Below are positions 1-57,014 of a DNA stretch of 57,014 nucleotides, piece by piece. Origin of the DNA: Paraliomyxa miuraensis (GTDB lineage: Bacteria > Myxococcota_A > Polyangia > Nannocystales > Nannocystaceae); assembly GCF_026337845.1 (NCBI RefSeq), contig NZ_JAOVZF010000146.1, positions 1 through 57,014 on the forward strand, given 5' to 3'. A program made the position numbers and the translations under genes. Each line of letters begins with the position of its first letter. Position 1 is the first letter of the stretch. The notes under the pieces are model-generated. The model was not told the DNA's origin and did no database searches. It was given only the letters and a program-made list of their open reading frames with translations.

Positions 1-335
1 CGGTGCCGTTTCGGCGCCGTCGCAATCGAGCACCATCTGCCAACGCCGATCGAAGACCGCTGCTTCGACGGCCGCCGCATCCGAGACGCCACCGGCAGCC
101 TGGAGGATCGTCACCATCGCCAGCAGTGCGGGCGGCACGGGCGGCTTGCCCTTGGGCGTGTCGGCATAGATCTCAGCGAGCTCGGCCTGGAAGTCCTCGG
201 GGAACAGCTCGTGGCGGTGCCTTCGCAGGAAGGCGAAGAGCCGTCCCGTGCGCTTACACCGCGCACAGATCATCTCCTCCACCTTGGTCAGTTCGATCGC
301 GGGGCTCCATCGGATGTTCTCGTGGCGGGGCATGA
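1..335 (-). mobile_element. 5' portion of an IS5-family (DUF772/InsH-N type) DDE transposase gene, truncated by the window edge. Start codon at 335; runs off at position 1.
   Basis: Minus-strand translation from 335: MPRHENIRWSPAIELTKVEEMICARCKRTGRLFAFLRRHRHELFPEDFQAELAEIYADTPKGKPPVPPALLAMVTILQAAGGVSDAAAVEAAVFDRRWQMVLDCDG. The PPxxL..ILQ..SD....FDRRW..L pattern matches the DUF772 N-terminal domain of IS5/IS1182-family transposases. It is absent from the ORF track because no stop lies in the window. Confidence 0.55.
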
Positions 336-409
336 CCCAACCACGAGATCATGATCGAGCCCCAGGGTCGATCCCCTTGGCGCTATCTGATCGCCGCTCT
401 AGTTTAGGC

Positions 410-715
410 CCCCCGCGGGCAGCGGTAGGCAAGCGAACAGCCAGCTTGCCCCCCAAGGGGGGCATTGGGGTGGCATTTCGGGGCGCTGTGCTCGGCTCGC
501 CCGGCGGGCAGCGGTAGGCAAGCGAACAGCCAGCTTGCCCCCCAGGGGGGCATTGGGGAGGGCTTTCGGGGCGCGGTGCTGTGCTCGTCCGGCGGGCAGC
601 GGTAGGCAAGCGAACAGCCAGCTTGCCCCCCAGGGGGGCATTGGGGAGGGCTTTCGGGGCGCTGTGCTGTGCTCGTCCGGCGGGCAGCGGTAGGCAAGCG
701 AACAGCACAGCTTGC
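410..715. repeat. Tandem array of ~3.4 copies of an ~89-bp unit. Each unit holds two perfect palindromes: GCAAGC-gaacagcca-GCTTGC and CCCCCC-a-GGGGGG.
   Basis: Direct reading. The unit cggcgggcagcggtaggcaagcgaacagccagcttgccccccaggggggcattggggagggctttcggggcgctgtgctgtgctcgtc repeats head-to-tail with a few substitutions. The fourth copy is partial and divergent. The array lies between the IS fragment and mraY. Confidence 0.8.
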
Positions 716-864
716 CACTCGCCCTGCGTAGGCATCGTCGGTGGTGCCAGTGGCGCGAATTCTTGCGTGGAAGGCCCGCCGTGTGCCAATCGTAGCGGTA
801 CGGGCATCGACCCCGCGTACGCCGCCAACGGCGCCCGGGAGCCACGAACCCCGAGGACACCGGC

Positions 865-1992
865 GTGCTGTACACCCTGCTCTACCCGCTCAGTGCCCAG
901 TACGCGTGGCTCTCGTGGCTCAACGTGCTGCGCTACACGTCCACGCGCATCATCGCGGCCACCCTCACCGCGCTCGTCCTGTCGCTGGTCCTCTACCCCT
1001 GGTTCATCCGCACGCTCCAGCGGATCCAGCTCGGGCAGGTGGTGCGCGACGACGGCCCGGAGTCGCACCTGTCCAAGCGAGGCACGCCCACCATGGGCGG
1101 CAGCCTGATCCTGTTCACGCTCATCATCCCCACGCTCCTGTGGGCCGACATGCGCAACCCCTACATCCTGCTGGTCAGCCTCACCACGGCCGGCTTCGGG
1201 GTGATCGGGTTCCTCGACGACTTCCTCAAGATCCGACGCAAGAGCTCGGGCGGCCTGCCGGGCAAGCTCAAGTTCCTGGGCCAGGTGGTGATCTCGGCCG
1301 CGGTCTCCTACTGGCTGTTCGAGCAATCGGCGGTGGTCCCCGAGGACATCCGCTATCGGGTGCAGGTCCCCTTGCTCGACTTCTACAGCGACAGCTACCG
1401 CCTGAGCCTCTCCCCGGTGATCTACGTGGTGTTCGCGGTGTTCGTGATCACCGGGTTCTCCAATGCGGTCAACCTGACCGACGGCCTCGACGGGCTGGCC
1501 ATTGGACCGGTGATCATCTCGGCCGCCACCTTCCTCGTGCTGACCTATGCAGCCGGTACCCTCATTGCGGGCTTCGACATCGCGACCTACCTCCGCATCC
1601 CCCACCTGCCCATGGTCGGGGAGCTGGCGATCTACTGCGGGGCCATGATCGGGGCCGGGATCGGCTTCCTCTGGTACAACACCTACCCCGCCAGTGTGTT
1701 CATGGGCGACGTGGGCTCCCTTCCCCTGGGCGCCGGCCTGGGGTTCCTGGCGGTGGCGTCCAAGAACGAGTTCACCCTGGTGATCGTGGGCGGTATCTTC
1801 GTGCTCGAGACGGTCAGCGTGATCGTGCAGGTGGTCTCGTTCAAGCTCACGGGCAAGCGAGTGTTCAAGATGGCTCCCATCCATCACCACTTCGAGCTCA
1901 AGGGCTGGGCCGAGCCCAAGGTGATCGTCCGCTTCTGGATCATCAGCTTCATGCTGGCGCTGGTGGCAGTGGCTACCCTCAAGCTGCGATGA
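865..1992 (+). CDS. mraY: Phospho-N-acetylmuramoyl-pentapeptide transferase MraY
   Basis: 375 aa, multi-TM. Conserved MraY blocks are present: GQVVRDDGPESHLSKRGTPTMGG, NAVNLTDGLDGLA, FMGDVGSLPLG, APIHHHFELKGW. Confidence 0.95.
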   Translation: MLYTLLYPLSAQYAWLSWLNVLRYTSTRIIAATLTALVLSLVLYPWFIRTLQRIQLGQVVRDDGPESHLSKRGTPTMGGSLILFTLIIPTLLWADMRNPYILLVSLTTAGFGVIGFLDDFLKIRRKSSGGLPGKLKFLGQVVISAAVSYWLFEQSAVVPEDIRYRVQVPLLDFYSDSYRLSLSPVIYVVFAVFVITGFSNAVNLTDGLDGLAIGPVIISAATFLVLTYAAGTLIAGFDIATYLRIPHLPMVGELAIYCGAMIGAGIGFLWYNTYPASVFMGDVGSLPLGAGLGFLAVASKNEFTLVIVGGIFVLETVSVIVQVVSFKLTGKRVFKMAPIHHHFELKGWAEPKVIVRFWIISFMLALVAVATLKLR

Positions 1993-3422
1993 GCACGACG
2001 AGCGACCATCCCACGCCCGGACCGCAGGCACGGGCTCCCTGGAACCACGCCCTCGTGATCGGGCTGGGCCGTAGCGGCCTGGCGGCCGTGGACCTGCTCG
2101 TCGGACTGGGCGTCCGGGTTCGTGGTTACGACGCGCGCGAGTCCATCGAGGGGCTGCCGGTCGACCTATCGACCTTCCTCGGCATGCCGCAGCCGCCCGA
2201 TGCCGCGTTCGAGGGCATCGATCTGCTGGTCCTCAGCCCGGGGGTGCCACCGCAAGAGATCCGCCGTCGGGCCGAGCGCCTGGCGCCCTCGGCGGCAATC
2301 CATGGCGAGCTGAGCCTGGCGATGCACCTGGTGTGCTTTGGGGGGCAGCCGCAGTGGCCGGCCGTGCCCACGGTGCTGGTGACCGGGACCAATGGCAAGA
2401 GCACCGTCACCGCGCTCACGGGGGCGCTGCTCCAGGCCGATGGCCGGCATCCGTTCGTGGGGGGCAACCTCGGCGTGCCGCTGTGCGAGCGCCTGCTCGA
2501 GACCCTGCGGGGGGCCCAGTGGATCGACTCGTTGGTGCTCGAGTGCTCGAGCTACCAGCTCGAGACCCTGCCCCCGGTGCCCACCGACGTGGCGATGATC
2601 ATCAACGTCACGCCCGACCACCTCGACCGCTACGCCTCGATGGAGGAGTACGCCCGCACCAAGGCGCGCATCTTCGGGGGGCTGGGGGCCACGGGACTCG
2701 CGTTGCTCGACGCCGACGACGAGTGGACCGATCGCCTGGCCCCTCCCGAGGGCTCGGGCCAGCCATCCGAGATCCCCACCGGCGCCTGGGTGGCGCGGGT
2801 GGGCGACCCCAAGACGGCCGTGGTCGAGGACGATGGCGCGGCCCAGCAGCTGGTGCTCTACCAGGCCGAGAAGTATCCGCGGTCGAGCCTGCGGATCGCC
2901 GGGGGACACAACGCTCGCAATGCGCTGTTCGCCCTGCTGGCCGCGCGGCACCTGGGGGTGTCGGCCGAGGCGTGCCAGCGGGGGCTCGAGCGATTCGAGG
3001 GACTGCCGCATCGGATGGTGCGGGTTCGCGAGCTCGATGGCGTGGTCTACTACGACGATTCCAAGGCCACCAACGTCACCAGCGCGCTGGCGGGGCTGCG
3101 AGGGCTCGAGCGGCCGTTCGTGCTGATCGCGGGCGGGCTCTCGAAGGGGGACGACCTCACGCCGCTGCGCGAGGTGTTGGCCCGGCAGGGGCGAGGGCTG
3201 GTGGCCGTGGGCAAGGCGGCCGAAGAGTTCGCGGCGATGGCCGAGGGCGTGGTGCCGGTGGTGCGCGCGGGCCTGATGGACGATGCCGTGCCCAAGGCGC
3301 GCGCGCTGGCCAAGCACGGCGAGGCGGTGGTGCTGGCACCCGCGTGCGCGAGCTTCGATCAGTACAAGAGCTATGCGCAGCGCGGGGAGATGTTCACCGC
3401 AGCGGTGCTGGGGCTCGAGTGA
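1989..3422 (+). CDS. murD: UDP-N-acetylmuramoylalanine--D-glutamate ligase MurD
   Basis: The ATG overlaps the mraY stop (ATGA). MSTTSDHP...VIGLGRSGLAAVDLL (Rossmann fold), VTGTNGKSTVT (Mur ligase P-loop), DDSKATN. 477 aa. Confidence 0.92.
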   Translation: MSTTSDHPTPGPQARAPWNHALVIGLGRSGLAAVDLLVGLGVRVRGYDARESIEGLPVDLSTFLGMPQPPDAAFEGIDLLVLSPGVPPQEIRRRAERLAPSAAIHGELSLAMHLVCFGGQPQWPAVPTVLVTGTNGKSTVTALTGALLQADGRHPFVGGNLGVPLCERLLETLRGAQWIDSLVLECSSYQLETLPPVPTDVAMIINVTPDHLDRYASMEEYARTKARIFGGLGATGLALLDADDEWTDRLAPPEGSGQPSEIPTGAWVARVGDPKTAVVEDDGAAQQLVLYQAEKYPRSSLRIAGGHNARNALFALLAARHLGVSAEACQRGLERFEGLPHRMVRVRELDGVVYYDDSKATNVTSALAGLRGLERPFVLIAGGLSKGDDLTPLREVLARQGRGLVAVGKAAEEFAAMAEGVVPVVRAGLMDDAVPKARALAKHGEAVVLAPACASFDQYKSYAQRGEMFTAAVLGLE

Positions 3423-3582
3423 ATGATCAGGTCCGAACGACGCGCCGCGGACGGCAACGCCTTCAGCCCCGCCACCCCGTTGCCCGTGCCGTTGTCACCG
3501 AGCAAGAGCTGCAGCGGCCCGAGCCTCAGCTCGAGTTGCTGAAGCACTTGTATCGGCACGGTAGCCGATCGACGTGGCGGGT

Positions 3583-4173
3583 TCACGGCGGTAGTCGCTC
3601 CAGATCCTCGGGTGCATCCAAATTATCGAGCACGGCCGGGTCATCCACCTCGATCTGCTTTCGCCGCGCTGCGACATCGTGCTGAGCCAGCAAGGTTCGG
3701 GGCGTCTGTGGTGGTCGCAGCCGTACTAGCATCGGCACCACGTCGGCCGGGTACACGATCGGGTGCCCCCGCCGCTCCCCCAGCCGTGGCTGCCAGATCG
3801 CGTCGGGCTCCGCTGCCACCGCCTTGGCCAACGCCCGCAGGGTCTGCTCTCGCAGGTGCGGCCTGTCGACGGTGAGCACCAACACCGGCGTCTTCACCCC
3901 CGCCTCGTCGAGCGCCCGCAGCCCCGTCTGCAGGCTCCCGAGCGGCCCATCCGCCCAGCGGTCGTTCCGGACCACCACCGCCCCCTCGCCGAGCTCACCC
4001 CGCGGCAGCACCACCGCCCCCTCCACCACCACCACCAGCCCCGCCCCCGCCGCCCGGGCCTGCTGGCACACGTGCCAAACGAAGGGCCGGCCCCGCCACC
4101 GAAGCAGCGCCTTGGGCCGGCCCATGCGGGTCGAGGCCCCGGCGGCGAGCACCACCGCGGCCAGACCGCTCAC
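3583..4173 (-). CDS. MobA/MocA-like molybdenum-cofactor nucleotidyltransferase (NTP_transf_3 family). GTG start.
   Basis: MSGLAAVVLAAGASTRMGRPKALL... is the typical N-terminal signature of MobA / CTP:molybdopterin cytidylyltransferase. The start lies 4 nt after the stop of the upstream lipoprotein gene. Confidence 0.7.
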   Translation of the reverse strand: MSGLAAVVLAAGASTRMGRPKALLRWRGRPFVWHVCQQARAAGAGLVVVVEGAVVLPRGELGEGAVVVRNDRWADGPLGSLQTGLRALDEAGVKTPVLVLTVDRPHLREQTLRALAKAVAAEPDAIWQPRLGERRGHPIVYPADVVPMLVRLRPPQTPRTLLAQHDVAARRKQIEVDDPAVLDNLDAPEDLERLPP

Positions 4174-4177
4174 TTCA

Positions 4178-6037
4178 TCACCCTGCCTTCTTGGCGGGAG
4201 CCTTCTTCTCGGATCGCTTGGACTCGTCCTTCTTGGGCGCCGCCTCGGCGATCGCGGTCTCGGGATCGTCGACGAATTCGTTGATCTCGCCCAGCGCCTT
4301 GACGGTGGCAGCCGGGGCGAACAGCGTGGCCTGCGGTACCACCAGGCCCACCGAGGCCTGCTCGGCCTCCACCTTCACCCCGAAGCCGGGCTCGCCGATC
4401 GACGAGAGCTTGGACAGGCGACCCATGTTGGTGCCGACCTGCTTCTGCACCGTCTTGTCGTCGGAGTCGTCGCGCACGAGGATCAGCCGGAAGCGGAAGT
4501 ACTCGAGCGGGTCGCCGGCGATGCAGATCTGGCAGCCGCCCATGGACTTGCGCAGGCTCTCGAGGCCCGCGTGCTGGGCCAGGCTGCTCTTGCGAGGCTT
4601 GCCCAGGTTCTTGGCCACGTCGGTCACCAGGCCGCGTGCCCCGGCCCCGATCGCCATGATCGCGGTGCCCTGGTGCACGTAGGAGACGGCCTCGAGCGAG
4701 CCCTTGCTCAGGAACATCCGGGCCTTCTTCACGTCGCCCTGGAAGTCCTTGGGGATCTTGATCGTGAGGTGATCGGCCGCGCCGCCGGGCATCTTGAGAC
4801 CGTCGAGCTCGAGCTTGGCCGAGAACGCGCCGTCCTTGTTCTTGCCCGCCATCGTGGCCTGGGCATCCACGCCCTCGCTGAGCACCTGATGCACGCCCTG
4901 CAGGGCGGCCTTGGTCTTGGCGTCGTCCTTGACGTCGGCTGCCATCACGAACGTGGCCTGACCCTTCTTGTCGAGGTAGAGCGCGAACGTCACGTCGCTG
5001 GCGACCTGGTCGAGCAACCCATGGGCGCTCTTCATCGCCTTCTCGACCATCGGCTTGACGGGATCGGGCACCTGACCCATGGGCACGCTGTCGACCAGCT
5101 TGTGCAGCAACGCGGGGTCGCCCCACGACAGCGTGGTCACGAACACCGGGTCGGCCGGCAGGCGCGACTCGAGGGCGGTGGCGGCGGCCCGTGGCTGACC
5201 GATGGGCCCCAGGCCCAGCTTGTGGAACGGCGCCTGGGCGTCCACCGCAGCCGTGAAGTCGCGGGTGGTGCCCAGATCGAGCGACATCCCCACCGACTCC
5301 AGCTCGCGCAGGATCTCGTCGAGGTCCCGCGCCAGCTTGCCACCCAGGGGCAGCTCCTCGAGCACGGCGGAGGGATCGATGTCGTCGGTCGGGATGTTGG
5401 TGGCGCGAACCCGCATGCGGGCGCCGGGCTTGGTCTGACCGCGCAGCTTGCCGGCCGTGTCGATGTCGGCCGTCGACATGCCCAGCAGGAGCTCCTTGCC
5501 CTGCTCGCGCATCAGCAGCCGGGTGGAATCGACCGCCAGCTCCCACATGCCCTCGCCCAGCGGCGCGGGGCGCTGGCTCTGGGGCATGTTCTCGATGAGC
5601 TTGCGTGCGTCGACCACCGCCACGCTCGCCGCCACGCTCGAGTCCTGGGGCCCACCGCCGCTGACGGGCGTGGACGTGGTGAACGCGTGCAGCCCGTTCA
5701 GATCGAGGTTGTTGAAGAACCCGGGGCCAAAGCCCATGCCCAAGAGGCCCGCCTGGATCTCCGCCTTGGGGTCCTGGGCCTCGTCGGGCATGTAGCTCTC
5801 GGAGAACTTCTTGAACGCGGCGAGCATGTCGTCGAGGCCCTCGATGCTGCCGGTCACCGTGATGCGCTCGACCGCGGGTGCGGGGCGCTGCGGTGCGGGC
5901 GCGTCGTCGACGGCCACCGCGGGCACGGGGGTCAGGGGCGGCTGGGTTTCCTCGTTGTTCTTCTTCTTGCCGCAGCTCGCGAGCGCGAGCGGTACGACCA
6001 GCGAAGCCATGAGCAATGCGCTTCGACGCGTGGACAT
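4178..6037 (-). CDS. Lipoprotein of unknown function (619 aa) with a Lys-rich C-terminal tail
   Basis: Start chosen at MSTRRSALLMASLVVPLALASCGKKK, which carries a lipobox (LASC), with GGAGG 6 nt upstream. The ORF track extends further upstream to 6451, but that extension is Arg/Pro-rich junk. Confidence 0.7.
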   Translation of the reverse strand: MSTRRSALLMASLVVPLALASCGKKKNNEETQPPLTPVPAVAVDDAPAPQRPAPAVERITVTGSIEGLDDMLAAFKKFSESYMPDEAQDPKAEIQAGLLGMGFGPGFFNNLDLNGLHAFTTSTPVSGGGPQDSSVAASVAVVDARKLIENMPQSQRPAPLGEGMWELAVDSTRLLMREQGKELLLGMSTADIDTAGKLRGQTKPGARMRVRATNIPTDDIDPSAVLEELPLGGKLARDLDEILRELESVGMSLDLGTTRDFTAAVDAQAPFHKLGLGPIGQPRAAATALESRLPADPVFVTTLSWGDPALLHKLVDSVPMGQVPDPVKPMVEKAMKSAHGLLDQVASDVTFALYLDKKGQATFVMAADVKDDAKTKAALQGVHQVLSEGVDAQATMAGKNKDGAFSAKLELDGLKMPGGAADHLTIKIPKDFQGDVKKARMFLSKGSLEAVSYVHQGTAIMAIGAGARGLVTDVAKNLGKPRKSSLAQHAGLESLRKSMGGCQICIAGDPLEYFRFRLILVRDDSDDKTVQKQVGTNMGRLSKLSSIGEPGFGVKVEAEQASVGLVVPQATLFAPAATVKALGEINEFVDDPETAIAEAAPKKDESKRSEKKAPAKKAG

Positions 6038-6221
6038 GCGCGGGAGGATACACTCTCGTGACCCGCTGCCCAGCCGAGCACTCGCGGTGGTGTGGGTGCC
6101 CCTTCGCGGGGTGTCGCCCGGCGGCGCTGCCGGCCGCCGACATCTCGCGTCACGCGGCAGGGTCGGTGTTTCGGGGCCATGCGGACCGTCCATCGTGAGA
6201 AAACCGGCGCCGCGGACCCCA

Positions 6222-6587
6222 CTATGGTTCGGCGAGCGCACGCGCCAGCGCCAGCGGGCTCGCGAGCGCGCGCAGCTCGGCCGGCGAGATGTCCAAGCCG
6301 CGGGCAATCTCGAGGAGCAGCGCCTCTTCGGCGGCCGGCACGACGCCGTCGGCGGTGGCGATCGCACAGGCGGCACGCACCACCGTGCGGCGGCCCTCCA
6401 CATCGAGCTCTCGTCGTGCCTGCTCGATGAGCTCGGGCAGCGGCCTGGCATTGGCCAGGACCTCCGCGACGTCGTCCCGCACCTGCTGTTCGTCGGGCGT
6501 GCTGCCGGTCAGCCGCCCCACCGTCCACCGCAAGCGTGCGACCTCGTCCTCGTGGAGCGTGCCGTCGATCATGGCCACCCGGACCAT
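6222..6587 (-). CDS. TerB-like / DjlA-N-terminal-like small protein (~121 aa)
   Basis: MVRVAMIDGTLHEDEVARLRWTVGRL...VVRAACAIATADGVVPAAEEALLLEIARGLDIS resembles the tellurite-resistance TerB fold. The start is the first ATG after the junk N-terminal extension. Confidence 0.55.
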   Translation of the reverse strand: MVRVAMIDGTLHEDEVARLRWTVGRLTGSTPDEQQVRDDVAEVLANARPLPELIEQARRELDVEGRRTVVRAACAIATADGVVPAAEEALLLEIARGLDISPAELRALASPLALARALAEP

Positions 6588-6669
6588 GACGCGTCGCACC
6601 AACGAGTCCAACGCAGCGTCGACCACCACCAAGCCAGCATACCCCCTCGGGGGCCACGATGGGGCACGA

Positions 6670-7385
<716 letters not shown>

Positions 7386-7389
<4 letters not shown>

Positions 7390-8720
7390 CGGTCGTCCTC
7401 CGTGGTCGCCCTCGGCTCTCGGCGTCGCACGGCCCCGCCGATGACCAGGCCCAGCAGCCATGCCCACGCCGTTCCCGGATCACCGCCGTGGCGACAGCCG
7501 CAGCCGCCCGCGCCGGGGCCCTCGGTCTGTCCAGCGCCGGTTCCCGTGCCCGAGCCGCCGTCGTCGCCCGGGCCATCGTCGCCGGGGGTGCCGCTCTCGT
7601 CGAGCCCTTCGGGGCCGCTCCCGGCCCGGCACTCTCCGGCCTGGCACGTCAGTCCCTCGGGGCACGGCGAGTCCTCGTCGACCTCGCCGTCGCAGTCGTC
7701 GTCGAAGAAGTTGCACTCCTCGTCCCTGGGCTCTCCGGGGGTGCAGCCCTCGGGCTCGCAATTGATCGACTCGCGGCGGCACCAGCCCTCGCCGCACTGG
7801 GGGCGCACGCGCTCGTCCACGTCGGCATCGCAGTCGTCGTCGAATCCGTTGCAGACCTCCTCGGCGCCGGGGTTGATGGTGGGATCCTCGGGGCGGCAAT
7901 CGCCGGGCTGCCCGGCCCAGCCAGGGGTGCCCACGCAGCCCATCATCATCTCGCCGCTCTCGTACTCGAGCTGGCCGTAGTAGCCGTCGCCGTCGCCGTC
8001 GGGGTAGAGATCCACCGGGATCGCATCCTCGTCGATCTCGTTGTCGCAATCGTCGTCGATCTGATTGCAGTACTCGGGCGCGCCCGGGTAGGTGTCGGCC
8101 CGGTTGTCGTCGCAGTCGTCGGGCAGCGGCGCGTAGCCATCGGGGGGCGCTCCGGCGCAGTGCACCCGCGGCAGGTTGGTGCGGCCGTAGCCGTCGCCGT
8201 CGAAGTCGCGATAGTAGGTCTGCGCCTCGCAGCCGTAGACGAAGTCGAACGCGCCCTCGTCGGTGAGGTCGCCCGAGGAGCCGTTGTTGCCGTTGGCCGC
8301 CACCGCCCACAGCTCGAAGCGCACCGCGCCCGGGGCCGCCGGGGCGGTCCAGTCGAACGAGAACTGCGCCTGACCGCCGGCCATCGCCCGGGGCTGCGTG
8401 TGGGTGAGCCCGGCCACCACCTCGGCCAGGCCCGAGCCGAGGCTTGCGTAGTCGCCCTCGTTGGACTGCAGGAACAGCCCCGCCTCGGCCGCGCCGGGCG
8501 ACGAGATCGTCACCGTCACCTGCACCGTCTGGCCCGGGGACACGACTGCGGGATTGGTGGTGATGTCCATGCCCACGGTGCCCCCGCCATGACAACCACA
8601 CCCGCTGCCGTTGACCCCACCCGAGTGGGCCCACGCCGAGCGGGGCATGCTTGCCGCGGCGAGGGAGCCGAGGCCGAGCGCGAGACCAAGCGCGAGATCG
8701 AGCGGGGAAGGACGACGCAC
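7386..8720 (-). CDS. Secreted Cys-rich protein with MopE-like putative metal-binding repeats (CxxxDDDCDxxxDE) and a C-terminal MYXO-CTERM sorting signal
   Basis: Signal peptide MRRPSPLDLALGLALGLGSLAAASMPRSAWA. It has a GSGCGCHGGG motif. Repeats include CNQIDDDCDNEIDED, CNGFDDDCDADVDE and CNFFDDDCDGEVDED. The C-terminus GGCGCRHGGDPGTAWAWLLGLVIGGAVRRR has the MYXO-CTERM architecture. Confidence 0.8.
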
Positions 8721-8762
8721 GGGAGACCGGCCGGGAGTCTACATGGAGGGGCCCCTGCGGGG

Positions 8763-10013
8763 CTACCCGACGGGCGGCATGTTGCAGCCGTAGACGATGT
8801 CGATCCCCACCACCGATCCATCCTGGATCGCCTGGCACGCGGCCCCGTGGAAGATGATCGTGTTGGTGGTGGAGTCGTAGGTCCAGCCGTTGGCCGGGTC
8901 GTTGGGCACGCCGGCGGGATCGTCGTCGAAGAACACGTAGATCTCGTTGGCGTTGGGCGGGACCTCGGTGAGCTGGAAGGTGCACGAGGTCACCGACGAG
9001 GCGATGGCGGCCATGGCCATCTGCAGGTCCGCGGGCTGATCGGCGAAGTAGGGCTGCCCGGTGCCCCCCGCCATGGCGATCTGCTCGAGCTGCGAGAGGC
9101 TGGCCCCGCCCATGCCCACCGCGAACGTCTGCACGGGCACGGCCTGGTTCAGCAGGTTGGCGGCCCCGGCCGGCCCATTGACGCTGCCGGTGCACTCGCT
9201 GCTCTCGCCGCCATCGGTCAGCAAGAGCACCGCGTTGGTGCGCGTGGGATCCTGCAGGCTGGGCTCGCCCACCAGCGCGTCGAGCGACACGCCCGTGCTG
9301 GTCTCGGGGTTGCCGCTGTCGCACAGGTACCTGATCGTGCCGTCGGGGTTCATCGCCTGACCGTTGAGGCTGCCCTGTCCCGCCGTGTTGTCGAGGAAGC
9401 TCTGGATGAGGGGAGCGTTGACGGGGAGGATCGGCACCACGATGTCCCCGGGTGAGCACCCGCCGGGCAGGCACGACGAGTAGGTCGCCAGCCCGAAGTC
9501 GATGGCGTCGTTGAACTGGGTGGTCACCCCGAAGATGGCCTCGCGCGCCACCTCCCAGCGGTTCATGCCGGTGCCGGGCACGTCGCCGTCCATGCTGCCG
9601 CTGCGGTCGAGCAGGATGAGCAGGTTGGGCGGGACCTCGTCGAACGAGAACACGAAGCCCCCGCAGCCGCCCCCGATCGTGCACATGCCCTCCTCGCAGG
9701 TGAAGCCCTCGTCGCAGTCGTTGTCGAGCACGCAGTCGATGGGGCCGAGGCACTGCTTGGACATCGCACCGCAGTGCTGCCCAGCCGGGCAGTCGTCGTC
9801 GGTCTCACACGGCCCACCCCCGCCGGTGCCATCGGCCGTGCCGTCGACCGAGGCGGCCGAGGTCTCGGTGGGATCGCCGTCGGTGGCGGTGGCGGTGATC
9901 GTGATCCCGGTCAAGCTCGTCGGCCCCGAGTCATCGGCTCGCCCTCCGTCGCCGCCACACCCCAACAGCACCGACACCAACCCCGCACCGAGCACCAACC
10001 CCGTGCTCGGCAT
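8763..10013 (-). CDS. von Willebrand factor A (VWA) domain lipoprotein with a Cys-rich N-terminal region
   Basis: Start MPSTGLVLGAGLVSVLLGCGG (lipobox LLGC). The ORF track's longer N-terminal extension to 10238 is rejected. Cys-rich block CETDDDCPAGQHCG...CVLDNDCDEGFTCEEGMC, then the MIDAS motif LLILLDRSGSMDG. Confidence 0.75.
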   Translation of the reverse strand: MPSTGLVLGAGLVSVLLGCGGDGGRADDSGPTSLTGITITATATDGDPTETSAASVDGTADGTGGGGPCETDDDCPAGQHCGAMSKQCLGPIDCVLDNDCDEGFTCEEGMCTIGGGCGGFVFSFDEVPPNLLILLDRSGSMDGDVPGTGMNRWEVAREAIFGVTTQFNDAIDFGLATYSSCLPGGCSPGDIVVPILPVNAPLIQSFLDNTAGQGSLNGQAMNPDGTIRYLCDSGNPETSTGVSLDALVGEPSLQDPTRTNAVLLLTDGGESSECTGSVNGPAGAANLLNQAVPVQTFAVGMGGASLSQLEQIAMAGGTGQPYFADQPADLQMAMAAIASSVTSCTFQLTEVPPNANEIYVFFDDDPAGVPNDPANGWTYDSTTNTIIFHGAACQAIQDGSVVGIDIVYGCNMPPVG

Positions 10014-10218
10014 CGACCCGCGCCCGTCCGCGTTCCCATCCATGGCGTCGAGCATAGTCCAGTCCTGGCCCGAACCGGAGCCACCTTCGAGATCGACCAG
10101 ACCATCCCGGCCAGGGGTGGGATTGGGGCACGATTCGAGCGCGATCGCGCCACCCATCGTCTTCACCGCGCTGTAACATCCCCCCAGCCCGTGGGCGCCT
10201 CGCCCCGATCGGAGCCTC

Positions 10219-12744
10219 ATGAAGAAAGTCGTCCGCAACGAGGCCTACCAGGCATTCCTCGACGCTGCGCAGACGCTCGACCTGGGCACCCGCATCAAGG
10301 ACGTTCGCGACCAGCCCCTGCGACCGGGAGGCCGGGTGATCGCCACCCTCTTCGAGCGCGTCAACGGCGGACGACCGCACCCACGGATCCGCTTTGCCTT
10401 TGCCGAGGTCGAGGATCCAGGGCCGTCGATCGCGTCGTTCGAGCCCGCCTCGCCACCGACCAGCGCCGCCGGGCTGCGCGAGGCGATCGCCAGCGCCCTC
10501 ACCCTCCACGCCGACGTGCTCGCCACCCGCGATCTGGACCCGAAGAGCGCCCCGCCGGACAGCCCCTGCTACTGGCGCAACCGGATCCGCGTGCTTCGAA
10601 CCGCCGCGCTGTTCACCCAGGTGCGCAGCCGCGTGGAGGCCTGGCTCGGGAGCGGCACCCTCCCGGCCTCCGAGCGTGCAGGCTGCTACCGCGCCGTGAC
10701 CGAGCTCGAGGAGGAGGCCTACGCGGGCACGGTGGAGTTCGACGACGCCGACACCGGCACGTATCACAGCTTCGGACACGACGCTCCGTTCGTGCACTAC
10801 CTCGAGCAGCTGCTGTCCTCGCTGCCCGCGGAGGGCAGCGAGGACATGGCGCTGCTGCACTCGGCCAACCGCGAGTCGGTCCGTCGCCAGCACCAGCAGA
10901 CGCGGGCCCACCTCGACTGGCTCATGCGCAAGAAGTACGCCTACCACGGCATCGAGGAGACCGACATCGAGCGCTCGCTCGGTGGCTTCCTGATCGACGC
11001 CGAGAGCCGGCGGATCGTCTCCGAGGTCCCCGATTCCGACCCTCTCGCCCCGCACTACGAGCTGCTGCGCATCGCTCCGACCGCAAACCACTCCCATGCG
11101 GGCGCGTGGGTGTACCGCGACGCCGCGGGAGGGCTGCGGCTCCAGGACCACCAGCCGCTCGAGGTCGAGCCGGAGCTGCTACGCAGCGCTCCGCGCGAGC
11201 CCGAGCAGCTCACGTTCCGCCGCGCCCCCGACGACCCGCACCTGCGCAAGGGCATCCGCTTCGACTGGGACGAAGGGGGATTCGTCCAGCAGGGCGCGAT
11301 CGACTGGGTGTCGTGGGCCGGTCACTGCGACGTCAAGGCGGTGCTGGAGCTGCTCGGGCTGACCTTGACCGGCGACCCCCCGCCTCGCGTGGAGGAGTAC
11401 CGCGCGGACACGGGCCGCACCACGATCTACGATCGCGAGCTGCTGCTCGAGATGCTGGCCAGCGTGCTCGAGCTGGGCTCGAGCTACAGCCGTCTGGATG
11501 GCACCGGCCAGCGACGGCGGGGGTTCCGTCGCTTTGGTGGCTCGCGCAACGACAGTCGCCCCGATCGTCTGCAGTTCACCGGCCCCGGCCGCGGCAAGGG
11601 CTTTCGCTGGCCCATGGGAAGCCGTCGCGAGCTGATGCACGTGACCGCCATCGAGCTTCCCGACGGCCAGCGACCCGACATGGGCACCGCGTTCTTTCGG
11701 CACCTGCCCGAGCTCGAGACGGTGTCGTTCGCCAAGAATCCGCGCTACGTGACCACCGTGGAGGGCGACTACAACGTCATCGACGTCTCGGGCGCCCGCA
11801 TCGAGGCCAAGATCAAGGTCGACGCCTTCGATCCCCACACCGGCTATCCCGTACAGCGCGACCAGACCACCGTGATCGACCTGCGACCGGGCGCGGATCC
11901 GGGACCGGAGGGGCGGTACTTCCTGGGCACGCACATGGACGATGCCGCGTCTCGCAAGCTGCTGCGCGTGTACTACGATCCGGCCGGCAATCGCATCGTG
12001 GCCGAGATGGATCGCTACACGCAGCGAGGCGACACGTGGGTCGCCTCGCGCGTGCCGAGCGAGGACATCGAGGTCCCGCTGCAGTCTCCGCTGCGCTGCA
12101 CCCTCAGCCGCGAGATGAAGCGCGACGATCCCTCGCAGTTCACCGCGCTGCTGCACCTGGCCCTGCGTCAGGCTCACAACATCTGCGCCGACACCGACCA
12201 GGCCTCGGCCGTGTGGAACGGCGTGGTCACCCGCCTCCGCGTGACCAAGACCGGCGCCAATCCCGAGGCTCGCACCGAGCGCTGGCAGGTGGACGTCAAG
12301 GCGCGCTTCGGTGAGGCCACGCTCGACTACCTGGTGCGACGAGACGAGCGGGGCCAGCCACAGGCCTACTGCCCGGCGACGTCGGACCACCACTGGGGTC
12401 GCTGGCCCGACTTCCTGTGGCACGACGTGCCCGACGTGGGCAGCAAGGGCGTGGAGAACGGCGACTGGGTGGTCAACGACACCATGGTCGACCGCGAGCT
12501 GGTGACCATTCGCGTGGACGAGTCGGTCCCCAGCGGCTTCTACGTGTTCGACGACCACATCAAGAACGTGTTCGAGCTGCTGTTCTGCGGCCTGGCTGGA
12601 TACACCCACACCGTGGTGCACAACGACAAGCGCCATGGATTCCGCTCGGTCGAGGCCTGGAACGCAGCCACGCGCGCCCTGGACCGGCTCCGCGCGGCCG
12701 TGAGCTTCGTGGACGGTCCGTCGCCGGCCTCCTCCGACGAGTAG
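10219..12744 (+). CDS. Large hypothetical cytoplasmic protein (841 aa). No recognisable domain.
   Basis: Clean ORF starting MKKVVRNEAYQAF. It has ordinary, non-low-complexity composition, no signal peptide and no P-loop. One candidate Cys/His site is AIDWVSWAGHCD. Confidence 0.6.
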   Translation: MKKVVRNEAYQAFLDAAQTLDLGTRIKDVRDQPLRPGGRVIATLFERVNGGRPHPRIRFAFAEVEDPGPSIASFEPASPPTSAAGLREAIASALTLHADVLATRDLDPKSAPPDSPCYWRNRIRVLRTAALFTQVRSRVEAWLGSGTLPASERAGCYRAVTELEEEAYAGTVEFDDADTGTYHSFGHDAPFVHYLEQLLSSLPAEGSEDMALLHSANRESVRRQHQQTRAHLDWLMRKKYAYHGIEETDIERSLGGFLIDAESRRIVSEVPDSDPLAPHYELLRIAPTANHSHAGAWVYRDAAGGLRLQDHQPLEVEPELLRSAPREPEQLTFRRAPDDPHLRKGIRFDWDEGGFVQQGAIDWVSWAGHCDVKAVLELLGLTLTGDPPPRVEEYRADTGRTTIYDRELLLEMLASVLELGSSYSRLDGTGQRRRGFRRFGGSRNDSRPDRLQFTGPGRGKGFRWPMGSRRELMHVTAIELPDGQRPDMGTAFFRHLPELETVSFAKNPRYVTTVEGDYNVIDVSGARIEAKIKVDAFDPHTGYPVQRDQTTVIDLRPGADPGPEGRYFLGTHMDDAASRKLLRVYYDPAGNRIVAEMDRYTQRGDTWVASRVPSEDIEVPLQSPLRCTLSREMKRDDPSQFTALLHLALRQAHNICADTDQASAVWNGVVTRLRVTKTGANPEARTERWQVDVKARFGEATLDYLVRRDERGQPQAYCPATSDHHWGRWPDFLWHDVPDVGSKGVENGDWVVNDTMVDRELVTIRVDESVPSGFYVFDDHIKNVFELLFCGLAGYTHTVVHNDKRHGFRSVEAWNAATRALDRLRAAVSFVDGPSPASSDE

Positions 12745-12817
12745 GGATCCAGCGGGTCCTTCCCACGTCCATGTCCGATCGCTGCGCGGTCGGTGAGGTC
12801 TACCGAGAGTCGAACTT

Positions 12818-12853
12818 GGGGTGGCCAACCGGCGGACCGGGGTGGCCAACCGG
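12818..12853. promoter_or_regulatory. Perfect 15-nt direct repeat GGGGTGGCCAACCGG x2, separated by 6 nt (21-bp period), upstream of the EBP-like regulator gene
   Basis: Direct reading. Each copy contains the TGGCCA palindrome. Confidence 0.5.
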
Positions 12854-12911
12854 TGGGCCATTGACCCGCCCGTGTTCGACGGATCGATGCGGGATCATTC
12901 GATCGCATGGT

Positions 12912-12927
12912 TGGCCCGCGTGTTGCT
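12912..12927 (+). promoter_or_regulatory. Candidate sigma-54 (-24/-12) promoter TGGCCC-N5-TTGCT immediately upstream of the EBP-like gene
   Basis: GG at 12913-14 and GC at 12925-26 with exact 12-nt spacing, matching TGGCAC-N5-TTGCW. The predicted transcription start would be only ~4 nt before ATG 12942. Confidence 0.35.
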
Positions 12928-12941
12928 TCTGTCATGGCCTC

Positions 12942-14210
12942 ATGTCCACCGCGATCACCGTTCTCGATCCCTTCGACGCATTCGTCACCCACGACCCGAG
13001 CATGCAGCAGGCCTTGGCTCGCATGCGTTCATGGTCCTCGAGCCCTCTGGGCGTGCTCCTCATGGGAGAATCCGGAGTTGGCAAGTCCTTGCTGGCCCGT
13101 CTGCTCCATCTTGCCTCGTGCTCGGCCCACGCGATCTTCCTCCCGTGTACCGCGGCCGAGCCCTCACCCCCGGCCAACCTGTGGGCCACCCTCGTAGAAC
13201 AGGGAGGAACGCTGGTCCTCGATGATCTAGAGGACTGGTCCCTCGAAGACCAGGTCGCGCTCGAGCGCCGTCTGGCCGAGGCCTCGAATGGCTCGGTCCG
13301 GCTCATCGCAACGAGCCACGTCCCGGAGGCCGGCCTACGGCGAGAGGGTCGCCTGCACCCGGCGCTGGCCCAGCGATGGGCCGACCGGGTGCTCGAGGTG
13401 GTGCCGCTGCGGGACCGTCCCGACGATCTGCTGCCCCTGGTCGAGGTCATGCTCCACCGGGCCCGCCGATCGGCCGTGGACCTGGACGCCGAGGCCTTGC
13501 AAGCGCTGGCCAGCCACCCGTGGCCCGACAACGTTCGCGAGCTTCGCAAGGTGCTCGATGGCGCGCTGGTCCACGCCACGAGCGATCGCATCGAGCGGTG
13601 CCACCTGGCCCTCGATCCGCTGGCTCCGCCGTCGCTCGAGGCGCTGGCCGGGCGTCCGTTCTCCGCCATGCGGCGCGAGGTCGATGGATGGTATCTGCGC
13701 CAGCTCCTCCACCAGACCGGTGACAACCTCAGCGAGGCCGCCCGCCGGGCCGGCTGCTCGCGCAAGGTGCTGCGCGAGCGCCTGCGACGGCATGGCCTCT
13801 ATCGCCAGGGCCACGGCATGGTGATCCCCGTCTCGCTCCAGGCCGCCTCGGCCAGGACCTCACCGACCTCCGAGTCAGTCGCTCGCCCATTCGACCATGC
13901 GATCGATCGCCTTGGTCACTTTGGCACAATGGCGGCGGAGGAACGCGTCGTCGAGTGGGGCGTCCTTGCCCAGCGCCGCAACGGCGTGCAGCGCCGCCTC
14001 CCCGTCGAAGTCCACGTAGGCCAGGCGCGCCGTCAGCTCGCGTACGTCGCGACCAAAGCAGCTTCCGGGCAGGATCGCCACGCCGGTGTCCTCGAGCAGC
14101 CGCTCGCACAGCCCCACGCTGTCGTCGATGCCCCGGGCGGCAAGCGCCGACGCGCGCGTGCTGAAGTCGGGAAACAGGTAGAAGCCTCCCGACGGCTTGC
14201 AGCAGCGTAG
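12942..14210 (+). CDS. Sigma-54-activator-like AAA+ regulator without a receiver domain. Walker A/B and a C-terminal Fis-type HTH are present. The GAFTGA motif is absent.
   Basis: MSTAITVLDPFDAFVTHDPSMQQALARM...GESGVGKS (Walker A), LVLDDLED (Walker B), NVRELRKVLD (sensor II), DNLSEAARRAGCSRKVLRERLRRHG (HTH). The reading frame stays open to 14210. The last ~110 codons are composition-poor and overlap the convergent aminotransferase gene. Confidence 0.7.
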   Translation: MSTAITVLDPFDAFVTHDPSMQQALARMRSWSSSPLGVLLMGESGVGKSLLARLLHLASCSAHAIFLPCTAAEPSPPANLWATLVEQGGTLVLDDLEDWSLEDQVALERRLAEASNGSVRLIATSHVPEAGLRREGRLHPALAQRWADRVLEVVPLRDRPDDLLPLVEVMLHRARRSAVDLDAEALQALASHPWPDNVRELRKVLDGALVHATSDRIERCHLALDPLAPPSLEALAGRPFSAMRREVDGWYLRQLLHQTGDNLSEAARRAGCSRKVLRERLRRHGLYRQGHGMVIPVSLQAASARTSPTSESVARPFDHAIDRLGHFGTMAAEERVVEWGVLAQRRNGVQRRLPVEVHVGQARRQLAYVATKAASGQDRHAGVLEQPLAQPHAVVDAPGGKRRRARAEVGKQVEASRRLAAA

Positions 14211-15173
14211 GCCGCCTTCCGTCAGTCGACGGTGGCACCAGCGACCCAGCGCCCCCAGCACGCGTCGCGAGCGTTGGAGGTACTCCTCGATCTCCTCCCC
14301 GCCGCGGAACGCCGTGACCGCCGCGTGCTGGATGGGCGCGCTGGTCGACGTGAAGGTCTCGCTGGCCGCTGCGGCCATCGCGTCGAGCAACCACCGCATG
14401 GTCGGCGGGAACAAGAACGTCCCCAGCCGCCAGCCCCCGGCTCCGCACCACTTGGAGAGTCCTGCGCTTATGATCGTGCCCTCGGGATAGAAGCGAGCGA
14501 TCGACACGTGCTGTCCCTTGTGGTGCACCTCCCCGTAGATCTCGTCGGACAGCATCACCACGCGGTGCTGCGCTGCCACCCGGGCCAGGGCGCGCAGCTC
14601 GTCCACGCGAAAGGTCGCCCCGGTTGGATTGGAGGGATAGTTGAGGATCAAGATCCGTGGGCGCCCCGGATCCTCCTCGCACAGGGCGGCGAGCTGCTCG
14701 GGGCTCAGGCGCCAGTCGTCCTCTTGCCGCGTGGAGACCAGGCGCACCTGCCGGCCGATGATGCGGGCCTGCGGGGCATACGAGACCCATGCCGGCGTGG
14801 GAATGACGAGGTCTCCGTAGAACACCAGCTGCAACAGGAACATCAGCTCCTTGCTCCCGGGTCCGATGAGCACGTCCTCTCCGGTGCGCACCAGGCCGTT
14901 GGATCGGGAGTGGTAGTCGGCCACGGCGTCGCGCAGCGCGGCGAGGCCCTTGACCGGCAGGTAGTCCTTCTCGTGGGCGTTGCGGCGTAGCGCCTCGACC
15001 ACCGGCTCCGGTACCGGGAACGGCGACTGTCCGAGCCCGAGCTTGAGCACCTCGCGCCCCTGGGCGATGAGCGAGTTGCTGCGCTCGTTGATCGCCACCG
15101 TCGCCGATGCCTGCATCCCGCGGACGTTGAGGTTCAGGTTGATCTGGGGCGTGGTCCGAGCCATGCGCCCCAA
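13875..15173 (-). CDS. PLP-dependent aminotransferase (class I/II fold)
   Basis: ILNYPSNPTGATF, SDEIYGE, GLSKWCGAGGWRLG (Lys in the SK...GxRxG block) are typical of aspartate/aromatic-type aminotransferases. 432 aa. Confidence 0.85.
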   Translation of the reverse strand: MGRMARTTPQINLNLNVRGMQASATVAINERSNSLIAQGREVLKLGLGQSPFPVPEPVVEALRRNAHEKDYLPVKGLAALRDAVADYHSRSNGLVRTGEDVLIGPGSKELMFLLQLVFYGDLVIPTPAWVSYAPQARIIGRQVRLVSTRQEDDWRLSPEQLAALCEEDPGRPRILILNYPSNPTGATFRVDELRALARVAAQHRVVMLSDEIYGEVHHKGQHVSIARFYPEGTIISAGLSKWCGAGGWRLGTFLFPPTMRWLLDAMAAAASETFTSTSAPIQHAAVTAFRGGEEIEEYLQRSRRVLGALGRWCHRRLTEGGLRCCKPSGGFYLFPDFSTRASALAARGIDDSVGLCERLLEDTGVAILPGSCFGRDVRELTARLAYVDFDGEAALHAVAALGKDAPLDDAFLRRHCAKVTKAIDRMVEWASD

Positions 15174-15260
15174 TCATAGACCATCGTCCGGCGTATGCGC
15201 GTATCGCGCAATTGCCGTCTCGGCGGCTACGGAGGCACGTCGAGAGGCGATCGCGGCGAT

Positions 15261-17729
15261 TCAGCCGCGTGGGCCGCGGCGTCGTACGCCCATCAAGAGC
15301 AGCCCGCCGAGCCAGGACCAGCCAGCGTGCTCCGATGGCCCACCGCTGCTGCACGCACAACCGCCCCCGGATGTGCCGCTTCGTGCGGTCTCGAGGGGCT
15401 TGGTCTGGTCGAGCGGCGTACCGACCAGGCCTTCGCCTTCGTCGCGGGCGCTGGGGGTCGCGTGACCGCTGTTGCCCATGGCCCCTCGCGCCGAGTCGCT
15501 GGCCGAGCGAGGCGGAGCGTCGCGCAGGTGAGCCACACCGAGCTCCTCGAGCAACGGACCCGCGTCGGTCACCTCGTCGAGCACCCACAGCAGGTAGCGA
15601 ACGTCGACGATGATGTTGCGCGAGCGTGCCTGGTTCCAGCCCACGTCGCCCGCGATGTTCTCCCACACGCGATCGAAGTTCAGACCGATGAAGCGACCCT
15701 GGCCATCGATCACCGGGCTGCCCGAGTTGCCCCCGGTGGTGTCGCCGTTGGCGAGGAACGCCACGGGTACGTCGCCCAGCGCGGGGTCGGACCAGTAGCT
15801 CTGCGCGGCCGAGGGAGCCGCGTTGCGCACCGCCTCGGCCAGGTCGAACGGCTCCTGCCCCGTGTGCTTGGCTACCTGACCCGCCAGCACCGTCTGTGGG
15901 GTCGCGAGCATGCCGTCGCGCGGCGTGTAGCCCTGCACGGTGGCGTGAGAGAAGCGCAGCGTGCCGTTGGCATCGGGGTATACGGGCCCGCCGCGTACCG
16001 CCTCGAGCATCTCGAAGTAGCGCGGGCCCAGCACCAGCAGCTCGCCGCTGTCGCGATCCGACCGCTCCTCGTGCTGCTCGATCGCCTCGACCAGCTCGTG
16101 CGCCAGCACCAGCAGGGGGTCGCGGCTGGCGGCGAGCGCCTCGGCATCGGCGGCATCGAAGGCCGCCTTGGCGAACGCCTCTTCGGTCACCTTGGTCGCC
16201 CGCAGCACCCGCGGGACGTCGGCCACTCCGAAGCCGGTGAAGCGCAGCTCGGGAGGGAGGGCCTCGATGCGGCGAAACAGCGCGACCATCAGCGCCTCGT
16301 CCACGCCCGCGTCGTAGTCGTGCAGGCGTCCGTTCTGGCGCGACCACAGCCGCTCGGCGCCGCGCTCCTGGTAGGGACCGCGGCGCTCGAGATCGGGCTT
16401 GGCCTGCTCCCTGGCGCGCCGCACCAGGTCGATCGCCACCGCCAGCGCATTGGCCCCGCCGCCGAGGTTCTCGATCAGGAAGTCGCGCTCGAATCCCGCG
16501 TGGCGCCGCTCGCTGAGCGCGTTCAGGCCCTCGAGCACCCCCGCATGCCGGGCCTGGACGTCGGGCGGCTGCCCGGCCAGCCAGACCGCCATCGCCTCGT
16601 CCTCGGCCTGGCGCCGGGCCAGCAGGCCATTGCGGTGGATCCCCTCGATCATGCCGCGCGAGTTCTTGTGGCGGTTTTGCAGGCCACGCAGCTTGGCCGC
16701 CACCTTGATGCGCACGGCGGGATCGGCCTGGCCCAGGCGCTCGAGCAGCTCGATCCACTCGCCGTAGAGCGACACGCGAGCGGGCAGGAATTGCTCGAGC
16801 TTGCGCCGAAGCTCCACCGCCGGCAGGTAGCGCTCGGTCTTGCCCGGATAGCCCAGGATCGCCACGAAGTCGCCCGGGCCCACGCCCTCGGTGCCGAGCT
16901 CGAAGTGACGCTCGGGCACGTAGGGCACGTTGTCCTCGGCGTACGCGGCCGGCTTGCCATCGGGGCCCACGTAGGCGCGCAGCATGGAGAAGTCGCCGGT
17001 GTGGCGCGGCCACATCCAGTTGTCGACCTCGCCCCCGTAGTTGCCGATCGACGACGGCGGCGCGTAGACCAGGCGCACGTCGAGCAGCTCGAGGTAGCGC
17101 AGCAGCTGGACCTCGTGACCGTTGTAGAACTCGGCCACCTGGCAGTGGTGGCCGGGGTGCTCCTGCTCGCATGTGGCCACCATCGTGGAGCCGGCCTGCT
17201 CGAACGCGCGAGCGCGGCGGGCCGGATCGGGCTCGGCCTCGGCGACCTTCCGCATCGACTCCGTCACGTCGTCGATCGACACGAGCACCTTGACCGTGCT
17301 GCCGCGCGCGGGCAGCTCGTCGGCCAGCGTGGCGGCCACGAAGCCATCGCGCAGGTAGTCGTGCTCGACCGAGCTGTTGGACTGGATGGCCCCGTAGGCG
17401 CAGTGGTGATTGGTGGCCAGCAGGCCCTTGTTGGACAGGAACCCCGCCGAGCAGCCCGAGAGGTTCACGACCGCGCGCATCAGCCCGCCATCGCTCGGGT
17501 TCCACAGCTCGCTGGGTGACAGGCGCAGGCCCGCCTGCTTCAGCTCGGCCTGCGGCAGCTCGGCGAGCTGCTTGGGCATCCACTGGCCCTCGTCGGCATG
17601 CCCGGGCTGGCCGATGCCCACGCCGAGGAGCACGAAGGCACCGAGCCAGGTGCGGCGCCGGCCCGGGCCGCGCACGGGTGCACGGCCGGCGGAGCGAACG
17701 CGACGACGGGATGGTCTCGGTGCGGGCAT
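15261..17729 (-). CDS. S46-family dipeptidyl-peptidase (DPP7/DPP11-like serine peptidase) with a C-terminal MYXO-CTERM sorting signal
   Basis: Signal peptide MPAPRPSRRRVRSAGRAPVRGPGRRRTWLGAFVLLGVGIGQPGHA. LLATNHHC (catalytic His region), DTTGGNSGSPV (catalytic Ser). C-terminus GGGCACSSGGPSEHAGWSWLGGLLLMGVRRRGPRG. Confidence 0.85.
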   Translation of the reverse strand: MPAPRPSRRRVRSAGRAPVRGPGRRRTWLGAFVLLGVGIGQPGHADEGQWMPKQLAELPQAELKQAGLRLSPSELWNPSDGGLMRAVVNLSGCSAGFLSNKGLLATNHHCAYGAIQSNSSVEHDYLRDGFVAATLADELPARGSTVKVLVSIDDVTESMRKVAEAEPDPARRARAFEQAGSTMVATCEQEHPGHHCQVAEFYNGHEVQLLRYLELLDVRLVYAPPSSIGNYGGEVDNWMWPRHTGDFSMLRAYVGPDGKPAAYAEDNVPYVPERHFELGTEGVGPGDFVAILGYPGKTERYLPAVELRRKLEQFLPARVSLYGEWIELLERLGQADPAVRIKVAAKLRGLQNRHKNSRGMIEGIHRNGLLARRQAEDEAMAVWLAGQPPDVQARHAGVLEGLNALSERRHAGFERDFLIENLGGGANALAVAIDLVRRAREQAKPDLERRGPYQERGAERLWSRQNGRLHDYDAGVDEALMVALFRRIEALPPELRFTGFGVADVPRVLRATKVTEEAFAKAAFDAADAEALAASRDPLLVLAHELVEAIEQHEERSDRDSGELLVLGPRYFEMLEAVRGGPVYPDANGTLRFSHATVQGYTPRDGMLATPQTVLAGQVAKHTGQEPFDLAEAVRNAAPSAAQSYWSDPALGDVPVAFLANGDTTGGNSGSPVIDGQGRFIGLNFDRVWENIAGDVGWNQARSRNIIVDVRYLLWVLDEVTDAGPLLEELGVAHLRDAPPRSASDSARGAMGNSGHATPSARDEGEGLVGTPLDQTKPLETARSGTSGGGCACSSGGPSEHAGWSWLGGLLLMGVRRRGPRG

Positions 17730-17805
17730 CTCGACGCCGACCCTACACCATTTCGCGCGCGGGTCGGCATGGCCAAGGGCAGTGGATCGAGGCAAGATCG
17801 AAGCC

Positions 17806-18405
17806 GTGAAACCGGGGATCCCCGAGGCTGGTCTGACGACGCAAGGGCAGCTGTCGCCGATCAGCCGGCGCTGGTTGCTGGCGTCGGCTCGGCATGCGCT
17901 GACGGAGGCGATGGGCGTGCCCACGACGCCGATCGATCCCCCGCCGGCCGACCCCGGGCTCGACGAGCCCTCGCGCTTGTTCGTGTCGTGGCACCAGGGC
18001 GAGCGCCTCGTCGGCTGCATCGGAACCCTCGAGCCGCACCGCTCGCTGCGCGACGGCGTGCGGTACTTCGCGGTGCAAGCCGGGCTGCACGATCCGCGCA
18101 CGCCGGTGCCTCGGCCCGACGAGCTGCCGCGGCTGCACGCGTCGATCTCGGTGCTCACGCCACCCGAGCCGATGGACGAGCAAGGGCTCGAGGCGATCAC
18201 CGCCGCGCTCGTGCCCGGCCGCGATGGCCTGGTGCTCCACGACGACGCGCGACGGGCCGTGTTCCTGCCCGTGGTGTGGGAGAGCCTGCCCGAGCCCACG
18301 CAATTCGTGGCGGCGCTGTGCCGCAAGGCGGGGATCGACGCGGCCCGGCGCGGGCCGTGGGTTCGTGGCGAGCGCTTCTACGCGATCGAATTCGCCGAGT
18401 CCTAG
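17806..18405 (+). CDS. AMMECR1-family protein (AmmeMemoRadiSam system protein A-like)
   Basis: LFVSWHQGERLVGCIGTLEP is the AMMECR1 signature. GTG start assumed at 17806; an in-frame GTG at 17782 is an alternative. Confidence 0.7.
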   Translation: MKPGIPEAGLTTQGQLSPISRRWLLASARHALTEAMGVPTTPIDPPPADPGLDEPSRLFVSWHQGERLVGCIGTLEPHRSLRDGVRYFAVQAGLHDPRTPVPRPDELPRLHASISVLTPPEPMDEQGLEAITAALVPGRDGLVLHDDARRAVFLPVVWESLPEPTQFVAALCRKAGIDAARRGPWVRGERFYAIEFAES

Positions 18406-18432
18406 GGACCGCCGGACTCGGGCCCGTGGCCG

Positions 18433-18999
18433 CTACGGCGCGCGAAACAGCGTGGTGCGATAGAACCGCAGCTCTTCGATCGACTCGCGGATGTCGTCGA
18501 GCGCTCGGTGGGTCTCGCGCTTTGGCGGCGGCTTGAGGTCGGGATACCAGCGGCGCGACAGCTCCTTGAGCGACGACACATCGACCATCCGGTAGTGCAG
18601 GAACGCATCGAGCCGGGGCATGTAGCGCGCGATGAAGCGTCGATCCTGGTGGATCGAGTTGCCGCACAGCGGTGAGGCCCCCGCCTGCGTCCAACGGGCC
18701 AGGAGCTCGAGGGTCTGACGCTCGGCCTCGGCCTCGTCGATGGTCGACGCGCGCACCTGCTCGGTCAGCCCGCTGTCGCCGTGATGACGCGTGCACCACT
18801 CGTCCATGGCATCGAGCACGGCGTCGGGCTGGTGCACCACCAGGTCGGGACCCTCGACCAAGACCTCGAGGTCGGCGTTGGTGATGATGGTCGCGATCTC
18901 GAGGATGCGGCAGGCGTCGGGGTCGAGGCCCGACATCTCCATGTCGATCCACACCAGCGGGGCCGGTTCCTGGCTCGGCGCTGCGGTCTGCTCGGTCAC
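18433..18999 (-). CDS. orn: Oligoribonuclease
   Basis: [22 protein letters not shown]...[16 protein letters not shown]...[18 protein letters not shown] is the classic Orn / DEDDh exonuclease sequence. 188 aa. Confidence 0.92.
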
Positions 19000-19017
19000 C
19001 GGGGAACCTTACACGAT

Positions 19018-20241
19018 TCAGCGCACGCCCAGCAGATCGGCCAGCGCCCCCCGAACCCACGCGGGGTGATCGTAGTCGGCCGCATCGCTGTCGACCCGGG
19101 GAGCCACGATCCGGGCCACCACGTGCTCGATGGGATCGTGGGCCTCGGCGGGACGCTCCACCAGGTGCAGGCGCACGCGCTCGGGACAGCCGTCGCAGCG
19201 GGGCACCTTCCCGGTCTGGCCTGCGTAGGCCGAGGTCACGTCGTGGTGCGTCACCTCGATCACGTCGTCGACCTCGACCGCATAGCCCTCCTGATCGTAC
19301 TCCCCGGCCCGCACCATCTTGAAGGCCAGGCCGTAGAGCAGGTGGGTGGCGGCCTCGAGCGCCTCGACCTCGCGCGGCAGTCCATCGAGCTCGAGATCGA
19401 CGCTGCCGAAGCGACGCATGCCCCGGGTGGTGAGCCGCACGGAGCCCTCGCCGTTGCGCTCGTCGGGGAACGGCACCACCACGACCTGGTCGGCCACGTT
19501 GCCCACGGTCGACTGCAGGCGACGAGCCGTGAACGCCTCCACGCCCATGGTCTCGCCGGTGTCGGGATCGTGGACCAGCGCCTTGCGATCGATGGCGACG
19601 ATGCGCACCAGGGTCTGGAGCAGCCGCAGCCCGCGGATCCCGTAGCGGTTGCGGTAGTGGGCCCGCAACACCAGGGCGTGGCGACGGGCGGGCAGGCTCG
19701 TGCGCTCCGCATCGGTGAGGGCCCGCGTCGAGATCGGATCGCGCAGCACCTCGAGCGGTATGAGCGGCTCCTCGCCCGCGGGCGCCACTGGCAGCAGGTC
19801 CAGGTGCAGGCCGAGCAGATCGCGGTGGCGGATCTCGTCGCGCTCGCTGGGATCGAGCGAGGGATCGCCCTGAGGTGGGCGTGGCTCGGTGGCGACCATC
19901 TCGAGCAACAGCTTGGCCTCGGGCTCGTCATCGGCCCCGGCCAGGGCCTTGCGCACCAGCTCGGCCAGCGCCTCGCGGTCGAGCGCGTGGCCCGAGCCCT
20001 CGGTCAGCAGCAGCAGATAGGCCTGGCTGGTGCGATCGGCGAACACCACGTGGTGCGCCGACTCGTTGCGCTCGGCATCATCGTCGTCGTCGGCCGTCGG
20101 CGGCACCGCAACGGCCCCATCGGCCGCCGGCTCGGTGCCCTGCGCCTTGGGGGTCTGTGCGCTCCCGCCGTCGTCGCGCTTGGCGGGGCAGCCGGCCAGA
20201 CCCACGACCAATCCCAGCCTGATGAGCGAGCGCGACGGCAT
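19018..20241 (-). CDS. Lipoprotein of unknown function (407 aa) with an acidic low-complexity N-terminal region
   Basis: Start [20 protein letters not shown] (lipobox LAGC). Its ATG overlaps the TGA of the upstream dehydratase gene by 1 nt. The ORF track's 553-aa version includes a junk extension. Confidence 0.65.
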   Translation of the reverse strand: MPSRSLIRLGLVVGLAGCPAKRDDGGSAQTPKAQGTEPAADGAVAVPPTADDDDDAERNESAHHVVFADRTSQAYLLLLTEGSGHALDREALAELVRKALAGADDEPEAKLLLEMVATEPRPPQGDPSLDPSERDEIRHRDLLGLHLDLLPVAPAGEEPLIPLEVLRDPISTRALTDAERTSLPARRHALVLRAHYRNRYGIRGLRLLQTLVRIVAIDRKALVHDPDTGETMGVEAFTARRLQSTVGNVADQVVVVPFPDERNGEGSVRLTTRGMRRFGSVDLELDGLPREVEALEAATHLLYGLAFKMVRAGEYDQEGYAVEVDDVIEVTHHDVTSAYAGQTGKVPRCDGCPERVRLHLVERPAEAHDPIEHVVARIVAPRVDSDAADYDHPAWVRGALADLLGVR

Positions 20242-21281
20242 CAGGCGGTTCCTCCATGCATGGTGAGCAGCGAGGCGACCAGAGCAGGGTCGACGTTGCC
20301 GCCCGAGAGGATCACGCCGATCCGGCGCGGAGGTTCCTGGTCCGATCGCTGGCGCTGGTCCTGGCCCGGCACGAGGCCCGCCAGCGCCACCGCGAGCCCG
20401 GCGGCGCCCGAGGGCTCGACCAGCACCTTGCCGTGCACCAACAGCGACACCAACGCGGGACCGAGCTGCTCGTCGCTCACGCGAAACGATCCGGCCAGGT
20501 GGGCCTGGGCGATCGCGAAGTTGAGGCGCCCCACCATGGTTGGCTTGAGGCCATCGGCCAGCGTGGGTCCGGGCGGCACCGCCACCCGTCGTCCCGCCTC
20601 GAGGCTGCGCGCCATGGCATCGCAGCCGTGCGGCTCCGCGCCGTAGACCTTGGTGCCGGTGGCCGCCGCCGCCAGGCACGCGCCAGCGATCAGGCCTCCG
20701 CCCCCCACGGGCACCAGCAGCGCATCGAGGGTGCCGCCGCCGGTGCGCACCGCCACCTCGTCGAGCAGCTCGAGCGTGGCCGTGCCCGCGCCCGCCACGA
20801 TGTGCGGGTGATCGAACGGCTGGACTACGGCCCCCCCGGTGCGCTCGGCCAGCTCGAGGGCGACCGCCTTGCGCTCGTCGGACGTGGTGCCGGCGAAGAT
20901 CACCTCACCGCCCAGGGCGGAAACCCCCGCCACCTTGATCGCAGGCGCGTCGGTGGGCATCACGATCGTGGCCCGACAGCCGTAGCTGCGCGCGGCCAGG
21001 GCCACCGCCTGCGCGTGGTTGCCCGAGCTGAACGTGATGATGCCGCGGTCGCGCTCGCCTCGAGTCAGGTGCCCCACCGCGTGCATGGCCCCGCGCGCCT
21101 TGAAGGCGCCGATCCGCTGGAGGTTCTCGGCCTTGAGCCACAGCTCGACCCCGGCGCGGGCATCGAGCGCCTCGATGCGCAGCACCGGCGTTCGATGCAC
21201 GCGACCGTCGATGCGGGCTGCGGCCGCCCGCACGTCCTCCACGGAGAGGGAAGGCAGCGGCTCGAGTTCGTCGTCGGGCAT
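20241..21281 (-). CDS. PLP-dependent threonine/serine dehydratase family enzyme
   Basis: [17 protein letters not shown] (Lys-containing PLP motif), [14 protein letters not shown], glycine-rich GGGGLIAG. 346 aa. Confidence 0.88.
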
Positions 21282-21367
21282 CGGGCGCCAAGGCTAGCAG
21301 CTCGACGAGCGTCGTCGAAGGGCACGCGCTCCCCGAATCCCGTCGCCCCGTGCTACCGTCGGCCACC

Positions 21368-22114
21368 ATGACTTGGACCTGGCTCCGCTCCTCGCTGGTT
21401 GCGTCGACGCTCCTGATTCCCGCCACCGCCTGGGCCGGAGGCATGGGAACCGGCACCGGCACGGGAACCGGCACCGGCACCGGCACCGACACGGGCTCGG
21501 GCACCGACACGGGCTCGAGCACCGGCTCCGACTCCGGCTCCGGCAGCAGCTCCACGGGCGAGCCGTGCAGCGAGTGCGAGCCCTCCACGGACGTGGTCCA
21601 GATCGTCAGCCCAGCCGATGGCGCCACCGTTGGTGCGACCACCGACGTCCGCGTCACCGCGCCCTACACGTGCTCGTGCGACGGCTGCGTGTGCGGCCCG
21701 CGACCGCCGTTCAGCATCAACATCCGCGTCGATGGCATGACGGTGACCAACTGCCAGAGCGGTGACGAAGGCTGCGACACCGAGGACATGATCTTCACGG
21801 TGGGGCTGATGCCCGGGACCCACACCCTCGACGCGGCCGCCGACGTCAACGGTCAGGTGCAGTTCTCCGCGCCCATCGAGGTGACCGTACCCGGCAGCGC
21901 GGGCGACGACACCACCGGGAGCCCGCCTCCTCCGCCTCCTCCGCCGGCCTCCACCGGCTCTTCGAGCGACGGCTCGGGCAGCACGGGGTCTGGAGCCACC
22001 GACGCTGGGGGTGGCGGCTGTGGCTGCCACACCGGACCACGCGAACCGGCGGGCTTGCTCGCGAGCATGCTCGTGCTGCTGGGCCTCGGGACTCGTCGCC
22101 GTCGACGCCAGTAA
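21368..22114 (+). CDS. Secreted Cys-rich protein with a Thr/Gly/Ser low-complexity linker and a MYXO-CTERM sorting signal
   Basis: Signal peptide MTWTWLRSSLVASTLLIPATAWA, then (GT)n and a PPPPPPPP tract. C-terminus GGGCGCHTGPREPAGLLASMLVLLGLGTRRRRRQ. Confidence 0.7.
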   Translation: MTWTWLRSSLVASTLLIPATAWAGGMGTGTGTGTGTGTGTDTGSGTDTGSSTGSDSGSGSSSTGEPCSECEPSTDVVQIVSPADGATVGATTDVRVTAPYTCSCDGCVCGPRPPFSINIRVDGMTVTNCQSGDEGCDTEDMIFTVGLMPGTHTLDAAADVNGQVQFSAPIEVTVPGSAGDDTTGSPPPPPPPPASTGSSSDGSGSTGSGATDAGGGGCGCHTGPREPAGLLASMLVLLGLGTRRRRRQ

Positions 22115-22118
22115 GAGC

Positions 22119-23390
22119 TCAATCGAGCAAGCGCGCCGCCCAGGTGCACCAGCGCGCCCGCTGCGTGGCCTCGGCCGGATAGCCACGGTAGAGGCCCTGC
22201 GCCGCGACCATGCGAGCGGCCACGGGAGCGAACCTCGCGGCGAGTCCCGGCGCGCGCAACAGCCTCCGCGCCTTGCCGAGCAGCTGCGACAGCGGCAACG
22301 GAGGCAGCTCCTGTCGCAGCGCCGCGATCGCCGAGGCCTCGTCGAGCAGGCCCCCCTCGATCATCCGCTCGACCTCCGACACCGACAGGCCCTGCGAGAA
22401 CCGCCGAAACGCGTCGTAGGCGGCAAACAGCCCGCCGTAGCGTCGCTGCCACCGCACGGCATAGCGCTCGGGATCTCCCCCCTCGGCCAGGGTGTCGGCC
22501 AACAGCCTCGCCGCGAGCAGGCCCGCGGCGATCCCCGAGCCGTGCGCCGAGAACACCTGACCCGCCGCGTCACCGACGAGCGCCACGGGACCCTCGGCCA
22601 GCACGTCGCGCGGCCGCCCGAGCGGCACCGCTCGCGCCCCTCCGAAGCGCCGCGCCCCGATCCACGGGTGCTCGGCCACGAACTCGTCGAGCAGGCGCTG
22701 ACCCGATGGATGCCCCAGCGCGGGAATGCTGCCGGTCAGGATCCCGACCGAGTCTCCCTCTACCCGCACCGAGACGATCGAGTACCCGCCCGCCACACTG
22801 GTGAAGCACAGCGTGTGTCCCTCGCTCGCCTCGTGCTTGGCCAGCCACGCGCGTGCCGCCTTTGGATCCGCGAGCGCGTGGACCTGCTGGGCCGCCGCGC
22901 ACAGATCGGTCCGCGGCACCGGAGCCTGTCGCAGCAGGCGAGCCCCCGACAGGCCCGAGGCATCGACGATCCACCGCGCGTCGATCGCCTCGTCGGCGAG
23001 CCGCAGCCGCGTGCCCTCGATCCCGGTGATCTCCACCTCGCCGCGGAGCCGGGCCCCGGCCGAGCGGGCGAGATCCTGCAGCCGCTCTACCAATCGAGGC
23101 ATGTCCACCTCGAGCAGCCCGTGCCCCCGAAGGGTGAGCCGCGAAGGGCCCCAGCCCACCACGAGATGGAACACGTGATCGGCCGCGCGAAGCTCCTCGC
23201 CCTGGGGCGGCTGCAAGCCCGCCTCGCCAAAGGCCCACGCGGGCACGCCGTTGACCCACCGCGCCCCCGCCTCGTGGAGCGGCCGACGATCCACGCAGAT
23301 CGTCGACAGCCCCCGCTCGGCACACAGGGCCGCCACCGCCGCCCCGGCCGTACCCGCGCCCACGATCGCCACGTCGACCACGTCGATCAT
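22119..23390 (-). CDS. FAD-dependent oxidoreductase (geranylgeranyl-reductase-like / FAD-binding family)
   Basis: MIDVVDVAIVGAGTAGAAVAALCAERG is an N-terminal GxGxxG FAD-binding fold. Start chosen at the first Met preceding that motif. Confidence 0.75.
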   Translation of the reverse strand: MIDVVDVAIVGAGTAGAAVAALCAERGLSTICVDRRPLHEAGARWVNGVPAWAFGEAGLQPPQGEELRAADHVFHLVVGWGPSRLTLRGHGLLEVDMPRLVERLQDLARSAGARLRGEVEITGIEGTRLRLADEAIDARWIVDASGLSGARLLRQAPVPRTDLCAAAQQVHALADPKAARAWLAKHEASEGHTLCFTSVAGGYSIVSVRVEGDSVGILTGSIPALGHPSGQRLLDEFVAEHPWIGARRFGGARAVPLGRPRDVLAEGPVALVGDAAGQVFSAHGSGIAAGLLAARLLADTLAEGGDPERYAVRWQRRYGGLFAAYDAFRRFSQGLSVSEVERMIEGGLLDEASAIAALRQELPPLPLSQLLGKARRLLRAPGLAARFAPVAARMVAAQGLYRGYPAEATQRARWCTWAARLLD

Positions 23391-23404
23391 GGGCGCGGTG
23401 GTTA

Positions 23405-24763
23405 TCACGCCATGGCCCGCGCCCGAAACCACCGCTGGGCGGCCTGCCCCACGGCCTTGGCGACCTGCTTCCACTCGAGTCCCGCCGCGGCGAGCTCGGC
23501 GGCGCTCTCCTTTTGCACGTCTCGTCCGATCCACTGGAGGAACGGGCCAGTATGGCGCATGTCGGCCTGGCCGGCGCACACCTGCTCGAGGCCCTGCTCG
23601 AGCCGCGCCGGGGTGACCATCAGCTCCACGAAGCCCTCGATGCTCCGCACGACCTCGGGGTCGATCTGCGCCGGCCGCTTCTGCCGGTTGACCCGATGCT
23701 CCTCACCCTTGGCCTTGAACATGAGCGGCACGTAGCGATCGCGATCGGTGGTGCCATCGTCGTCGAACTCGACGCCCTCCACCGGGTAGAGCACCACGCC
23801 CTCGCCCAGACCCTCGAGCCCGAAGATCTCGGCCACCCAGGGATCGGTGGCCTCCACGTCGGCCACCAGCGCATCGATCTGCTCGGCCTGCACGCGCAGC
23901 CGCTCGGGGTCGGAGAAGTCGAGCTCGGTGGGCTCGCCGTGCCACGGCAGCACGAACACGTCGGGGTGCTCGGGCAAGAGCGCTCGCAGCCGCTCCGGCT
24001 CGACGAGCAGCCGCGCCGCCTCCCGCTCGGGATCTCCCAGGGCGGGATAGAGCTGCACCGCGAACACGGCCAGCACGTTGCGCTCGACCTTCGAGATCGC
24101 CGTGCGCTTTTGGATCCCGCGCCCGCACCACTCGCCGAAGATCACCGCGCGGCCGAGCCGGGCGTGCAGCCCCGCGCTCCACTCGGCGTTGGCATGCACC
24201 CAGGCCGCAAAGCCGTAGTTGTCGTCATCGGGCGTGAGCAGCCGCGTGCGGCTCTGCGCCGCGAAGCCGCCCGGCAACGCGTGGATCGCCGCGTTGGTGC
24301 CGTCGACCTTGACCTTGGCGCGGTAGCTCACCCGGGGCAGCGGCGTCCCCATGGCCTCGGCGTTCGACTGCAACCCAAAGCGCACCGCATGGAGCTGCTC
24401 GATGCTGGCCCACTTGATCAGCGGCACGCTGGGCGTGCCCTCCGAGGGCCCGTCTCCATCCTGGGCCCCATCCCCAGAGCAGTAGCGATCGCTGAGATCC
24501 TGGCCCGCTGGATCCTGCACCCGGCCCAGGGCCATGCCGAACGAGTCCACGCCGCGCAGTCGACTCTTGCGGATCTTGGTGCCGTCCTCGAGCACCGTCC
24601 CCACGCGAGCAATGGCGACCACGTCGCCCACGGCGTACTGGTCGTCGAGGTTGGCCACCACCACCAGCCCCGACGATCCGGGCGCCTCGAACTCGTAGAT
24701 GCGCAGGGAGTCGGCGTTGGGATGGTCTTGTACACGGGTGACGGTCATTGCGAGCACGGACAT
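23405..24763 (-). CDS. Putative ATP-dependent RNA ligase (Rnl-type nucleotidyltransferase) with an N-terminal tRNA-binding OB-fold domain
   Basis: N-terminus MSVLAMTVTRVQDHPNADSLRIYEFE...KIRKSRLRGVDSFGM resembles tRNA-binding (Myf/CsaA-type) domains. The downstream region carries ligase motif I YRAKVKVDGTNA (KxDG), FGEWCG and GIQKR. GGAGG sits upstream of the ATG. Confidence 0.6.
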   Translation of the reverse strand: MSVLAMTVTRVQDHPNADSLRIYEFEAPGSSGLVVVANLDDQYAVGDVVAIARVGTVLEDGTKIRKSRLRGVDSFGMALGRVQDPAGQDLSDRYCSGDGAQDGDGPSEGTPSVPLIKWASIEQLHAVRFGLQSNAEAMGTPLPRVSYRAKVKVDGTNAAIHALPGGFAAQSRTRLLTPDDDNYGFAAWVHANAEWSAGLHARLGRAVIFGEWCGRGIQKRTAISKVERNVLAVFAVQLYPALGDPEREAARLLVEPERLRALLPEHPDVFVLPWHGEPTELDFSDPERLRVQAEQIDALVADVEATDPWVAEIFGLEGLGEGVVLYPVEGVEFDDDGTTDRDRYVPLMFKAKGEEHRVNRQKRPAQIDPEVVRSIEGFVELMVTPARLEQGLEQVCAGQADMRHTGPFLQWIGRDVQKESAAELAAAGLEWKQVAKAVGQAAQRWFRARAMA

Positions 24764-25081
24764 GATGGTCCTCCGGTTCGAAGGGGGTGGTACGAAATGG
24801 CAATCCTCGATCCGCCCGTACCGACGAGCGGGCTTCGAAAGCAGAAGAGCCACCGGGTCTCCCAGGTGGCTCCACGTGCGCTCGAATGGCCGATTGGGCT
24901 GCGTTCAAGCGGGTGGAGCCAGGCCTCCCGTGGAAACCTCGTACTCTCCTCGATGACCTTGCTGGCGCGAGACGACCACATGGCGCTCGGCGAAGACCAC
25001 TGGGGCCTCCGCGAGATCGATGTGAGCGTTGGTGCGCAAGGTCGACATGGTGTCGACTTCGGATAGCAATGGTCGGCGGCG

Positions 25082-25741
25082 ATGTCAAATGCAATCGACG
25101 CGGTGATACCGTTGCATGCGGTGGCTGGCGACCCGGAGCTCCTTGCTGCGTGGCGCGAGGGTGACTCGCGTGCCGGACAGGAGCTGTTCGCCCGCTACTT
25201 CGAGCCCGTGTCACGGTTCTTCGCCAACAAGGTGAGCACCGACCACGAGGATCTCATTCAGGAGACGTTCGAGGCATGCCTGCGTGGGCGTGATCGACTG
25301 CGCAACGACGGTAGCTTTCGCTCCTACCTGTTCAGTGTCGCCTTCAACGTGCTCAAGGTCTACTTTCGCCGCATGCGGGCCACCGAGCACGTGGGGGAGC
25401 TGGGCTCGGCATCGATCCACGACATCGCGCCCGGGCCCAGCACCCTGGTGGGGGCGGCCCAACAGGAACAGCTCCTGCTCGACGGGTTGCGCCGGATCCC
25501 CATGGACCTTCAGGTCGTGCTCGAGATGAGGTACTGGGAGGACATGAGCTCCACCGAGATCGGTACCGCGCTCGGAATCCCGGCCGCGACGGCCCGATCC
25601 CGGCTGGTCCGCGGGCGGGAGCTCCTCGAGCGCGCGATTGCGCAGCTTCCCGCCAATCCCCACACCCGCGACAGCACACTGGCCGAGCTCGAGGACTGGC
25701 TCGACCGCATTCGGGCCACACTGCAAGTGGTCCCCGCTTGA
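25082..25741 (+). CDS. ECF-subfamily RNA polymerase sigma-70 factor
   Basis: Region 2 (EDLIQETFEACLRGRDRLRNDGSFRSYLFSVAFN) and region 4 (DLQVVLEMRYWEDMSSTEIGTALGIPAATARSRLVRGRELL) are present. 219 aa. Confidence 0.88.
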   Translation: MSNAIDAVIPLHAVAGDPELLAAWREGDSRAGQELFARYFEPVSRFFANKVSTDHEDLIQETFEACLRGRDRLRNDGSFRSYLFSVAFNVLKVYFRRMRATEHVGELGSASIHDIAPGPSTLVGAAQQEQLLLDGLRRIPMDLQVVLEMRYWEDMSSTEIGTALGIPAATARSRLVRGRELLERAIAQLPANPHTRDSTLAELEDWLDRIRATLQVVPA

Positions 25742-25822
25742 GCAGCGTTCGCTCGAAACTCGACGAAATTCACCAGTCCGGCGTCAACACCCGCGCGGCT
25801 ACACGCACTACTCCTTCGAGCG

Positions 25823-28800
25823 ATGCCTGCGAAGACCTCATGGTCGACCTCCGAAGGTCACCAGGGCCACGGCGACCCGGCTGGAGTCGGGCGCCCCGTG
25901 CGAGCCAAGCCGAACGTCGAGGACACCATCATCGCGCGCGAAACGCTGGACGACAGCCGCGAGGACGAGCCCGCCCGGCGTGGGGTCGACATGCGGCTGC
26001 AGCGTGACGAGGTGTTCGCTCGACTGTTCGGCTCGCCGGGAGAGCAGCGCATCGGGCGATACCTCGTGCACGGCACGCTCGGCCAGGGCGGCATGGGCAA
26101 GGTGCTGCGGGCTCACGACGAGACCCTCGGTCGCGACGTCGCGCTCAAGGTGCTCCACGATGGCCGCGGCGGAAAGCAGGGGCAGCGGCTCCTGCGCGAG
26201 GCCCAGGCGCTGGCCCAGCTTGCCCATCCCAACGTCGTTCGTGTCTATGACGTCAGCGAGGTCGACGGGCGCCTGTGCATGGCCATGGAGCTGGTGCGAG
26301 GTACGTCGCTCGATCGCTGGCAGCGACGACCGCGCTCCTGGACCGAGGTGCTTCAGGTCTACCTTCAGGCGGGCCGGGGGCTTGTTGCCGCTCATGCCCA
26401 GGGCCTGGTGCATCGAGACTTCAAGCCCGCCAATTGCATCCTCGACGAGCAGGGCTTGGTGAAGGTGCTCGACTTCGGCCTCGCGCGGGGTGTGGGTACC
26501 GAGCCCGAGTCCACGGTCGCACCGGTGGACGTCGAGCGGGCTCAGGAGGCCGAGGTCACCGCCGAGGAGAGCCTGCGAGCCTCGCGATCGCAGCGCATGC
26601 TCAACCTGTCGCTGACCCGAACCGGGACCATGCTCGGGACCCTGGCCTACATGGCCCCGGAGCAGCTCATGGGCAAGGCGGCAGAGCCCAACAGCGATCA
26701 GTTCGCGTTCTGCGTGTCCCTGCACGAGGCGCTCTACGGGACGCGACCGTTCGCGGGCTCGACCCCGATGTCGATCCTCTACGCGATCCAGTCCCAGGTG
26801 CTGGTGGCTCCCGCCGGTCGCCCGAGCCTGCCGCCCGTACCCAAGTGGCTCTACGAGGTGCTGCGTCGCGGGCTCTCGGTCGCCATCCACCAGCGCTACC
26901 CCAGCATGGAGGCGCTGCTCGCCGCGCTCGAGCGCGGCCTGGCCCGACGACGTCGCGTGCGCACCGTGGCCGCATCGGCGACGGTGATGGCAGGGCTGGG
27001 CGTCGTGCTCTACGCCTCCGGCGTGTTCCAGGGCGAGCAGCCCTGCGAAGGCCTGAGGGACGCGTCCATGCCGGCATGGTCGGCCGAGCAGCGCCACATG
27101 GTCGGTACGGCGATCGAGCGCTCGGGCCTGCCCGACGCCGCGCGTACGCGAGAGCGCGTGGAGGAGCACCTCGATGCCTATGCCTCTGCGTGGGTCGAGG
27201 CCCGAGTCGACGCCTGCGAGGCCACCTGGGTGAGACACGAAGCGGGCGAGCAGGCTCTGGCCCGACGCATGGCCTGCCTCGCCGATCGCCTCACCTATGT
27301 GCAGGCCACCGTCGAGGAGCTCTCGCTCGCCGACGCACGCGTGGCCGCGCATGCGGTGGGCGCCCTCGAGGAGATCCCCTCGCTCGAGCCCTGTGCCGAC
27401 GCAGAAGCGCTGCTGCGTGGTCCTGCGCCAGTGCCCTCCGAGCACGCCGAGCAGGCCGCCAAGATCCACGAGCTCATTGCACGCTCGTGGGCAATCGGGG
27501 CCACGGGGCACGACGAGCGTGGCATGGACGCGGCCGAGCACGCGGTCGAGGCCGCCGAGGCGATCCCCGAGGCCCCCGGGCTGCGGCTCGAGGCGCGATT
27601 CAACCGCGGGCACCTGCTCCGCGAGATGCGGCAGTGGGCTCGCGCCCGACAGGACCTCGAGTCCGCGCTCGAGCTCGCCGAGGCGCTCGGTGACTCCATG
27701 CGAGCGATCGAGACCTTGAACGAGCTGGTGCGCGCGGCCGTTGCCGATGACGACGCATCGGCCGCGAGCGCCTGGCTCGCCGCCATCCGCGGCAAGCTGG
27801 CCCGACTCGACCACCAGCCACGCATGGCGGCGAGGCACCGGCTGCAAGAAGCCATGGTCGCGCTGGTCAACGAGCGACTCGACGACGCGCTGGAGATGGC
27901 CGAGCAAGCGGTTCGCATGCACGAGACGCTCGAGCAACGCGGTGACACGGCCCACGCCGAGGCGCTCATGACCCTCGGCGAGATCTACATCCAGCGCAAC
28001 GAGCTCGACCGGGCGCACGAGACGTTCGAGCAGGTGCGCCGCATGAGCGACGAGAGCGGGAACCTCCCCCAGCTGGCCATCTCGCTCCAGGACCTGGCCT
28101 ATCTCGAGTATGCGGGCGGGCGCTTCCCCGAGGCCCGCACCCTCGTCGAGACCGCGCTTGCCACCTACGCCACCTTCGATCGGGCTGGTGACAAGGCCAT
28201 GCTGCGACCGCGCTTGTTGCTGGCGCAGATCCACCGCATGGAGGGCAAGCTCGACGCCGCCGTCGAGCAGGCCCTGCTGGTCCAGCGAGACGTCGACGAG
28301 CACGTCTCTCCCCAGATCCGCGGCGAGGCGGCCAACTTGCTCGGTGCCCTCTACCAAACGCGTGAAGACCCGGCGCGAGCCCTCGTGCACTATCGCGAGG
28401 CCCGTGAGGCCTACGAGGGCGTGCGAGCTCCCAATCGCGTGGACTTGGCGATGATCGACAGCAACATGGCCGATTGCCTGGCGGCCAGCGGTGAGCATGC
28501 GCTGGCGCTCACGCTCTACGATCAATCGCTGGCCGTGCTCACGGTCGACACGGCCCCCGATGACCCGCGTCGCGCCTATCCCTTGTTCGGGCGCGGAAAG
28601 GTGCGGCTCGAGCTGGGCGAGCGCGCGGCGGGCATCGCCGACCTGCGCAAGGTCCTCGCGCTGACCTCCGCGCTCGAGCAGGACCCCTCCCTGGGTGCGG
28701 GGCTGCGGTGGACGCTGGGCCAGGCCCTCCGGGTCGAGGGCGCCGCCCCCAGCGAGGAAGACTCCCGTGAAGCCGGACGCCTCGTTCGCCAGGCCCGAGA

Positions 28801-28933
28801 CGCCTACGCAGGCGCCGGCTTCACCGAATTCGTGGCCGATCTCGACGCCTGGCTCGACGCCTGCGGACGGCCGTGCGCACCCCTTCCCGAGCAAACAATC
28901 GTTGATCACCCCAAGAAGAACGAGGACCCATGA
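25823..28933 (+). CDS. Ser/Thr protein kinase with an extended C-terminal TPR/helical-repeat region. The start is uncertain: 25823 or 25991.
   Basis: GTLGQGGMGKV, VALKVL, HRDFKPANCIL, DFGLAR, APE. The rest of the 1036 aa is TPR-like helical repeats. It sits directly downstream of the ECF sigma. Confidence 0.85.
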   Translation: MPAKTSWSTSEGHQGHGDPAGVGRPVRAKPNVEDTIIARETLDDSREDEPARRGVDMRLQRDEVFARLFGSPGEQRIGRYLVHGTLGQGGMGKVLRAHDETLGRDVALKVLHDGRGGKQGQRLLREAQALAQLAHPNVVRVYDVSEVDGRLCMAMELVRGTSLDRWQRRPRSWTEVLQVYLQAGRGLVAAHAQGLVHRDFKPANCILDEQGLVKVLDFGLARGVGTEPESTVAPVDVERAQEAEVTAEESLRASRSQRMLNLSLTRTGTMLGTLAYMAPEQLMGKAAEPNSDQFAFCVSLHEALYGTRPFAGSTPMSILYAIQSQVLVAPAGRPSLPPVPKWLYEVLRRGLSVAIHQRYPSMEALLAALERGLARRRRVRTVAASATVMAGLGVVLYASGVFQGEQPCEGLRDASMPAWSAEQRHMVGTAIERSGLPDAARTRERVEEHLDAYASAWVEARVDACEATWVRHEAGEQALARRMACLADRLTYVQATVEELSLADARVAAHAVGALEEIPSLEPCADAEALLRGPAPVPSEHAEQAAKIHELIARSWAIGATGHDERGMDAAEHAVEAAEAIPEAPGLRLEARFNRGHLLREMRQWARARQDLESALELAEALGDSMRAIETLNELVRAAVADDDASAASAWLAAIRGKLARLDHQPRMAARHRLQEAMVALVNERLDDALEMAEQAVRMHETLEQRGDTAHAEALMTLGEIYIQRNELDRAHETFEQVRRMSDESGNLPQLAISLQDLAYLEYAGGRFPEARTLVETALATYATFDRAGDKAMLRPRLLLAQIHRMEGKLDAAVEQALLVQRDVDEHVSPQIRGEAANLLGALYQTREDPARALVHYREAREAYEGVRAPNRVDLAMIDSNMADCLAASGEHALALTLYDQSLAVLTVDTAPDDPRRAYPLFGRGKVRLELGERAAGIADLRKVLALTSALEQDPSLGAGLRWTLGQALRVEGAAPSEEDSREAGRLVRQARDAYAGAGFTEFVADLDAWLDACGRPCAPLPEQTIVDHPKKNEDP

Positions 28934-29265
28934 GCACGATCGTGACGATCGAAGTGAACTGTGACGACACCACTCATCTGTACTGGAGGCAGCAAGGCTC
29001 CGGATCGTGGACACAGCTCTCCGACAGCATTCCGAATGCCCCCACCATCACCGTCAACAGCTCGAGCACGGTGACGTTCGTGTTCGTTCAGTACTCGGGC
29101 TCCAACGAAGACGTGATCTACAAGGACGGGATCGGCGGCACCCCGCAGCTGCCACCTCAGTCCAAGAACGTCGACCCCGGCGAGACCGAGCTCGTGTTCT
29201 TCGCGGAGAGGGCGGCCACTCCGCAGTGGTATGGGGGCTACGTGAAGGTGTCGCCCGGCCGCTAG
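28930..29265 (+). CDS. Small hypothetical protein (111 aa). Predicted beta-rich. No signal peptide. Lower GC than the neighbourhood.
   Basis: Its ATG overlaps the kinase stop (ATGA at 28930-28933). The ORF is clean and its composition is not GC-artefact-like. Confidence 0.55.
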   Translation: MSTIVTIEVNCDDTTHLYWRQQGSGSWTQLSDSIPNAPTITVNSSSTVTFVFVQYSGSNEDVIYKDGIGGTPQLPPQSKNVDPGETELVFFAERAATPQWYGGYVKVSPGR

Positions 29266-29335
29266 CGCTCGAACGCTCGCATCGACATGCCCCATGCCGA
29301 TGCGAGCGACCGAGGAAGGCGGAGGGTGATGGCAA

Positions 29336-29411
29336 TGGTCGGGCTGGCAGGACTCGAACCTGCGCTCTCGTGCTCCCCGAGCACGCGTCCTGGCCGCTGG
29401 ACTACAGCCCG
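29336..29411 (-). tRNA. tRNA-Pro (anticodon GGG)
   Basis: Reverse complement folds as a cloverleaf: acceptor CGGGCUG/CAGCCCG, D-arm GUCC-AGCGGCCA-GGAC, anticodon stem CGUGC/GCACG with loop UCGGGGA, T-arm GCAGG-UUCGAGU-CCUGC, encoded CCA. Position 33 is C rather than U. Confidence 0.8.
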
Positions 29412-29427
29412 AATGTCAACCGTTGAA

Positions 29428-29504
29428 TGGTCGGCGTGGCAGGATTCGAACCTGCGCCCTCCTGCTCCCGAAACAGGTGTCCTGGACCGCTGGACTACAC
29501 GCCG
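29428..29504 (-). tRNA. tRNA-Pro (anticodon CGG)
   Basis: Reverse complement folds as a cloverleaf: acceptor CGGCGUG/CACGCCG, anticodon stem CCUGU/GCAGG with loop UUCGGGA, T-arm GCAGG-UUCGAAU-CCUGC, encoded CCA. Confidence 0.85.
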
Positions 29505-29564
29505 ATGTTCCTGGTCGAGCCGGGAGCGACCCCTTCGATGGGGCCGCCCCCGGCTCGATGTCGT

Positions 29565-30716
<1,152 letters not shown>

Positions 30717-30798
30717 GGGTCTTGCCTGCTTCACTGCTGACGAAGGAATCGATCGGCCCTCGCATCGTGCTCGCGGCAGGAGCACGCACGTGGACCCC

Positions 30799-30842
30799 GG
30801 GCCCCGGCACCGCGCTCGCACTCGGCCGCGGTGCCGGGGCCC
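30799..30842. promoter_or_regulatory. Perfect 16-bp GC-rich inverted repeat (GGGCCCCGGCACCGCG / CGCGGTGCCGGGGCCC) with a 12-nt loop. It lies ~85 nt upstream of the EF-Tu start on the minus strand.
   Basis: Direct reading. No U-tract on either strand, so it is not a canonical intrinsic terminator. Confidence 0.6.
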
Positions 30843-31361
30843 CCGCATCCGACACGACGGTGACGCGGCGACGAACACGGCGACGATCCCTCGGGTCGTC
30901 ACCGCCTCGGCTCGCGATCGTCCTTCCCATCGCTGGGGGTGAGCACCAGGCCCACCGCGCGAGCGAGAGGCCAAAGCCTGGGCTTCAGCGCTCGGTGTTG
31001 CTCGCGGGACTACGCGTCGTCCGGCTCGTGTCGGGCGTCGTCGAATGCCGCCAATCGGCTCTCGACGCGCGAATTCGGGGGTTTGGTCCTACCAGCCCAA
31101 CTGGCCGGTTACGCCGCGGTTGCTGGCAGCGCCGAATCCGAGCGTCCGCCCTGCGGGAGCAGGCCGACGCGCAGATCGAGCATCTGTCGCTTCGCGGTCA
31201 TGATGACCTTTCATGCGCCATGCCCGTCGATGCGTCAAGGAGAATTTTTCGCGGACCGTGCTTCGAATGGCGAGGACGTGCGGTCCGAGCCGCGAGGAGT
31301 GGTGCATGGATGCGGTTGCACGACGGACAGTCGCGACTCGATACTCGTTGCAGGTGATCGC

Positions 31362-32408
31362 GTGAACGACCCCCACCAGCGCACGGCCAGAGCGTTCGCG
31401 CCGACCATCGCCCCCACGAATGCGATGGCCGATCGCGAGGCCGAGCCGTTGGCCACGGCTGCGACGATCCCCCCGACCGCCAACCCCTCGGGCCACGCCC
31501 CCACGATGCTCGGGCTCGAGGCCGCGGCGCCGGGCGCCTCGAGCTTCGGCACCGACCCAACCGTGTACGGCCTCGAGGCCACGCCAGCGCCGGCATCGGC
31601 GAGCCCATCGAGCCCATCGAGGTTCGGCACCGACCCCACCGTGTACGGCCTCGAGGCCGCGCCAGCGCCGGCACCTGCGAGCCCATCGAGGTTCGGTACC
31701 GACCCCACCGTGTACGGCCTCGAAGCCGCGCCAGCGCCGGCACCTACGAGCCCATCGAGGTTCGGTACCGATCCAACCGTGTACGGCCTCGAAGCCACGC
31801 CAGCGTCGGCACCTGCGAGCCCATCGAGCCCATCGAGCCCATCGAGGTTCGGCACCGATCCAACCGTGTACGGCCTCGAGGCCACGCCAGCGTCGGCACC
31901 CGCGAGCCCGTCGGGCTTCGGCACCGATCCAACCGTGTACGGCCTCGAGGCCACGCCAGCGTCGGCACCCGCGAGCCCATCGAGCTTCGGCACCGATCCC
32001 ACCGTCTACGGCTTGCCCACCGATCCCCCCGTGATGGCCGCTCCTCCAATGCCGTCCGGTCCGCCCACCGCGTACCCCGTGACGTCGGCGCCCGCGATGA
32101 TGCCCGCTCCCGCGCCCGGAGTCCCGTCTCCCTCGCGGCGCCCGATCGTGATCGCGGGGATCGTCACCGCCGCGCTCGGGATCGGTGGGCTGGCATGGCT
32201 GGCCGCGCGCAACTCCCCGTCGTCCCCGACCTCCGTCGAGGCGTCGGGCCCTGACCCCGCCGCTCCCGCGAGCGCTGGCCCCGAACGCGAGACCAAGCGC
32301 TCGTCGAAGCCTCCGCCCGATCCCGAGCCGGGGAAGGTCGACGAGGGCGAGGGAGGCGGCGGTCGATCGCGACCGGGACGACGACTGGTCCGTCGCCTGA
32401 GTCGCTGA
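31362..32408 (+). CDS. Membrane-anchored Pro/Ala/Ser-rich repeat protein with 7 tandem FGTDPTVYGLEA(A/T)PA... repeats, one C-terminal TM helix and a charged tail. The start is uncertain: GTG 31362 or ATG 31425.
   Basis: Seven copies of (S/R)FGTDPTVYGLEA + P/A/S linker. TM segment IVIAGIVTAALGIGGLAWLAA. The frame upstream (to 30939) is Arg/Ser/Cys-rich and not coding-like. Confidence 0.6.
   Translation: MNDPHQRTARAFAPTIAPTNAMADREAEPLATAATIPPTANPSGHAPTMLGLEAAAPGASSFGTDPTVYGLEATPAPASASPSSPSRFGTDPTVYGLEAAPAPAPASPSRFGTDPTVYGLEAAPAPAPTSPSRFGTDPTVYGLEATPASAPASPSSPSSPSRFGTDPTVYGLEATPASAPASPSGFGTDPTVYGLEATPASAPASPSSFGTDPTVYGLPTDPPVMAAPPMPSGPPTAYPVTSAPAMMPAPAPGVPSPSRRPIVIAGIVTAALGIGGLAWLAARNSPSSPTSVEASGPDPAAPASAGPERETKRSSKPPPDPEPGKVDEGEGGGGRSRPGRRLVRRLSR
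31545..32010 (+). repeat. Seven tandem DNA repeats of 60-78 nt (multiples of 3) encoding the FGTDPTVYGLEA peptide repeats
   Basis: Near-identical units ttcggcaccga(c/t)cc(a/c)accgtgtacggcctcga(g/a)gcc(a/g)cgccagcg... lie inside the repeat-protein CDS. Confidence 0.8.
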
Positions 32409-32486
32409 GCGCTGGTGCACGCGCCCACACGCGGCTCGTCCATGCTACCAATGGGCCACCGCGGGCTCGTCTCGCCCGATCGGCCG

Positions 32487-34085
32487 ATGCACCTCGCCGC
32501 CCGACGCCTCTCGCTGCTGCTCTGCGCGCTGCTGCTCCCCGGCTGCGGCAAGCTCGAGGCGTTGCTGGGCCTCGACGAGGACCCGCCTCCTCCACCGCCC
32601 CGACCTGCCGCGGCCGCCGAGGCGGATCCATCGGCCGAGCCCGTCTCGGCGCCGCCCGAGCCCCTGGTGCGCGCGAGCCAGAAGCTTCGCTTCCCCGGCA
32701 AGAGCGGCGAGCACATGGGCTTCGACCTCGACAAGCTCTCCAAGGTGTATGCGCTGGCAGGTGCGGTGGAGCGCCCCGAGTGGTCGAGCCCCGGCGAGGG
32801 CAGCGAGCGACTCGTTCGCGACGACGATCTGCACACCGCGTGGAGCTGCCGTCCCTCGTCCGAGAGCGGCTGCGCCCTCGGCATCCACTTCCCCGTGCCG
32901 GCCGAGGTGGAGGCGATACGCCTCTACGCGCTCCCTCCCGGTGATGGCCCGGCCCGCGCGCGACCCAAGCGGATCCGCGTACACACCACGCAGGGCTGGG
33001 CCGAAGCCCGGCTCGCCGACGAGGACCGGCTCTGGCACGTGCTGCTCGGCGAGCCCGTGCAGACCCGCAACCTCAGCGTGGAGATCATGGAGACCCATGG
33101 CGAGGGTCCCGTGCAGCTGGCCGAGCTCGAGGTCTACGGCCGCACCGGCACCCCGCGCGATCCGCTGGCGATCACGCTCGCGCACACGGTGGTGGCGTTC
33201 GATCCACCCGTGTGGCGCAAGAAGCTACGCACGCACTCGGCCGGACGAGCCTTCCTCGAGCGGGTCGACGCGGACGGGCGCCTGCAGCGGCTCTTGCCCG
33301 GTACCGCACTGGTGGGCCGCACGGGCGATCGACTGCTGCTGATCGAGCAAGCCACGTGGTCCACGTGCGACGATCACCAGGGCGCCTACTCGCTGCTCGA
33401 CACCCACACGCGGGTGCTGGTCCCGCTGGGCGACATGGGGGGCTTTGGCGGACGCGTGTTTCGCCACACCGAGGGCCTGGGCTTCGGCATCGGCCGCGTG
33501 GAGGGCGACGACGCCAAGGTCGAGGCGATCGTGCTCGACGAAGGCGTCTACGAGCGCCGCACCACCGGTCGCCTCGACCAGCGAGCGCCCGCCCAGATGC
33601 TGGCCGACTGGGACATCGAGGGTGCTCCTTTGGCCACCGATCCGTCGGGCACGCTCGCATCGCCTCCGCCGGGCTGCGAGCCCGCGTCGGCGACCTCGCT
33701 CGCTGGCCTGCGCCCCCACCTGCCCAAGCGCACCTCGCTCGATGCCACGCAGTGGACCGCGTGTAGCCTGGGCGATGACCACCAGCTGCTGATCAGCACG
33801 GGCGGCCCCTGCGGCAAGCAATGGCAGGTCGTGGTGCTCGGCAGCGAAGGCGCTCTGCTGGGCCGGCGCTCGGGCAAGGAAGCGGGAACCCACGTGCGCC
33901 TGCGGCGGCTCGACGAGTCCTCGATGCTGATCGAGCTGTGGGGCGCCGACGATCGCCCACGCTTGCTGCTGGCCGAGCTCGGCCTGGTCGACGTGGGTAC
34001 GATCACCGGGCTGTCGCTGCGTCCACCGATCGCGTGCCGCACGCGCTGCGACACGAGCTTCGAAGACCTGGGGCCGGGGAGCTGA
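32487..34085 (+). CDS. Lipoprotein with a discoidin (F5/8 type C / galactose-binding-like) domain
   Basis: Start MHLAARRLSLLLCALLLPGCGK (lipobox). The ...TRNLSVEIMETHGEGPVQLAELEVYG block resembles the discoidin domain C-terminus. The ORF begins 4 nt after the repeat-protein stop. Confidence 0.65.
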   Translation: MHLAARRLSLLLCALLLPGCGKLEALLGLDEDPPPPPPRPAAAAEADPSAEPVSAPPEPLVRASQKLRFPGKSGEHMGFDLDKLSKVYALAGAVERPEWSSPGEGSERLVRDDDLHTAWSCRPSSESGCALGIHFPVPAEVEAIRLYALPPGDGPARARPKRIRVHTTQGWAEARLADEDRLWHVLLGEPVQTRNLSVEIMETHGEGPVQLAELEVYGRTGTPRDPLAITLAHTVVAFDPPVWRKKLRTHSAGRAFLERVDADGRLQRLLPGTALVGRTGDRLLLIEQATWSTCDDHQGAYSLLDTHTRVLVPLGDMGGFGGRVFRHTEGLGFGIGRVEGDDAKVEAIVLDEGVYERRTTGRLDQRAPAQMLADWDIEGAPLATDPSGTLASPPPGCEPASATSLAGLRPHLPKRTSLDATQWTACSLGDDHQLLISTGGPCGKQWQVVVLGSEGALLGRRSGKEAGTHVRLRRLDESSMLIELWGADDRPRLLLAELGLVDVGTITGLSLRPPIACRTRCDTSFEDLGPGS

Positions 34086-34094
34086 GCCCGAACC

Positions 34095-34880
34095 CTAGAG
34101 CGGCCCCACCACCGCGGCCCAGAGCTCGAGCAGCACCCAGATCGCGCAGCAGGCCGCCGCCGCCTCGAGCAGCACGCGCCACAGCGGCCAGCGCTCGCGG
34201 TCCTCGTCGATGCGGATCACCAGCGGCAAGCCCACCAGGAAGTAGGCGGAGTAGCCCAGCGATCCGAAGCGCAGCATCTTGGCCTTGTCGGCGTAGGCGA
34301 AGTAGTCCGACAGGCCGTCGTTGGCCATGGCGAAGGTCTCCATCCATGCGATGCCGTAGCCGAGCACCAGCACCACGAGCACGCGACCGAGCCAGCCCCG
34401 GCCGACCGACCCGCCGAGCTTGCGCAGCGCGACGGGGGCGGCCACGAAGTAGGTCACGAAGTAGGCCTGCGTCAGCGGGTACATGAACACGGGGACCGTC
34501 TGCGACGAGCGCCCCATGTCGGCCTGCAGCGTCCACGTGACGGGAAAGCTGTAGCGCATGCCCATCAGGTCGAAGAAGTAGTGGGTGCCCACGTAGGTGC
34601 CGAAGAACACCAGCACGAACACCCATGCGTTGAGCTTGAACCACCAGCACTCCCAGACCGGCCGCCCGCGATCGGGACGACCCGGCCACAGCCACGGGCC
34701 CACGACCGCGGCTGCCCCGAGCGCGATCGAGAACAGCAGGTAGCCTCGGTCGCCCCAGGTGTGGATCCAGCCGGTGACGATCACCAGCGCGACCGCGAGC
34801 ATCCAGGCGGCGCTATAGCCCAGCAGCCAGCGCTCGGCCCAGGCCTTGTCGGGGTTGGGAGAGAACCAGGACGAGGCCAT
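34095..34880 (-). CDS. Integral membrane protein (261 aa, ~6 TM segments, Trp-rich). Unknown function.
   Basis: Start MASSWFSPNPDKAWAERWLLGYSAAWMLAVALVIVTGW. The ORF track's 790-aa version includes a long junk extension. Confidence 0.65.
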   Translation of the reverse strand: MASSWFSPNPDKAWAERWLLGYSAAWMLAVALVIVTGWIHTWGDRGYLLFSIALGAAAVVGPWLWPGRPDRGRPVWECWWFKLNAWVFVLVFFGTYVGTHYFFDLMGMRYSFPVTWTLQADMGRSSQTVPVFMYPLTQAYFVTYFVAAPVALRKLGGSVGRGWLGRVLVVLVLGYGIAWMETFAMANDGLSDYFAYADKAKMLRFGSLGYSAYFLVGLPLVIRIDEDRERWPLWRVLLEAAAACCAIWVLLELWAAVVGPL

Positions 34881-35201
34881 TGCGGGCCCGGATGGTATCA
34901 GCGCAGCGCGGAGCGCCCATGCCGAAAGCCCGTCCGTAGTTACGCCGTTTTTGCGTCGCCTGCGCGAGGTCGCTCGTACGCAAATGTCCGGGATCACCGT
35001 ACACGCATCTGCGGGTTGCCCCATCCGGACACTCCGAAACGGGACACATGGGGCGACGGCCTCAGACTCGACCGCACGTTGTCCGAGGCGTTGGTACACT
35101 CGCCCCTGAAACACCCCGTGGGTCGACCCCTTCGAGATACCGCCGCGACATCCGGTAGCACGAGCAACTTGCGAAGTGCAGGACCCGGAGATTTCGCAAC
35201 G

Positions 35202-38200
35202 ATGGTCGGGGCGATCCTCGAGCCGGGCTCCGTCGTGGCCGAGCGCTTCGAGGTGGGCGAGATCATCGACTCGGGCGGCATGGGCAGCGTCTACCGAGCC
35301 ACCGACCTGCTCGACGATCGACGCCCCATCGCGCTCAAGGTGATCCGGGACCAGCCTACACCTCACAGCTCGCAGACGGGCGAGCCTCCGGAGCCCGGAA
35401 CATCGCTCGACACCCAGCAGCTGCTCGACAGCTTCCAGCGCGAGGCGGAGCTGCTGGCCAACCTGCGGCACCCCTCGATCGTCCGCTACGTGCACCACGG
35501 CCGCACCAGTAGCGGGGCCCCCTACCTGGCCATGGAGTGGGTCGAGGGCGAGGACCTCAAGTCCAAGCTTCGTCGCGAGCCGCTGACGGTGGCCCAAACG
35601 CTGCGGCTCGGGCTGCGCCTGGCCGAAGGCCTGGCCGCCGCACACCGCGTGGGGGTGATCCACCGCGACATCAAGCCCAGCAACATCCTGCTGCCCGATG
35701 GCAACGTGGACCAGGCCAAGATCGCCGACTTCGGCATCGCGCAGTTCACTCAATTCGTGCTGATTCGGGGTGGTACGCCGGGCTACATGGCCCCGGAGCT
35801 GCACCTCGAGCGCTCGCAGATCGATGCTCGCGCCGATGTGTACTCGCTGGGCCTGCTGCTCACGCGCTGCCTGTCGACCACCGAGAGCCGCCCCAGCCTG
35901 CAGGGCAGCGAGGATCTCCCCACGGCCACGGTGGTCGAGAAGAGCAGCAGCGCCCAGGTCGTCGACGGCACCACGCTGGGGCTGTCGGTGCCCAACGAGC
36001 TCGACGAGCTGCTGCGCCGCATGCTGTCCACCGACCGCAGCCTGCGTCCGGCCCACGGCGGCGTGGTGGCCTCGCACCTGCAGGCGCTGGCCTCCCGCCT
36101 CGACCCGGACGACACGTCCGTGCTGTCGGCCCAGGAGAAGCAGCTGGTCGGGTTGATTCGGGTGGAGCTCGATCCCCGGGCGCATCCCTCCCGCGACGCC
36201 GTGGCCGAGGTGCTCTCGAAGTTCGGCGCCACCCAGCGCGTGCTGGGCCTGCTGAGCCTGGTCATCACGCTCGAGAGCCGGATCTCCGAGGGCGATCACA
36301 CCCTGCGCACGGCCCTGTGCGCGCTCGAGGTGCGCCGGGTATGCCCCACCGCTCGCCTCGCCCTGGTGTTGGGCCAGATTCCCCCACAAACGCAGCAGAG
36401 CCTGATCACCGCGGCGGAGCGGCTGCTCGACCAGGACGAGCCCACGTCCGACGACGAGGGCGAGCACCCCATCCTCATCGACCCTCGCGCAGCCAACCTG
36501 CTCGACGTGCGCTTCGACGTGGAGCGCACCGATGCGGTGTGTCGCCTGCTCCGACCTCGCCGCGAGCTCGCGGCCGGGCGCCTGCTGCTGGGCAAGCCGA
36601 GCCCCTGGGTGGGCCGCACCGGCGACGTGGACCGCCTGCTGCTCACCTACCTCGACGCGGTGGCGACTCGCCGCCCGCGGGCGGTGGTCATGCAGGCCGA
36701 GGCCGGCATGGGCAAGTCTCGCCTGGTCCAGGAGCTGCTCAGCGGGCTCGAAGCCAGCAACACGCCGCCGCTGGTGTGGATCGCTCGTGGCGACCCGGTG
36801 AGCGCAGGATCACCGTTCGCGCTGCTCGCCCAGCTCGTGCACGCGATGGCGGGAATCGCCGAGGGCGAGAGCATGGCGATCCGGCAGTCCAAGCTGCACC
36901 GCCGGCTCTCCGAGTACTTCCAGGGCACCGAGCTGCGACGCGTGGAGGCGTTCCTCGGCGAGCTCAGCCGCACCCCCTATCCCAACGAGTTCTGCTTGCC
37001 GCTGGTGATCGCGCGCCAGGACCCGCAGTACATGGCCGAGCAGACCCGGCGCGCGTGGGAGGATCTGATCGCGGTTGCGAGCTCCAAGCAGTCGCTGGTG
37101 ATCGTCCTCGACGACTGCCAGTGGGGCGACCTGGCCACGCTGCGCTACTTCGATCATGCGCTGCGCTCGACGGCCACGGGGGCGCTCACGCTGTTGGTGC
37201 TGGCCCGACCAGGCGCCTCTCCCTGGGCCGCGCTCGAGGGCACCCCGGGCTTCTCTCGCTTCCAGCTCGAGCGCCTGTCTGCGAGCGACTGCGCCGCGTT
37301 CCTCCAGGAGGTGCTCGGCGACGATCTCTCGCCCAAGCTCGTGCAGCGCATCATCGAGCGCGCCGCGGGCAACCCCCTGCTGCTCGAGGAGCTCGCCCGT
37401 GCGGTGGGCCAGCGCGGTGACGAGCAGTTCGGGGGCACCGAGGACACGATCTCGGCCCTGATGCACGCGAGGCTTCAGAGCCTGGGCTTCGACGCGCGCC
37501 AGATCCTGCGGGCCGGCAGCGTGTTCGGCCCGGTGTTCTGGCTCGATGGCGTGGTGGCGCTGCGCAAGCGGGGCTCGAGCGCGGCGCTGGTCCGCGAGTG
37601 GCTCGAGGAGCTCATCGATCAGGAGCTCGTCGTACGGCGCCCCACCTCGCGCTATCCCGGCGAGGAAGAGTACGAGTTCCACCACCTGTCGATCCGCGAT
37701 GCGGCCTACGGCATGCTCACCGAGGAGGACACGGTGGCCGCCCACCGCTCGGTGGCACGCTGGCTGAGCGAGCGCGGCGAGAGCAACAGCTACATCCTGG
37801 CCGAGCACTTCCGCCTGGGGCAGGAGCTCTCCGAGGCGGTCCGCTTCTACGTGGAGGCCGGACGACAGGCGTTCGCGCGCAACGAGTTCGAGGCGGTCCG
37901 CGAGATCACCGATCGTGCCCTGGCCTGTGCGGAGGGCGGCGAGCTGCAGGGCAGCGAGCTGCAGGGCAGCCTCGAGCTGCTGCGAGCCGAGACCGAAGCC
38001 TGCCTGGGTCGCCACGCGGAAGCCTCGCGCTTCGCGTTTCGGGCGATGGCGGATCTCACCGAGGGAACGCCATCGTGGCTGGCCGCGGCGGGCGAGGCCA
38101 GCCTGGCCAGCGCACGCATCGGCGAGCACGGCCGCGTGCTCGAGGTCATCGAGCACTTCGACGAGATGGACCTGGGTCTGTCGGGCGGAGGGGTGGAGCT

Positions 38201-39134
38201 GATGGGGATCATCCGCGCGGCGATCCCCCTGGCATCCACGGGCTTTGGAGGGACGGCGCTGGAGGTGCTGGACTCGGTCGAGCGCGCGCTGCAGGCCATC
38301 GCCGATCGCAATCCGGACGCCCGCGGCCCCTATCACTCCGCTCGCGCGCTGCGGGCCCTGTGCACGGGCGAGCTGGCGACCACGCTGTTCGAGCTCGAGG
38401 CGGCATCGCGAGAGTTCGAGTCCGCGGGGAGCCTGCGCACCGCCTGGGAGCACCGGGCGAGCGCGGGCTACACCTGCCTCGAACTCGGCATGCTGATGCG
38501 TGGCGAGGGGCTGCTCATGGAGGTCATCCGGACGACCGAGGGCGTGGGCCTGCACCACCTCAACGCGGTCGCCAAGCACAACCTCGGGCGTCGCCTCGCC
38601 GAGGTCGGACGCATCGACGAGGGACGTGCCCTCGAGCGCAGCGCGCTCAAGGCGTTCCAGAACCACGGCAATCGCCGCATGGAGGGCCTGACCCACGCCT
38701 TCCTCGGGCGCATCGCGCTCGAAGACGGCGATCCGCTCGAGGCCGAGCTCCACGCGCGGCGCGGCGTCGAGCTGCTCGAGCGCGAGTCGGGTTCGAAGAT
38801 CGTGGCGCTGTCGACGTTGGCCCAGGTGCTGCTCCACGTCGACCGGCCCCACGACGCCATGGTCTACGCGCAGCAGGCCTTCGATCAGCTCCAGCAGCTC
38901 GTGCTCGTGCACGAGGGCGAGTCGCTCACCCGCTTGGCCTATGCCGAGGCGCTGTGGGGCTGCGGAAGGCGAGAGCAGGCCCTGGCCGCCATCGCGGAGG
39001 CCCACGCCAACCTGCTCGAGCGCGCCGAGGATCTCGGCGCTGCGGACATGGTCAAGCGCGATTTCTTGCATCGAGTCAGCGAGAACGCAGCCATCCTGCA
39101 GCATGCCCAGGAATGGCCAAAGGCCCCCTCATGA
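35202..39134 (+). CDS. Ser/Thr protein kinase fused to an AAA/STAND-like NTPase and C-terminal TPR repeats (PknK/MalT-like architecture, 1310 aa)
   Basis: Kinase: IIDSGGMGSVYRA, IALKVI, VIHRDIKPSNILL, DFGIAQ, APE. P-loop: VMQAEAGMGKSRLVQEL. Walker B: LVIVLDDCQWGD. TPR-like C-terminus. Start MVGAILEPGS. Confidence 0.85.
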   Translation: MVGAILEPGSVVAERFEVGEIIDSGGMGSVYRATDLLDDRRPIALKVIRDQPTPHSSQTGEPPEPGTSLDTQQLLDSFQREAELLANLRHPSIVRYVHHGRTSSGAPYLAMEWVEGEDLKSKLRREPLTVAQTLRLGLRLAEGLAAAHRVGVIHRDIKPSNILLPDGNVDQAKIADFGIAQFTQFVLIRGGTPGYMAPELHLERSQIDARADVYSLGLLLTRCLSTTESRPSLQGSEDLPTATVVEKSSSAQVVDGTTLGLSVPNELDELLRRMLSTDRSLRPAHGGVVASHLQALASRLDPDDTSVLSAQEKQLVGLIRVELDPRAHPSRDAVAEVLSKFGATQRVLGLLSLVITLESRISEGDHTLRTALCALEVRRVCPTARLALVLGQIPPQTQQSLITAAERLLDQDEPTSDDEGEHPILIDPRAANLLDVRFDVERTDAVCRLLRPRRELAAGRLLLGKPSPWVGRTGDVDRLLLTYLDAVATRRPRAVVMQAEAGMGKSRLVQELLSGLEASNTPPLVWIARGDPVSAGSPFALLAQLVHAMAGIAEGESMAIRQSKLHRRLSEYFQGTELRRVEAFLGELSRTPYPNEFCLPLVIARQDPQYMAEQTRRAWEDLIAVASSKQSLVIVLDDCQWGDLATLRYFDHALRSTATGALTLLVLARPGASPWAALEGTPGFSRFQLERLSASDCAAFLQEVLGDDLSPKLVQRIIERAAGNPLLLEELARAVGQRGDEQFGGTEDTISALMHARLQSLGFDARQILRAGSVFGPVFWLDGVVALRKRGSSAALVREWLEELIDQELVVRRPTSRYPGEEEYEFHHLSIRDAAYGMLTEEDTVAAHRSVARWLSERGESNSYILAEHFRLGQELSEAVRFYVEAGRQAFARNEFEAVREITDRALACAEGGELQGSELQGSLELLRAETEACLGRHAEASRFAFRAMADLTEGTPSWLAAAGEASLASARIGEHGRVLEVIEHFDEMDLGLSGGGVELMGIIRAAIPLASTGFGGTALEVLDSVERALQAIADRNPDARGPYHSARALRALCTGELATTLFELEAASREFESAGSLRTAWEHRASAGYTCLELGMLMRGEGLLMEVIRTTEGVGLHHLNAVAKHNLGRRLAEVGRIDEGRALERSALKAFQNHGNRRMEGLTHAFLGRIALEDGDPLEAELHARRGVELLERESGSKIVALSTLAQVLLHVDRPHDAMVYAQQAFDQLQQLVLVHEGESLTRLAYAEALWGCGRREQALAAIAEAHANLLERAEDLGAADMVKRDFLHRVSENAAILQHAQEWPKAPS

Positions 39135-39847
39135 ACGACACCCAGGCTCCTCTCGACGTCTACACCTTTGGTCCGGCGTGGGACATTCCGGTGCTCACCG
39201 CGTCCCCCTTCGGAGTCAAGCTCATCACGTGGTTGCGGATGCAGGACCTGCCGCACCGGGTCCACGTGGAGAACAACCCGGGCAAGGGCCCCAAGGGCAA
39301 GTGCCCCTGGGTGATGGTCGATGGCCAGGCCCTCGGAGACTCGGAGATGGTGATCGAGACCATCAAGCAGCGTCGCGGCATCCGGACCGATACCGGGCTC
39401 ACGCCGCAGCAGCTCGCCCTCGCCACCGCGGTTCGCCTGATGCTCGAGGATCACTTCCACCAGGTGTGGGAGCACGAGCTGTTCATCTTCGACGGCGGCT
39501 GGAAGCGAGCCTACGAGTTCTTCGACCAGCTCCCGCCCGGCGTGCGGGTGCTGGTCCGCAACGTGGCCCGCTCGGCGCTGCGCAAGCAGCTCCATGCCCG
39601 CGGGGTGGGCCGCCACACGCACGAGCAGATCGTGCAGATGGGCATCGAGGATCTCGACGTCATCGAGACGCTGCTCGGCGACGGACCGTTCTTCTTCGGC
39701 GAAGAGCCCCGCGACATCGACGCCACGGTGTTCGGGTTCCTGTCGCTGACCTACTGGACCCCATCGGAGAGCCCGGTATGGGCGAACCTCCGCTCGCGCC
39801 GAGCGCTGTGCGACTACTGCGAGCGCATCCGAGAGCGGTACTATTAG
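39131..39847 (+). CDS. Glutathione S-transferase-family protein (thioredoxin-like N-terminal domain plus helical C-terminal domain)
   Basis: Its ATG overlaps the kinase stop (ATGA). N-terminus MNDTQAPLDVYTFGPAWDIPVLTASPFGVKLITWLRMQDLPHRV... resembles a GST/FAXC-like fold. 238 aa. Confidence 0.6.
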   Translation: MNDTQAPLDVYTFGPAWDIPVLTASPFGVKLITWLRMQDLPHRVHVENNPGKGPKGKCPWVMVDGQALGDSEMVIETIKQRRGIRTDTGLTPQQLALATAVRLMLEDHFHQVWEHELFIFDGGWKRAYEFFDQLPPGVRVLVRNVARSALRKQLHARGVGRHTHEQIVQMGIEDLDVIETLLGDGPFFFGEEPRDIDATVFGFLSLTYWTPSESPVWANLRSRRALCDYCERIRERYY

Positions 39848-39971
39848 CCTCGTCTTGATGGCGGGGCTTCGCAGCCCCGCCCCCGTGCCGGCAAAGCCGT
39901 CACGGGGCCCCCTCCCCGGCGGTCGGGCGGAGCCCTCCTGGTTGCTGTAGTGAGATGCTCTCGATGGCTTC

Positions 39972-40793
39972 TTACTTGGGGGTGGGTTCGTCGTCGTCGT
40001 CGGGGACGAGGATGCCGTAGACGGCGGCTTCGAGGCGGTTGGCGACCTCGGGGGTGACGACGTCGTGGGGCGAACGGAGGTAGCCGCCGATGGCGTTGAG
40101 CGCCGCGTCGCCAAAGCGCTTGAGGTAGCACTTGAGCTTCGCGTCCGAGTCCTTGAGGAACGCGAGGTCGGTCAGCATCATGTTGCGGACCGCGAGCAAG
40201 GGAATGGGGCTGCGCAGCGGCTTGAACTCCTGGTTGTGCAGCCCGGGCTTCTCGCACTCGGCGTGGAACTCCCCGATCATCAGCCCACGCTCGACGAAGG
40301 TCTGAGACAGGCTCAGCTGAACATCGTCCACCCACTCGCCCTCGAGGCTGGGGAACAACACCAGCATCGCCTTGAGCCCGGCCTTGGCGCCCATCCGGGG
40401 TGGCCGCGACTCGAAGTCCTTCATCGTCTGCATCATCACGGCGTTCATCGAGGGACGTGGATCGGCATCGAACACGTGACACACGGCGGAGTAGAGCAGG
40501 CCCTCGCGCATCGCCACCTGGGTGTACGGGCACACGTCGCCGCTGCGCCCCAGGTCCTCGTGGGTGCGACATAGATAGTCCACCGTCCAGCGTGCGACCT
40601 CACCGAGCACGCCAAGGTCCGAGGCGTCCACCTCGGTCAGCTCGATCGTCCCGCGGAGGGCTTGCAGCACCTCTCGGAGCGCGACGAACGGAGTCAGCGA
40701 GAAGTTGTCGACCACCGCTCCCCGAATCCCAGCGCAGATACGGTACCATGAGGTGATCGTGATCGAGCCCAGAGGTAGGGTCCTTGGCACCAC
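39972..40793 (-). CDS. Hypothetical protein (~270 aa). Start uncertain: candidate GTG starts at 40793 or 40715.
   Basis: The C-terminal two-thirds look coding-like (…MREGLLYSAVCHVFDADPRPSMNAVMMQTMKDFESRPP…EFHAECEKPGLHNQEFKPLRSPIPLLAVRNMMLTDLAFLKD…). The ORF track's N-terminal extension is junk. No family recognised. Confidence 0.45.
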   Translation of the reverse strand: MVPRTLPLGSITITSWYRICAGIRGAVVDNFSLTPFVALREVLQALRGTIELTEVDASDLGVLGEVARWTVDYLCRTHEDLGRSGDVCPYTQVAMREGLLYSAVCHVFDADPRPSMNAVMMQTMKDFESRPPRMGAKAGLKAMLVLFPSLEGEWVDDVQLSLSQTFVERGLMIGEFHAECEKPGLHNQEFKPLRSPIPLLAVRNMMLTDLAFLKDSDAKLKCYLKRFGDAALNAIGGYLRSPHDVVTPEVANRLEAAVYGILVPDDDDEPTPK

Positions 40794-40975
40794 CAGTCCG
40801 AGGCTGGACCACCTTCCTCGGGGGCTCTCGGGCGGCGAATCCAACGCGGTGGCCCGTGACGGGCCGGCGGTGTCCGAGAGGACTCGAACGCACACGTGAC
40901 TCCGGGGGCGGGGGATTCCCTGACCCCCCACGCTCTGCGGGGCCATGCGAAGATTTGGGGCTCGTGGACATCCAC

Positions 40976-42517
40976 ATGACCACCGACCCGTCCTCCCTTC
41001 CTCCTCGACGCACCCGCGTCCTCGTGATCGGCGGCGGCCCTGGCGGCTCCATGGCCGCGATCTTGCTCGCTCGCGAGGGCATGGAGGTCACGCTCCTCGA
41101 GCGCGACCAGTTCCCGCGCTACCACATCGGAGAGTCGCTGCTGACGTCGGCGATCCCGGTGCTCAAGTTCGTGGGGCTGTACGAGCGCATGGAAGCGCAC
41201 GGCTTCGTTCGCAAGCACGGGGGCTACTTCACGCTCAAGGAGGGGGCGCCTCCGGGCCACATCGACTTCCGCAAGGTCAGCGTCCACCAGCACTCCTATC
41301 AGGTGATCCGCTCGGAGTTCGATCACCTGCTGCTGCAGTACGCGGCCGAGATGGGCGCCCAGGTGTTCGAGCGAACCGCGGTCACCGGCGTCGACTTCGA
41401 GGGCGATCGACCGGTGCGTGCGCGCTGGCAGCAGCAGGGCGGCAGCAGCGGGGAGCTCGAGTTCGAGTACGTGATCGACGCCTCGGGCCTCTCGGGCCTG
41501 CTGTCGACCAAGGTGCTGCACAACCGCAAGTTCCAGCCCGCCTTCGCCAATGTGGCGGTGGGCAGCTACTGGAAGGGCTACGACGAGTACGTCGCGCCCG
41601 ACGGCACCCCGCAGGAGGGGCGCTTCTTCATGGAGGCGCTGCGGGACGGCTCGGGCTGGATCTGGGCGATCCCGCTGCACGACGGCACCATGAGCGTGGG
41701 CGTGGTGATGCATACGGACGAGTTCCAGCGCCTGCGCACCGCACTTCCGACCGAGGGGGCCGAAGGCGGGGCCGACGTGGAGGCGATCTACCGCCATGGC
41801 ATCGACAAGGCGCCGCACCTGCGCAACATGCTGGCCAAGGCCGAGATGACCAAGCCGGTCCAGACCTGGCGCGACTACTCGTACATCGCCGACACCTTCT
41901 CGGGACCGGGCTACCGGCTCGTGGGCGACGCGGCGGCGTTCATCGACCCGCTGTTCTCCACCGGGGTGCACCTGGCGTTCCTGGGAGCGGTCTCGGCGGC
42001 CGCGTCGATCGCGGGGCGGCTACGCGGAGAGCTCGACGAGGACGCGGCGATCGGGTTCCACGACCGCTGCATCCGCAAGGCGTACGTGAACTTCGCGATC
42101 ATCGTGTCGGGGATGTACAAGCAGATCCGGCGTCAGGACGAGGTGGTGCTGTACGGCATCGCACAGACGGACTTTCGCGCGGCCTTCGATGTGATCCTCC
42201 CGCTGATCTCGGGGAGCGCGGATCTCGAGGGGGATGCGGTGGATCCGAACACCATCGATCGGGCGGTGAGCTTTGCGATCGAGATGGTCAACGAGCGGGC
42301 GCAGCTCGGCACCGAAAATCCGGCGGCGCGGCTGCTCGTGAAGAAGGGGAGCGTGCACGAGGACCTCACGGCGGAGCCGGATCAAGCGGTGGGAGGGTGG
42401 TACATCCGCATGGAGCGGGGCCGGCTCGGCCTGGCGCAGGTGGTCGAGCAGGAGAAGATCGACAAGGAGAAGCAGCAGCTGACCAACGAGCTGCTGGAGG
42501 TGGCCCAGAGCAGCTAG
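40976..42517 (+). CDS. Flavin-dependent halogenase (tryptophan-halogenase family)
   Basis: VLVIGGGPGGSMAA (FAD GxGxxG), GSGWIWAIPLHDG (the WxWxIP motif characteristic of flavin-dependent halogenases), FIDPLFSTGVHLA (FxxPxxSxG). Start MTTDPSS. Confidence 0.8.
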   Translation: MTTDPSSLPPRRTRVLVIGGGPGGSMAAILLAREGMEVTLLERDQFPRYHIGESLLTSAIPVLKFVGLYERMEAHGFVRKHGGYFTLKEGAPPGHIDFRKVSVHQHSYQVIRSEFDHLLLQYAAEMGAQVFERTAVTGVDFEGDRPVRARWQQQGGSSGELEFEYVIDASGLSGLLSTKVLHNRKFQPAFANVAVGSYWKGYDEYVAPDGTPQEGRFFMEALRDGSGWIWAIPLHDGTMSVGVVMHTDEFQRLRTALPTEGAEGGADVEAIYRHGIDKAPHLRNMLAKAEMTKPVQTWRDYSYIADTFSGPGYRLVGDAAAFIDPLFSTGVHLAFLGAVSAAASIAGRLRGELDEDAAIGFHDRCIRKAYVNFAIIVSGMYKQIRRQDEVVLYGIAQTDFRAAFDVILPLISGSADLEGDAVDPNTIDRAVSFAIEMVNERAQLGTENPAARLLVKKGSVHEDLTAEPDQAVGGWYIRMERGRLGLAQVVEQEKIDKEKQQLTNELLEVAQSS

Positions 42518-42559
42518 TCCCAGGACGCGAGGCCGCGGGTGGCTCGAGAGGTTGCCGGT

Positions 42560-44089
42560 CTACTGGCGCCGCAGGTGGCGCTTGACCGCCCCCAGCAAGC
42601 TGCGGGCGTCGAAGGGCTTGGGGAGGAACTCGCTGATGCCCAATGCCTTGACCTCCTTGGTCCGGGCGGGGTCGGTGTGGCCCGAGACGATGACGACGGG
42701 GAGGTCGCATTCGAAGGAGCGGAGGACCTTGAGCACCTCGGCGCCGTCGATGCGGGGCATGTCGAGGTCGAGCACGATGAGGCGCAGCTCGGCGGCTCGC
42801 TCGGCGTAGCGGCGAAGGGCCTCGGCACCATCGGTGGCGGTGACCACGTCGGCTCCGTCGCGTGACAGCACGCGCGTGATGGCGGTGCGTACGAGCGGGT
42901 CGTCGTCGGCCACCAGCACCAGGCCGGTGATGCCACCGCTCATCGAGAGCTCGGGGCGCGGACCCACGAACGTGCTCTCGCGCGCGCTCTCGGCCGAGGG
43001 CAGGTGGATGATGAACTCGGTGCCCTTGCCCACCTCGCTGCGGGCCTCGATGCTGCCGTTGTGATCGCGCAGGATCGCCTGCACGGTGGCCAGGCCCAGG
43101 CCCGTGCCCTGCCCGCGCGGCTTGGTGGTGAAGAACGGCTCGAAGATCCGCGCCAGGGTCACCGGATCGATGCCCAGGCCCGTGTCGGCGAAGGTGACTC
43201 GCACGTAGGGACCGGGCTGGAGCTGCTTGGTCTCCTGGGTCACCTCGACCGCGTCGGCCGAGATGGTCAGCGTGCCGCCGCGAGGCATGGCGTCCTTGGC
43301 ATTGATGCAGAGGTTCATCGCCACCTGCAGCAAGCGCGAGGTGTCGCCGATGACCAGCAGATCGTCGGGGATCTCGGTGGTGATCGCCACGTTGCGCGGC
43401 AACGTACGGCGCAGCAGGTCCACGCCCTCCCGGATCAGCTCGTGGAGGCGGATCGAGCGGTGCTCGGAGGTCGTGCGCCGACCAAACCCCGACAGCTGCC
43501 GCGTGAGATCGATGGCGCGGCGCACCGCGGCCTCCATCTCCTCGAGGCACTGCGCGGTCTCGGTGTCGTGGTGCTTGGTGCCGAGGAAGGTGACGTTGGC
43601 GAACAGCGCCCCGAGGATGTTGTTGAAGTCGTGCGCCACCCCTCCCGCGAGCTGCCCGAGCGCCTGCATCTTCTGGGCGACCAGGAGGTGGTCTTCGAAG
43701 CGCTCGCGCCGGGCCAGGGCCAGCACGGTCTGCTCGCCCAGCGCGATCTCGTCGCCGAACTCGAGCACGGCCTCCTTGACGCGGTGCCCGTTGACGCGAA
43801 CCCCGTTGCGACTGTCGAGGTCGCGCACGTAGTAGTGGCCGTCGGTGTTGCGCCCCACCAGGGCGTGGCGTCGGGAGATGCCCTGATCGGAGACGATCGC
43901 GTCGCAGTCCTTGCCGCGACCGAGCACCACGTCGCCTTCGAGGTAGATGCGTCGGCCGGGATCGTCACCCGCGAGGATGACCAGACAATCGGCCGCCTCG
44001 GCTCGCGGGTCGATCGGAAACCGATGCATCGAGGTTCGCGTGTGCTCCTCGACCGAGTCGTAGCGCCTATAGTTCTCGCGGGGGGCCAT
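42560..44089 (-). CDS. FHA-domain hybrid sensor histidine kinase (FHA, HisKA, HATPase, then a C-terminal receiver)
   Basis: FHA: [31 protein letters not shown]...[15 protein letters not shown]. HisKA: [13 protein letters not shown]. HATPase: DTGLGI...GTGLGLA. Receiver: [10 protein letters not shown]...LDLDMP...KP. The start is ambiguous: Met at 44089 or 44029. Confidence 0.8.
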
Positions 44090-44275
44090 GGACGACGCCG
44101 CAGACCAAGCTCCCGTGGATGATAGCAAGCAGCGCCGGCTCGCCACGGCTCGGGATGCGCGCCAAGTCGCCGAGCGCCCAAGCGGCCCAAGAAGGGTCAC
44201 GAAAGGGGACGCTGGGCCGGTGCGGGGTGAGCGGACGTCGAAGGCCCCGCCCGCGGCTCAGGGGAGCCCCTAGCC

Positions 44276-45217
44276 CTAGCCCTCGGTCGCGGGCGTGGCC
44301 TCGTCGGCGCACTCCTCGGCGCCCACGTAGTCGGGATCGCAGGGGTCGGTGATGGCCTGGACCTCGGCGGGCGGAGGCGAGGCCTCGACCGCCTGCTTGC
44401 CGCCCTTGGCCCACTCCGCCTCGATCTCGATGAGCAGCGTGGCCTTGCCCACGATCTCGTTGTTGATGGTCCGCTTCACCGAGACCGGGTAGCCCCCCGT
44501 GGCAGAGAACGCGGCCTTGGTGCTCTGCTTCATCTTGACCTGCTGCCCGTCGCGCTCCATCTCGGCCTCGGACGCGAGCTCGAGCTTGGCGATGTCCTCG
44601 CCCGCTTCGTTGCGCCCCAGACCTCCGAGGGTGCCCGTGCTCGACATCGACGTGACGCCGGGCTTGCGCTCGCGCGGCGCGGCGTCCCAGGTCTCCCCGT
44701 CCTTGATCGGCTGCTCGGGAACCCTCACGAACCCGGCCGTGACCGCGCTGGCGATCATCGTAAAGATGGTCTTGCTCTCCATCGGCGCGTCCGGGGGCGG
44801 CTCGGGCTCGTTGCTCACCTCGCCGAGCTCGGTGAGGTCGAAGCCGAGCTCCTTGCCGTTGAGAGCCGTGGCCGCCTCCTGGGTGAGCCCGACCGCTTCC
44901 GCGGGAACCCCGTCGGGCAGGCGTAGATCGAGCTTGATCCCGTCCACGCGCGCGCGCACGAGCGCCCCACCACCCTGCGTCTTCGCCGAGACCACGAGCT
45001 TGGCGTCGAATTCGACCACCGTCACGATGTCGCCCAGAGGGGTCTGGGCGGCATTGCGCATGCGAATGTGACCGTCGTACTCCTGCCCGGGCGTGAGATC
45101 GTAGCGCATGCTCACGCCCGCCTCGGGCACCTCCACCTCGGTGAGCTTCCCCTGCTTGGAACAACCAGGGGCCAAGGGCAACGCGAGCGCGATGGCCATG
45201 ATGGTGCGGCGGAGCAT
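44276..45217 (-). CDS. Lipoprotein of unknown function (313 aa)
   Basis: MLRRTIMAIALALPLAPGCSKQ carries a lipobox. Clean ORF. Confidence 0.65.
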   Translation of the reverse strand: MLRRTIMAIALALPLAPGCSKQGKLTEVEVPEAGVSMRYDLTPGQEYDGHIRMRNAAQTPLGDIVTVVEFDAKLVVSAKTQGGGALVRARVDGIKLDLRLPDGVPAEAVGLTQEAATALNGKELGFDLTELGEVSNEPEPPPDAPMESKTIFTMIASAVTAGFVRVPEQPIKDGETWDAAPRERKPGVTSMSSTGTLGGLGRNEAGEDIAKLELASEAEMERDGQQVKMKQSTKAAFSATGGYPVSVKRTINNEIVGKATLLIEIEAEWAKGGKQAVEASPPPAEVQAITDPCDPDYVGAEECADEATPATEG

Positions 45218-45494
45218 GAGCGGGTTTTATGCCAGCGTCCGCAGCACCGTCCATGCCACCCTGCGAGGGGCCGATGCTGGTGCGGTTGGGATGACGGTGA
45301 TCATGGTCCGGAATTTCGTGATACAAATCACTTTACATGGTTCACGACGGGCTCTGCTCCGAATGTCGCCGCTGGGCGGCAAGAACCGCGTCCACGGAGG
45401 GCTTGCACCAAGGAGCCCCGGATGAAGGGTCGATCGCGCTCCCTTGGATTCCTGGAAATCGAAGACCATTGCTCCGCGAGGGTCCCGTCGGGAA

Positions 45495-48400
45495 ATGAGC
45501 TCCAAGCCCATCGTCGTGCCGCGAGTGCGACGGCTCTACCGAGGGCCATCTGCGACGGCGGATGGCCCGACCGCGGCTTACCCGGTCATTCCCGTGGTCC
45601 CCGGCTACCGGATCCTCGGGCACGTCGCATCGGGGGGCATGGGCAACGTGTATGCGGCCACGTCGCTGCGGACCCATCGCAAGGTCGCGCTCAAGCTCGT
45701 TCGTCCGGAGAACCACACCCCGGCGACCGCCGAGCGGATCCTGCGAGAGGTCCGTGCGCTGTCGGGGCTCTCCCATCCGGGGATCGTCGAGTACGTGGAC
45801 CACGGGACCACGCCCGAAGGGATCCCCTACCTGGCGATGGAGTGGCTCGATGGCGTGGACCTCGACGATCGGCTCCATCACGGGCCGCTGTCGATCGATG
45901 ATGCGCTGGCGCTGGCCGTTCGGGTGGCCGAGGCCCTCGCCGCCGCGCACGAGCACGGCGTCATCCATCGCGACATCAAGCCCAGCAACATCTTCCTGGT
46001 GGGGGGGCGCCCCTCCGACGCGCGCTTGCTCGACTTCGGCGTGGCGCGGCTGCTGACGCACACGTGGACGCTCACCCTCCCCGGCAAGGTGATCGGGACC
46101 CCGGACTACATGTCCCCGGAGCAGGCCAGGGGGGCCCCCGATCTCGATCCTCGCGCCGATCTGTTCTCGCTGGGCTGCGTGCTGCACGAATGCCTGTGCG
46201 GAGAGCCAGCGTTCGTGGGCGAGCACGTGATGGCGGTGCTCGCCAAGGTGCTCATGGAGAACCCGCCCCGGCTCGGGCGCCTGGTGCCGGAGATCCCCGT
46301 GGTGCTCGAGGAGATCGTCGCCCGGCTGCTCGAGAAGGATCGCGAGCGCCGCATCGGCAACGCCCGCGAGCTCGCGCAGCGCCTGCGCAGCCTGGTCGAC
46401 GGCAACGACGAGCCGCTCGAGCTGATCTCCGAGGCGCTGACGCAGGACGAGCAGGTACTGTGCTCGGTGCTGTTCTTCCGCGGTCGCTCCGAGGACGTGG
46501 CCGACCCCATCGATCTCACCGAGCTCGCCAAGGAGCACCTGGGGCACGACCACACGCTCGTCGACGGGACTCGCCTCATCGTGATGGATTGCGGCGGCGC
46601 GGCCTCCGATCAGGCCGCCACCACGGCCCGCTGTGCGCTCGCCCTGCGCGAGCGTGCGCCTCACTATGCGATCGCGGTGGCCTCCGGCCACGGCATCGTC
46701 ACGGGCCGCTCCATCATGGGGCAGGTCCTCGACCGCGGCGCCGATCTGCTGCTGCGCGGGCGACCGGGCAACATCTGCATCGACGACGTGACGGCGAGCC
46801 TGCTCGATCCCAGCTTCGAGGTGGCCGATGGCACCTCCGGGCTGACCCTGGTCGCGGTCCGCGACACGCAATCGGGCACCCGGCGCCTGCTGGGCAAGAA
46901 GACGCCGCTGGTCGGACGACGTGGCGAGCTCGCACACCTCGAGGCCGTGTTTGCCGAGTGCTGCGAGGAGCTGTGCGCGGCCGCGGTCCTGATGATCGGC
47001 AACGCGGGTGCGGGCAAGTCCCGGCTGCGCCACGAACTCGACGCCCGCCTCCGATCGCACCCCGGACAACCGGTGACCACCTTCCTCGGTCGCGCCGATC
47101 CGATGCGGACCCAGGCGCCGCTGTCGTTGATGTCCCGGGTGCTCTGCGGCGCGGCGAGCCTCGAGGACGGCGAGCCCACGGCCATTCGGCAGCACAAGCT
47201 GCGGACTCGGATCGCGCGCCACGTGGGCCGCGAAGAGATCGAGCGCGTCACCCTGTATCTGGGCGAGCTCGTCTCTGCCTACGGCAACGACGCCCCGCTC
47301 GAGCTACGACTGGCCCGCGAGGACTCCGCCTCGCTGCGCGCCCGAATCCGCGAAGCCTGGGTCACCTGGCTGCGGGCCGAGAGCAACGCGAGCCCGGTCT
47401 TGTTCGTGCTCGAGGATCTGCACTGGGCCGACGCCGCGACCGTGCAGCTGATGGACACGCTGCTCGAGCAGCTGGAGGGCCAGCCGATCCTGGTCCTGGC
47501 GCTGGCTCGGCCCACCGTGCACGACCTCTTCCCCGAGCTGTGGAAGCATCGCGACGTGGAGACCCTCGAGCTCTCGCCGCTGGCGCCCCGGGCGGCCCGC
47601 AAGCTCGTCCACGAGGTGCTCGGGGACACGGTCGAGCACCACGACGTGGAGCGGATCGTCAAGGGAGCCGGCGGCAACGCGTTCTTCCTCGAGGAGCTGA
47701 TCCGCGCGGTCGCCGATGGCTCGGGCGGCGAGCTGCCCGACTCCGTTCTGGGCATGATGCAGGCGCGGCTCGGCTCGCTGACCAGCTTCGAGCGCAAGGT
47801 GCTCCGCGCCGCCAGCGTGTTCGGCGAGACCGCATGGCAGGGAGGCATCCGCGAGCTGCTGGGACGCGATGCCGACGTGGAGGCGCTCGGACCCACGCTG
47901 ATGCGCCTGGCCAACGAAGAATGGCTGACCCCTCGCCCACGCTCGCAGATCCCCTGTGACTACGAGTACACGTTTCGGCACGCGCTGGTGTGCGACGCGG
48001 CCTACGCCACCCTGACCGACGCCGATCGGCGCGTGGGCCATCGCCTGGCGGGGCGCTGGCTGGAGCGCGCGGGGGGCCAGGAAGCGGTGGTGCTCGCCGA
48101 GCACTTCTTGCGCGGAGAGGATCATCCCAAGGCCACCGAGTGGTTCGCGACGGCAGCCGACCAGGCGTTCGAGCGGCACGAATTCGACGTGGTGCTCCAG
48201 CTCGTCGAGCGGGGTCAGCGGCATGCCGTGCCCGGTGAGGCTCGGGGGCGGTTGCTGCTGCGCCGGACCGAGCTCCATGCGATCTCGGGCCGCCATCAGG
48301 AGGCCGTGGAAGCGGCCATGGCCGCGCTCGAGGAGCTCCCCCTGGGCAGCGCCCGCTGGTACAGCGCCGCCGGGGAGGCTGCGCTCGCGATGAGCCGCAC

Positions 48401-49409
48401 CGAGCAGCCCTGGCGAGTGGGGCAGCTCATCGACCGACTGATGAACGCCGAGCTGGCCAGCTGCAGCGGCGCGATGGGCCTCGTGCGCGCCGCCGTGCCG
48501 CTCGCCGCCGCCGGCGACGTCGCGACGTCGCGACGGCTCGTGGAGAAGATCATCGACATCACGGCCACCATGGTCGACGAGGATCCCGAGGCCGCCGCAA
48601 CCATGCACTCGGCACGAGCGATGCTCGCGATCGCCGACGGCGATCTGAGCCAGGCGTACCAGGCCATGGAGGCCGCCGCCAACGCGTTCGAGAGCGCGGG
48701 GAGCCTGCGCAACTCCCTCGAGCACTTTGCCGGCGCCGGCTTCTTCATGCTCGAGGTCGGGAGCCGCGAGCGGGGCGAGGCGCTCTTGCGGCAGACGATC
48801 GAGCGCTGCGTCGAGCTGCGGCTCGAGCACGTCTGTGCCGTTACCCGCCACAACCTCGGCCGGCGCCTGGTCGACGTTGGTCGGTTCACCGAGGGTCTCG
48901 AGCTCGAGCTCGACGCCCTCGCCAGCTTCGAACGGCACGGCAACCAGCGCATGATGGGCCTCACCCGCTGCCACATCGCGTGGATCCTGCTCCACGAAGG
49001 CCGCACGCACGAGGCAATGGGTCACGTGGATCTGGCGATCGAGCTGCTCGAGGGCCACGCCGTCTCTCGCTCGATCTCGCGTGCGACCCGGGCGCAGATC
49101 CACCTCTCGTCGGGAGCCCCGCAGCTCGCGCTGGAGGACGCCAGGATCGCGATCGAGGGTCTCGAGTCGCTCGATCGCGTGCAGGAGGGCGAGTCGTTCA
49201 TTCGGCTCACCTGGGCCGAAGCCCTCGCGGCGGCCGGCCACCTCGACGAGGCCCGGGCGGCCATCCTCTCGGCCAAGCGCAGCGTCGACGAGCGAGCGCG
49301 CCGCATCGACGAACCGGAGCTACGCGAGAGCTTCTCGACCCGGGTTCCCGAGAACGCACGCATCCTGCAGCTCGCCACGCAGTGGATCGAGCTCGGGTCG
49401 GGGACCTGA
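45495..49409 (+). CDS. Second Ser/Thr kinase fused to an NTPase and TPR repeats, a paralog of the 35202..39134 protein (1304 aa)
   Basis: Kinase: GHVASGGMGNVYAA, VALKLV, VIHRDIKPSNIFL, DFGVAR, SPE. P-loop: GNAGAGKSRL. Walker B: LFVLEDLHWAD. The C-terminal block TRHNLGRRL.DVGRF.EG..LE..AL..FERHGNQRM.GL is shared with the first kinase. Confidence 0.85.
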   Translation: MSSKPIVVPRVRRLYRGPSATADGPTAAYPVIPVVPGYRILGHVASGGMGNVYAATSLRTHRKVALKLVRPENHTPATAERILREVRALSGLSHPGIVEYVDHGTTPEGIPYLAMEWLDGVDLDDRLHHGPLSIDDALALAVRVAEALAAAHEHGVIHRDIKPSNIFLVGGRPSDARLLDFGVARLLTHTWTLTLPGKVIGTPDYMSPEQARGAPDLDPRADLFSLGCVLHECLCGEPAFVGEHVMAVLAKVLMENPPRLGRLVPEIPVVLEEIVARLLEKDRERRIGNARELAQRLRSLVDGNDEPLELISEALTQDEQVLCSVLFFRGRSEDVADPIDLTELAKEHLGHDHTLVDGTRLIVMDCGGAASDQAATTARCALALRERAPHYAIAVASGHGIVTGRSIMGQVLDRGADLLLRGRPGNICIDDVTASLLDPSFEVADGTSGLTLVAVRDTQSGTRRLLGKKTPLVGRRGELAHLEAVFAECCEELCAAAVLMIGNAGAGKSRLRHELDARLRSHPGQPVTTFLGRADPMRTQAPLSLMSRVLCGAASLEDGEPTAIRQHKLRTRIARHVGREEIERVTLYLGELVSAYGNDAPLELRLAREDSASLRARIREAWVTWLRAESNASPVLFVLEDLHWADAATVQLMDTLLEQLEGQPILVLALARPTVHDLFPELWKHRDVETLELSPLAPRAARKLVHEVLGDTVEHHDVERIVKGAGGNAFFLEELIRAVADGSGGELPDSVLGMMQARLGSLTSFERKVLRAASVFGETAWQGGIRELLGRDADVEALGPTLMRLANEEWLTPRPRSQIPCDYEYTFRHALVCDAAYATLTDADRRVGHRLAGRWLERAGGQEAVVLAEHFLRGEDHPKATEWFATAADQAFERHEFDVVLQLVERGQRHAVPGEARGRLLLRRTELHAISGRHQEAVEAAMAALEELPLGSARWYSAAGEAALAMSRTEQPWRVGQLIDRLMNAELASCSGAMGLVRAAVPLAAAGDVATSRRLVEKIIDITATMVDEDPEAAATMHSARAMLAIADGDLSQAYQAMEAAANAFESAGSLRNSLEHFAGAGFFMLEVGSRERGEALLRQTIERCVELRLEHVCAVTRHNLGRRLVDVGRFTEGLELELDALASFERHGNQRMMGLTRCHIAWILLHEGRTHEAMGHVDLAIELLEGHAVSRSISRATRAQIHLSSGAPQLALEDARIAIEGLESLDRVQEGESFIRLTWAEALAAAGHLDEARAAILSAKRSVDERARRIDEPELRESFSTRVPENARILQLATQWIELGSGT

Positions 49410-49456
49410 CGGCGGGGCCCGACGGCGGGACCCGACGGCGGGACCGACTCCAGTGT

Positions 49457-50884
49457 TCAGGGCCGAGGATCGGGCTGGGCCGCGAACAAGTAGTCGGCCA
49501 CCAGGTGGCTCATCGCACGCACGCCGATCCCGAGCGCTGCCTCGTCGGCGAGGAACCTGGGCGAGTGGTTGCTGGGCGCCTGGGCCACCGGGGTGCCCTC
49601 GGGCACGATGCCCAGGAAGAAGAACAGCCCCGGGATCCGCTGCTGATAGAACGCGAAGTCCTCGGCGCCCAGCACGGGCTGTCGCTCGCGCAGGCGCCCG
49701 GGGCCGGCCACCCGCTGCAGCGTGGGCAGCATGCGGGACAGCAGCATGGGATCGTTGTCGACCACGGGATAGCCCAGGTCGATGGTCACCTCGGCCGTGG
49801 CCCCCGACGCCTCTGCGGTGAGGCGAGCCATGTGCTCGATGCGCTCGTGCAGCTGCTGGCGGATCCCGGCATCGAAGGTGCGGATCGTGCCGATCATCTC
49901 CACCTCGTCGGGGATGATGTTGCCGCGCACGCCCCCCGAGATGCTGCCCACCGAGATCACCGACGCGCTCTTGGTGGTGTCGAGCTGTCTGGTCACGATG
50001 GTCTGCAGCGCCAGCACGATCTGAGCCGAGACCGTGACGGGATCGACCCCTCGCCACGGGTACGCGCCATGGGTCTGCTTGCCCTTGACCACGATGCGCA
50101 GCGCATCGGCGCTGGCCATGGCAGGCCCCACCCGATAGAGCACGTCGCCGACCGGCTCGGGCACCACGTGCAGCCCGAAGATCACCTCGGGCGCGGGCTC
50201 GGCCAGCGCACCCTCGGCCACCATCAGCTCGGCCCCTCCCTCCTCGCCTTCGGGAGCGCCTTCCTCGGCCGGCTGGAACAAGATCACCACGGTGCCCGGC
50301 CGCCGGGGCAGGCGAGGCAGCAGCTCGGCCACGCCCATGGCGATCGCCATGTGCATGTCGTGGCCGCACGCGTGCATCACCGGCGTGTCCTGGCCGCGCC
50401 ACGACGCGGTGGCCTTGGACGCAAACGGCAGGCCGGTCTGCTCCTCGACCGGCAGCGCGTCCATCTCGGCCCGCAGCGCCACCACCGGTCCCGGGGCCGT
50501 GCCCTCGAGCACGGCGACCAGCCCGGTGTGCGCCACCCCGGTGCGCACGCTCCAGCCGTGGGCACGCAGGTGGTCGCCGATCACCCGTGCCGTGCGATGC
50601 TCGCGGTTGCCCAGCTCGGGATGCTCGTGGAGATCCCGGCGGTAGCCCACCACCGCCGGCTCGAGCTCCGCCGCGAGGCGGTCGATCTCGGCCGCGAGCG
50701 GCGATGCTCCCACCACCTCGGGCAGCACCACCTCGCGAGGCTCCGGCGTGACCGGACGCGCAGACGCGGGCGACGTGGGCTGGGGCGGGTCGGCGTCGAT
50801 CGGGGTCGCCGTGGTCGGCCGACAAGCGGGCGCCCCGAGCAGGACGGTCACGAGCACGAACGAAGCCGGCAGCGGGGCGCGCAT
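49457..50884 (-). CDS. M20-family amidohydrolase (peptidase M20D / aminoacylase-hippuricase-like), secreted
   Basis: Signal peptide MRAPLPASFVLVTVLLGAPA. ACGHDMHMA is the M20 metal-binding motif. GYPVVDND lies in a C-terminal dimerisation domain. Confidence 0.8.
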   Translation of the reverse strand: MRAPLPASFVLVTVLLGAPACRPTTATPIDADPPQPTSPASARPVTPEPREVVLPEVVGASPLAAEIDRLAAELEPAVVGYRRDLHEHPELGNREHRTARVIGDHLRAHGWSVRTGVAHTGLVAVLEGTAPGPVVALRAEMDALPVEEQTGLPFASKATASWRGQDTPVMHACGHDMHMAIAMGVAELLPRLPRRPGTVVILFQPAEEGAPEGEEGGAELMVAEGALAEPAPEVIFGLHVVPEPVGDVLYRVGPAMASADALRIVVKGKQTHGAYPWRGVDPVTVSAQIVLALQTIVTRQLDTTKSASVISVGSISGGVRGNIIPDEVEMIGTIRTFDAGIRQQLHERIEHMARLTAEASGATAEVTIDLGYPVVDNDPMLLSRMLPTLQRVAGPGRLRERQPVLGAEDFAFYQQRIPGLFFFLGIVPEGTPVAQAPSNHSPRFLADEAALGIGVRAMSHLVADYLFAAQPDPRP

Positions 50885-50976
50885 GCACGGCGAGCATACG
50901 ACGCCATCGACACCACGCGCGAAGGCGCGAGGGACCCGCGGCAGTGGTATCGTGGGTCCACCAGGCGAACGCGACG

Positions 50977-52002
50977 ATGAGCTCGACGGGCAAGGCGCGT
51001 GTGTGCGCAAGACGCTTCCTCTGGCGTGCCGGATGGGAAGCCGTGGCGTCGTCGCTGCTGCTGCTGGGATGTGCCGTGGGCACGGGGACCGATGGCGCGG
51101 GCTCGGCCTTCAGCGTGGGCGAGGCCGGGGGCGGCTCCGATGGCACCGGTGACGGCGCCAGCGGCGACGACGTGGCCGACGGCTCGGGGGGTGGCTCGGC
51201 CACCACGGTCGGGCCGCCCACCGGTGACACCGACGATCCGCCTCCGCCGGGCGGGGAGATCTGCAATGGCCTCGACGACGACGGCGATGGTCAGGTCGAT
51301 GAGGACCAGCCATCGCAAACCTGCGGGGTGGGCTCGTGCGAGGTCACCCAGCCCACCTGCGTGGGTGGGATCCCTCAGCCGTGCACTCCCGCGCTGCCGG
51401 GCGGCGAGGTCTGCAATGGCCTCGACGACGACTGCAACGGAGCCGTGGACGACGTGGGGCAGGCATGCTCCAACGCGTGCGGCAACGGGACCACGGTGTG
51501 CATGGGCAACGCCGAGGTCTGCGATGCGCCGGCCCCGGCGGCCGAGAGCTGCAACCTCGACGACGACGATTGCGACGGCGACTTCGACGAAGGCGTGGGC
51601 GGCTGCCGCGTGAGCGTGCATCGCTTCGTGCATCCCACCACCGGCGAGCACTTCTACACGGCCAGCCTCGCCGAGGGGCAGGGGGCCGGCTTCTCGCTCG
51701 AGGTGGCCAGCTACTTCGAGCTCTACGCGGGCGCACACGCGGGGCTGACCGCCTTCCACCGCTGCTATCAGCCGGGTGGCTTCCACCTCTACACCCAGGA
51801 TCCCGGCTGCGAGGGACTGCAGCTCGAGGGCGTGCTGGGCTACATCGCCACCGGCGCGGGCACGGCCGGCTCGATCCCCCTCTACCGACTCTACCGGGCC
51901 GCCAACGGCGACCACTTCTACACCACCAGCGCGGCCGAGCGAGACAACGCGATCGCGAGCTTCGGCTACGTCGGCGAGGGGACGGCCGGCTACGTGTGGT
52001 AG
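50977..52002 (+). CDS. Lipoprotein with MopE-like putative metal-binding repeats (CNGxDDDxDGxxDE) and a C-terminal triplet of ~45-aa 'HFYT' repeats
   Basis: Start MSSTGKARVCARRFLWRAGWEAVASSLLLLGCAVG (lipobox). Metal-binding repeats: CNGLDDDGDGQVDED, CNGLDDDCNGAVDD, CNLDDDDCDGDFDE. Three HFYT repeats: HRFVHPTTGEHFYTAS, FHRCYQPGGFHLYTQD, LYRLYRAANGDHFYTTS. Confidence 0.7.
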   Translation: MSSTGKARVCARRFLWRAGWEAVASSLLLLGCAVGTGTDGAGSAFSVGEAGGGSDGTGDGASGDDVADGSGGGSATTVGPPTGDTDDPPPPGGEICNGLDDDGDGQVDEDQPSQTCGVGSCEVTQPTCVGGIPQPCTPALPGGEVCNGLDDDCNGAVDDVGQACSNACGNGTTVCMGNAEVCDAPAPAAESCNLDDDDCDGDFDEGVGGCRVSVHRFVHPTTGEHFYTASLAEGQGAGFSLEVASYFELYAGAHAGLTAFHRCYQPGGFHLYTQDPGCEGLQLEGVLGYIATGAGTAGSIPLYRLYRAANGDHFYTTSAAERDNAIASFGYVGEGTAGYVW

Positions 52003-52104
52003 GAGGGGCGCACCGACGCCCGACGTGCTGATTCGACCGAGCCGCAGCCGGTCATTCCAAACCTTCGCTGGGGCCCAGGCACCTGCGGCTGCTAGCATGC
52101 TCGC

Positions 52105-53571
52105 ATGGTCGACGCGTGGCGATGGGGATTGACGTCGTTCGGACTGCTCGTCTGGGTGAGCGGGTGCAAGGAGGAGCCGCCCTCGACCGACGGTGGCTCG
52201 GGCGAGAGCGGGATCGTGCTGACGGCGGCGGACGAGTCCGGACCGATCCTCGACGTCGGCAACGCAGACACCGGCACCATCAACTGCGGTGAGGGCGTCG
52301 GGCAGTGCGACGACCAGGTCGACCTGCTGTTCGTCATCGACAACTCGGGCTCGATGGGCGAGGAGCAGCTGAACCTGGCGCTCAACATGCCCAAGCTGGT
52401 GCGAGGGCTCGAGGAGCTCACCGATGCCATGGGCAACCCGGTGGCCGCCAACGTGCACATCATGGTGACCACCACCGACTCGGGCAATCCGCTGTGCGAC
52501 CCCTACTACAAGCCCGGTCGCTCGCCCGAGGAGGGCACGCCCATCAGCAGTGCGTGCACCGATCGGCTGGACCGGTTCACCAGCGTGTCGATGCCGCCCG
52601 TCGATGCCGAGGGCGCCTGCACCACCGTTTGCCCCACGCCCCTGGCCCCCGAGGGTGACTTCATCTCCTTCAACGGCTCGCTCGACAACGTGCCCGACGT
52701 GGCTCCCGCCGACGTCGACGGTGATGGCATGGACGACAGCCCGGCGGCGCAGACCCTGTCGTGCGTGGGCCCGCAGGGGATCGACGGCTGCGGCTACGAG
52801 TCGCCGCTCGACAGCATGCTGCAGGCGCTCGACCCCGGCGCTCCGTGGAACCAGGGCTCCGACCCGTTCCTGCGCACCGGCTCACTGCTCGCGGTGGCGA
52901 TCATCACCGACGAGGCCGACTGCTCGATCGTGGACGAGTCGGTGATGGCCGACGCCGCCTTTCAGGAGGATCACCCCGAGACCGGCATGGCCCAGCCCAC
53001 CAGCGCCATCTGCTGGAACGCGGGGGTCTCCTGCGACGGCCCCGATGGCAACGGGCTCTACGGCAACTGCGAGTCCACCGGGGATCGGCTGCGGCCCGTG
53101 CAGGAGTACGTCGACTTCCTCCAGGATCAGAACCGGCGCGTGGTGATGCTGGGCATCGTGGGCATTCCGCCCGTGACCGCGCGCAACCCCGATCCGCCCT
53201 ATCAGCCCACTGCGGGCGGGTTGTTCGACCTCGAGTACCGCGACTGGCGCGACCCCGACTACGCCAACGGCGGTGACATCCTGCCCGACGACTGGAACAA
53301 CATGATCGACGCGTCGTTCAAGCAGTACCAGTTCGGCATCGGGCCCGGCTGTACGGGTGAAGACGGGATGGGTGGCTTCACCGGTCAGGCGATCCCGCCC
53401 GTGCGCATCAAAGAGGTCTGCCAGGCCCTCGACGTCGAAGACGACCCCGCCACCAACGAGGACGAGAGCGACATCCGTTGCTGCATGGAGTCGATCTGCG
53501 ATACCGACTTCAGCCCCGCACTGCGGTGCCTCGCGGGGCTGATCCAGGAGAACGTGATCCCGGTCGAGTAG
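52105..53571 (+). CDS. VWA-domain lipoprotein with a Cys-rich N-terminal region
   Basis: MVDAWRWGLTSFGLLVWVSGCK (lipobox). NCGEGVGQCDD, then LLFVIDNSGSMGEEQ (MIDAS motif DxSxS). 488 aa. Confidence 0.75.
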   Translation: MVDAWRWGLTSFGLLVWVSGCKEEPPSTDGGSGESGIVLTAADESGPILDVGNADTGTINCGEGVGQCDDQVDLLFVIDNSGSMGEEQLNLALNMPKLVRGLEELTDAMGNPVAANVHIMVTTTDSGNPLCDPYYKPGRSPEEGTPISSACTDRLDRFTSVSMPPVDAEGACTTVCPTPLAPEGDFISFNGSLDNVPDVAPADVDGDGMDDSPAAQTLSCVGPQGIDGCGYESPLDSMLQALDPGAPWNQGSDPFLRTGSLLAVAIITDEADCSIVDESVMADAAFQEDHPETGMAQPTSAICWNAGVSCDGPDGNGLYGNCESTGDRLRPVQEYVDFLQDQNRRVVMLGIVGIPPVTARNPDPPYQPTAGGLFDLEYRDWRDPDYANGGDILPDDWNNMIDASFKQYQFGIGPGCTGEDGMGGFTGQAIPPVRIKEVCQALDVEDDPATNEDESDIRCCMESICDTDFSPALRCLAGLIQENVIPVE

Positions 53572-53587
53572 GCGGGTCGATGAGACG

Positions 53588-53992
53588 CTAGACCGAGAAC
53601 GACGACCCGCAGCCGCAGCTGCCCGTGGTGTTGGGGTTGTTGAACTTGAACCCCGCCCCCTGCAGGCCCTCCACGTAGTCGATGGAGGTGCCCATCAGGT
53701 ACATGAAGCTCATCTGGTCGCTCACGAGGGTGACCCCCTGGCTGTCGAACACGTAGTCACCCTCGGCGTGCTCGTCGAAGTAGAGGTCGTATTGGAAGCC
53801 GGAGCAGCCGCCACCCATCACCTTGACCCGCAGGGCGTAGTGGGGCTCGATGGTCTCGGCCTCGCGGATCTCCCGAACCTTGTCCGCGGCGGTCTCGGTG
53901 AGCGACAGGGCGCCCGCCATCGCGGGATCGTCGATCGGCTCGGGCGCTGCCTTGGGCTCGGTCGCCTCGGTCGTCATGGTCTCGGTGGACAT
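53588..53992 (-). CDS. erpA: Iron-sulfur cluster insertion protein, HesB/IscA/ErpA family
   Basis: LRVKVMGGGCSGFQY...NPNTTGSCGCGSSF is the A-type carrier signature (Cys-X-Cys-Gly). Start MSTETMTTE has a GGAGAC ribosome-binding site. The ORF track's 14-aa extension is not supported. Confidence 0.85.
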   Translation of the reverse strand: MSTETMTTEATEPKAAPEPIDDPAMAGALSLTETAADKVREIREAETIEPHYALRVKVMGGGCSGFQYDLYFDEHAEGDYVFDSQGVTLVSDQMSFMYLMGTSIDYVEGLQGAGFKFNNPNTTGSCGCGSSFSV

Positions 53993-54195
53993 GGGTCTCC
54001 AGTGTTGCGCAGCTGGCGCGGCTCTCGTCGCCAAAGCTAACGTTGGGGAAGATTGCGTTCACGGGCCGCCGGGGTCAAGTCCTCGCGTCCCGGGGGAGGA
54101 AGAAGAACCGGCGAGGAGGGGCTTCGGCAGCGGACCGAAGGACCGCCCCGGCCGGCGAGAGGTTACCCATCCGGTGAGGCTCGGCGGCGATCCCA

Positions 54196-54241
54196 CCCCA
54201 AAGTCGGCCCCAAAGTCGGCCCAAAGTTGGCCCGATGTTGG
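54196..54241. promoter_or_regulatory. Four tandem ~11-12-nt direct repeats (CCCCAAAGTCGG, CCCCAAAGTCGG, CCCAAAGTTGG, CCCGATGTTGG). They lie 38 nt upstream of an exact TTGACA at 54279..54284, in the divergent erpA / lipoprotein intergenic region.
   Basis: Direct reading. TTGACA lies 33 nt upstream of the 54318 start codon. Confidence 0.55.
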
Positions 54242-54317
54242 CCTAGCCGCGTCGCGATCGCCGCCACCGTTCCCGACGTTTGACAGGCCCCGGCGCGGAC
54301 GCCTACCGTGGGCGCAA

Positions 54318-55874
54318 ATGGCGGCAAGCGTCCTGAAATCGCCCCTTGGCATCGTTGGCTGGGCTCCCGTGGTGGGGCTCGGGCTCCTGCTGGCCTCCTC
54401 TGGCTGCGACCGCGACGAGGCGATGCAGCGCCAGATGGAGGGCATGCAAAAGGAGCCCAAGGAGAAGGTCGAGCTCCCGCCCGAGGTTCCGCCGCATCCG
54501 CTGCGCGACAAGCTGATGCCGGTGCTCTCGAAGGTCTACGCGCTCAACAAGCCGCCGGGCGTGGCCGACGCGGAGATCATGCCCGAGGGCGACTACAAGT
54601 ACGAGCTCGAGGCGGGCGTGATGGCGGTGATCCGCGTTCCCGCCGGGCTGCCCCAGAACGAGAAGGTTCGCGCGATCGTGCAGGCCACGGCCGAGGCCGA
54701 TGCGTGGGCCTACCGCAAGGACGCGCGGCGCGAGTACGCCGACCTCGTCGCACGCGTCAAGAACGGCTACGGCAAGGAGCAGCGCGACAGGATCCTCAAG
54801 GCCTACGCCGAGCTGCGCATGCTGCAGTACTTCAACAGCGATTCGGCCCAGGCCGACGTGGCCTCGCTGCCCGAGGACGTGCGCGGGCCGGTCGAGGAGA
54901 TGCGGGCATACTACGTCGACAACAAGCAGAAGATCTGGGACGACTGGATGGCGGTGAAGATGTACGCCCGCCGCGTGGTCGCCGGCGACGAGCCGTTCCG
55001 CGGGGTGCTGCGCGACATCAAGAAGGAGCTGGGCAAGGAGGAGCCGCCGCCCATCAGCTGGGAGGACGCGATGGCCTCGGCCCAGTTCAAGGCATGGGCC
55101 ACCGAGATCCGCAAGGACGAGCAGCTCATCGGCACCCTGCTCAACATGCGAGACATGCGGGAGCGCGAGGCGTTCCTCGAGGACACCCACTCGCTGTGGA
55201 TCATGGAGGGCTCGCCCGAGATCCCCGACAAGGCCAAGAAGGTCAAGCCCGAGAAGGACCTGGGCTTCGGCATCATGCGCGAGGACCTCGGTGGCGGCTA
55301 CAACGACCTCACCTACGTGTTCAGCAAGAAGCTCGACGGAGCGGCGCTGCGCAAGGCCTACCTGCGCTCGATCATCTACGGCCACCTGCTCTCCGACTTC
55401 GGCATGCTGGCCACCGCGGGCGGCGACTTTGCGGAGCGCGACGCCGACAACGTGATCAACACGGCCACCGCGGTGGTGCCCGACAAGTACGACCCGCTCT
55501 ACGCCCGCTGTGGCTCGGCGGCGGCGATCGACACGTTCATCAACCACTTCGCCGAGGAGTACGCGGTCCTTCAGGGGCTGCCGTCGGTCAAGGATCCGCA
55601 GGCGATTCTCAATGCCGCGCACGAGTGCGTGATCGATGGCGCGCGCGGGGAGATCTACATTCCCGCCAAGGACGACGACACGGATGTGGAGGGTCCCGCG
55701 CCAGGCAGCCGCCTGGGCCTCTACCAGATGCTCGCGCGCTTCGAGAACATGGACGCCGACATCGCGGCCATGGGTCAGGACAAGCGCACCGCCGAGGACG
55801 ACGTGATCGACGAGGGCGAGGCGATCCTGCAGAAGATCAAGGCCAAGGAGAACGAGGGCAAGGGGACCAAGTAG
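54318..55874 (+). CDS. Lys/Glu-rich lipoprotein of unknown function (518 aa), lower GC than the surroundings
   Basis: MAASVLKSPLGIVGWAPVVGLGLLLASSGCDRDE carries a lipobox. The rest is clean, coding-like, charged sequence. Confidence 0.65.
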   Translation: MAASVLKSPLGIVGWAPVVGLGLLLASSGCDRDEAMQRQMEGMQKEPKEKVELPPEVPPHPLRDKLMPVLSKVYALNKPPGVADAEIMPEGDYKYELEAGVMAVIRVPAGLPQNEKVRAIVQATAEADAWAYRKDARREYADLVARVKNGYGKEQRDRILKAYAELRMLQYFNSDSAQADVASLPEDVRGPVEEMRAYYVDNKQKIWDDWMAVKMYARRVVAGDEPFRGVLRDIKKELGKEEPPPISWEDAMASAQFKAWATEIRKDEQLIGTLLNMRDMREREAFLEDTHSLWIMEGSPEIPDKAKKVKPEKDLGFGIMREDLGGGYNDLTYVFSKKLDGAALRKAYLRSIIYGHLLSDFGMLATAGGDFAERDADNVINTATAVVPDKYDPLYARCGSAAAIDTFINHFAEEYAVLQGLPSVKDPQAILNAAHECVIDGARGEIYIPAKDDDTDVEGPAPGSRLGLYQMLARFENMDADIAAMGQDKRTAEDDVIDEGEAILQKIKAKENEGKGTK

Positions 55875-55978
55875 TACCGATCGGCGACCGCCCGCCGAGC
55901 TGGAGCTGCCTTCGCAGGTCCCGGCGCCTCGAAGCCGATTCGCTGGAAAGCGACGGGATCGTGGGCCACGATGGTGGG

Positions 55979-57014
55979 GTGAGGCGCAGCCCGATCCGGA
56001 CCCGGACCTCGACCTGGTGGAGCGGTTTCGCGTGCGGTGTGGTCGTGGCGAGCGCGATGGTGCTGTGGCTACCGGGGCGGACCGTCACCGTCCCCGAAGC
56101 CACCGCGGCGGGCTCCCGCTTCGATCGCGACTCGTTCCATCAGGCCCTCGATGCCGTCCTCGATCGCTACGTCGATCCCGTGGACGGCTCGACCCTGCTC
56201 GCACGCGGGCTCAAGCACATCGTGGCCGGGCTCGATGCCCACAGCCACTTCCTCACGGCCGAAGAGCGCAAGGCTCTGCGCACCCAGGTCAAGGACGGCA
56301 CCGCCGGCCTGGCCGTGCACCTGCACGCCGCCCCCGGCGGAGGTGACCGCGTGCTCGAGGTGATGGGCGTGCTGCCGGGCTCGGCCGGAGCGCTCGCGGG
56401 CCTCGCTCCTGGCGATCGCATCCTCGAGATCGACGGCACCGAGGTCGGACGCCTGCTCAGCCAGGTGGAGGCCGAGGGTCTGCTCGCGGGTGAGGTGGGC
56501 GAGCAGGTCGCTCTGCGGGTGCAGCGTCGGCACGATTCCAGCCCCTCCCGCGTGGACCTCACCCTCGGCGAGGCACCGCGCGAGCAGTTGGTGAGCGAGC
56601 TGTTGCCCGTGGCGGGGGCGCACGGGTTCGAGGGCAAGGCCGCGATCATCGAGCTTCGTGGCTTTCGCCGCGGCACCGGAGAGGCGTTCAAGAAGCAGCT
56701 CGCGCAGCTACGGCGCTCCGCCGGCTCCCATGGCCTCGCGGCGGTGGTGCTCGACCTCCGAGGAAATCCAGGTGGCGAGGTCGACGAGGCGCTCGTGGTG
56801 GCCGACCGCTTCGTACGCCGCGGCATCCTCACCCGCACCCGCGGCCGCGGGGGTCGGATCCTCCGCGAGGAGCTCGCCCACGAGGCGGGCACCGACACCG
56901 AGACTCCGCTGGTGATCATCCAGGATCGACACACCGCCTCGGCGGCCGAGCTGCTCACCGCGGCCCTGCGCGACAACGGGCGGGCGCGCAGCGTGGGCGA
57001 GCGCAGCTACGGCA
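55979..57014 (+). CDS. S41-family C-terminal processing peptidase (CtpA / tail-specific-protease-like). Partial: it runs off the window end.
   Basis: GTG start gives MRRSPIRTRTSTWWSGFACGVVVASAMVLW as a signal anchor. PDZ region: VLEVMGVLPGSAGALAGLAPGDRILEIDG. LDLRGNPGG is the S41 motif. It is absent from the ORF track because there is no stop in the window. Confidence 0.7.
   Translation, partial: MRRSPIRTRTSTWWSGFACGVVVASAMVLWLPGRTVTVPEATAAGSRFDRDSFHQALDAVLDRYVDPVDGSTLLARGLKHIVAGLDAHSHFLTAEERKALRTQVKDGTAGLAVHLHAAPGGGDRVLEVMGVLPGSAGALAGLAPGDRILEIDGTEVGRLLSQVEAEGLLAGEVGEQVALRVQRRHDSSPSRVDLTLGEAPREQLVSELLPVAGAHGFEGKAAIIELRGFRRGTGEAFKKQLAQLRRSAGSHGLAAVVLDLRGNPGGEVDEALVVADRFVRRGILTRTRGRGGRILREELAHEAGTDTETPLVIIQDRHTASAAELLTAALRDNGRARSVGERSYG

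Follow-up and report, generated by a model that had tools for sequence, protein, structure and literature searches.

A Nannocystaceae-conserved gene cluster of Paraliomyxa miuraensis joining giant STAND kinases, an FHA hybrid kinase and a RadH-like halogenase, and its possible role in a halogenated indole pathway

Gene content of the region

Two giant genes for Ser/Thr kinase-STAND NTPase proteins, K1 and K2, flank a group of enzyme and signalling genes in the genome of the marine myxobacterium Paraliomyxa miuraensis. What sort of locus is this: a duplicated signalling module wired to small-molecule-modifying enzymes, or a recombination-prone island? In the stretch of 57,014 nucleotides analysed here (the window), all seven genes of the original prediction lie at the positions it gave (Table 1), and the halogenase and the FHA hybrid kinase between the two giants have the claimed domains. 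Neither a flavin reductase, a ferredoxin pair, a transporter nor a DNA-binding output is encoded near the cluster.

Table 1. Genes of the P. miuraensis cluster and domains of the signalling proteins
Feature	Position	Strand	Basis
K1, giant Ser/Thr kinase-STAND NTPase, 1310 aa	35202..39134	+	Pfam, sequence motifs
K1 kinase domain	about 35247-36056	+	Pfam Pkinase 124 bits, aa 16-285
K1 degenerate cyclase-homology domain	about 36114-36596	+	profile vs PDB
K1 AAA_16 NTPase	about 36603-37181	+	Pfam 60 bits, aa 468-660
IsoI/StyI-like glutathione S-transferase (GST)	39131..39847	+	Pfam, PDB, NCBIfam
Cytochrome P422 (DUF6875) thiolate-heme enzyme	39972..40715	-	PF21780
RadH-like flavin-dependent halogenase	40976..42517	+	PDB matches, motifs
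FHA-HisKA-HATPase_c-REC hybrid histidine kinase, cytoplasmic	42560..44089	-	Pfam
REC domain	about 42584-42919	-	Pfam Response_reg 88 bits
FHA domain	about 43736-43930	-	Pfam 64 bits
Lipoprotein, unknown fold	44276..45217	-	lipobox LAPGC
K2, K1 paralogue, 1304 aa	45495..49409	+	Pfam, alignment to K1
K2 kinase domain	about 45609-46370	+	Pfam Pkinase 151 bits
K2 AAA_16	about 46905-47495	+	Pfam 60 bits

K1 and K2 match NCBI P. miuraensis proteins, starts included, with 100% identity and 100% coverage. They share a kinase domain, a degenerate cyclase-like domain, an AAA_16 NTPase and helical repeats. The kinase and NTPase parts of the predicted kinase-NTPase-TPR architecture are well recognised by Pfam, but the TPR part is weak: the K1 C-terminus, a helical, TPR-like sensor, reaches 20.7 bits with TPR_12 against a cut-off of 30.1, and K2 has no TPR match in Pfam. 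The K1 sequence contains the catalytic motifs IALKV (VAIK-type Lys), HRDIKPSN, DFG and APE, as well as Walker A (GMGKS) and Walker B (VLDD). The profile of the K1 middle domain matched class III cyclases in PDB (3mr7, E 1.8e-4; weaker 2w01, 3r5g and 6fht), and in a low-confidence alignment the metal-binding aspartates appear to be missing from the cyclase-like domain.

Conservation of the cluster among relatives

The entire set of genes was found again, in three different arrangements and between differing flanks, in at least 12 loci of Nannocystaceae or metagenomes; the region is therefore the P. miuraensis copy of a cluster conserved in Nannocystaceae, not a strain-specific island. A K1-type kinase, GST, P422, halogenase and FHA protein are found together in the window and in L004+L002, L003, L005, L007, L015, L016, L017, L040, L001 and L009/L010, with a PrnB-like heme enzyme replacing P422 in L001. 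The genes between the kinases are kept in synteny across loci, and the supposedly orphan halogenase is linked to kinase, GST and FHA genes throughout. Halogenase homologues with identity of 50% or less are never accompanied by kinase, GST, P422 and FHA partners. Since kinase, FHA protein, GST and halogenase have stayed linked through rearrangement in at least 12 loci, the predicted wiring of the kinases to a small-molecule-modifying cassette gains support.

Proximity alone means little, kinases being so abundant in these genomes, and shared descent inflates the apparent replication because all loci come from one bacterial lineage. It is possible, albeit improbable, that the neighbourhood was kept by descent only in a kinase-rich lineage, and that the kinases and the FHA kinase signal in processes unrelated to the enzymes. 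Such an explanation agrees with the origin of all loci from Nannocystaceae-like genomes, with the dispensability of K2, and with the size of the kinase family (more than 1,500 members), whose members stand beside many different genes, for example those of a sigma-54 activator or a hydantoinase. However, the gene set is found in three orders and with replaced flanks, in loci whose halogenases are 61-83% and whose kinases are 42% identical, and recurrence of this kind usually indicates that linkage is under selection. In addition, the kinase-GST-FHA triad adjoins a different oxygenase in L042.

The relatives have two further genes, an ABM gene that is fused to the halogenase operon and one for an AetF-like tryptophan brominase (660-716 aa, homologous to AetF with E 2.8e-108, equivalents of the catalytic Lys258 and Glu200 kept). 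Neither gene is present in the window, where both have been lost, and because of their absence the pathway of the window may be altered or decaying.

The kinase-GST pair

The start codon of the GST gene (ATG, 39131-39133) overlaps the K1 stop codon (TGA, 39132-39134), and this ATGA bears out the predicted translational coupling. GST lies directly 3' of the kinase, with ATGA or a few bp between them, in every K1-clade locus, in L042 (an L001-type kinase) and in L041 (a K2-like kinase). The pair also occurs without the halogenase: L042 comprises an FHA gene followed by kinase, GST and P450 genes, and L041 a K2-like kinase followed by GST. This pair, in most cases with an FHA protein close by, is the most conserved unit.

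The GST protein matches GST_N_4 (70 bits) and GST_C_6 (61 bits) in Pfam, StyI in PDB (9qd3, E 2e-19, about 29% identity) and, over its full length, IsoI in NCBIfam (110 bits, under the cut-off of 300); the KCPW cis-Pro and GDSE G-site motifs are conserved. Tom37/metaxin-type GST-like domains, which in eukaryotes are non-enzymatic protein-interaction modules, also match in Pfam. There is some small likelihood that GST serves the STAND kinase as a stoichiometric partner or substrate, possibly with no catalytic activity, for instance as a subunit that docks on the repeat domain and binds a ligand or senses redox state or electrophiles, and that the oxidative enzymes are interchangeable clients of the pair. 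The metaxin-type matches speak for this, as do the better conservation of GST (54-73% identity, against 35-44% among the kinases) and the constancy of the coupling while the adjoining oxygenase varies between P422, P450 and a PrnB-like enzyme with an FAD monooxygenase. On the other hand, the full-length similarity to the catalytic epoxide-opening StyI/IsoI and the retained G-site motifs argue for an enzyme.

The FHA hybrid kinase and the lipoprotein

The true start of the hybrid kinase gene is at 44089, which sets its limits at 42560-44089. Besides the domains listed in Table 1, HATPase_c (84 bits) and HisKA (23 bits) were recognised by Pfam, and the pThr-binding residues of FHA (GR...SRRH...NG), the H-box AHDFNN and the REC Asp are present. 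In NCBIfam, the protein shows a CckA-type core with sub-threshold matches to EspA/EspC; EspA also carries an FHA domain, at its N-terminus. The gene is convergent with that of the halogenase, and its orthologues (78-90%) adjoin the halogenase 3' end. The lipoprotein gene lies upstream on the same strand, and it is likely that the two are co-transcribed; K2 is divergent from this operon. The lipoprotein has no match in Pfam or NCBIfam, and its orthologues (62-66%) are found in L002, L005, L015 and L017. Over 56 aa, the FHA domain of this kinase shares only about 32% similarity with the FHA proteins that stand alone in L001, L009 and L042, so recruitment of an FHA partner may have happened twice.

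The heme enzyme and the halogenase

The gene previously left as hypothetical, with a probable GTG start, encodes a cytochrome P422 heme enzyme (188 bits with PF21780, cut-off 24.5). Characterised DUF6875/P422 members hydroxylate tryptophan or form a C-S bond on a 6-Cl-Trp derivative, and they are residents of biosynthetic clusters. The motifs RSGDVCP (with the heme Cys), MIGEF and RNMMLTDLAF are intact and, with the heme Cys and the indole clamp present, the enzyme looks active. The SBR2 Lys, found in 137 of 151 family representatives (from a library clustered at 50% identity), is replaced by Ser, and the protein groups with one representative cluster only (P0346, 66% identical; the next-best match 42%). 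Since the missing Lys anchors the tryptophan carboxylate, free tryptophan may not be the substrate.

The halogenase gene is divergent from the P422 gene, and an NCBI protein of P. miuraensis matches its product with 100% identity. The PDB matches are RadH (8gu0, E 2e-97, aa 10-445), CmlS (8e-59), CndH and PltA. GGGPGGS (GxGxxG), the catalytic Lys80 (VRKHGG) and GWIWAIP (WxWxIP) are invariant in the alignment of the halogenase clade and, with these in place, this enzyme looks active too. To judge by their sequences, several independent enzymes point to tryptophan, namely P422, the PrnB-like protein of L001 and the AetF homologue of the relatives.

Proposed pathway

The enzymes of the cluster probably oxidise and halogenate a tryptophan-like molecule, and we see an even chance that the cluster is a signalling unit of STAND kinases and FHA protein devoted to a halogenated metabolite derived from tryptophan or indole. 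The enzyme side would consist of the P422 thiolate-heme oxygenase and the RadH-like halogenase, joined in relatives by the ABM monooxygenase and the AetF-like single-component brominase; the signalling side would include K1 with its co-translated GST, the operon of the FHA hybrid kinase and lipoprotein, and K2. As to the substrate, the order of reactions and the pairs of kinase and target, we infer the following scheme. An indole-type substrate, perhaps first brominated by the AetF-like enzyme in relatives, would be oxygenated by P422; the resulting electron-rich hydroxy-aromatic would be halogenated by the RadH-like enzyme, and GST would conjugate an oxidised, electrophilic intermediate with a thiol. 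The metabolite, or a cue governing it, would be sensed by the C-terminal repeat/NTPase switch of the kinases, and the active kinases would make phospho-threonine marks. Read by the FHA domain of the hybrid kinase, these marks would feed a His-Asp relay that sets the production of the compound or the response to it.

It is rather unlikely that the cassette instead responds to indoles or halogenated aromatics of outside origin (prey or sponge-associated microbes, for example) by detoxifying or degrading them, with the kinases as xenobiotic sensors. GSTs of the IsoI/StyI type belong to catabolic epoxide pathways, the window contains no PKS, NRPS or other core biosynthetic genes and no tryptophan-supply genes, and its version has lost the AetF-like halogenase. 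However, flavin-dependent halogenases, of which the relatives have two, are to our knowledge anabolic, the characterised P422 enzymes are biosynthetic, and dehalogenase, ring-cleavage and efflux genes are absent from the cluster.

Modification of a tryptophan residue in a protein by the heme enzyme and the flavoprotein, as in cofactor maturation of the LodB/GoxB/QhpG type, appears very improbable. The halogenase has sub-threshold NCBIfam matches to QhpG (155 bits against 240), LodB and GoxB, and P422 is devoid of the Lys that binds the carboxylate of the free amino acid; still, the best matches are true halogenases, whose catalytic Lys and WxWxIP are kept, no LodA/GoxA/QhpC-like substrate protein is encoded, and the neighbour of about 700 aa in relatives is AetF-like, not LodA-like.

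Age of the kinase duplication

Neighbour-joining (NJ) trees of the K1 and K2 lineages with 37 other members of the kinase family placed them as sister clades, set apart from those others by a branch with 100% bootstrap. K1 and K2 are true paralogues, and their duplication is ancient. The C-terminal motif predicted to be near-identical in both is real: HNLGRR...H(G/D)N.RM.GLT does not vary within the K1/K2 superclade and takes a looser form in other members of the family. With sister clades and a clade-specific motif, the term duplicated STAND-like module holds in the evolutionary sense; its recent, local sense does not, as K1 and K2 align end to end with only 35% identity (612 bits) and both have orthologues elsewhere. 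Their DNA similarity is limited to short patches (the longest 180 nt at 73%), and more than 100 kinases from other genera outscore K1 in matching K2.

Positional orthologues of each copy in other genomes are 57-83% identical. Those of K1 (64-83%) occupy the matching position in other loci; those of K2 (63-69%) are found in L005, L015 and L002, inverted in the last, and K2 is absent at the matching junction in L017 and from L003. K2 is therefore a dispensable paralogue of K1. Two out-group kinases have downstream partners other than GST. The wider Pkinase-cyclase-like-AAA_16-TPR family is represented in the Polyangia Sorangium, Byssovorax and Kofleriaceae, and K1 and K2 have hundreds of full-length homologues.

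That the duplication is recent and local, or that the two kinases bound an island prone to recombination, is largely refuted and most improbable: the kinases do share an architecture and, as predicted, an orientation (both on the + strand, 6,360 bp apart), and within the cluster of relatives genes have been lost, the AetF-like gene has moved and K2 has once been inverted, but the divergence of the copies and their orthologues in other genera, the conserved interior genes, the uniform GC content (66-72%) and the lack of long repeats to drive recombination, of flanking repeats and of mobile-element genes at the region all stand against it.

Comparison with known systems

In the thienodolin (thn/thd) cluster, as in the window, the P422 gene (ThnD/ThdM) adjoins a flavin-dependent halogenase gene, and thiol chemistry acts on an oxidised indole. 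However, the halogenase of the window is RadH-like (phenolic) and not a Trp 6-halogenase of the PrnA/RebH type, GST is present instead of sulfur-carrier genes, and P422 lacks the SBR2 Lys essential in ThnD. The relatives resemble the aetokthonotoxin system (the single-component Trp 5,7-dibrominase AetF with another halogenase, AetA) in having an AetF homologue, a second halogenase of the two-component type and a heme oxygenase; the window has no AetF-like gene, and the C-terminal substrate-binding part of AetF could not be aligned to the homologue. The aetokthonotoxin pathway also involves the tryptophanase AetE, the nitrile synthase AetD and the P450 AetB, of which no homologues were seen.

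The RadH/Rdc2-type phenolic halogenases are the best structural relatives of the halogenase, sharing the catalytic Lys, WxWxIP and the FAD motif. They usually belong to polyketide clusters (the Myxococcaceae homologue L012 lies next to PKS genes of types I and III), whereas the window halogenase is partnered by a Trp-type heme enzyme in place of PKS. GST is homologous to IsoI/StyI over the full length, with the same GST_N_4 and GST_C_6 pair, but it scores below the equivalog cut-off and is coupled to a kinase, not placed in an alkene-degradation operon.

On the signalling side, a precedent is the Esp system of Myxococcus xanthus, which combines the hybrid histidine kinases EspA/EspC with the Ser/Thr kinases PktA5/PktB8 (PMC4320627), and the window likewise has a receiver-bearing hybrid histidine kinase alongside eukaryotic-like kinases. 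Nevertheless, its hybrid kinase is not orthologous (190 bits against a cut-off of 1400), lacks PAS domains and is partnered by STAND giants, and the setting is an enzyme cluster and not a developmental-timing locus. K1 and K2 share length and domain order with TIGR03903, the 'TOMM system kinase/cyclase fusion protein', and with a Polyangia family of about 1300 aa; their NCBIfam matches to TIGR03903 (K1, E 6e-62, 210 bits; K2, E 8.5e-83, 279 bits) are below its cut-off of 705. They differ in forming a separate superclade with its own C-terminal motif and a downstream GST, and no TOMM genes lie near them. As its name implies, TIGR03903 comprises kinase/cyclase giants accompanying natural-product (TOMM) clusters, and it offers a precedent for the arrangement found in P. 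miuraensis.

Gene content of the cluster

Gene calls in the 70%-GC window, made by frame-specific GC3 analysis and Pfam searches, established all seven predicted genes, namely two giant Ser/Thr kinases (K1 and K2) and the five genes between them. All of the components come from known families, and we read them together as an enzyme cassette of the natural-product type that has its own kinase/FHA signalling unit. NCBI proteins of P. miuraensis match the halogenase, K1 and K2 at 100% identity. The predicted translational coupling of K1 with the gene of a glutathione S-transferase-like protein (GST) was seen at the base level, and the interior gene described originally as hypothetical encodes a DUF6875 protein, referred to below as P422.

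Coordinates of the genes and intervals discussed
Locus	Feature	Position	Strand	Remark
Window	K1	35202-39134	+	
Window	GST	39131-39847	+	ATGA overlap, checked at base level
Window	DUF6875 (P422)	39972-40715	-	
Window	Halogenase	40976-42517	+	
Window	FHA-HisKA-HATPase-REC hybrid kinase	42560-44089	-	
Window	Lipoprotein	44276-45217	-	lipobox LAPGC
Window	K2	45495-49409	+	
Window	MopE-like protein	7386-8738	-	
Window	RNA_ligase protein	23405-24904	-	
Window	ECF sigma factor	25067-25741	+	
Window	Third Ser/Thr kinase	25742-28933	+	
Window	tRNA genes and EF-Tu gene	29339-29504 and 29565-30974	-	
Window	Membrane protein	34095-34880	-	261 aa
Window	MopE-like/DUF5648 protein	50944-52002	+	
L002	K2 orthologue	5962-9870	-	inverted in place
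L017	Interval lacking K2	13412-13594		
L012	PKS genes and halogenase homologue	2520-11512		
L043	Out-group kinase region	6001-15597		
L005	AetF-like	11512-13662	-	
L002	AetF-like	1087-3120	-	
L003	AetF-like	6032-8059	-	
L015	AetF-like	1583-3601	-	
L016	AetF-like	4637-6643	-	

A promoter and terminator scan gave no signal exceeding the shuffled expectation, and Rfam found two tRNAs only, far upstream of the cluster; the two tRNA genes lie immediately downstream of the EF-Tu gene. A single-sequence AF2 model of the lipoprotein had a pLDDT of 39.6. A defence-system reading was dropped: PADLOC matched K1 and K2 through generic kinase domains alone and gave no match to the five remaining proteins.

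Several further genes of the window were recorded. The ECF sigma factor gene abuts that of a third Ser/Thr kinase (Pkinase and three TPR_12 domains, no AAA_16), which looks like an ECF-sigma/kinase regulatory pair. The multi-pass membrane protein is encoded divergently from K1, inside a long antisense ORF; it has no Pfam or NCBIfam match, and none of the relatives has it next to K1. One protein combines an RNA_ligase domain with a tRNA-binding domain. MopE-like metal-binding motifs occur in two proteins, the second of which also contains DUF5648 and is conserved adjoining the M20 peptidase in L017, a homologous locus.

Conservation of the cluster in related loci

The layouts of homologous loci were obtained from scans of genome and metagenome collections and from homologue look-ups. 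In the window, L015 and L017, K1-GST is followed by P422 (reverse), the halogenase, the FHA hybrid kinase (reverse), the lipoprotein (reverse) and then K2, except that K2 is absent in L017, where the lipoprotein directly borders the M20/DUF5648 flank seen in the window too. The loci L004+L002, L003, L005, L007, L016 and L014 keep the window-type order and add two genes: a 97-aa ABM gene, which overlaps the start of the halogenase gene, and one for a 660-716-aa protein. The latter lies between the halogenase and the FHA hybrid kinase in L002, L005 and L007, between GST and P422 in L003 and L016, and upstream of K1 in L015, which has no ABM gene. The order is more altered in L040: FHA hybrid kinase, halogenase (reverse), ABM (reverse), P422, K2-like, GST (reverse), K1-like (reverse). 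In L001 and L009/L010, the kinase is divergent from the halogenase, or ABM-halogenase pair, which is followed by a stand-alone FHA protein, with GST nearby; L001 also has a PrnB-like heme enzyme and an FAD monooxygenase, and L009/L010 an FMO-type flavoprotein and DUF6875. There is no clear orthology between the two types of FHA protein.

The surroundings of the block vary. One locus has EF-Tu, a membrane protein and hypothetical proteins, where another has a sigma factor and an aldehyde dehydrogenase; similarly, M20 in one contrasts with an isocitrate-type dehydrogenase in another. The intervening genes are not strain-specific: the same set is conserved in relatives, with its order rearranged and its flanks replaced. 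The linkage survives rearrangement, which favours the predicted wiring of a signalling module to an enzyme cassette; the function of such wiring is our inference. All cluster loci come from a single lineage, and the linkage may have been kept by descent alone.

Enzymes of the cassette

The P422 protein scores 188.5 bits against DUF6875 (Pfam PF21780, cut-off 24.5). A 2025 preprint renamed DUF6875 cytochrome P422 and described thiolate-ligated heme enzymes hydroxylating tryptophan at N1, C6 or C7; according to the same preprint, the thienodolin P422, which has a Trp halogenase adjacent, forms a C-S bond on a 6-chloro-tryptophan derivative. A 2026 JACS paper adds a further indole example for the family. 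The window protein has the heme motif RSGDVCP and the indole-clamp motifs RNMMLTDLAF and MIGEF, and the corresponding positions (RxGxVCP, Rx(M/L)x3Dx2F and MxGxF) are 98-100% conserved in 151 DUF6875 sequences. The SBR2 motif Dx2(Q/H)x3K, the Lys of which anchors the Trp carboxylate and is present in 137 of the 151 family representatives, reads DDVQLSLS in the window protein, with Ser where Lys is expected; in the six cluster orthologues this position is S, A or G. An unlikely alternative is that the enzymes act on a protein-borne tryptophan residue.

The window halogenase is nearest to the phenolic halogenase RadH (E 2e-97). The motifs GGGPGGS (GxGxxG) and GWIWAIP (WxWxIP) and Lys80, aligned to RadH Lys74, are invariant in 10 clade members, and the protein is predicted from its sequence to be a RadH-like flavin-dependent halogenase. 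The 57 kb of the window contain no recognisable flavin reductase gene. Production of miuraenamide by this enzyme was rejected, the brominase being the Bmp5-like MiuG, with the miu cluster elsewhere in the genome; P. miuraensis has a second halogenase system, unrelated to MiuG. Halogenase homologues of 50% identity or less have no cluster partners (Acidobacteriota, a Myxococcaceae MAG beside PKS genes, and others). In that MAG (L012), the 50%-identical homologue is located after PKS genes of type I and type III, a classical phenolic-polyketide context unlike that of the window.

The 660-716-aa protein is a homologue of AetF (E 2.8e-108), in which the equivalents of the catalytic Lys258 and Glu200 are conserved. 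AetF is a single-component tryptophan 5,7-dibrominase of aetokthonotoxin biosynthesis. The idea of a LodA-like quinoprotein was rejected for this approximately 700-aa protein, as it has no LodA Pfam match and resembles AetF. The AetF-like gene was found in L002, L003, L005, L007, L015 and L016, at three different positions within marine myxobacterial clusters. It is absent from the window (tblastn, E<1e-3), as is the ABM gene. The P422-halogenase intergenic regions, in which ABM remnants and deletion borders were sought, are too divergent to align.

Since three independent Trp-specific families (P422, AetF-like and PrnB-like) occur across the cluster variants, we infer that the cluster enzymes act on a small molecule of tryptophan or indole type.

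The GST contains GST_N_4 (70 bits) and GST_C_6 (61 bits) domains. Its similarity to the epoxide-opening GSTs StyI and IsoI covers the full length yet stays below threshold: it scores 110.6 bits against the NCBIfam IsoI model (cut-off 300), which is not equivalog level. The G-site motifs KCPW and GDSE are kept in eight GST orthologues and can be aligned to StyI. A GST lies directly downstream of the kinase in every K1-clade locus and also in two other kinase-family loci, L042 and L041, and thus in both superclades. The gene order is FHA, then kinase-GST-P450, in L042 and K2-like-GST in L041; halogenase is absent from both. Two out-group kinases have downstream partners other than GST. The GSTs are 54-73% identical to each other and hence better conserved than the kinases. 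This brings to light a strongly conserved kinase-GST gene pair. On a less probable reading, the GST would assist the kinase in sensing and have no catalytic role; on another, also less probable, the cassette as a whole, with its StyI- and IsoI-related GST, would constitute a detoxification response.

Giant kinases and the FHA hybrid kinase

Both K1 and K2 begin with a Hanks-type kinase domain (Pkinase, 124 bits in K1 and 151 bits in K2), in which the Lys, HRD, DFG and APE motifs are intact. An AAA_16 domain follows (60 bits in each), with the Walker A/B motifs GMGKS/VLDD and GAGKS/VLED. The family profile of the region between kinase and NTPase matches class III cyclases only, and weakly (3mr7, E 1.8e-4); in a low-confidence alignment, the Asp residues for metal binding appear to be missing. 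The kinase and NTPase parts of the predicted common architecture stand, and TPR is weakly backed: the Pfam match is sub-threshold for K1 and lacking for K2. The C-terminal motif quoted in the original prediction is genuine in the alignment of the kinase family. The NCBIfam kinase/cyclase fusion model TIGR03903 matches K1 and K2 at 210 and 279 bits, under its cut-off of 705.75, and the window has no TOMM-type genes, unlike the setting of TIGR03903 kinases.

All four Pfam domains (FHA, HisKA, HATPase_c and REC) were found in the hybrid kinase, and the pThr-binding residues of FHA, the HisKA His and the REC Asp are present. Its core is of the CckA type (NCBIfam). The resemblance to Myxococcus EspA/EspC is below threshold (EspA 190 bits, cut-off 1400), and the window protein has no PAS domain.

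Origin of the kinase pair

K1 and K2 are 35% identical across their full length, and at the DNA level the similarity is reduced to short patches of coding sequence. K1 orthologues (64-83% identity) are followed by halogenase- or GST-adjacent kinases (42-44%) and then by numerous Polyangia proteins (33-38%). K2 orthologues (57-69%) are followed by K2-like proteins (48-51%) and more than 100 proteins at 39-44%. All those K2 relatives outscore K1 against K2, and in terms of raw similarity the two kinases are not mutual nearest relatives. In neighbour-joining trees of 1,260 aligned columns, the K1 clade with L001-type kinases and the K2 clade with K2-like kinases group together, set off from 37 other family members by a branch with 100% bootstrap; K1 is a long branch in these trees. 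The grouping is further backed by the shared invariant motif HNLGRR...H(G/D)N.RM.GLT. The predicted duplication is upheld insofar as the kinases form sister lineages, and not as a recent local event.

K2 is absent in L003 and L017 and inverted in L002, and thus dispensable. The L002 orthologue, in a Nannocystaceae MAG, is inverted in place, and in L017 K2 is cleanly missing where the lipoprotein meets the M20 peptidase. No flanking repeats, inverted or direct, around K2 or across the cluster, account for the inversion or loss. It is likely that an ancestral kinase-GST operon was duplicated long ago and that K2 of the halogenase cluster then lost its GST and became dispensable. An origin of the region as a recent duplication or a recombination-prone island is largely refuted by the low identity of the pair, the recurrence of the interior genes in relatives and the lack of flanking repeats.

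Kinase-family giants adjoin differing downstream genes in the few contexts sampled (L043 and L044). In L043, from Sorangium cellulosum So0157-2, the genes downstream of the out-group kinase encode a GAF/sigma-54 activator and another kinase, which carries nSTAND1 and FGE-sulfatase domains.

Proposed mechanism and comparison with known systems

In a mechanism based on a tryptophan- or indole-type small molecule, P422 would produce a hydroxy-indole, an electron-rich ring suited to RadH-type halogenation, and the GST would couple an electrophilic intermediate of the oxidation with a thiol. The STAND kinase would sense the product or a controlling cue, and its phospho-threonine marks would be read by the FHA domain, modulating the His-Asp output of the hybrid kinase. 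Weak points of the mechanism include P422 without the anchoring Lys, the reduced state of the window cluster, and redox partners and an output regulator missing in the window. A narrower reading seems rather unlikely: the kinase-GST-FHA unit would be devoted to receiving and relaying a halogenated signal that the adjacent P422 and halogenase make from tryptophan, the STAND Ser/Thr kinase perceiving the ligand, perhaps via the GST, with a subsequent relay from phospho-threonine through FHA to the histidine kinase. If true, marine myxobacteria would have a circuit for small-molecule signalling that has so far gone unrecognised.

The value of the cluster lies chiefly in the conserved kinase-GST-FHA coupling and in the set of AetF-like, P422 and RadH-like enzymes in marine myxobacteria. 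If the linkage is functional, it offers a testable cross-talk from Ser/Thr kinase through FHA to histidine kinase tied to a defined chemistry, and it flags a lineage of enzymes from which new biocatalysts and polyhalogenated indole metabolites are likely to come.

A narrow full-text check of the literature found no description of this combination of components. One chemical comparison is with the two-halogenase pathway of aetokthonotoxin, the AetF-type Trp halogenase of which is absent in the window cluster and present in its relatives. The pairing of a hybrid kinase with a Ser-Thr kinase has a precedent in the Esp system of Myxococcus (PMC4320627), and the kinase/cyclase giants beside TOMM clusters (NCBIfam TIGR03903) provide a second one.

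What the first reader, a model, noticed from the sequence alone, without database searches (positions are those of the whole stretch)
40976..42517. Orphan flavin-dependent halogenase with no biosynthetic context
The WxWxIP (GWIWAIP) and FxxPxxSxG motifs plus an N-terminal FAD fold define a tryptophan-halogenase-family enzyme. No PKS/NRPS, carrier protein, flavin reductase or transporter is nearby. The neighbours are a GST-family protein, a hypothetical and signalling proteins. It also has an unusual charged coiled-coil-like C-terminal tail (EQEKIDKEKQQLTNELLEVAQSS). It could halogenate a free small molecule or act with the GST in a xenobiotic or signalling pathway.
Basis: partly seen in the sequence, partly recalled or inferred. 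Interest (0 to 1): 0.5.

Follow-up and report, generated by a model that had tools for sequence, protein, structure and literature searches.

The report
Phenol-type halogenase paired with P422 haem enzyme
The gene is a real, intact flavin-dependent halogenase of the RadH (phenol-halogenating) type, not a tryptophan halogenase, and its "hypothetical" neighbour is a newly described haem enzyme that hydroxylates tryptophan, so the two probably make a halogenated hydroxy-indole compound that nobody has yet seen.

Summary
Window 40976..42517 (+) encodes a 513-aa flavin-dependent halogenase (FDH) with GGGPGG, catalytic K80, WIWAIP and FIDPLFSTG. It is 100% identical to a Paraliomyxa miuraensis protein annotated as "tryptophan 7-halogenase". 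That name is wrong at subfamily level. The best solved relative by sequence and by fold is fungal RadH, a free-phenol halogenase, followed by FasV, CndH and CmlS. No tryptophan halogenase is among the hits. The three residues essential in RadH (K74, D325, F328) are invariant in 120 homologues. No PKS, NRPS, carrier protein or reductase lies within -41/+14.5 kb. It is not MiuG, the known miuraenamide brominase.

The gene is not context-free, though. The divergent "hypothetical" at 39972..40715 (-) is a DUF6875 protein. A 2025 preprint characterised this family as "cytochrome P422", thiolate-haem hydroxylases of free tryptophan. The P422|FDH pair recurs in six related Nannocystaceae contigs despite local rearrangements. 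More distant FDH orthologues sit beside type III PKS genes.

Best reading (about 0.45): a two-enzyme module in which P422 hydroxylates an indole and the FDH halogenates it. The charged C-terminal tail exists across the bacterial family; only its acidity is clade-specific. This is a new member of a known kind, of moderate interest.

The parts
40976..42517 (+). Flavin-dependent halogenase gene (513 aa), RadH-like phenol type. Annotated in GenBank as 'tryptophan 7-halogenase'.
   Evidence: ORF and translation. 100% identical to P0001. Pfam PF04820 E 1.9e-30. Best PDB sequence hit is RadH 8gu0, E 2e-97. Best fold hit is RadH, E 1.2e-44, TM 0.82.
41030..41047 (+). GGGPGG (residues 19-24), the FAD-binding GxGxxG motif.
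   Evidence: Motif search. The glycines are invariant wherever the column is occupied, in 114 of 123 sequences; the other 9 are gapped there.
41213..41215 (+). Codon of K80, the catalytic lysine (aligns with RadH K74).
   Evidence: HMMER alignment to RadH. Lys in 123 of 123 sequences. RadH K74 is essential (PMC10377541).
41657..41674 (+). WIWAIP (228-233), the WxWxIP halogenase signature.
   Evidence: W228, W230 and P233 are invariant in 123 sequences.
41939..41965 (+). FIDPLFSTG (322-330), the FxxPxxSxG motif. It contains D324 and F327, which align with RadH D325 and F328.
   Evidence: [quoted passage not shown]
42434..42514 (+). C-terminal tail (residues 487-513) after the RGRLGL motif. It is predicted to be a single helix, and is acidic in this clade.
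   Evidence: Alignment A1. Tail statistics: net charge -2.3 in the P422-linked clade against +3.9 in other bacterial homologues. AF2 predicts a helix at 492-512, at low confidence.
39972..40715 (-). Cytochrome P422 / DUF6875 gene (247 aa, GTG start), transcribed divergently from the halogenase. It is a putative thiolate-haem indole/tryptophan hydroxylase.
   Evidence: Pfam PF21780 E 3.7e-55. 100% identical to P0121. Motifs present: RSGDVC62P, MIGEF (146-150) and RNMMLTDLAF (177-186). In SBR2, DDVQ133LSLS137 lacks the Lys (motif definitions). AF2 model pLDDT 93.
40716..40975 (.). 260-bp divergent intergenic region between the P422 and FDH genes. It contains the conserved element GGGGATTCCCTGACCCCCCA at 40911..40930.
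   Evidence: Sequence. Alignment with the same region of L092, L093 and L094. No ABM gene or remnant is present here. No sigma-70-like promoter was found.
39131..39847 (+). GST-family gene (GST_N_4/Tom37/GST_C_6 type). It is a conserved neighbour but is coupled to the upstream kinase, so probably not part of the module.
   Evidence: tblastn with the L081 and L085 GSTs. ATGA overlap with the kinase stop codon. The Pfam family names come from the homologues.
42560..44200 (-). FHA-HisKA-HATPase-REC hybrid kinase, convergent with the halogenase. It is a conserved neighbour with no demonstrated functional link.
   Evidence: Pfam. Synteny in L001, L081, L083, L093 and L094. In the sister subclade a small FHA protein overlaps the FDH stop codon.

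Best explanation
Shown. The gene encodes an intact two-component flavin-dependent halogenase of the RadH-like, phenol-directed class, which acts on free substrates.

From established FDH chemistry. The enzyme takes FADH2 from a separate flavin reductase, which is not encoded nearby. FADH2 reacts with O2 to give the flavin hydroperoxide. The WxWxIP strand keeps the organic substrate away from this intermediate. Halide attack then gives HOCl or HOBr, which travels to K80. There it halogenates an electron-rich aromatic ring bound near D324 and F327. In RadH-type enzymes the halogen goes ortho to a ring hydroxyl.

Inferred. In P. miuraensis and its marine Nannocystaceae relatives, the halogenase works with the divergently transcribed cytochrome P422 (DUF6875). 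This is a thiolate-haem enzyme whose family hydroxylates the indole ring of free tryptophan. P422, fed by housekeeping ferredoxin and ferredoxin reductase, would hydroxylate an indole compound. That compound could be tryptophan, or, because this clade lacks the carboxylate-anchoring Lys, possibly a derivative without a free carboxylate. The resulting hydroxy-indole would be the phenol-like substrate that the FDH chlorinates or brominates. The product would be a small, soluble halogenated hydroxy-indole metabolite, made outside any PKS/NRPS cluster. In some relatives an ABM-fold protein is co-translated with the FDH and may process the product further.
For: FDH identity and integrity:
- Motifs and Pfam match.
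- K80, D324, F327 and WxWxIP are invariant in 120 homologues plus RadH, CmlS and FasV.
- These correspond to RadH K74, D325 and F328, which are essential for activity.

Class:
- PDB sequence scores: RadH 330 bits, then CmlS 203, FasV (8zop) 200, CndH 182, PltA 146.
- Fold search gives the same leading hits (RadH, then FasV, CndH and CmlS) and no Trp halogenase in the top 50.
- 41.8% identity to RadH.
- In an NJ tree, RadH is basal to the bacterial family.

Free substrate:
- No carrier protein or adenylation domain in any of more than 10 orthologous loci.
- The RadH-like C-terminal RGxLGL segment is conserved. In RadH it fills the groove where CndH docks its carrier protein.

P422 neighbour:
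- PF21780 at 3.7e-55.
- The haem motif RxGxVCP and the substrate 'clamp' motifs are present.
- The family hydroxylates free L-Trp at N1, C6 or C7, and in thienodolin biosynthesis works alongside a halogenase.
- ZigI, another family member, hydroxylates an indole intermediate.

Linkage:
- P422|FDH adjacency was verified in the window, L081, L083, L092, L093 and L094. FDH identity across these ranges from 68 to 93%.
- The pair persists despite ABM gain or loss, relocation of a 716-aa gene and a 3-gene insertion nearby.
- Seven further contigs are inferred to carry both genes, from matching contig lengths.
- In L096 the P422 gene stays within 6 kb after an inversion.
- In L085 the P422 slot is instead occupied by a PrnB-like protein (PrnB is another haem enzyme acting on tryptophan), a flavoenzyme and a methyltransferase.

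Chemical plausibility:
- RadH halogenates ortho to the OH group on bicyclic hydroxy-heteroaromatics, including 7-hydroxybenzothiophene, an isostere of 7-hydroxyindole.

Tail:
- The tail is acidic and soluble in the P422-linked clade, but basic and amphipathic in clades linked to lipid-making type III PKSs.
Against: - All P422|FDH loci come from one family-level lineage, so the conserved adjacency could simply be inherited synteny. The same loci also keep the kinase, GST and FHA genes.
- No P422 was found next to RadH-like FDHs outside this lineage. None of the 80 genome loci had one.
- Distant orthologues point to a different substrate class, type III PKS phenolic lipids.
- If this P422 is an N1-hydroxylase, as many cyanobacterial relatives are, no phenolic OH would be made.
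- The SBR2 Lys that anchors the tryptophan carboxylate is replaced by Ser or Ala, so tryptophan itself may not be the substrate.
- No halogenated indole is known from this strain. The genome paper reports no distinct metabolites other than miuraenamides.
- No enzyme activity was tested.
Confidence: 0.45

Rival explanations
1. The halogenase stands alone and acts on some other free phenolic compound, endogenous or taken up from outside. Its proximity to P422, the GST, the kinases and the FHA proteins is inherited gene order with no shared pathway.
For: - All the conserved loci belong to one Nannocystaceae lineage, and unrelated genes (STK, GST, FHA-HK, a 313-aa hypothetical) are just as syntenic.
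- Other family members are true orphans with no biosynthetic neighbours: L086/L004, L005, L006 and L007.
- RadH-type enzymes are promiscuous towards phenols.
- The gene is monocistronic here, with a convergent gene 42 bp downstream.
Against: - The P422|FDH core survives rearrangements that move or insert other neighbours.
- Where P422 is missing, as in L085, a PrnB-like protein occupies the slot; PrnB is itself a tryptophan-directed haem enzyme.
- P422 enzymes and halogenases already co-occur in a characterised pathway, thienodolin.
Confidence: 0.25
2. It keeps the ancestral role seen in distant orthologues. It would halogenate a type III PKS-derived phenolic lipid (an alkylresorcinol or acylphloroglucinol, comparable to DIF-1 or the proposed salimabromide route) made by genes elsewhere in the genome.
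For: - A type III PKS lies directly upstream of orthologues in three independent lineages. These are L002/L087, L003 (T1PKS-T3PKS-methyltransferase-sulfotransferase-FDH) and L088 (T1PKS-T3PKS-FDH).
- Dictyostelium ChlA chlorinates a Steely type III PKS product.
- In Enhygromyxa salina, also a Nannocystaceae member, a PKS III cluster adjacent to a halogenase is reported and linked to salimabromide.
Against: - No type III PKS lies in the 57-kb window.
- The published strict antiSMASH run on the draft genome lists no T3PKS region.
- The basic amphipathic tail of the T3PKS-linked clades is replaced here by an acidic one.
- None of the Nannocystaceae-clade loci examined carries a T3PKS.
Confidence: 0.12
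3. The order is reversed, as in thienodolin biosynthesis. The FDH first halogenates tryptophan or an indole directly, consistent with its database name, and P422 then oxidises the halo-indole.
For: - In thienodolin biosynthesis 6-chloro-tryptophan comes first and the P422 enzyme ThnD acts later.
- PGAP names the protein 'tryptophan 7-halogenase'.
- In L085 a PrnB-like gene is nearby. From background knowledge, not tested here, PrnB uses 7-chloro-tryptophan.
Against: - No solved tryptophan halogenase matches at E <= 1e-5 by sequence or appears in the top 50 fold hits. All close relatives act on phenols, pyrroles or polyketides.
- The PGAP name comes from the generic Pfam family name.
- The best NCBIfam model is CmlS, at 239 bits, far below its cut-off of 900, so no curated equivalog applies.
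Confidence: 0.1
4. It is not a halogenase in vivo. It would instead be a flavin mono-oxygenase or a peptidyl-tryptophan-modifying maturase like QhpG, LodB or GoxB.
For: The NCBIfam models for QhpG (155 bits), LodB (101 bits) and GoxB (79 bits) give secondary hits.
Against: - All these scores are far below their cut-offs and below the CmlS score.
- The halogenase-specific Lys and WxWxIP motif are strictly conserved.
- No quinoprotein precursor gene is nearby.
Confidence: 0.04

Closest known systems
RadH / Rdc2 (fungal radicicol halogenases; PDB 8GU0)
   Same: - Best sequence hit (E 2e-97, 41.8% identity over 428 positions) and best fold hit (E 1.2e-44).
- Shares GxGxxG, the catalytic Lys, WxWxIP and FxxPxxSxG, together with the essential Asp and Phe.
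- Shares the C-terminal ...R/HGxLGL segment.
- RadH acts on free phenolic substrates, halogenating ortho to the OH group.
   Different: - Bacterial rather than fungal.
- Lacks RadH's unique omega loop (Y138-P154; gap).
- Carries an extra 27-aa helical tail after the RGxLGL motif.
- Is not next to a polyketide synthase.
- RadH branches outside the whole bacterial family.
ChlA of Dictyostelium (DIF-1 chlorinase) and the bacterial orthologues linked to type III PKSs (L087, L003, L088)
   Same: The bacterial T3PKS-linked proteins belong to the same orthologous family, at 48-52% identity with full-length alignment and the same tail position. They show the same logic as ChlA: a type III PKS phenol, then an FDH.
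   Different: - The window gene has no type III PKS partner nearby, nor any in the published antiSMASH survey.
- Its tail is acidic rather than basic.
- The ChlA sequence itself was not compared here; the resemblance rests on the literature and on gene-cluster logic.
FasV (8ZOP), CndH (3E1T), CmlS (3I3L), PltA, Mpy16, Bmp2 (bacterial phenol/pyrrole FDHs)
   Same: Same fold and motifs. These are the next-best hits after RadH (E 1e-58 to 1e-36 by sequence; E 1e-33 to 1e-28 by fold).
   Different: - Only 24-38% identical.
- CndH, PltA, Mpy16 and Bmp2 act on carrier-tethered substrates inside PKS/NRPS clusters. No carrier protein exists here.
- The CmlS equivalog model scores 239 bits against a cut-off of 900.
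PrnA / RebH / PyrH tryptophan halogenases (the source of the database name)
   Same: Same Pfam superfamily (PF04820) and the same general FADH2/HOCl/Lys mechanism.
   Different: None appears among PDB sequence hits at E <= 1e-5 or in the top 50 fold hits. The annotation 'tryptophan 7-halogenase' is a generic family label, not a functional assignment.
Thienodolin pathway: cytochrome P422 ThnD/ThdM plus a tryptophan 6-halogenase
   Same: This is the only characterised pathway found here in which a DUF6875/P422 haem enzyme and a flavin-dependent halogenase act on the same indole scaffold.
   Different: - There the halogenase is a canonical Trp 6-halogenase and acts first. The P422 enzyme then forms a C-S bond inside a multi-gene cluster.
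- Here the halogenase is phenol-type, the module has two genes (three with ABM in relatives), and the P422 lacks the carboxylate-binding Lys.
MiuG (miuraenamide tyrosine brominase of the same organism)
   Same: Same organism, and it also acts on a free aromatic amino acid.
   Different: According to the miuraenamide paper, MiuG's closest MIBiG homologue is the brominase Bmp5, and it lies inside the 85.9-kb miu PKS/NRPS cluster. The window holds no PKS or NRPS gene, so this is a different and additional halogenase.

Membership tests
Flavin-dependent halogenase (PF04820 superfamily) | N-terminal GxGxxG FAD-binding motif | tested here: met
   GGGPGG at residues 19-24. The glycines are invariant wherever the column is occupied.
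Flavin-dependent halogenase (PF04820 superfamily) | WxWxIP motif, which separates halogenases from flavin mono-oxygenases | tested here: met
   WIWAIP at 228-233. W, W and P are invariant in 123 sequences.
Flavin-dependent halogenase (PF04820 superfamily) | Catalytic lysine that holds or relays HOX | tested here: met
   K80 aligns with RadH K74 and with the aligned Lys of CmlS and FasV. Lys in 123 of 123 sequences.
Flavin-dependent halogenase (PF04820 superfamily) | FxxPxxSxG motif | tested here: met
   FIDPLFSTG at 322-330.
Flavin-dependent halogenase (PF04820 superfamily) | Profile score above the curated threshold | tested here: met
   106.6 bits against a cut-off of 21.
Flavin-dependent halogenase (PF04820 superfamily) | Halide- and FADH2-dependent C-H halogenation activity | not testable with these tools
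   Needs an enzyme assay.
Tryptophan 7-halogenase (PrnA/RebH type), the GenBank name | Closest similarity to characterised tryptophan halogenases | tested here: not met
   No Trp halogenase among 22 PDB sequence hits at E <= 1e-5 or in the top 50 Foldseek hits. No NCBIfam equivalog cut-off is reached.
Tryptophan 7-halogenase (PrnA/RebH type), the GenBank name | Large C-terminal helical substrate-binding module that covers the active site | tested here: inconclusive
   The AF2 model is of low confidence for residues 391-470. [quoted passage not shown]
RadH/Rdc2-type free-phenol halogenases | Residues shown to be essential in RadH (K74, D325, F328) | tested here: met
   K80, D324 and F327 are present and invariant in the family.
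RadH/Rdc2-type free-phenol halogenases | RadH as nearest characterised relative by sequence and by fold | tested here: met
   E 2e-97 and 330 bits. Foldseek E 1.2e-44, TM 0.82.
RadH/Rdc2-type free-phenol halogenases | RadH-specific omega loop (Y138-P154) | tested here: not met
   The loop is absent: the query has gaps opposite this insertion (loop defined). It is described as unique to RadH, so it is not a family requirement.
RadH/Rdc2-type free-phenol halogenases | Location in a polyketide (resorcylic acid lactone) cluster | tested here: not met
   No PKS in the window.
Carrier-protein-dependent ('variant B') halogenases (CndH/PltA type) | Partner carrier protein or adenylation enzyme encoded nearby | tested here: not met
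   No PP-binding or AMP-binding hit in the window or in orthologous loci. There are no free gaps between 34.5 and 49.4 kb.
Cytochrome P422 / DUF6875 (the neighbour at 39972..40715) | PF21780 domain | tested here: met
   187 bits against a cut-off of 24.5, E 3.7e-55.
Cytochrome P422 / DUF6875 (the neighbour at 39972..40715) | Haem-binding region RxGxVCP with the axial Cys | tested here: met
   R57-S-G-D-V-C62-P. Invariant in 33 homologues. Motif definition.
Cytochrome P422 / DUF6875 (the neighbour at 39972..40715) | Indole 'clamp': SBR1 Rx(M/L)x3Dx2F and SBR3 MxGxF | tested here: met
   R177-N-M-MLT-D183-LA-F186 and M146-I-G-E-F150.
Cytochrome P422 / DUF6875 (the neighbour at 39972..40715) | SBR2 Dx2(Q/H)x3K, which anchors the tryptophan carboxylate | tested here: not met
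   D130-D-V-Q133-L-S-L-S137: the Gln is present but the Lys is replaced by Ser. It is Ser or Ala in all nine Nannocystaceae sequences and Ala in L096, against Lys in all the others.
Cytochrome P422 / DUF6875 (the neighbour at 39972..40715) | b-type haem binding with a 422-nm CO-difference band; hydroxylase activity | not testable with these tools
   Needs spectroscopy and an assay. The Mc170 structure is not in the PDB copy; the best fold hit has E 0.011.

The most novel reading that the evidence does not exclude
Marine Nannocystaceae carry a conserved minimal pathway of two enzymes (three with ABM in some relatives) that lies outside any classical gene cluster. A cytochrome P422 subclade has lost the carboxylate-anchoring Lys, so it may act on a non-amino-acid indole. 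It would hydroxylate the indole, and a RadH-type halogenase would then chlorinate or brominate the resulting hydroxy-indole. The product would be a soluble halogenated indole metabolite, possibly a signal, given that the module always sits among Ser/Thr-kinase, FHA and histidine-kinase genes and that the FDH is translationally coupled to an FHA protein in the sister subclade. This would be the first phenol-type FDH assigned to hydroxy-indoles and a new partnership for the P422 family.
Probability: 0.3. Interest if true: 0.6.

Novelty: new member of a known kind. Interest (0 to 1): 0.4.

Why it matters
The enzyme itself is an ordinary member of a well-known family, and orphan halogenases are common. 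Three things still make the result useful.

1. It corrects a misleading public annotation. The protein is labelled "tryptophan 7-halogenase", and the same or similar generic names appear on several homologues.

2. This turns an "orphan" into a concrete, cheaply testable two-gene hypothesis: hydroxylate, then halogenate an indole.

3. It defines a bacterial sister family of fungal RadH, whose members would be candidate biocatalysts. Their context splits between type III PKS phenolic-lipid clusters (an arrangement like that for DIF-1, including one in a Myxococcaceae genome) and the P422 module.

If the module is real, it would give enzymatic access to halogenated hydroxy-indoles. It would also point to an unseen metabolite in a producer strain that is hard to culture.

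Tried and rejected
- **Is it MiuG, the known miuraenamide brominase?** Rejected. MiuG's closest MIBiG homologue is Bmp5, and it sits inside the miu PKS/NRPS cluster.
- **ABM gene or remnant upstream of the FDH in the window.** None by tblastn. Relatives L092, L093 and L094 also lack it, so this is a natural variant rather than a frameshift.
- **Type III PKS, PrnB-like gene or the 716-aa flavoprotein/membrane gene of relatives in the window.** No hits.
- **Extending the view beyond the window with the look-up of encoding contigs.** The P. miuraensis assembly is not in that index. The published antiSMASH table was used instead. All NRPS/PKS regions have coordinates above 246,804 bp, so they lie on longer contigs than the one carrying the FDH. 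Terpene, RiPP or 'other' regions on the FDH contig could not be excluded, because contig names could not be matched.
- **Genome-wide locus scan with the FDH alignment.** It returned mostly distant CmlS-like FDHs and only 7 orthologous loci.
- **Metagenome scan with the P422 protein.** Only 3 loci, all carrying the FDH.
- **PDB sequence and fold searches for P422.** No significant match. This fits the preprint's claim of a new fold but gives no independent confirmation.
- **Rfam scan of 39-45.5 kb.** Nothing.
- **Promoter and terminator scan.** No sigma-70-like promoter. The one terminator-like hairpin lies inside the FDH coding tail on the opposite strand, and one hit is no more than chance.
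- **AF2 model of the FDH.** The C-terminal 120 residues are too low in confidence to say how the tail packs.
- **GST as a functional partner.** Rejected on operon structure.
- **Orthology of the FHA domains.** The small FHA proteins of the sister subclade are only 25-32% identical to the FHA region of the window kinase, or show no hit at all. The recurring FHA adjacency is therefore not simple orthology.


Full report
**1. The observation**

The window has about 70% G+C, so open frames abound. I accepted genes only where third-position GC was high. The frame at 40976..42517 (+) has GC3 0.89 and translates to 513 residues. It is identical over its full length to an NCBI protein of Paraliomyxa miuraensis, carried on a 246,804-bp contig and annotated 'tryptophan 7-halogenase'. 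Pfam Trp_halogenase scores 106.6 bits against a cut-off of 21.

**2. What kind of halogenase**

- *Sequence against all PDB chains.* The best hit is the fungal radicicol halogenase RadH (8GU0; E 2e-97, 330 bits, residues 10-445). Next come CmlS (203 bits), 8ZOP (200; named FasV), CndH (182), Mpy16, ChlB4, PltA and Bmp2. CtcP and PltM are marginal. No PrnA/RebH/PyrH-type tryptophan halogenase reaches E 1e-5.
- *Fold.* An AlphaFold model (pLDDT 77; core confident, residues 391-470 poor) gives the same leading hits by Foldseek: RadH E 1.2e-44 with TM 0.82, then FasV, CndH, CmlS, Bmp2, Mpy16 and PltA. No tryptophan halogenase is in the top 50.
- *Curated families.* The best NCBIfam model is the CmlS equivalog, at 239 bits against a cut-off of 900, so no curated equivalog applies.
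- *Active-site residues.* The RadH structure paper lists K74, D325 and F328 as essential (PMC10377541). In the HMMER alignment these correspond to K80, D324 and F327 here. I aligned the 120 best database homologues with RadH, CmlS and FasV fragments. K80, W228, W230, P233, D324, P325, S328 and G330 are invariant in all 123 sequences, and F327 in 122.
Identity to RadH is 41.8% over 428 positions. RadH's unique omega loop (Y138-P154) is absent (gap). The GenBank name reflects the generic Pfam family name, not the subfamily.

**3. Free or carrier-tethered substrate**

RadH acts on free phenols and hydroxy-heteroaromatics, halogenating ortho to the hydroxyl. Its C-terminus fills the groove where CndH is thought to dock a carrier protein. 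The corresponding segment (GWYIRMERGRLGL here, GFMPRLEHGHLGL in RadH) is conserved across the bacterial family. No PP-binding or AMP-binding protein is encoded in the window or in any orthologous locus examined. Between 34.5 and 49.4 kb the gaps between genes are 260 bp or less. A free substrate is therefore the best-supported reading.

**4. The tail**

After RGxLGL, most bacterial homologues in which the motif could be located carry a further 26-31 residues. Here these are predicted to be one helix (492-512), at low confidence. In the clade containing the window protein the tail is acidic (mean net charge -2.3, Kyte-Doolittle -0.68). In the remaining homologues it is basic and more hydrophobic (+3.9, 0.0). 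The tail is thus a family feature, and only its chemistry is clade-specific. It is tempting to relate the basic amphipathic version to lipidic substrates and the acidic one to soluble substrates, but that is inference only.

**5. Genomic context in the window**

Pfam scans of about 40 GC3-supported ORFs found the following:
- housekeeping genes: a glycosyltransferase family 4 (MraY-like) protein, a metallo-beta-lactamase-fold protein, an S46 peptidase, an aminotransferase, RNase T, a PLP-dependent enzyme, an RNA ligase, an ECF sigma factor, an EF-Tu-like GTPase, an M20 peptidase and a geranylgeranyl-reductase-like flavoprotein;
- signalling genes: three Ser/Thr kinases, two of them carrying an AAA_16 ATPase domain (STK-AAA_16), and a hybrid histidine kinase with an FHA domain and a receiver domain (FHA-HK-REC);
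- no PKS, NRPS, carrier protein, flavin reductase, ferredoxin or transporter.

The GST-family gene (39131..39847) overlaps the stop codon of the upstream kinase by ATGA and converges on the next gene. It is not co-transcribed with the halogenase. The halogenase is monocistronic, with the histidine kinase converging 42 bp downstream.

The organism's known halogenase, MiuG, is a different enzyme. Its closest MIBiG homologue is Bmp5, and it lies in the 85.9-kb miu cluster (PMC10051162). I could not read beyond the window, because the assembly is not in the contig index. However, the published antiSMASH table for this genome places every NRPS/PKS region at coordinates above 246,804 bp. Those regions are therefore on contigs longer than the one carrying this gene. 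The table lists no type III PKS anywhere (PMC9960870; contig length).

**6. The 'hypothetical' neighbour**

The divergent gene at 39972..40715 (-) encodes 247 aa from a GTG start and is identical to P0121. It is a DUF6875 protein (PF21780, E 3.7e-55).

A full-text search found that this family was characterised in December 2025 as 'cytochrome P422' (bioRxiv 10.64898/2025.12.11.692455). These are thiolate-ligated b-haem enzymes with a new fold. With ferredoxin and ferredoxin reductase they hydroxylate free L-tryptophan at N1, C6 or C7. In the case of ThnD/ThdM they form the C-S bond of thienodolin, starting from a 6-chlorotryptophan-derived intermediate. A 2026 paper assigns indole C7-hydroxylation to another member, ZigI (PMC13307353).

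The preprint defines four motifs, and the window protein compares as follows:

| Motif | Definition | Window protein | Result |
|---|---|---|---|
| Haem-binding region (HBR) | RxGxVCP | R57-S-G-D-V-C62-P | present |
| SBR1 | Rx(M/L)x3Dx2F | R177...D183..F186 | present |
| SBR3 | MxGxF | M146-I-G-E-F150 | present |
| SBR2 | Dx2(Q/H)x3K | D130-D-V-Q133-L-S-L-S137 | Lys replaced by Ser |

The Lys of SBR2 salt-bridges the tryptophan carboxylate. It is Ser or Ala in all nine Nannocystaceae sequences of my alignment and Ala in L096. Every actinobacterial and cyanobacterial homologue keeps the Lys. The AlphaFold model is confident (pLDDT 93) but has no significant PDB neighbour. That agrees with a novel fold whose structure has not yet been released.

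In Streptomyces, a 43%-identical homologue sits between a kynurenine-monooxygenase-like flavoenzyme and an NRPS. This again places the family in aromatic amino-acid chemistry.

**7. Is the pairing conserved?**

- *Verified adjacency.* P422 lies divergent from the FDH in the window, in L081 (FDH 79% identical), L083 (68%), L092 (about 93% over the part of the FDH present), L093 (70%) and L094 (69%).
This is a proxy, not a proof.
- *Changes around the core pair.* L081 and L083 insert a 97-aa ABM-fold gene that overlaps the FDH start by 4 bp. A 716-aa flavoprotein/membrane gene lies downstream of the FDH in L081 but upstream of P422 in L083. L083 also has three extra genes between the GST and that 716-aa gene.
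- *Sister subclade (FDH 60-64% identical).*
  - L096 has inverted the kinase-GST-P422 block, leaving a divergent P422 (37% identical) 6 kb away.
  - L095 keeps ABM-FDH, but the contig ends 4.5 kb upstream.
  - L085 lacks P422. In the same neighbourhood it carries a PrnB-like gene, a FAD-binding mono-oxygenase and a methyltransferase.
  - In all three, a 177-181-aa FHA protein follows the FDH. In L085 and L096 it overlaps the FDH stop codon.
- *Phylogeny.* An NJ tree of 120 homologues shows the Nannocystaceae clade as monophyletic, with the P422-linked loci in one subclade.
- *Caveat.* All these loci belong to one lineage, and unrelated genes (kinase, GST, FHA proteins) are just as syntenic. 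The conservation is suggestive but does not prove a shared pathway. None of 80 genome loci of more distant FDHs holds a DUF6875 gene.

**8. What more distant orthologues do**

At 48-54% identity the same family occurs in three independent lineages immediately downstream of a type III PKS:
- L002/L087, with a methyltransferase, UbiA and radical-SAM genes;
- L003, a type I PKS - type III PKS - ICMT methyltransferase - sulfotransferase - FDH operon;
- L088, from a Myxococcaceae MAG, with a 2095-aa type I PKS - type III PKS - FDH.

This matches the logic of Dictyostelium Steely plus ChlA for DIF-1 (PMC9489281). It also matches the PKS III cluster adjacent to a halogenase reported in Enhygromyxa salina and linked there to salimabromide (PMC4902002). 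Other members are true orphans (L086/L004, L005, L006, L007). The ancestral or commonest role of the family therefore seems to be halogenation of free phenols made by type III PKSs. The Nannocystaceae clade has lost that partner and sits beside P422 instead.

**9. Mechanism proposed**

*Shown.* The gene encodes an intact FDH of the RadH class, with a P422-family neighbour that carries its haem ligand and indole clamp.

*From established knowledge of FDHs.* FADH2 comes from a separate reductase. The flavin hydroperoxide reacts with halide to give HOX, which is guided to the Lys. The Lys then delivers it for electrophilic substitution of an activated ring.

*Inferred.* P422 hydroxylates an indole ring. 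The substrate may be tryptophan or, given the missing Lys, perhaps a derivative without a free carboxylate. The hydroxy-indole then serves as the phenol-like substrate of the FDH. RadH accepts hydroxyquinolines and 7-hydroxybenzothiophene and halogenates ortho to the OH group, which makes this step chemically plausible.

I put this at about 0.45. The rivals are:
- inherited synteny with an unrelated phenolic substrate (0.25);
- a type III PKS product made elsewhere in the genome (0.12);
- reversed order, with direct indole halogenation first as in thienodolin (0.10);
- not a halogenase at all (0.04).

The regiochemistry, the halide preference and the true substrate are unknown.

**10. Novelty and verdict**

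The enzyme is a new member of a known kind: an uncharacterised bacterial sister family of RadH. Orphan FDHs are common, and nothing in the protein departs from the family. What lifts the finding above the routine is the conserved pairing with a haem enzyme family described only months ago. That pairing turns an 'orphan' into a specific hypothesis that can be tested with two genes. The analysis also corrects the public annotation. Interest 0.4.

Noticed in passing
L088:520-9512 (Myxococcaceae MAG JAFGNZ010000163.1): An operon of a 2095-aa type I PKS (KS-AT-DH-ER-...), a type III PKS and an FDH orthologue (49% identical). It is a split bacterial counterpart of the Dictyostelium Steely plus ChlA route to the chlorinated morphogen DIF-1, found in another social, fruiting-body-forming lineage.
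   Followed up: partly
L003:854-9482 (MAG labelled 'Synechococcus', 48% GC): A five-gene operon: type I PKS (KS-AT-ACP-TE), type III PKS, ICMT-type methyltransferase, sulfotransferase and FDH. It predicts a chlorinated, methylated and sulfated phenolic lipid.
   Followed up: partly
L085:2487-5781: In one Nannocystaceae relative that lacks the P422 gene, a PrnB-like protein (PF08933), a FAD_binding_3 mono-oxygenase and a methyltransferase form an operon. It sits between the GST and the kinase next to the FDH orthologue, so a second type of tryptophan-directed haem enzyme occupies the same neighbourhood.
   Followed up: partly
L081:9711-10004, L083:9711-10004, L095:4290-4586, L096:9603-9944: A 97-113-aa ABM-fold (antibiotic biosynthesis monooxygenase) gene sits immediately upstream of the FDH in several relatives, with a 4-bp overlap in L081 and L083. 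It is absent from the window and from L092, L093, L094 and L085. Its role is unknown.
   Followed up: partly
L085:11533-12066, L095:6104-6649, L096:11449-11982; window 42560..44200: An FHA-domain protein always follows the FDH. In the sister subclade it is a small FHA protein, which overlaps the FDH stop codon in L085 and L096. In the window clade it is a convergent FHA-histidine-kinase-receiver hybrid. The FHA domains are only 25-32% identical or show no hit, so this is a recurrent association rather than simple orthology.
   Followed up: partly
window 39972..40715 and alignment A2: The whole Nannocystaceae subclade of cytochrome P422 has Ser or Ala in place of the SBR2 Lys. That Lys anchors the tryptophan carboxylate in characterised members, so the change hints at a different substrate.
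   Followed up: partly
L089:4471-13833 and L090:1277-12823 (Streptomyces): A DUF6875/P422 gene overlaps the end of a kynurenine-3-monooxygenase-like flavoenzyme gene. It is flanked by an A-PCP didomain gene and a multi-module NRPS with an O-methyltransferase. This is an uncharacterised NRPS cluster that probably uses a hydroxylated tryptophan or kynurenine unit.
   Followed up: no
window 31539..32012: A tandem array of a 69-bp unit, about 7 copies at 86-94% identity, lies in the 1.4-kb gap between the EF-Tu-like GTPase gene and a 556-aa hypothetical gene. The period is a multiple of three, and on the minus strand it reads as a 23-aa repeat (...RPYTVGSVPKxDGLAGADAGVAS...).
   Followed up: no
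window 40911..40930: The element GGGGATTCCCTGACCCCCCA lies in the divergent P422/FDH intergenic region. It is conserved in L092 and largely in L093. It may be a regulatory or promoter element of a non-sigma-70 type.
   Followed up: no
window 34581..39134 and 45444..49409: Two paralogous giant Ser/Thr kinases with AAA_16 ATPase domains (1517 and 1321 aa) bracket the locus. The first is translationally coupled (ATGA overlap) to the GST-family gene, an arrangement conserved in the relatives.
   Followed up: no
window 40976..42517 (public annotation): PGAP names this protein, and several of its homologues, 'tryptophan 7-halogenase'. No tryptophan halogenase is among their close characterised relatives, so this appears to be a naming artefact that comes from the Pfam family title.
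   Followed up: yes
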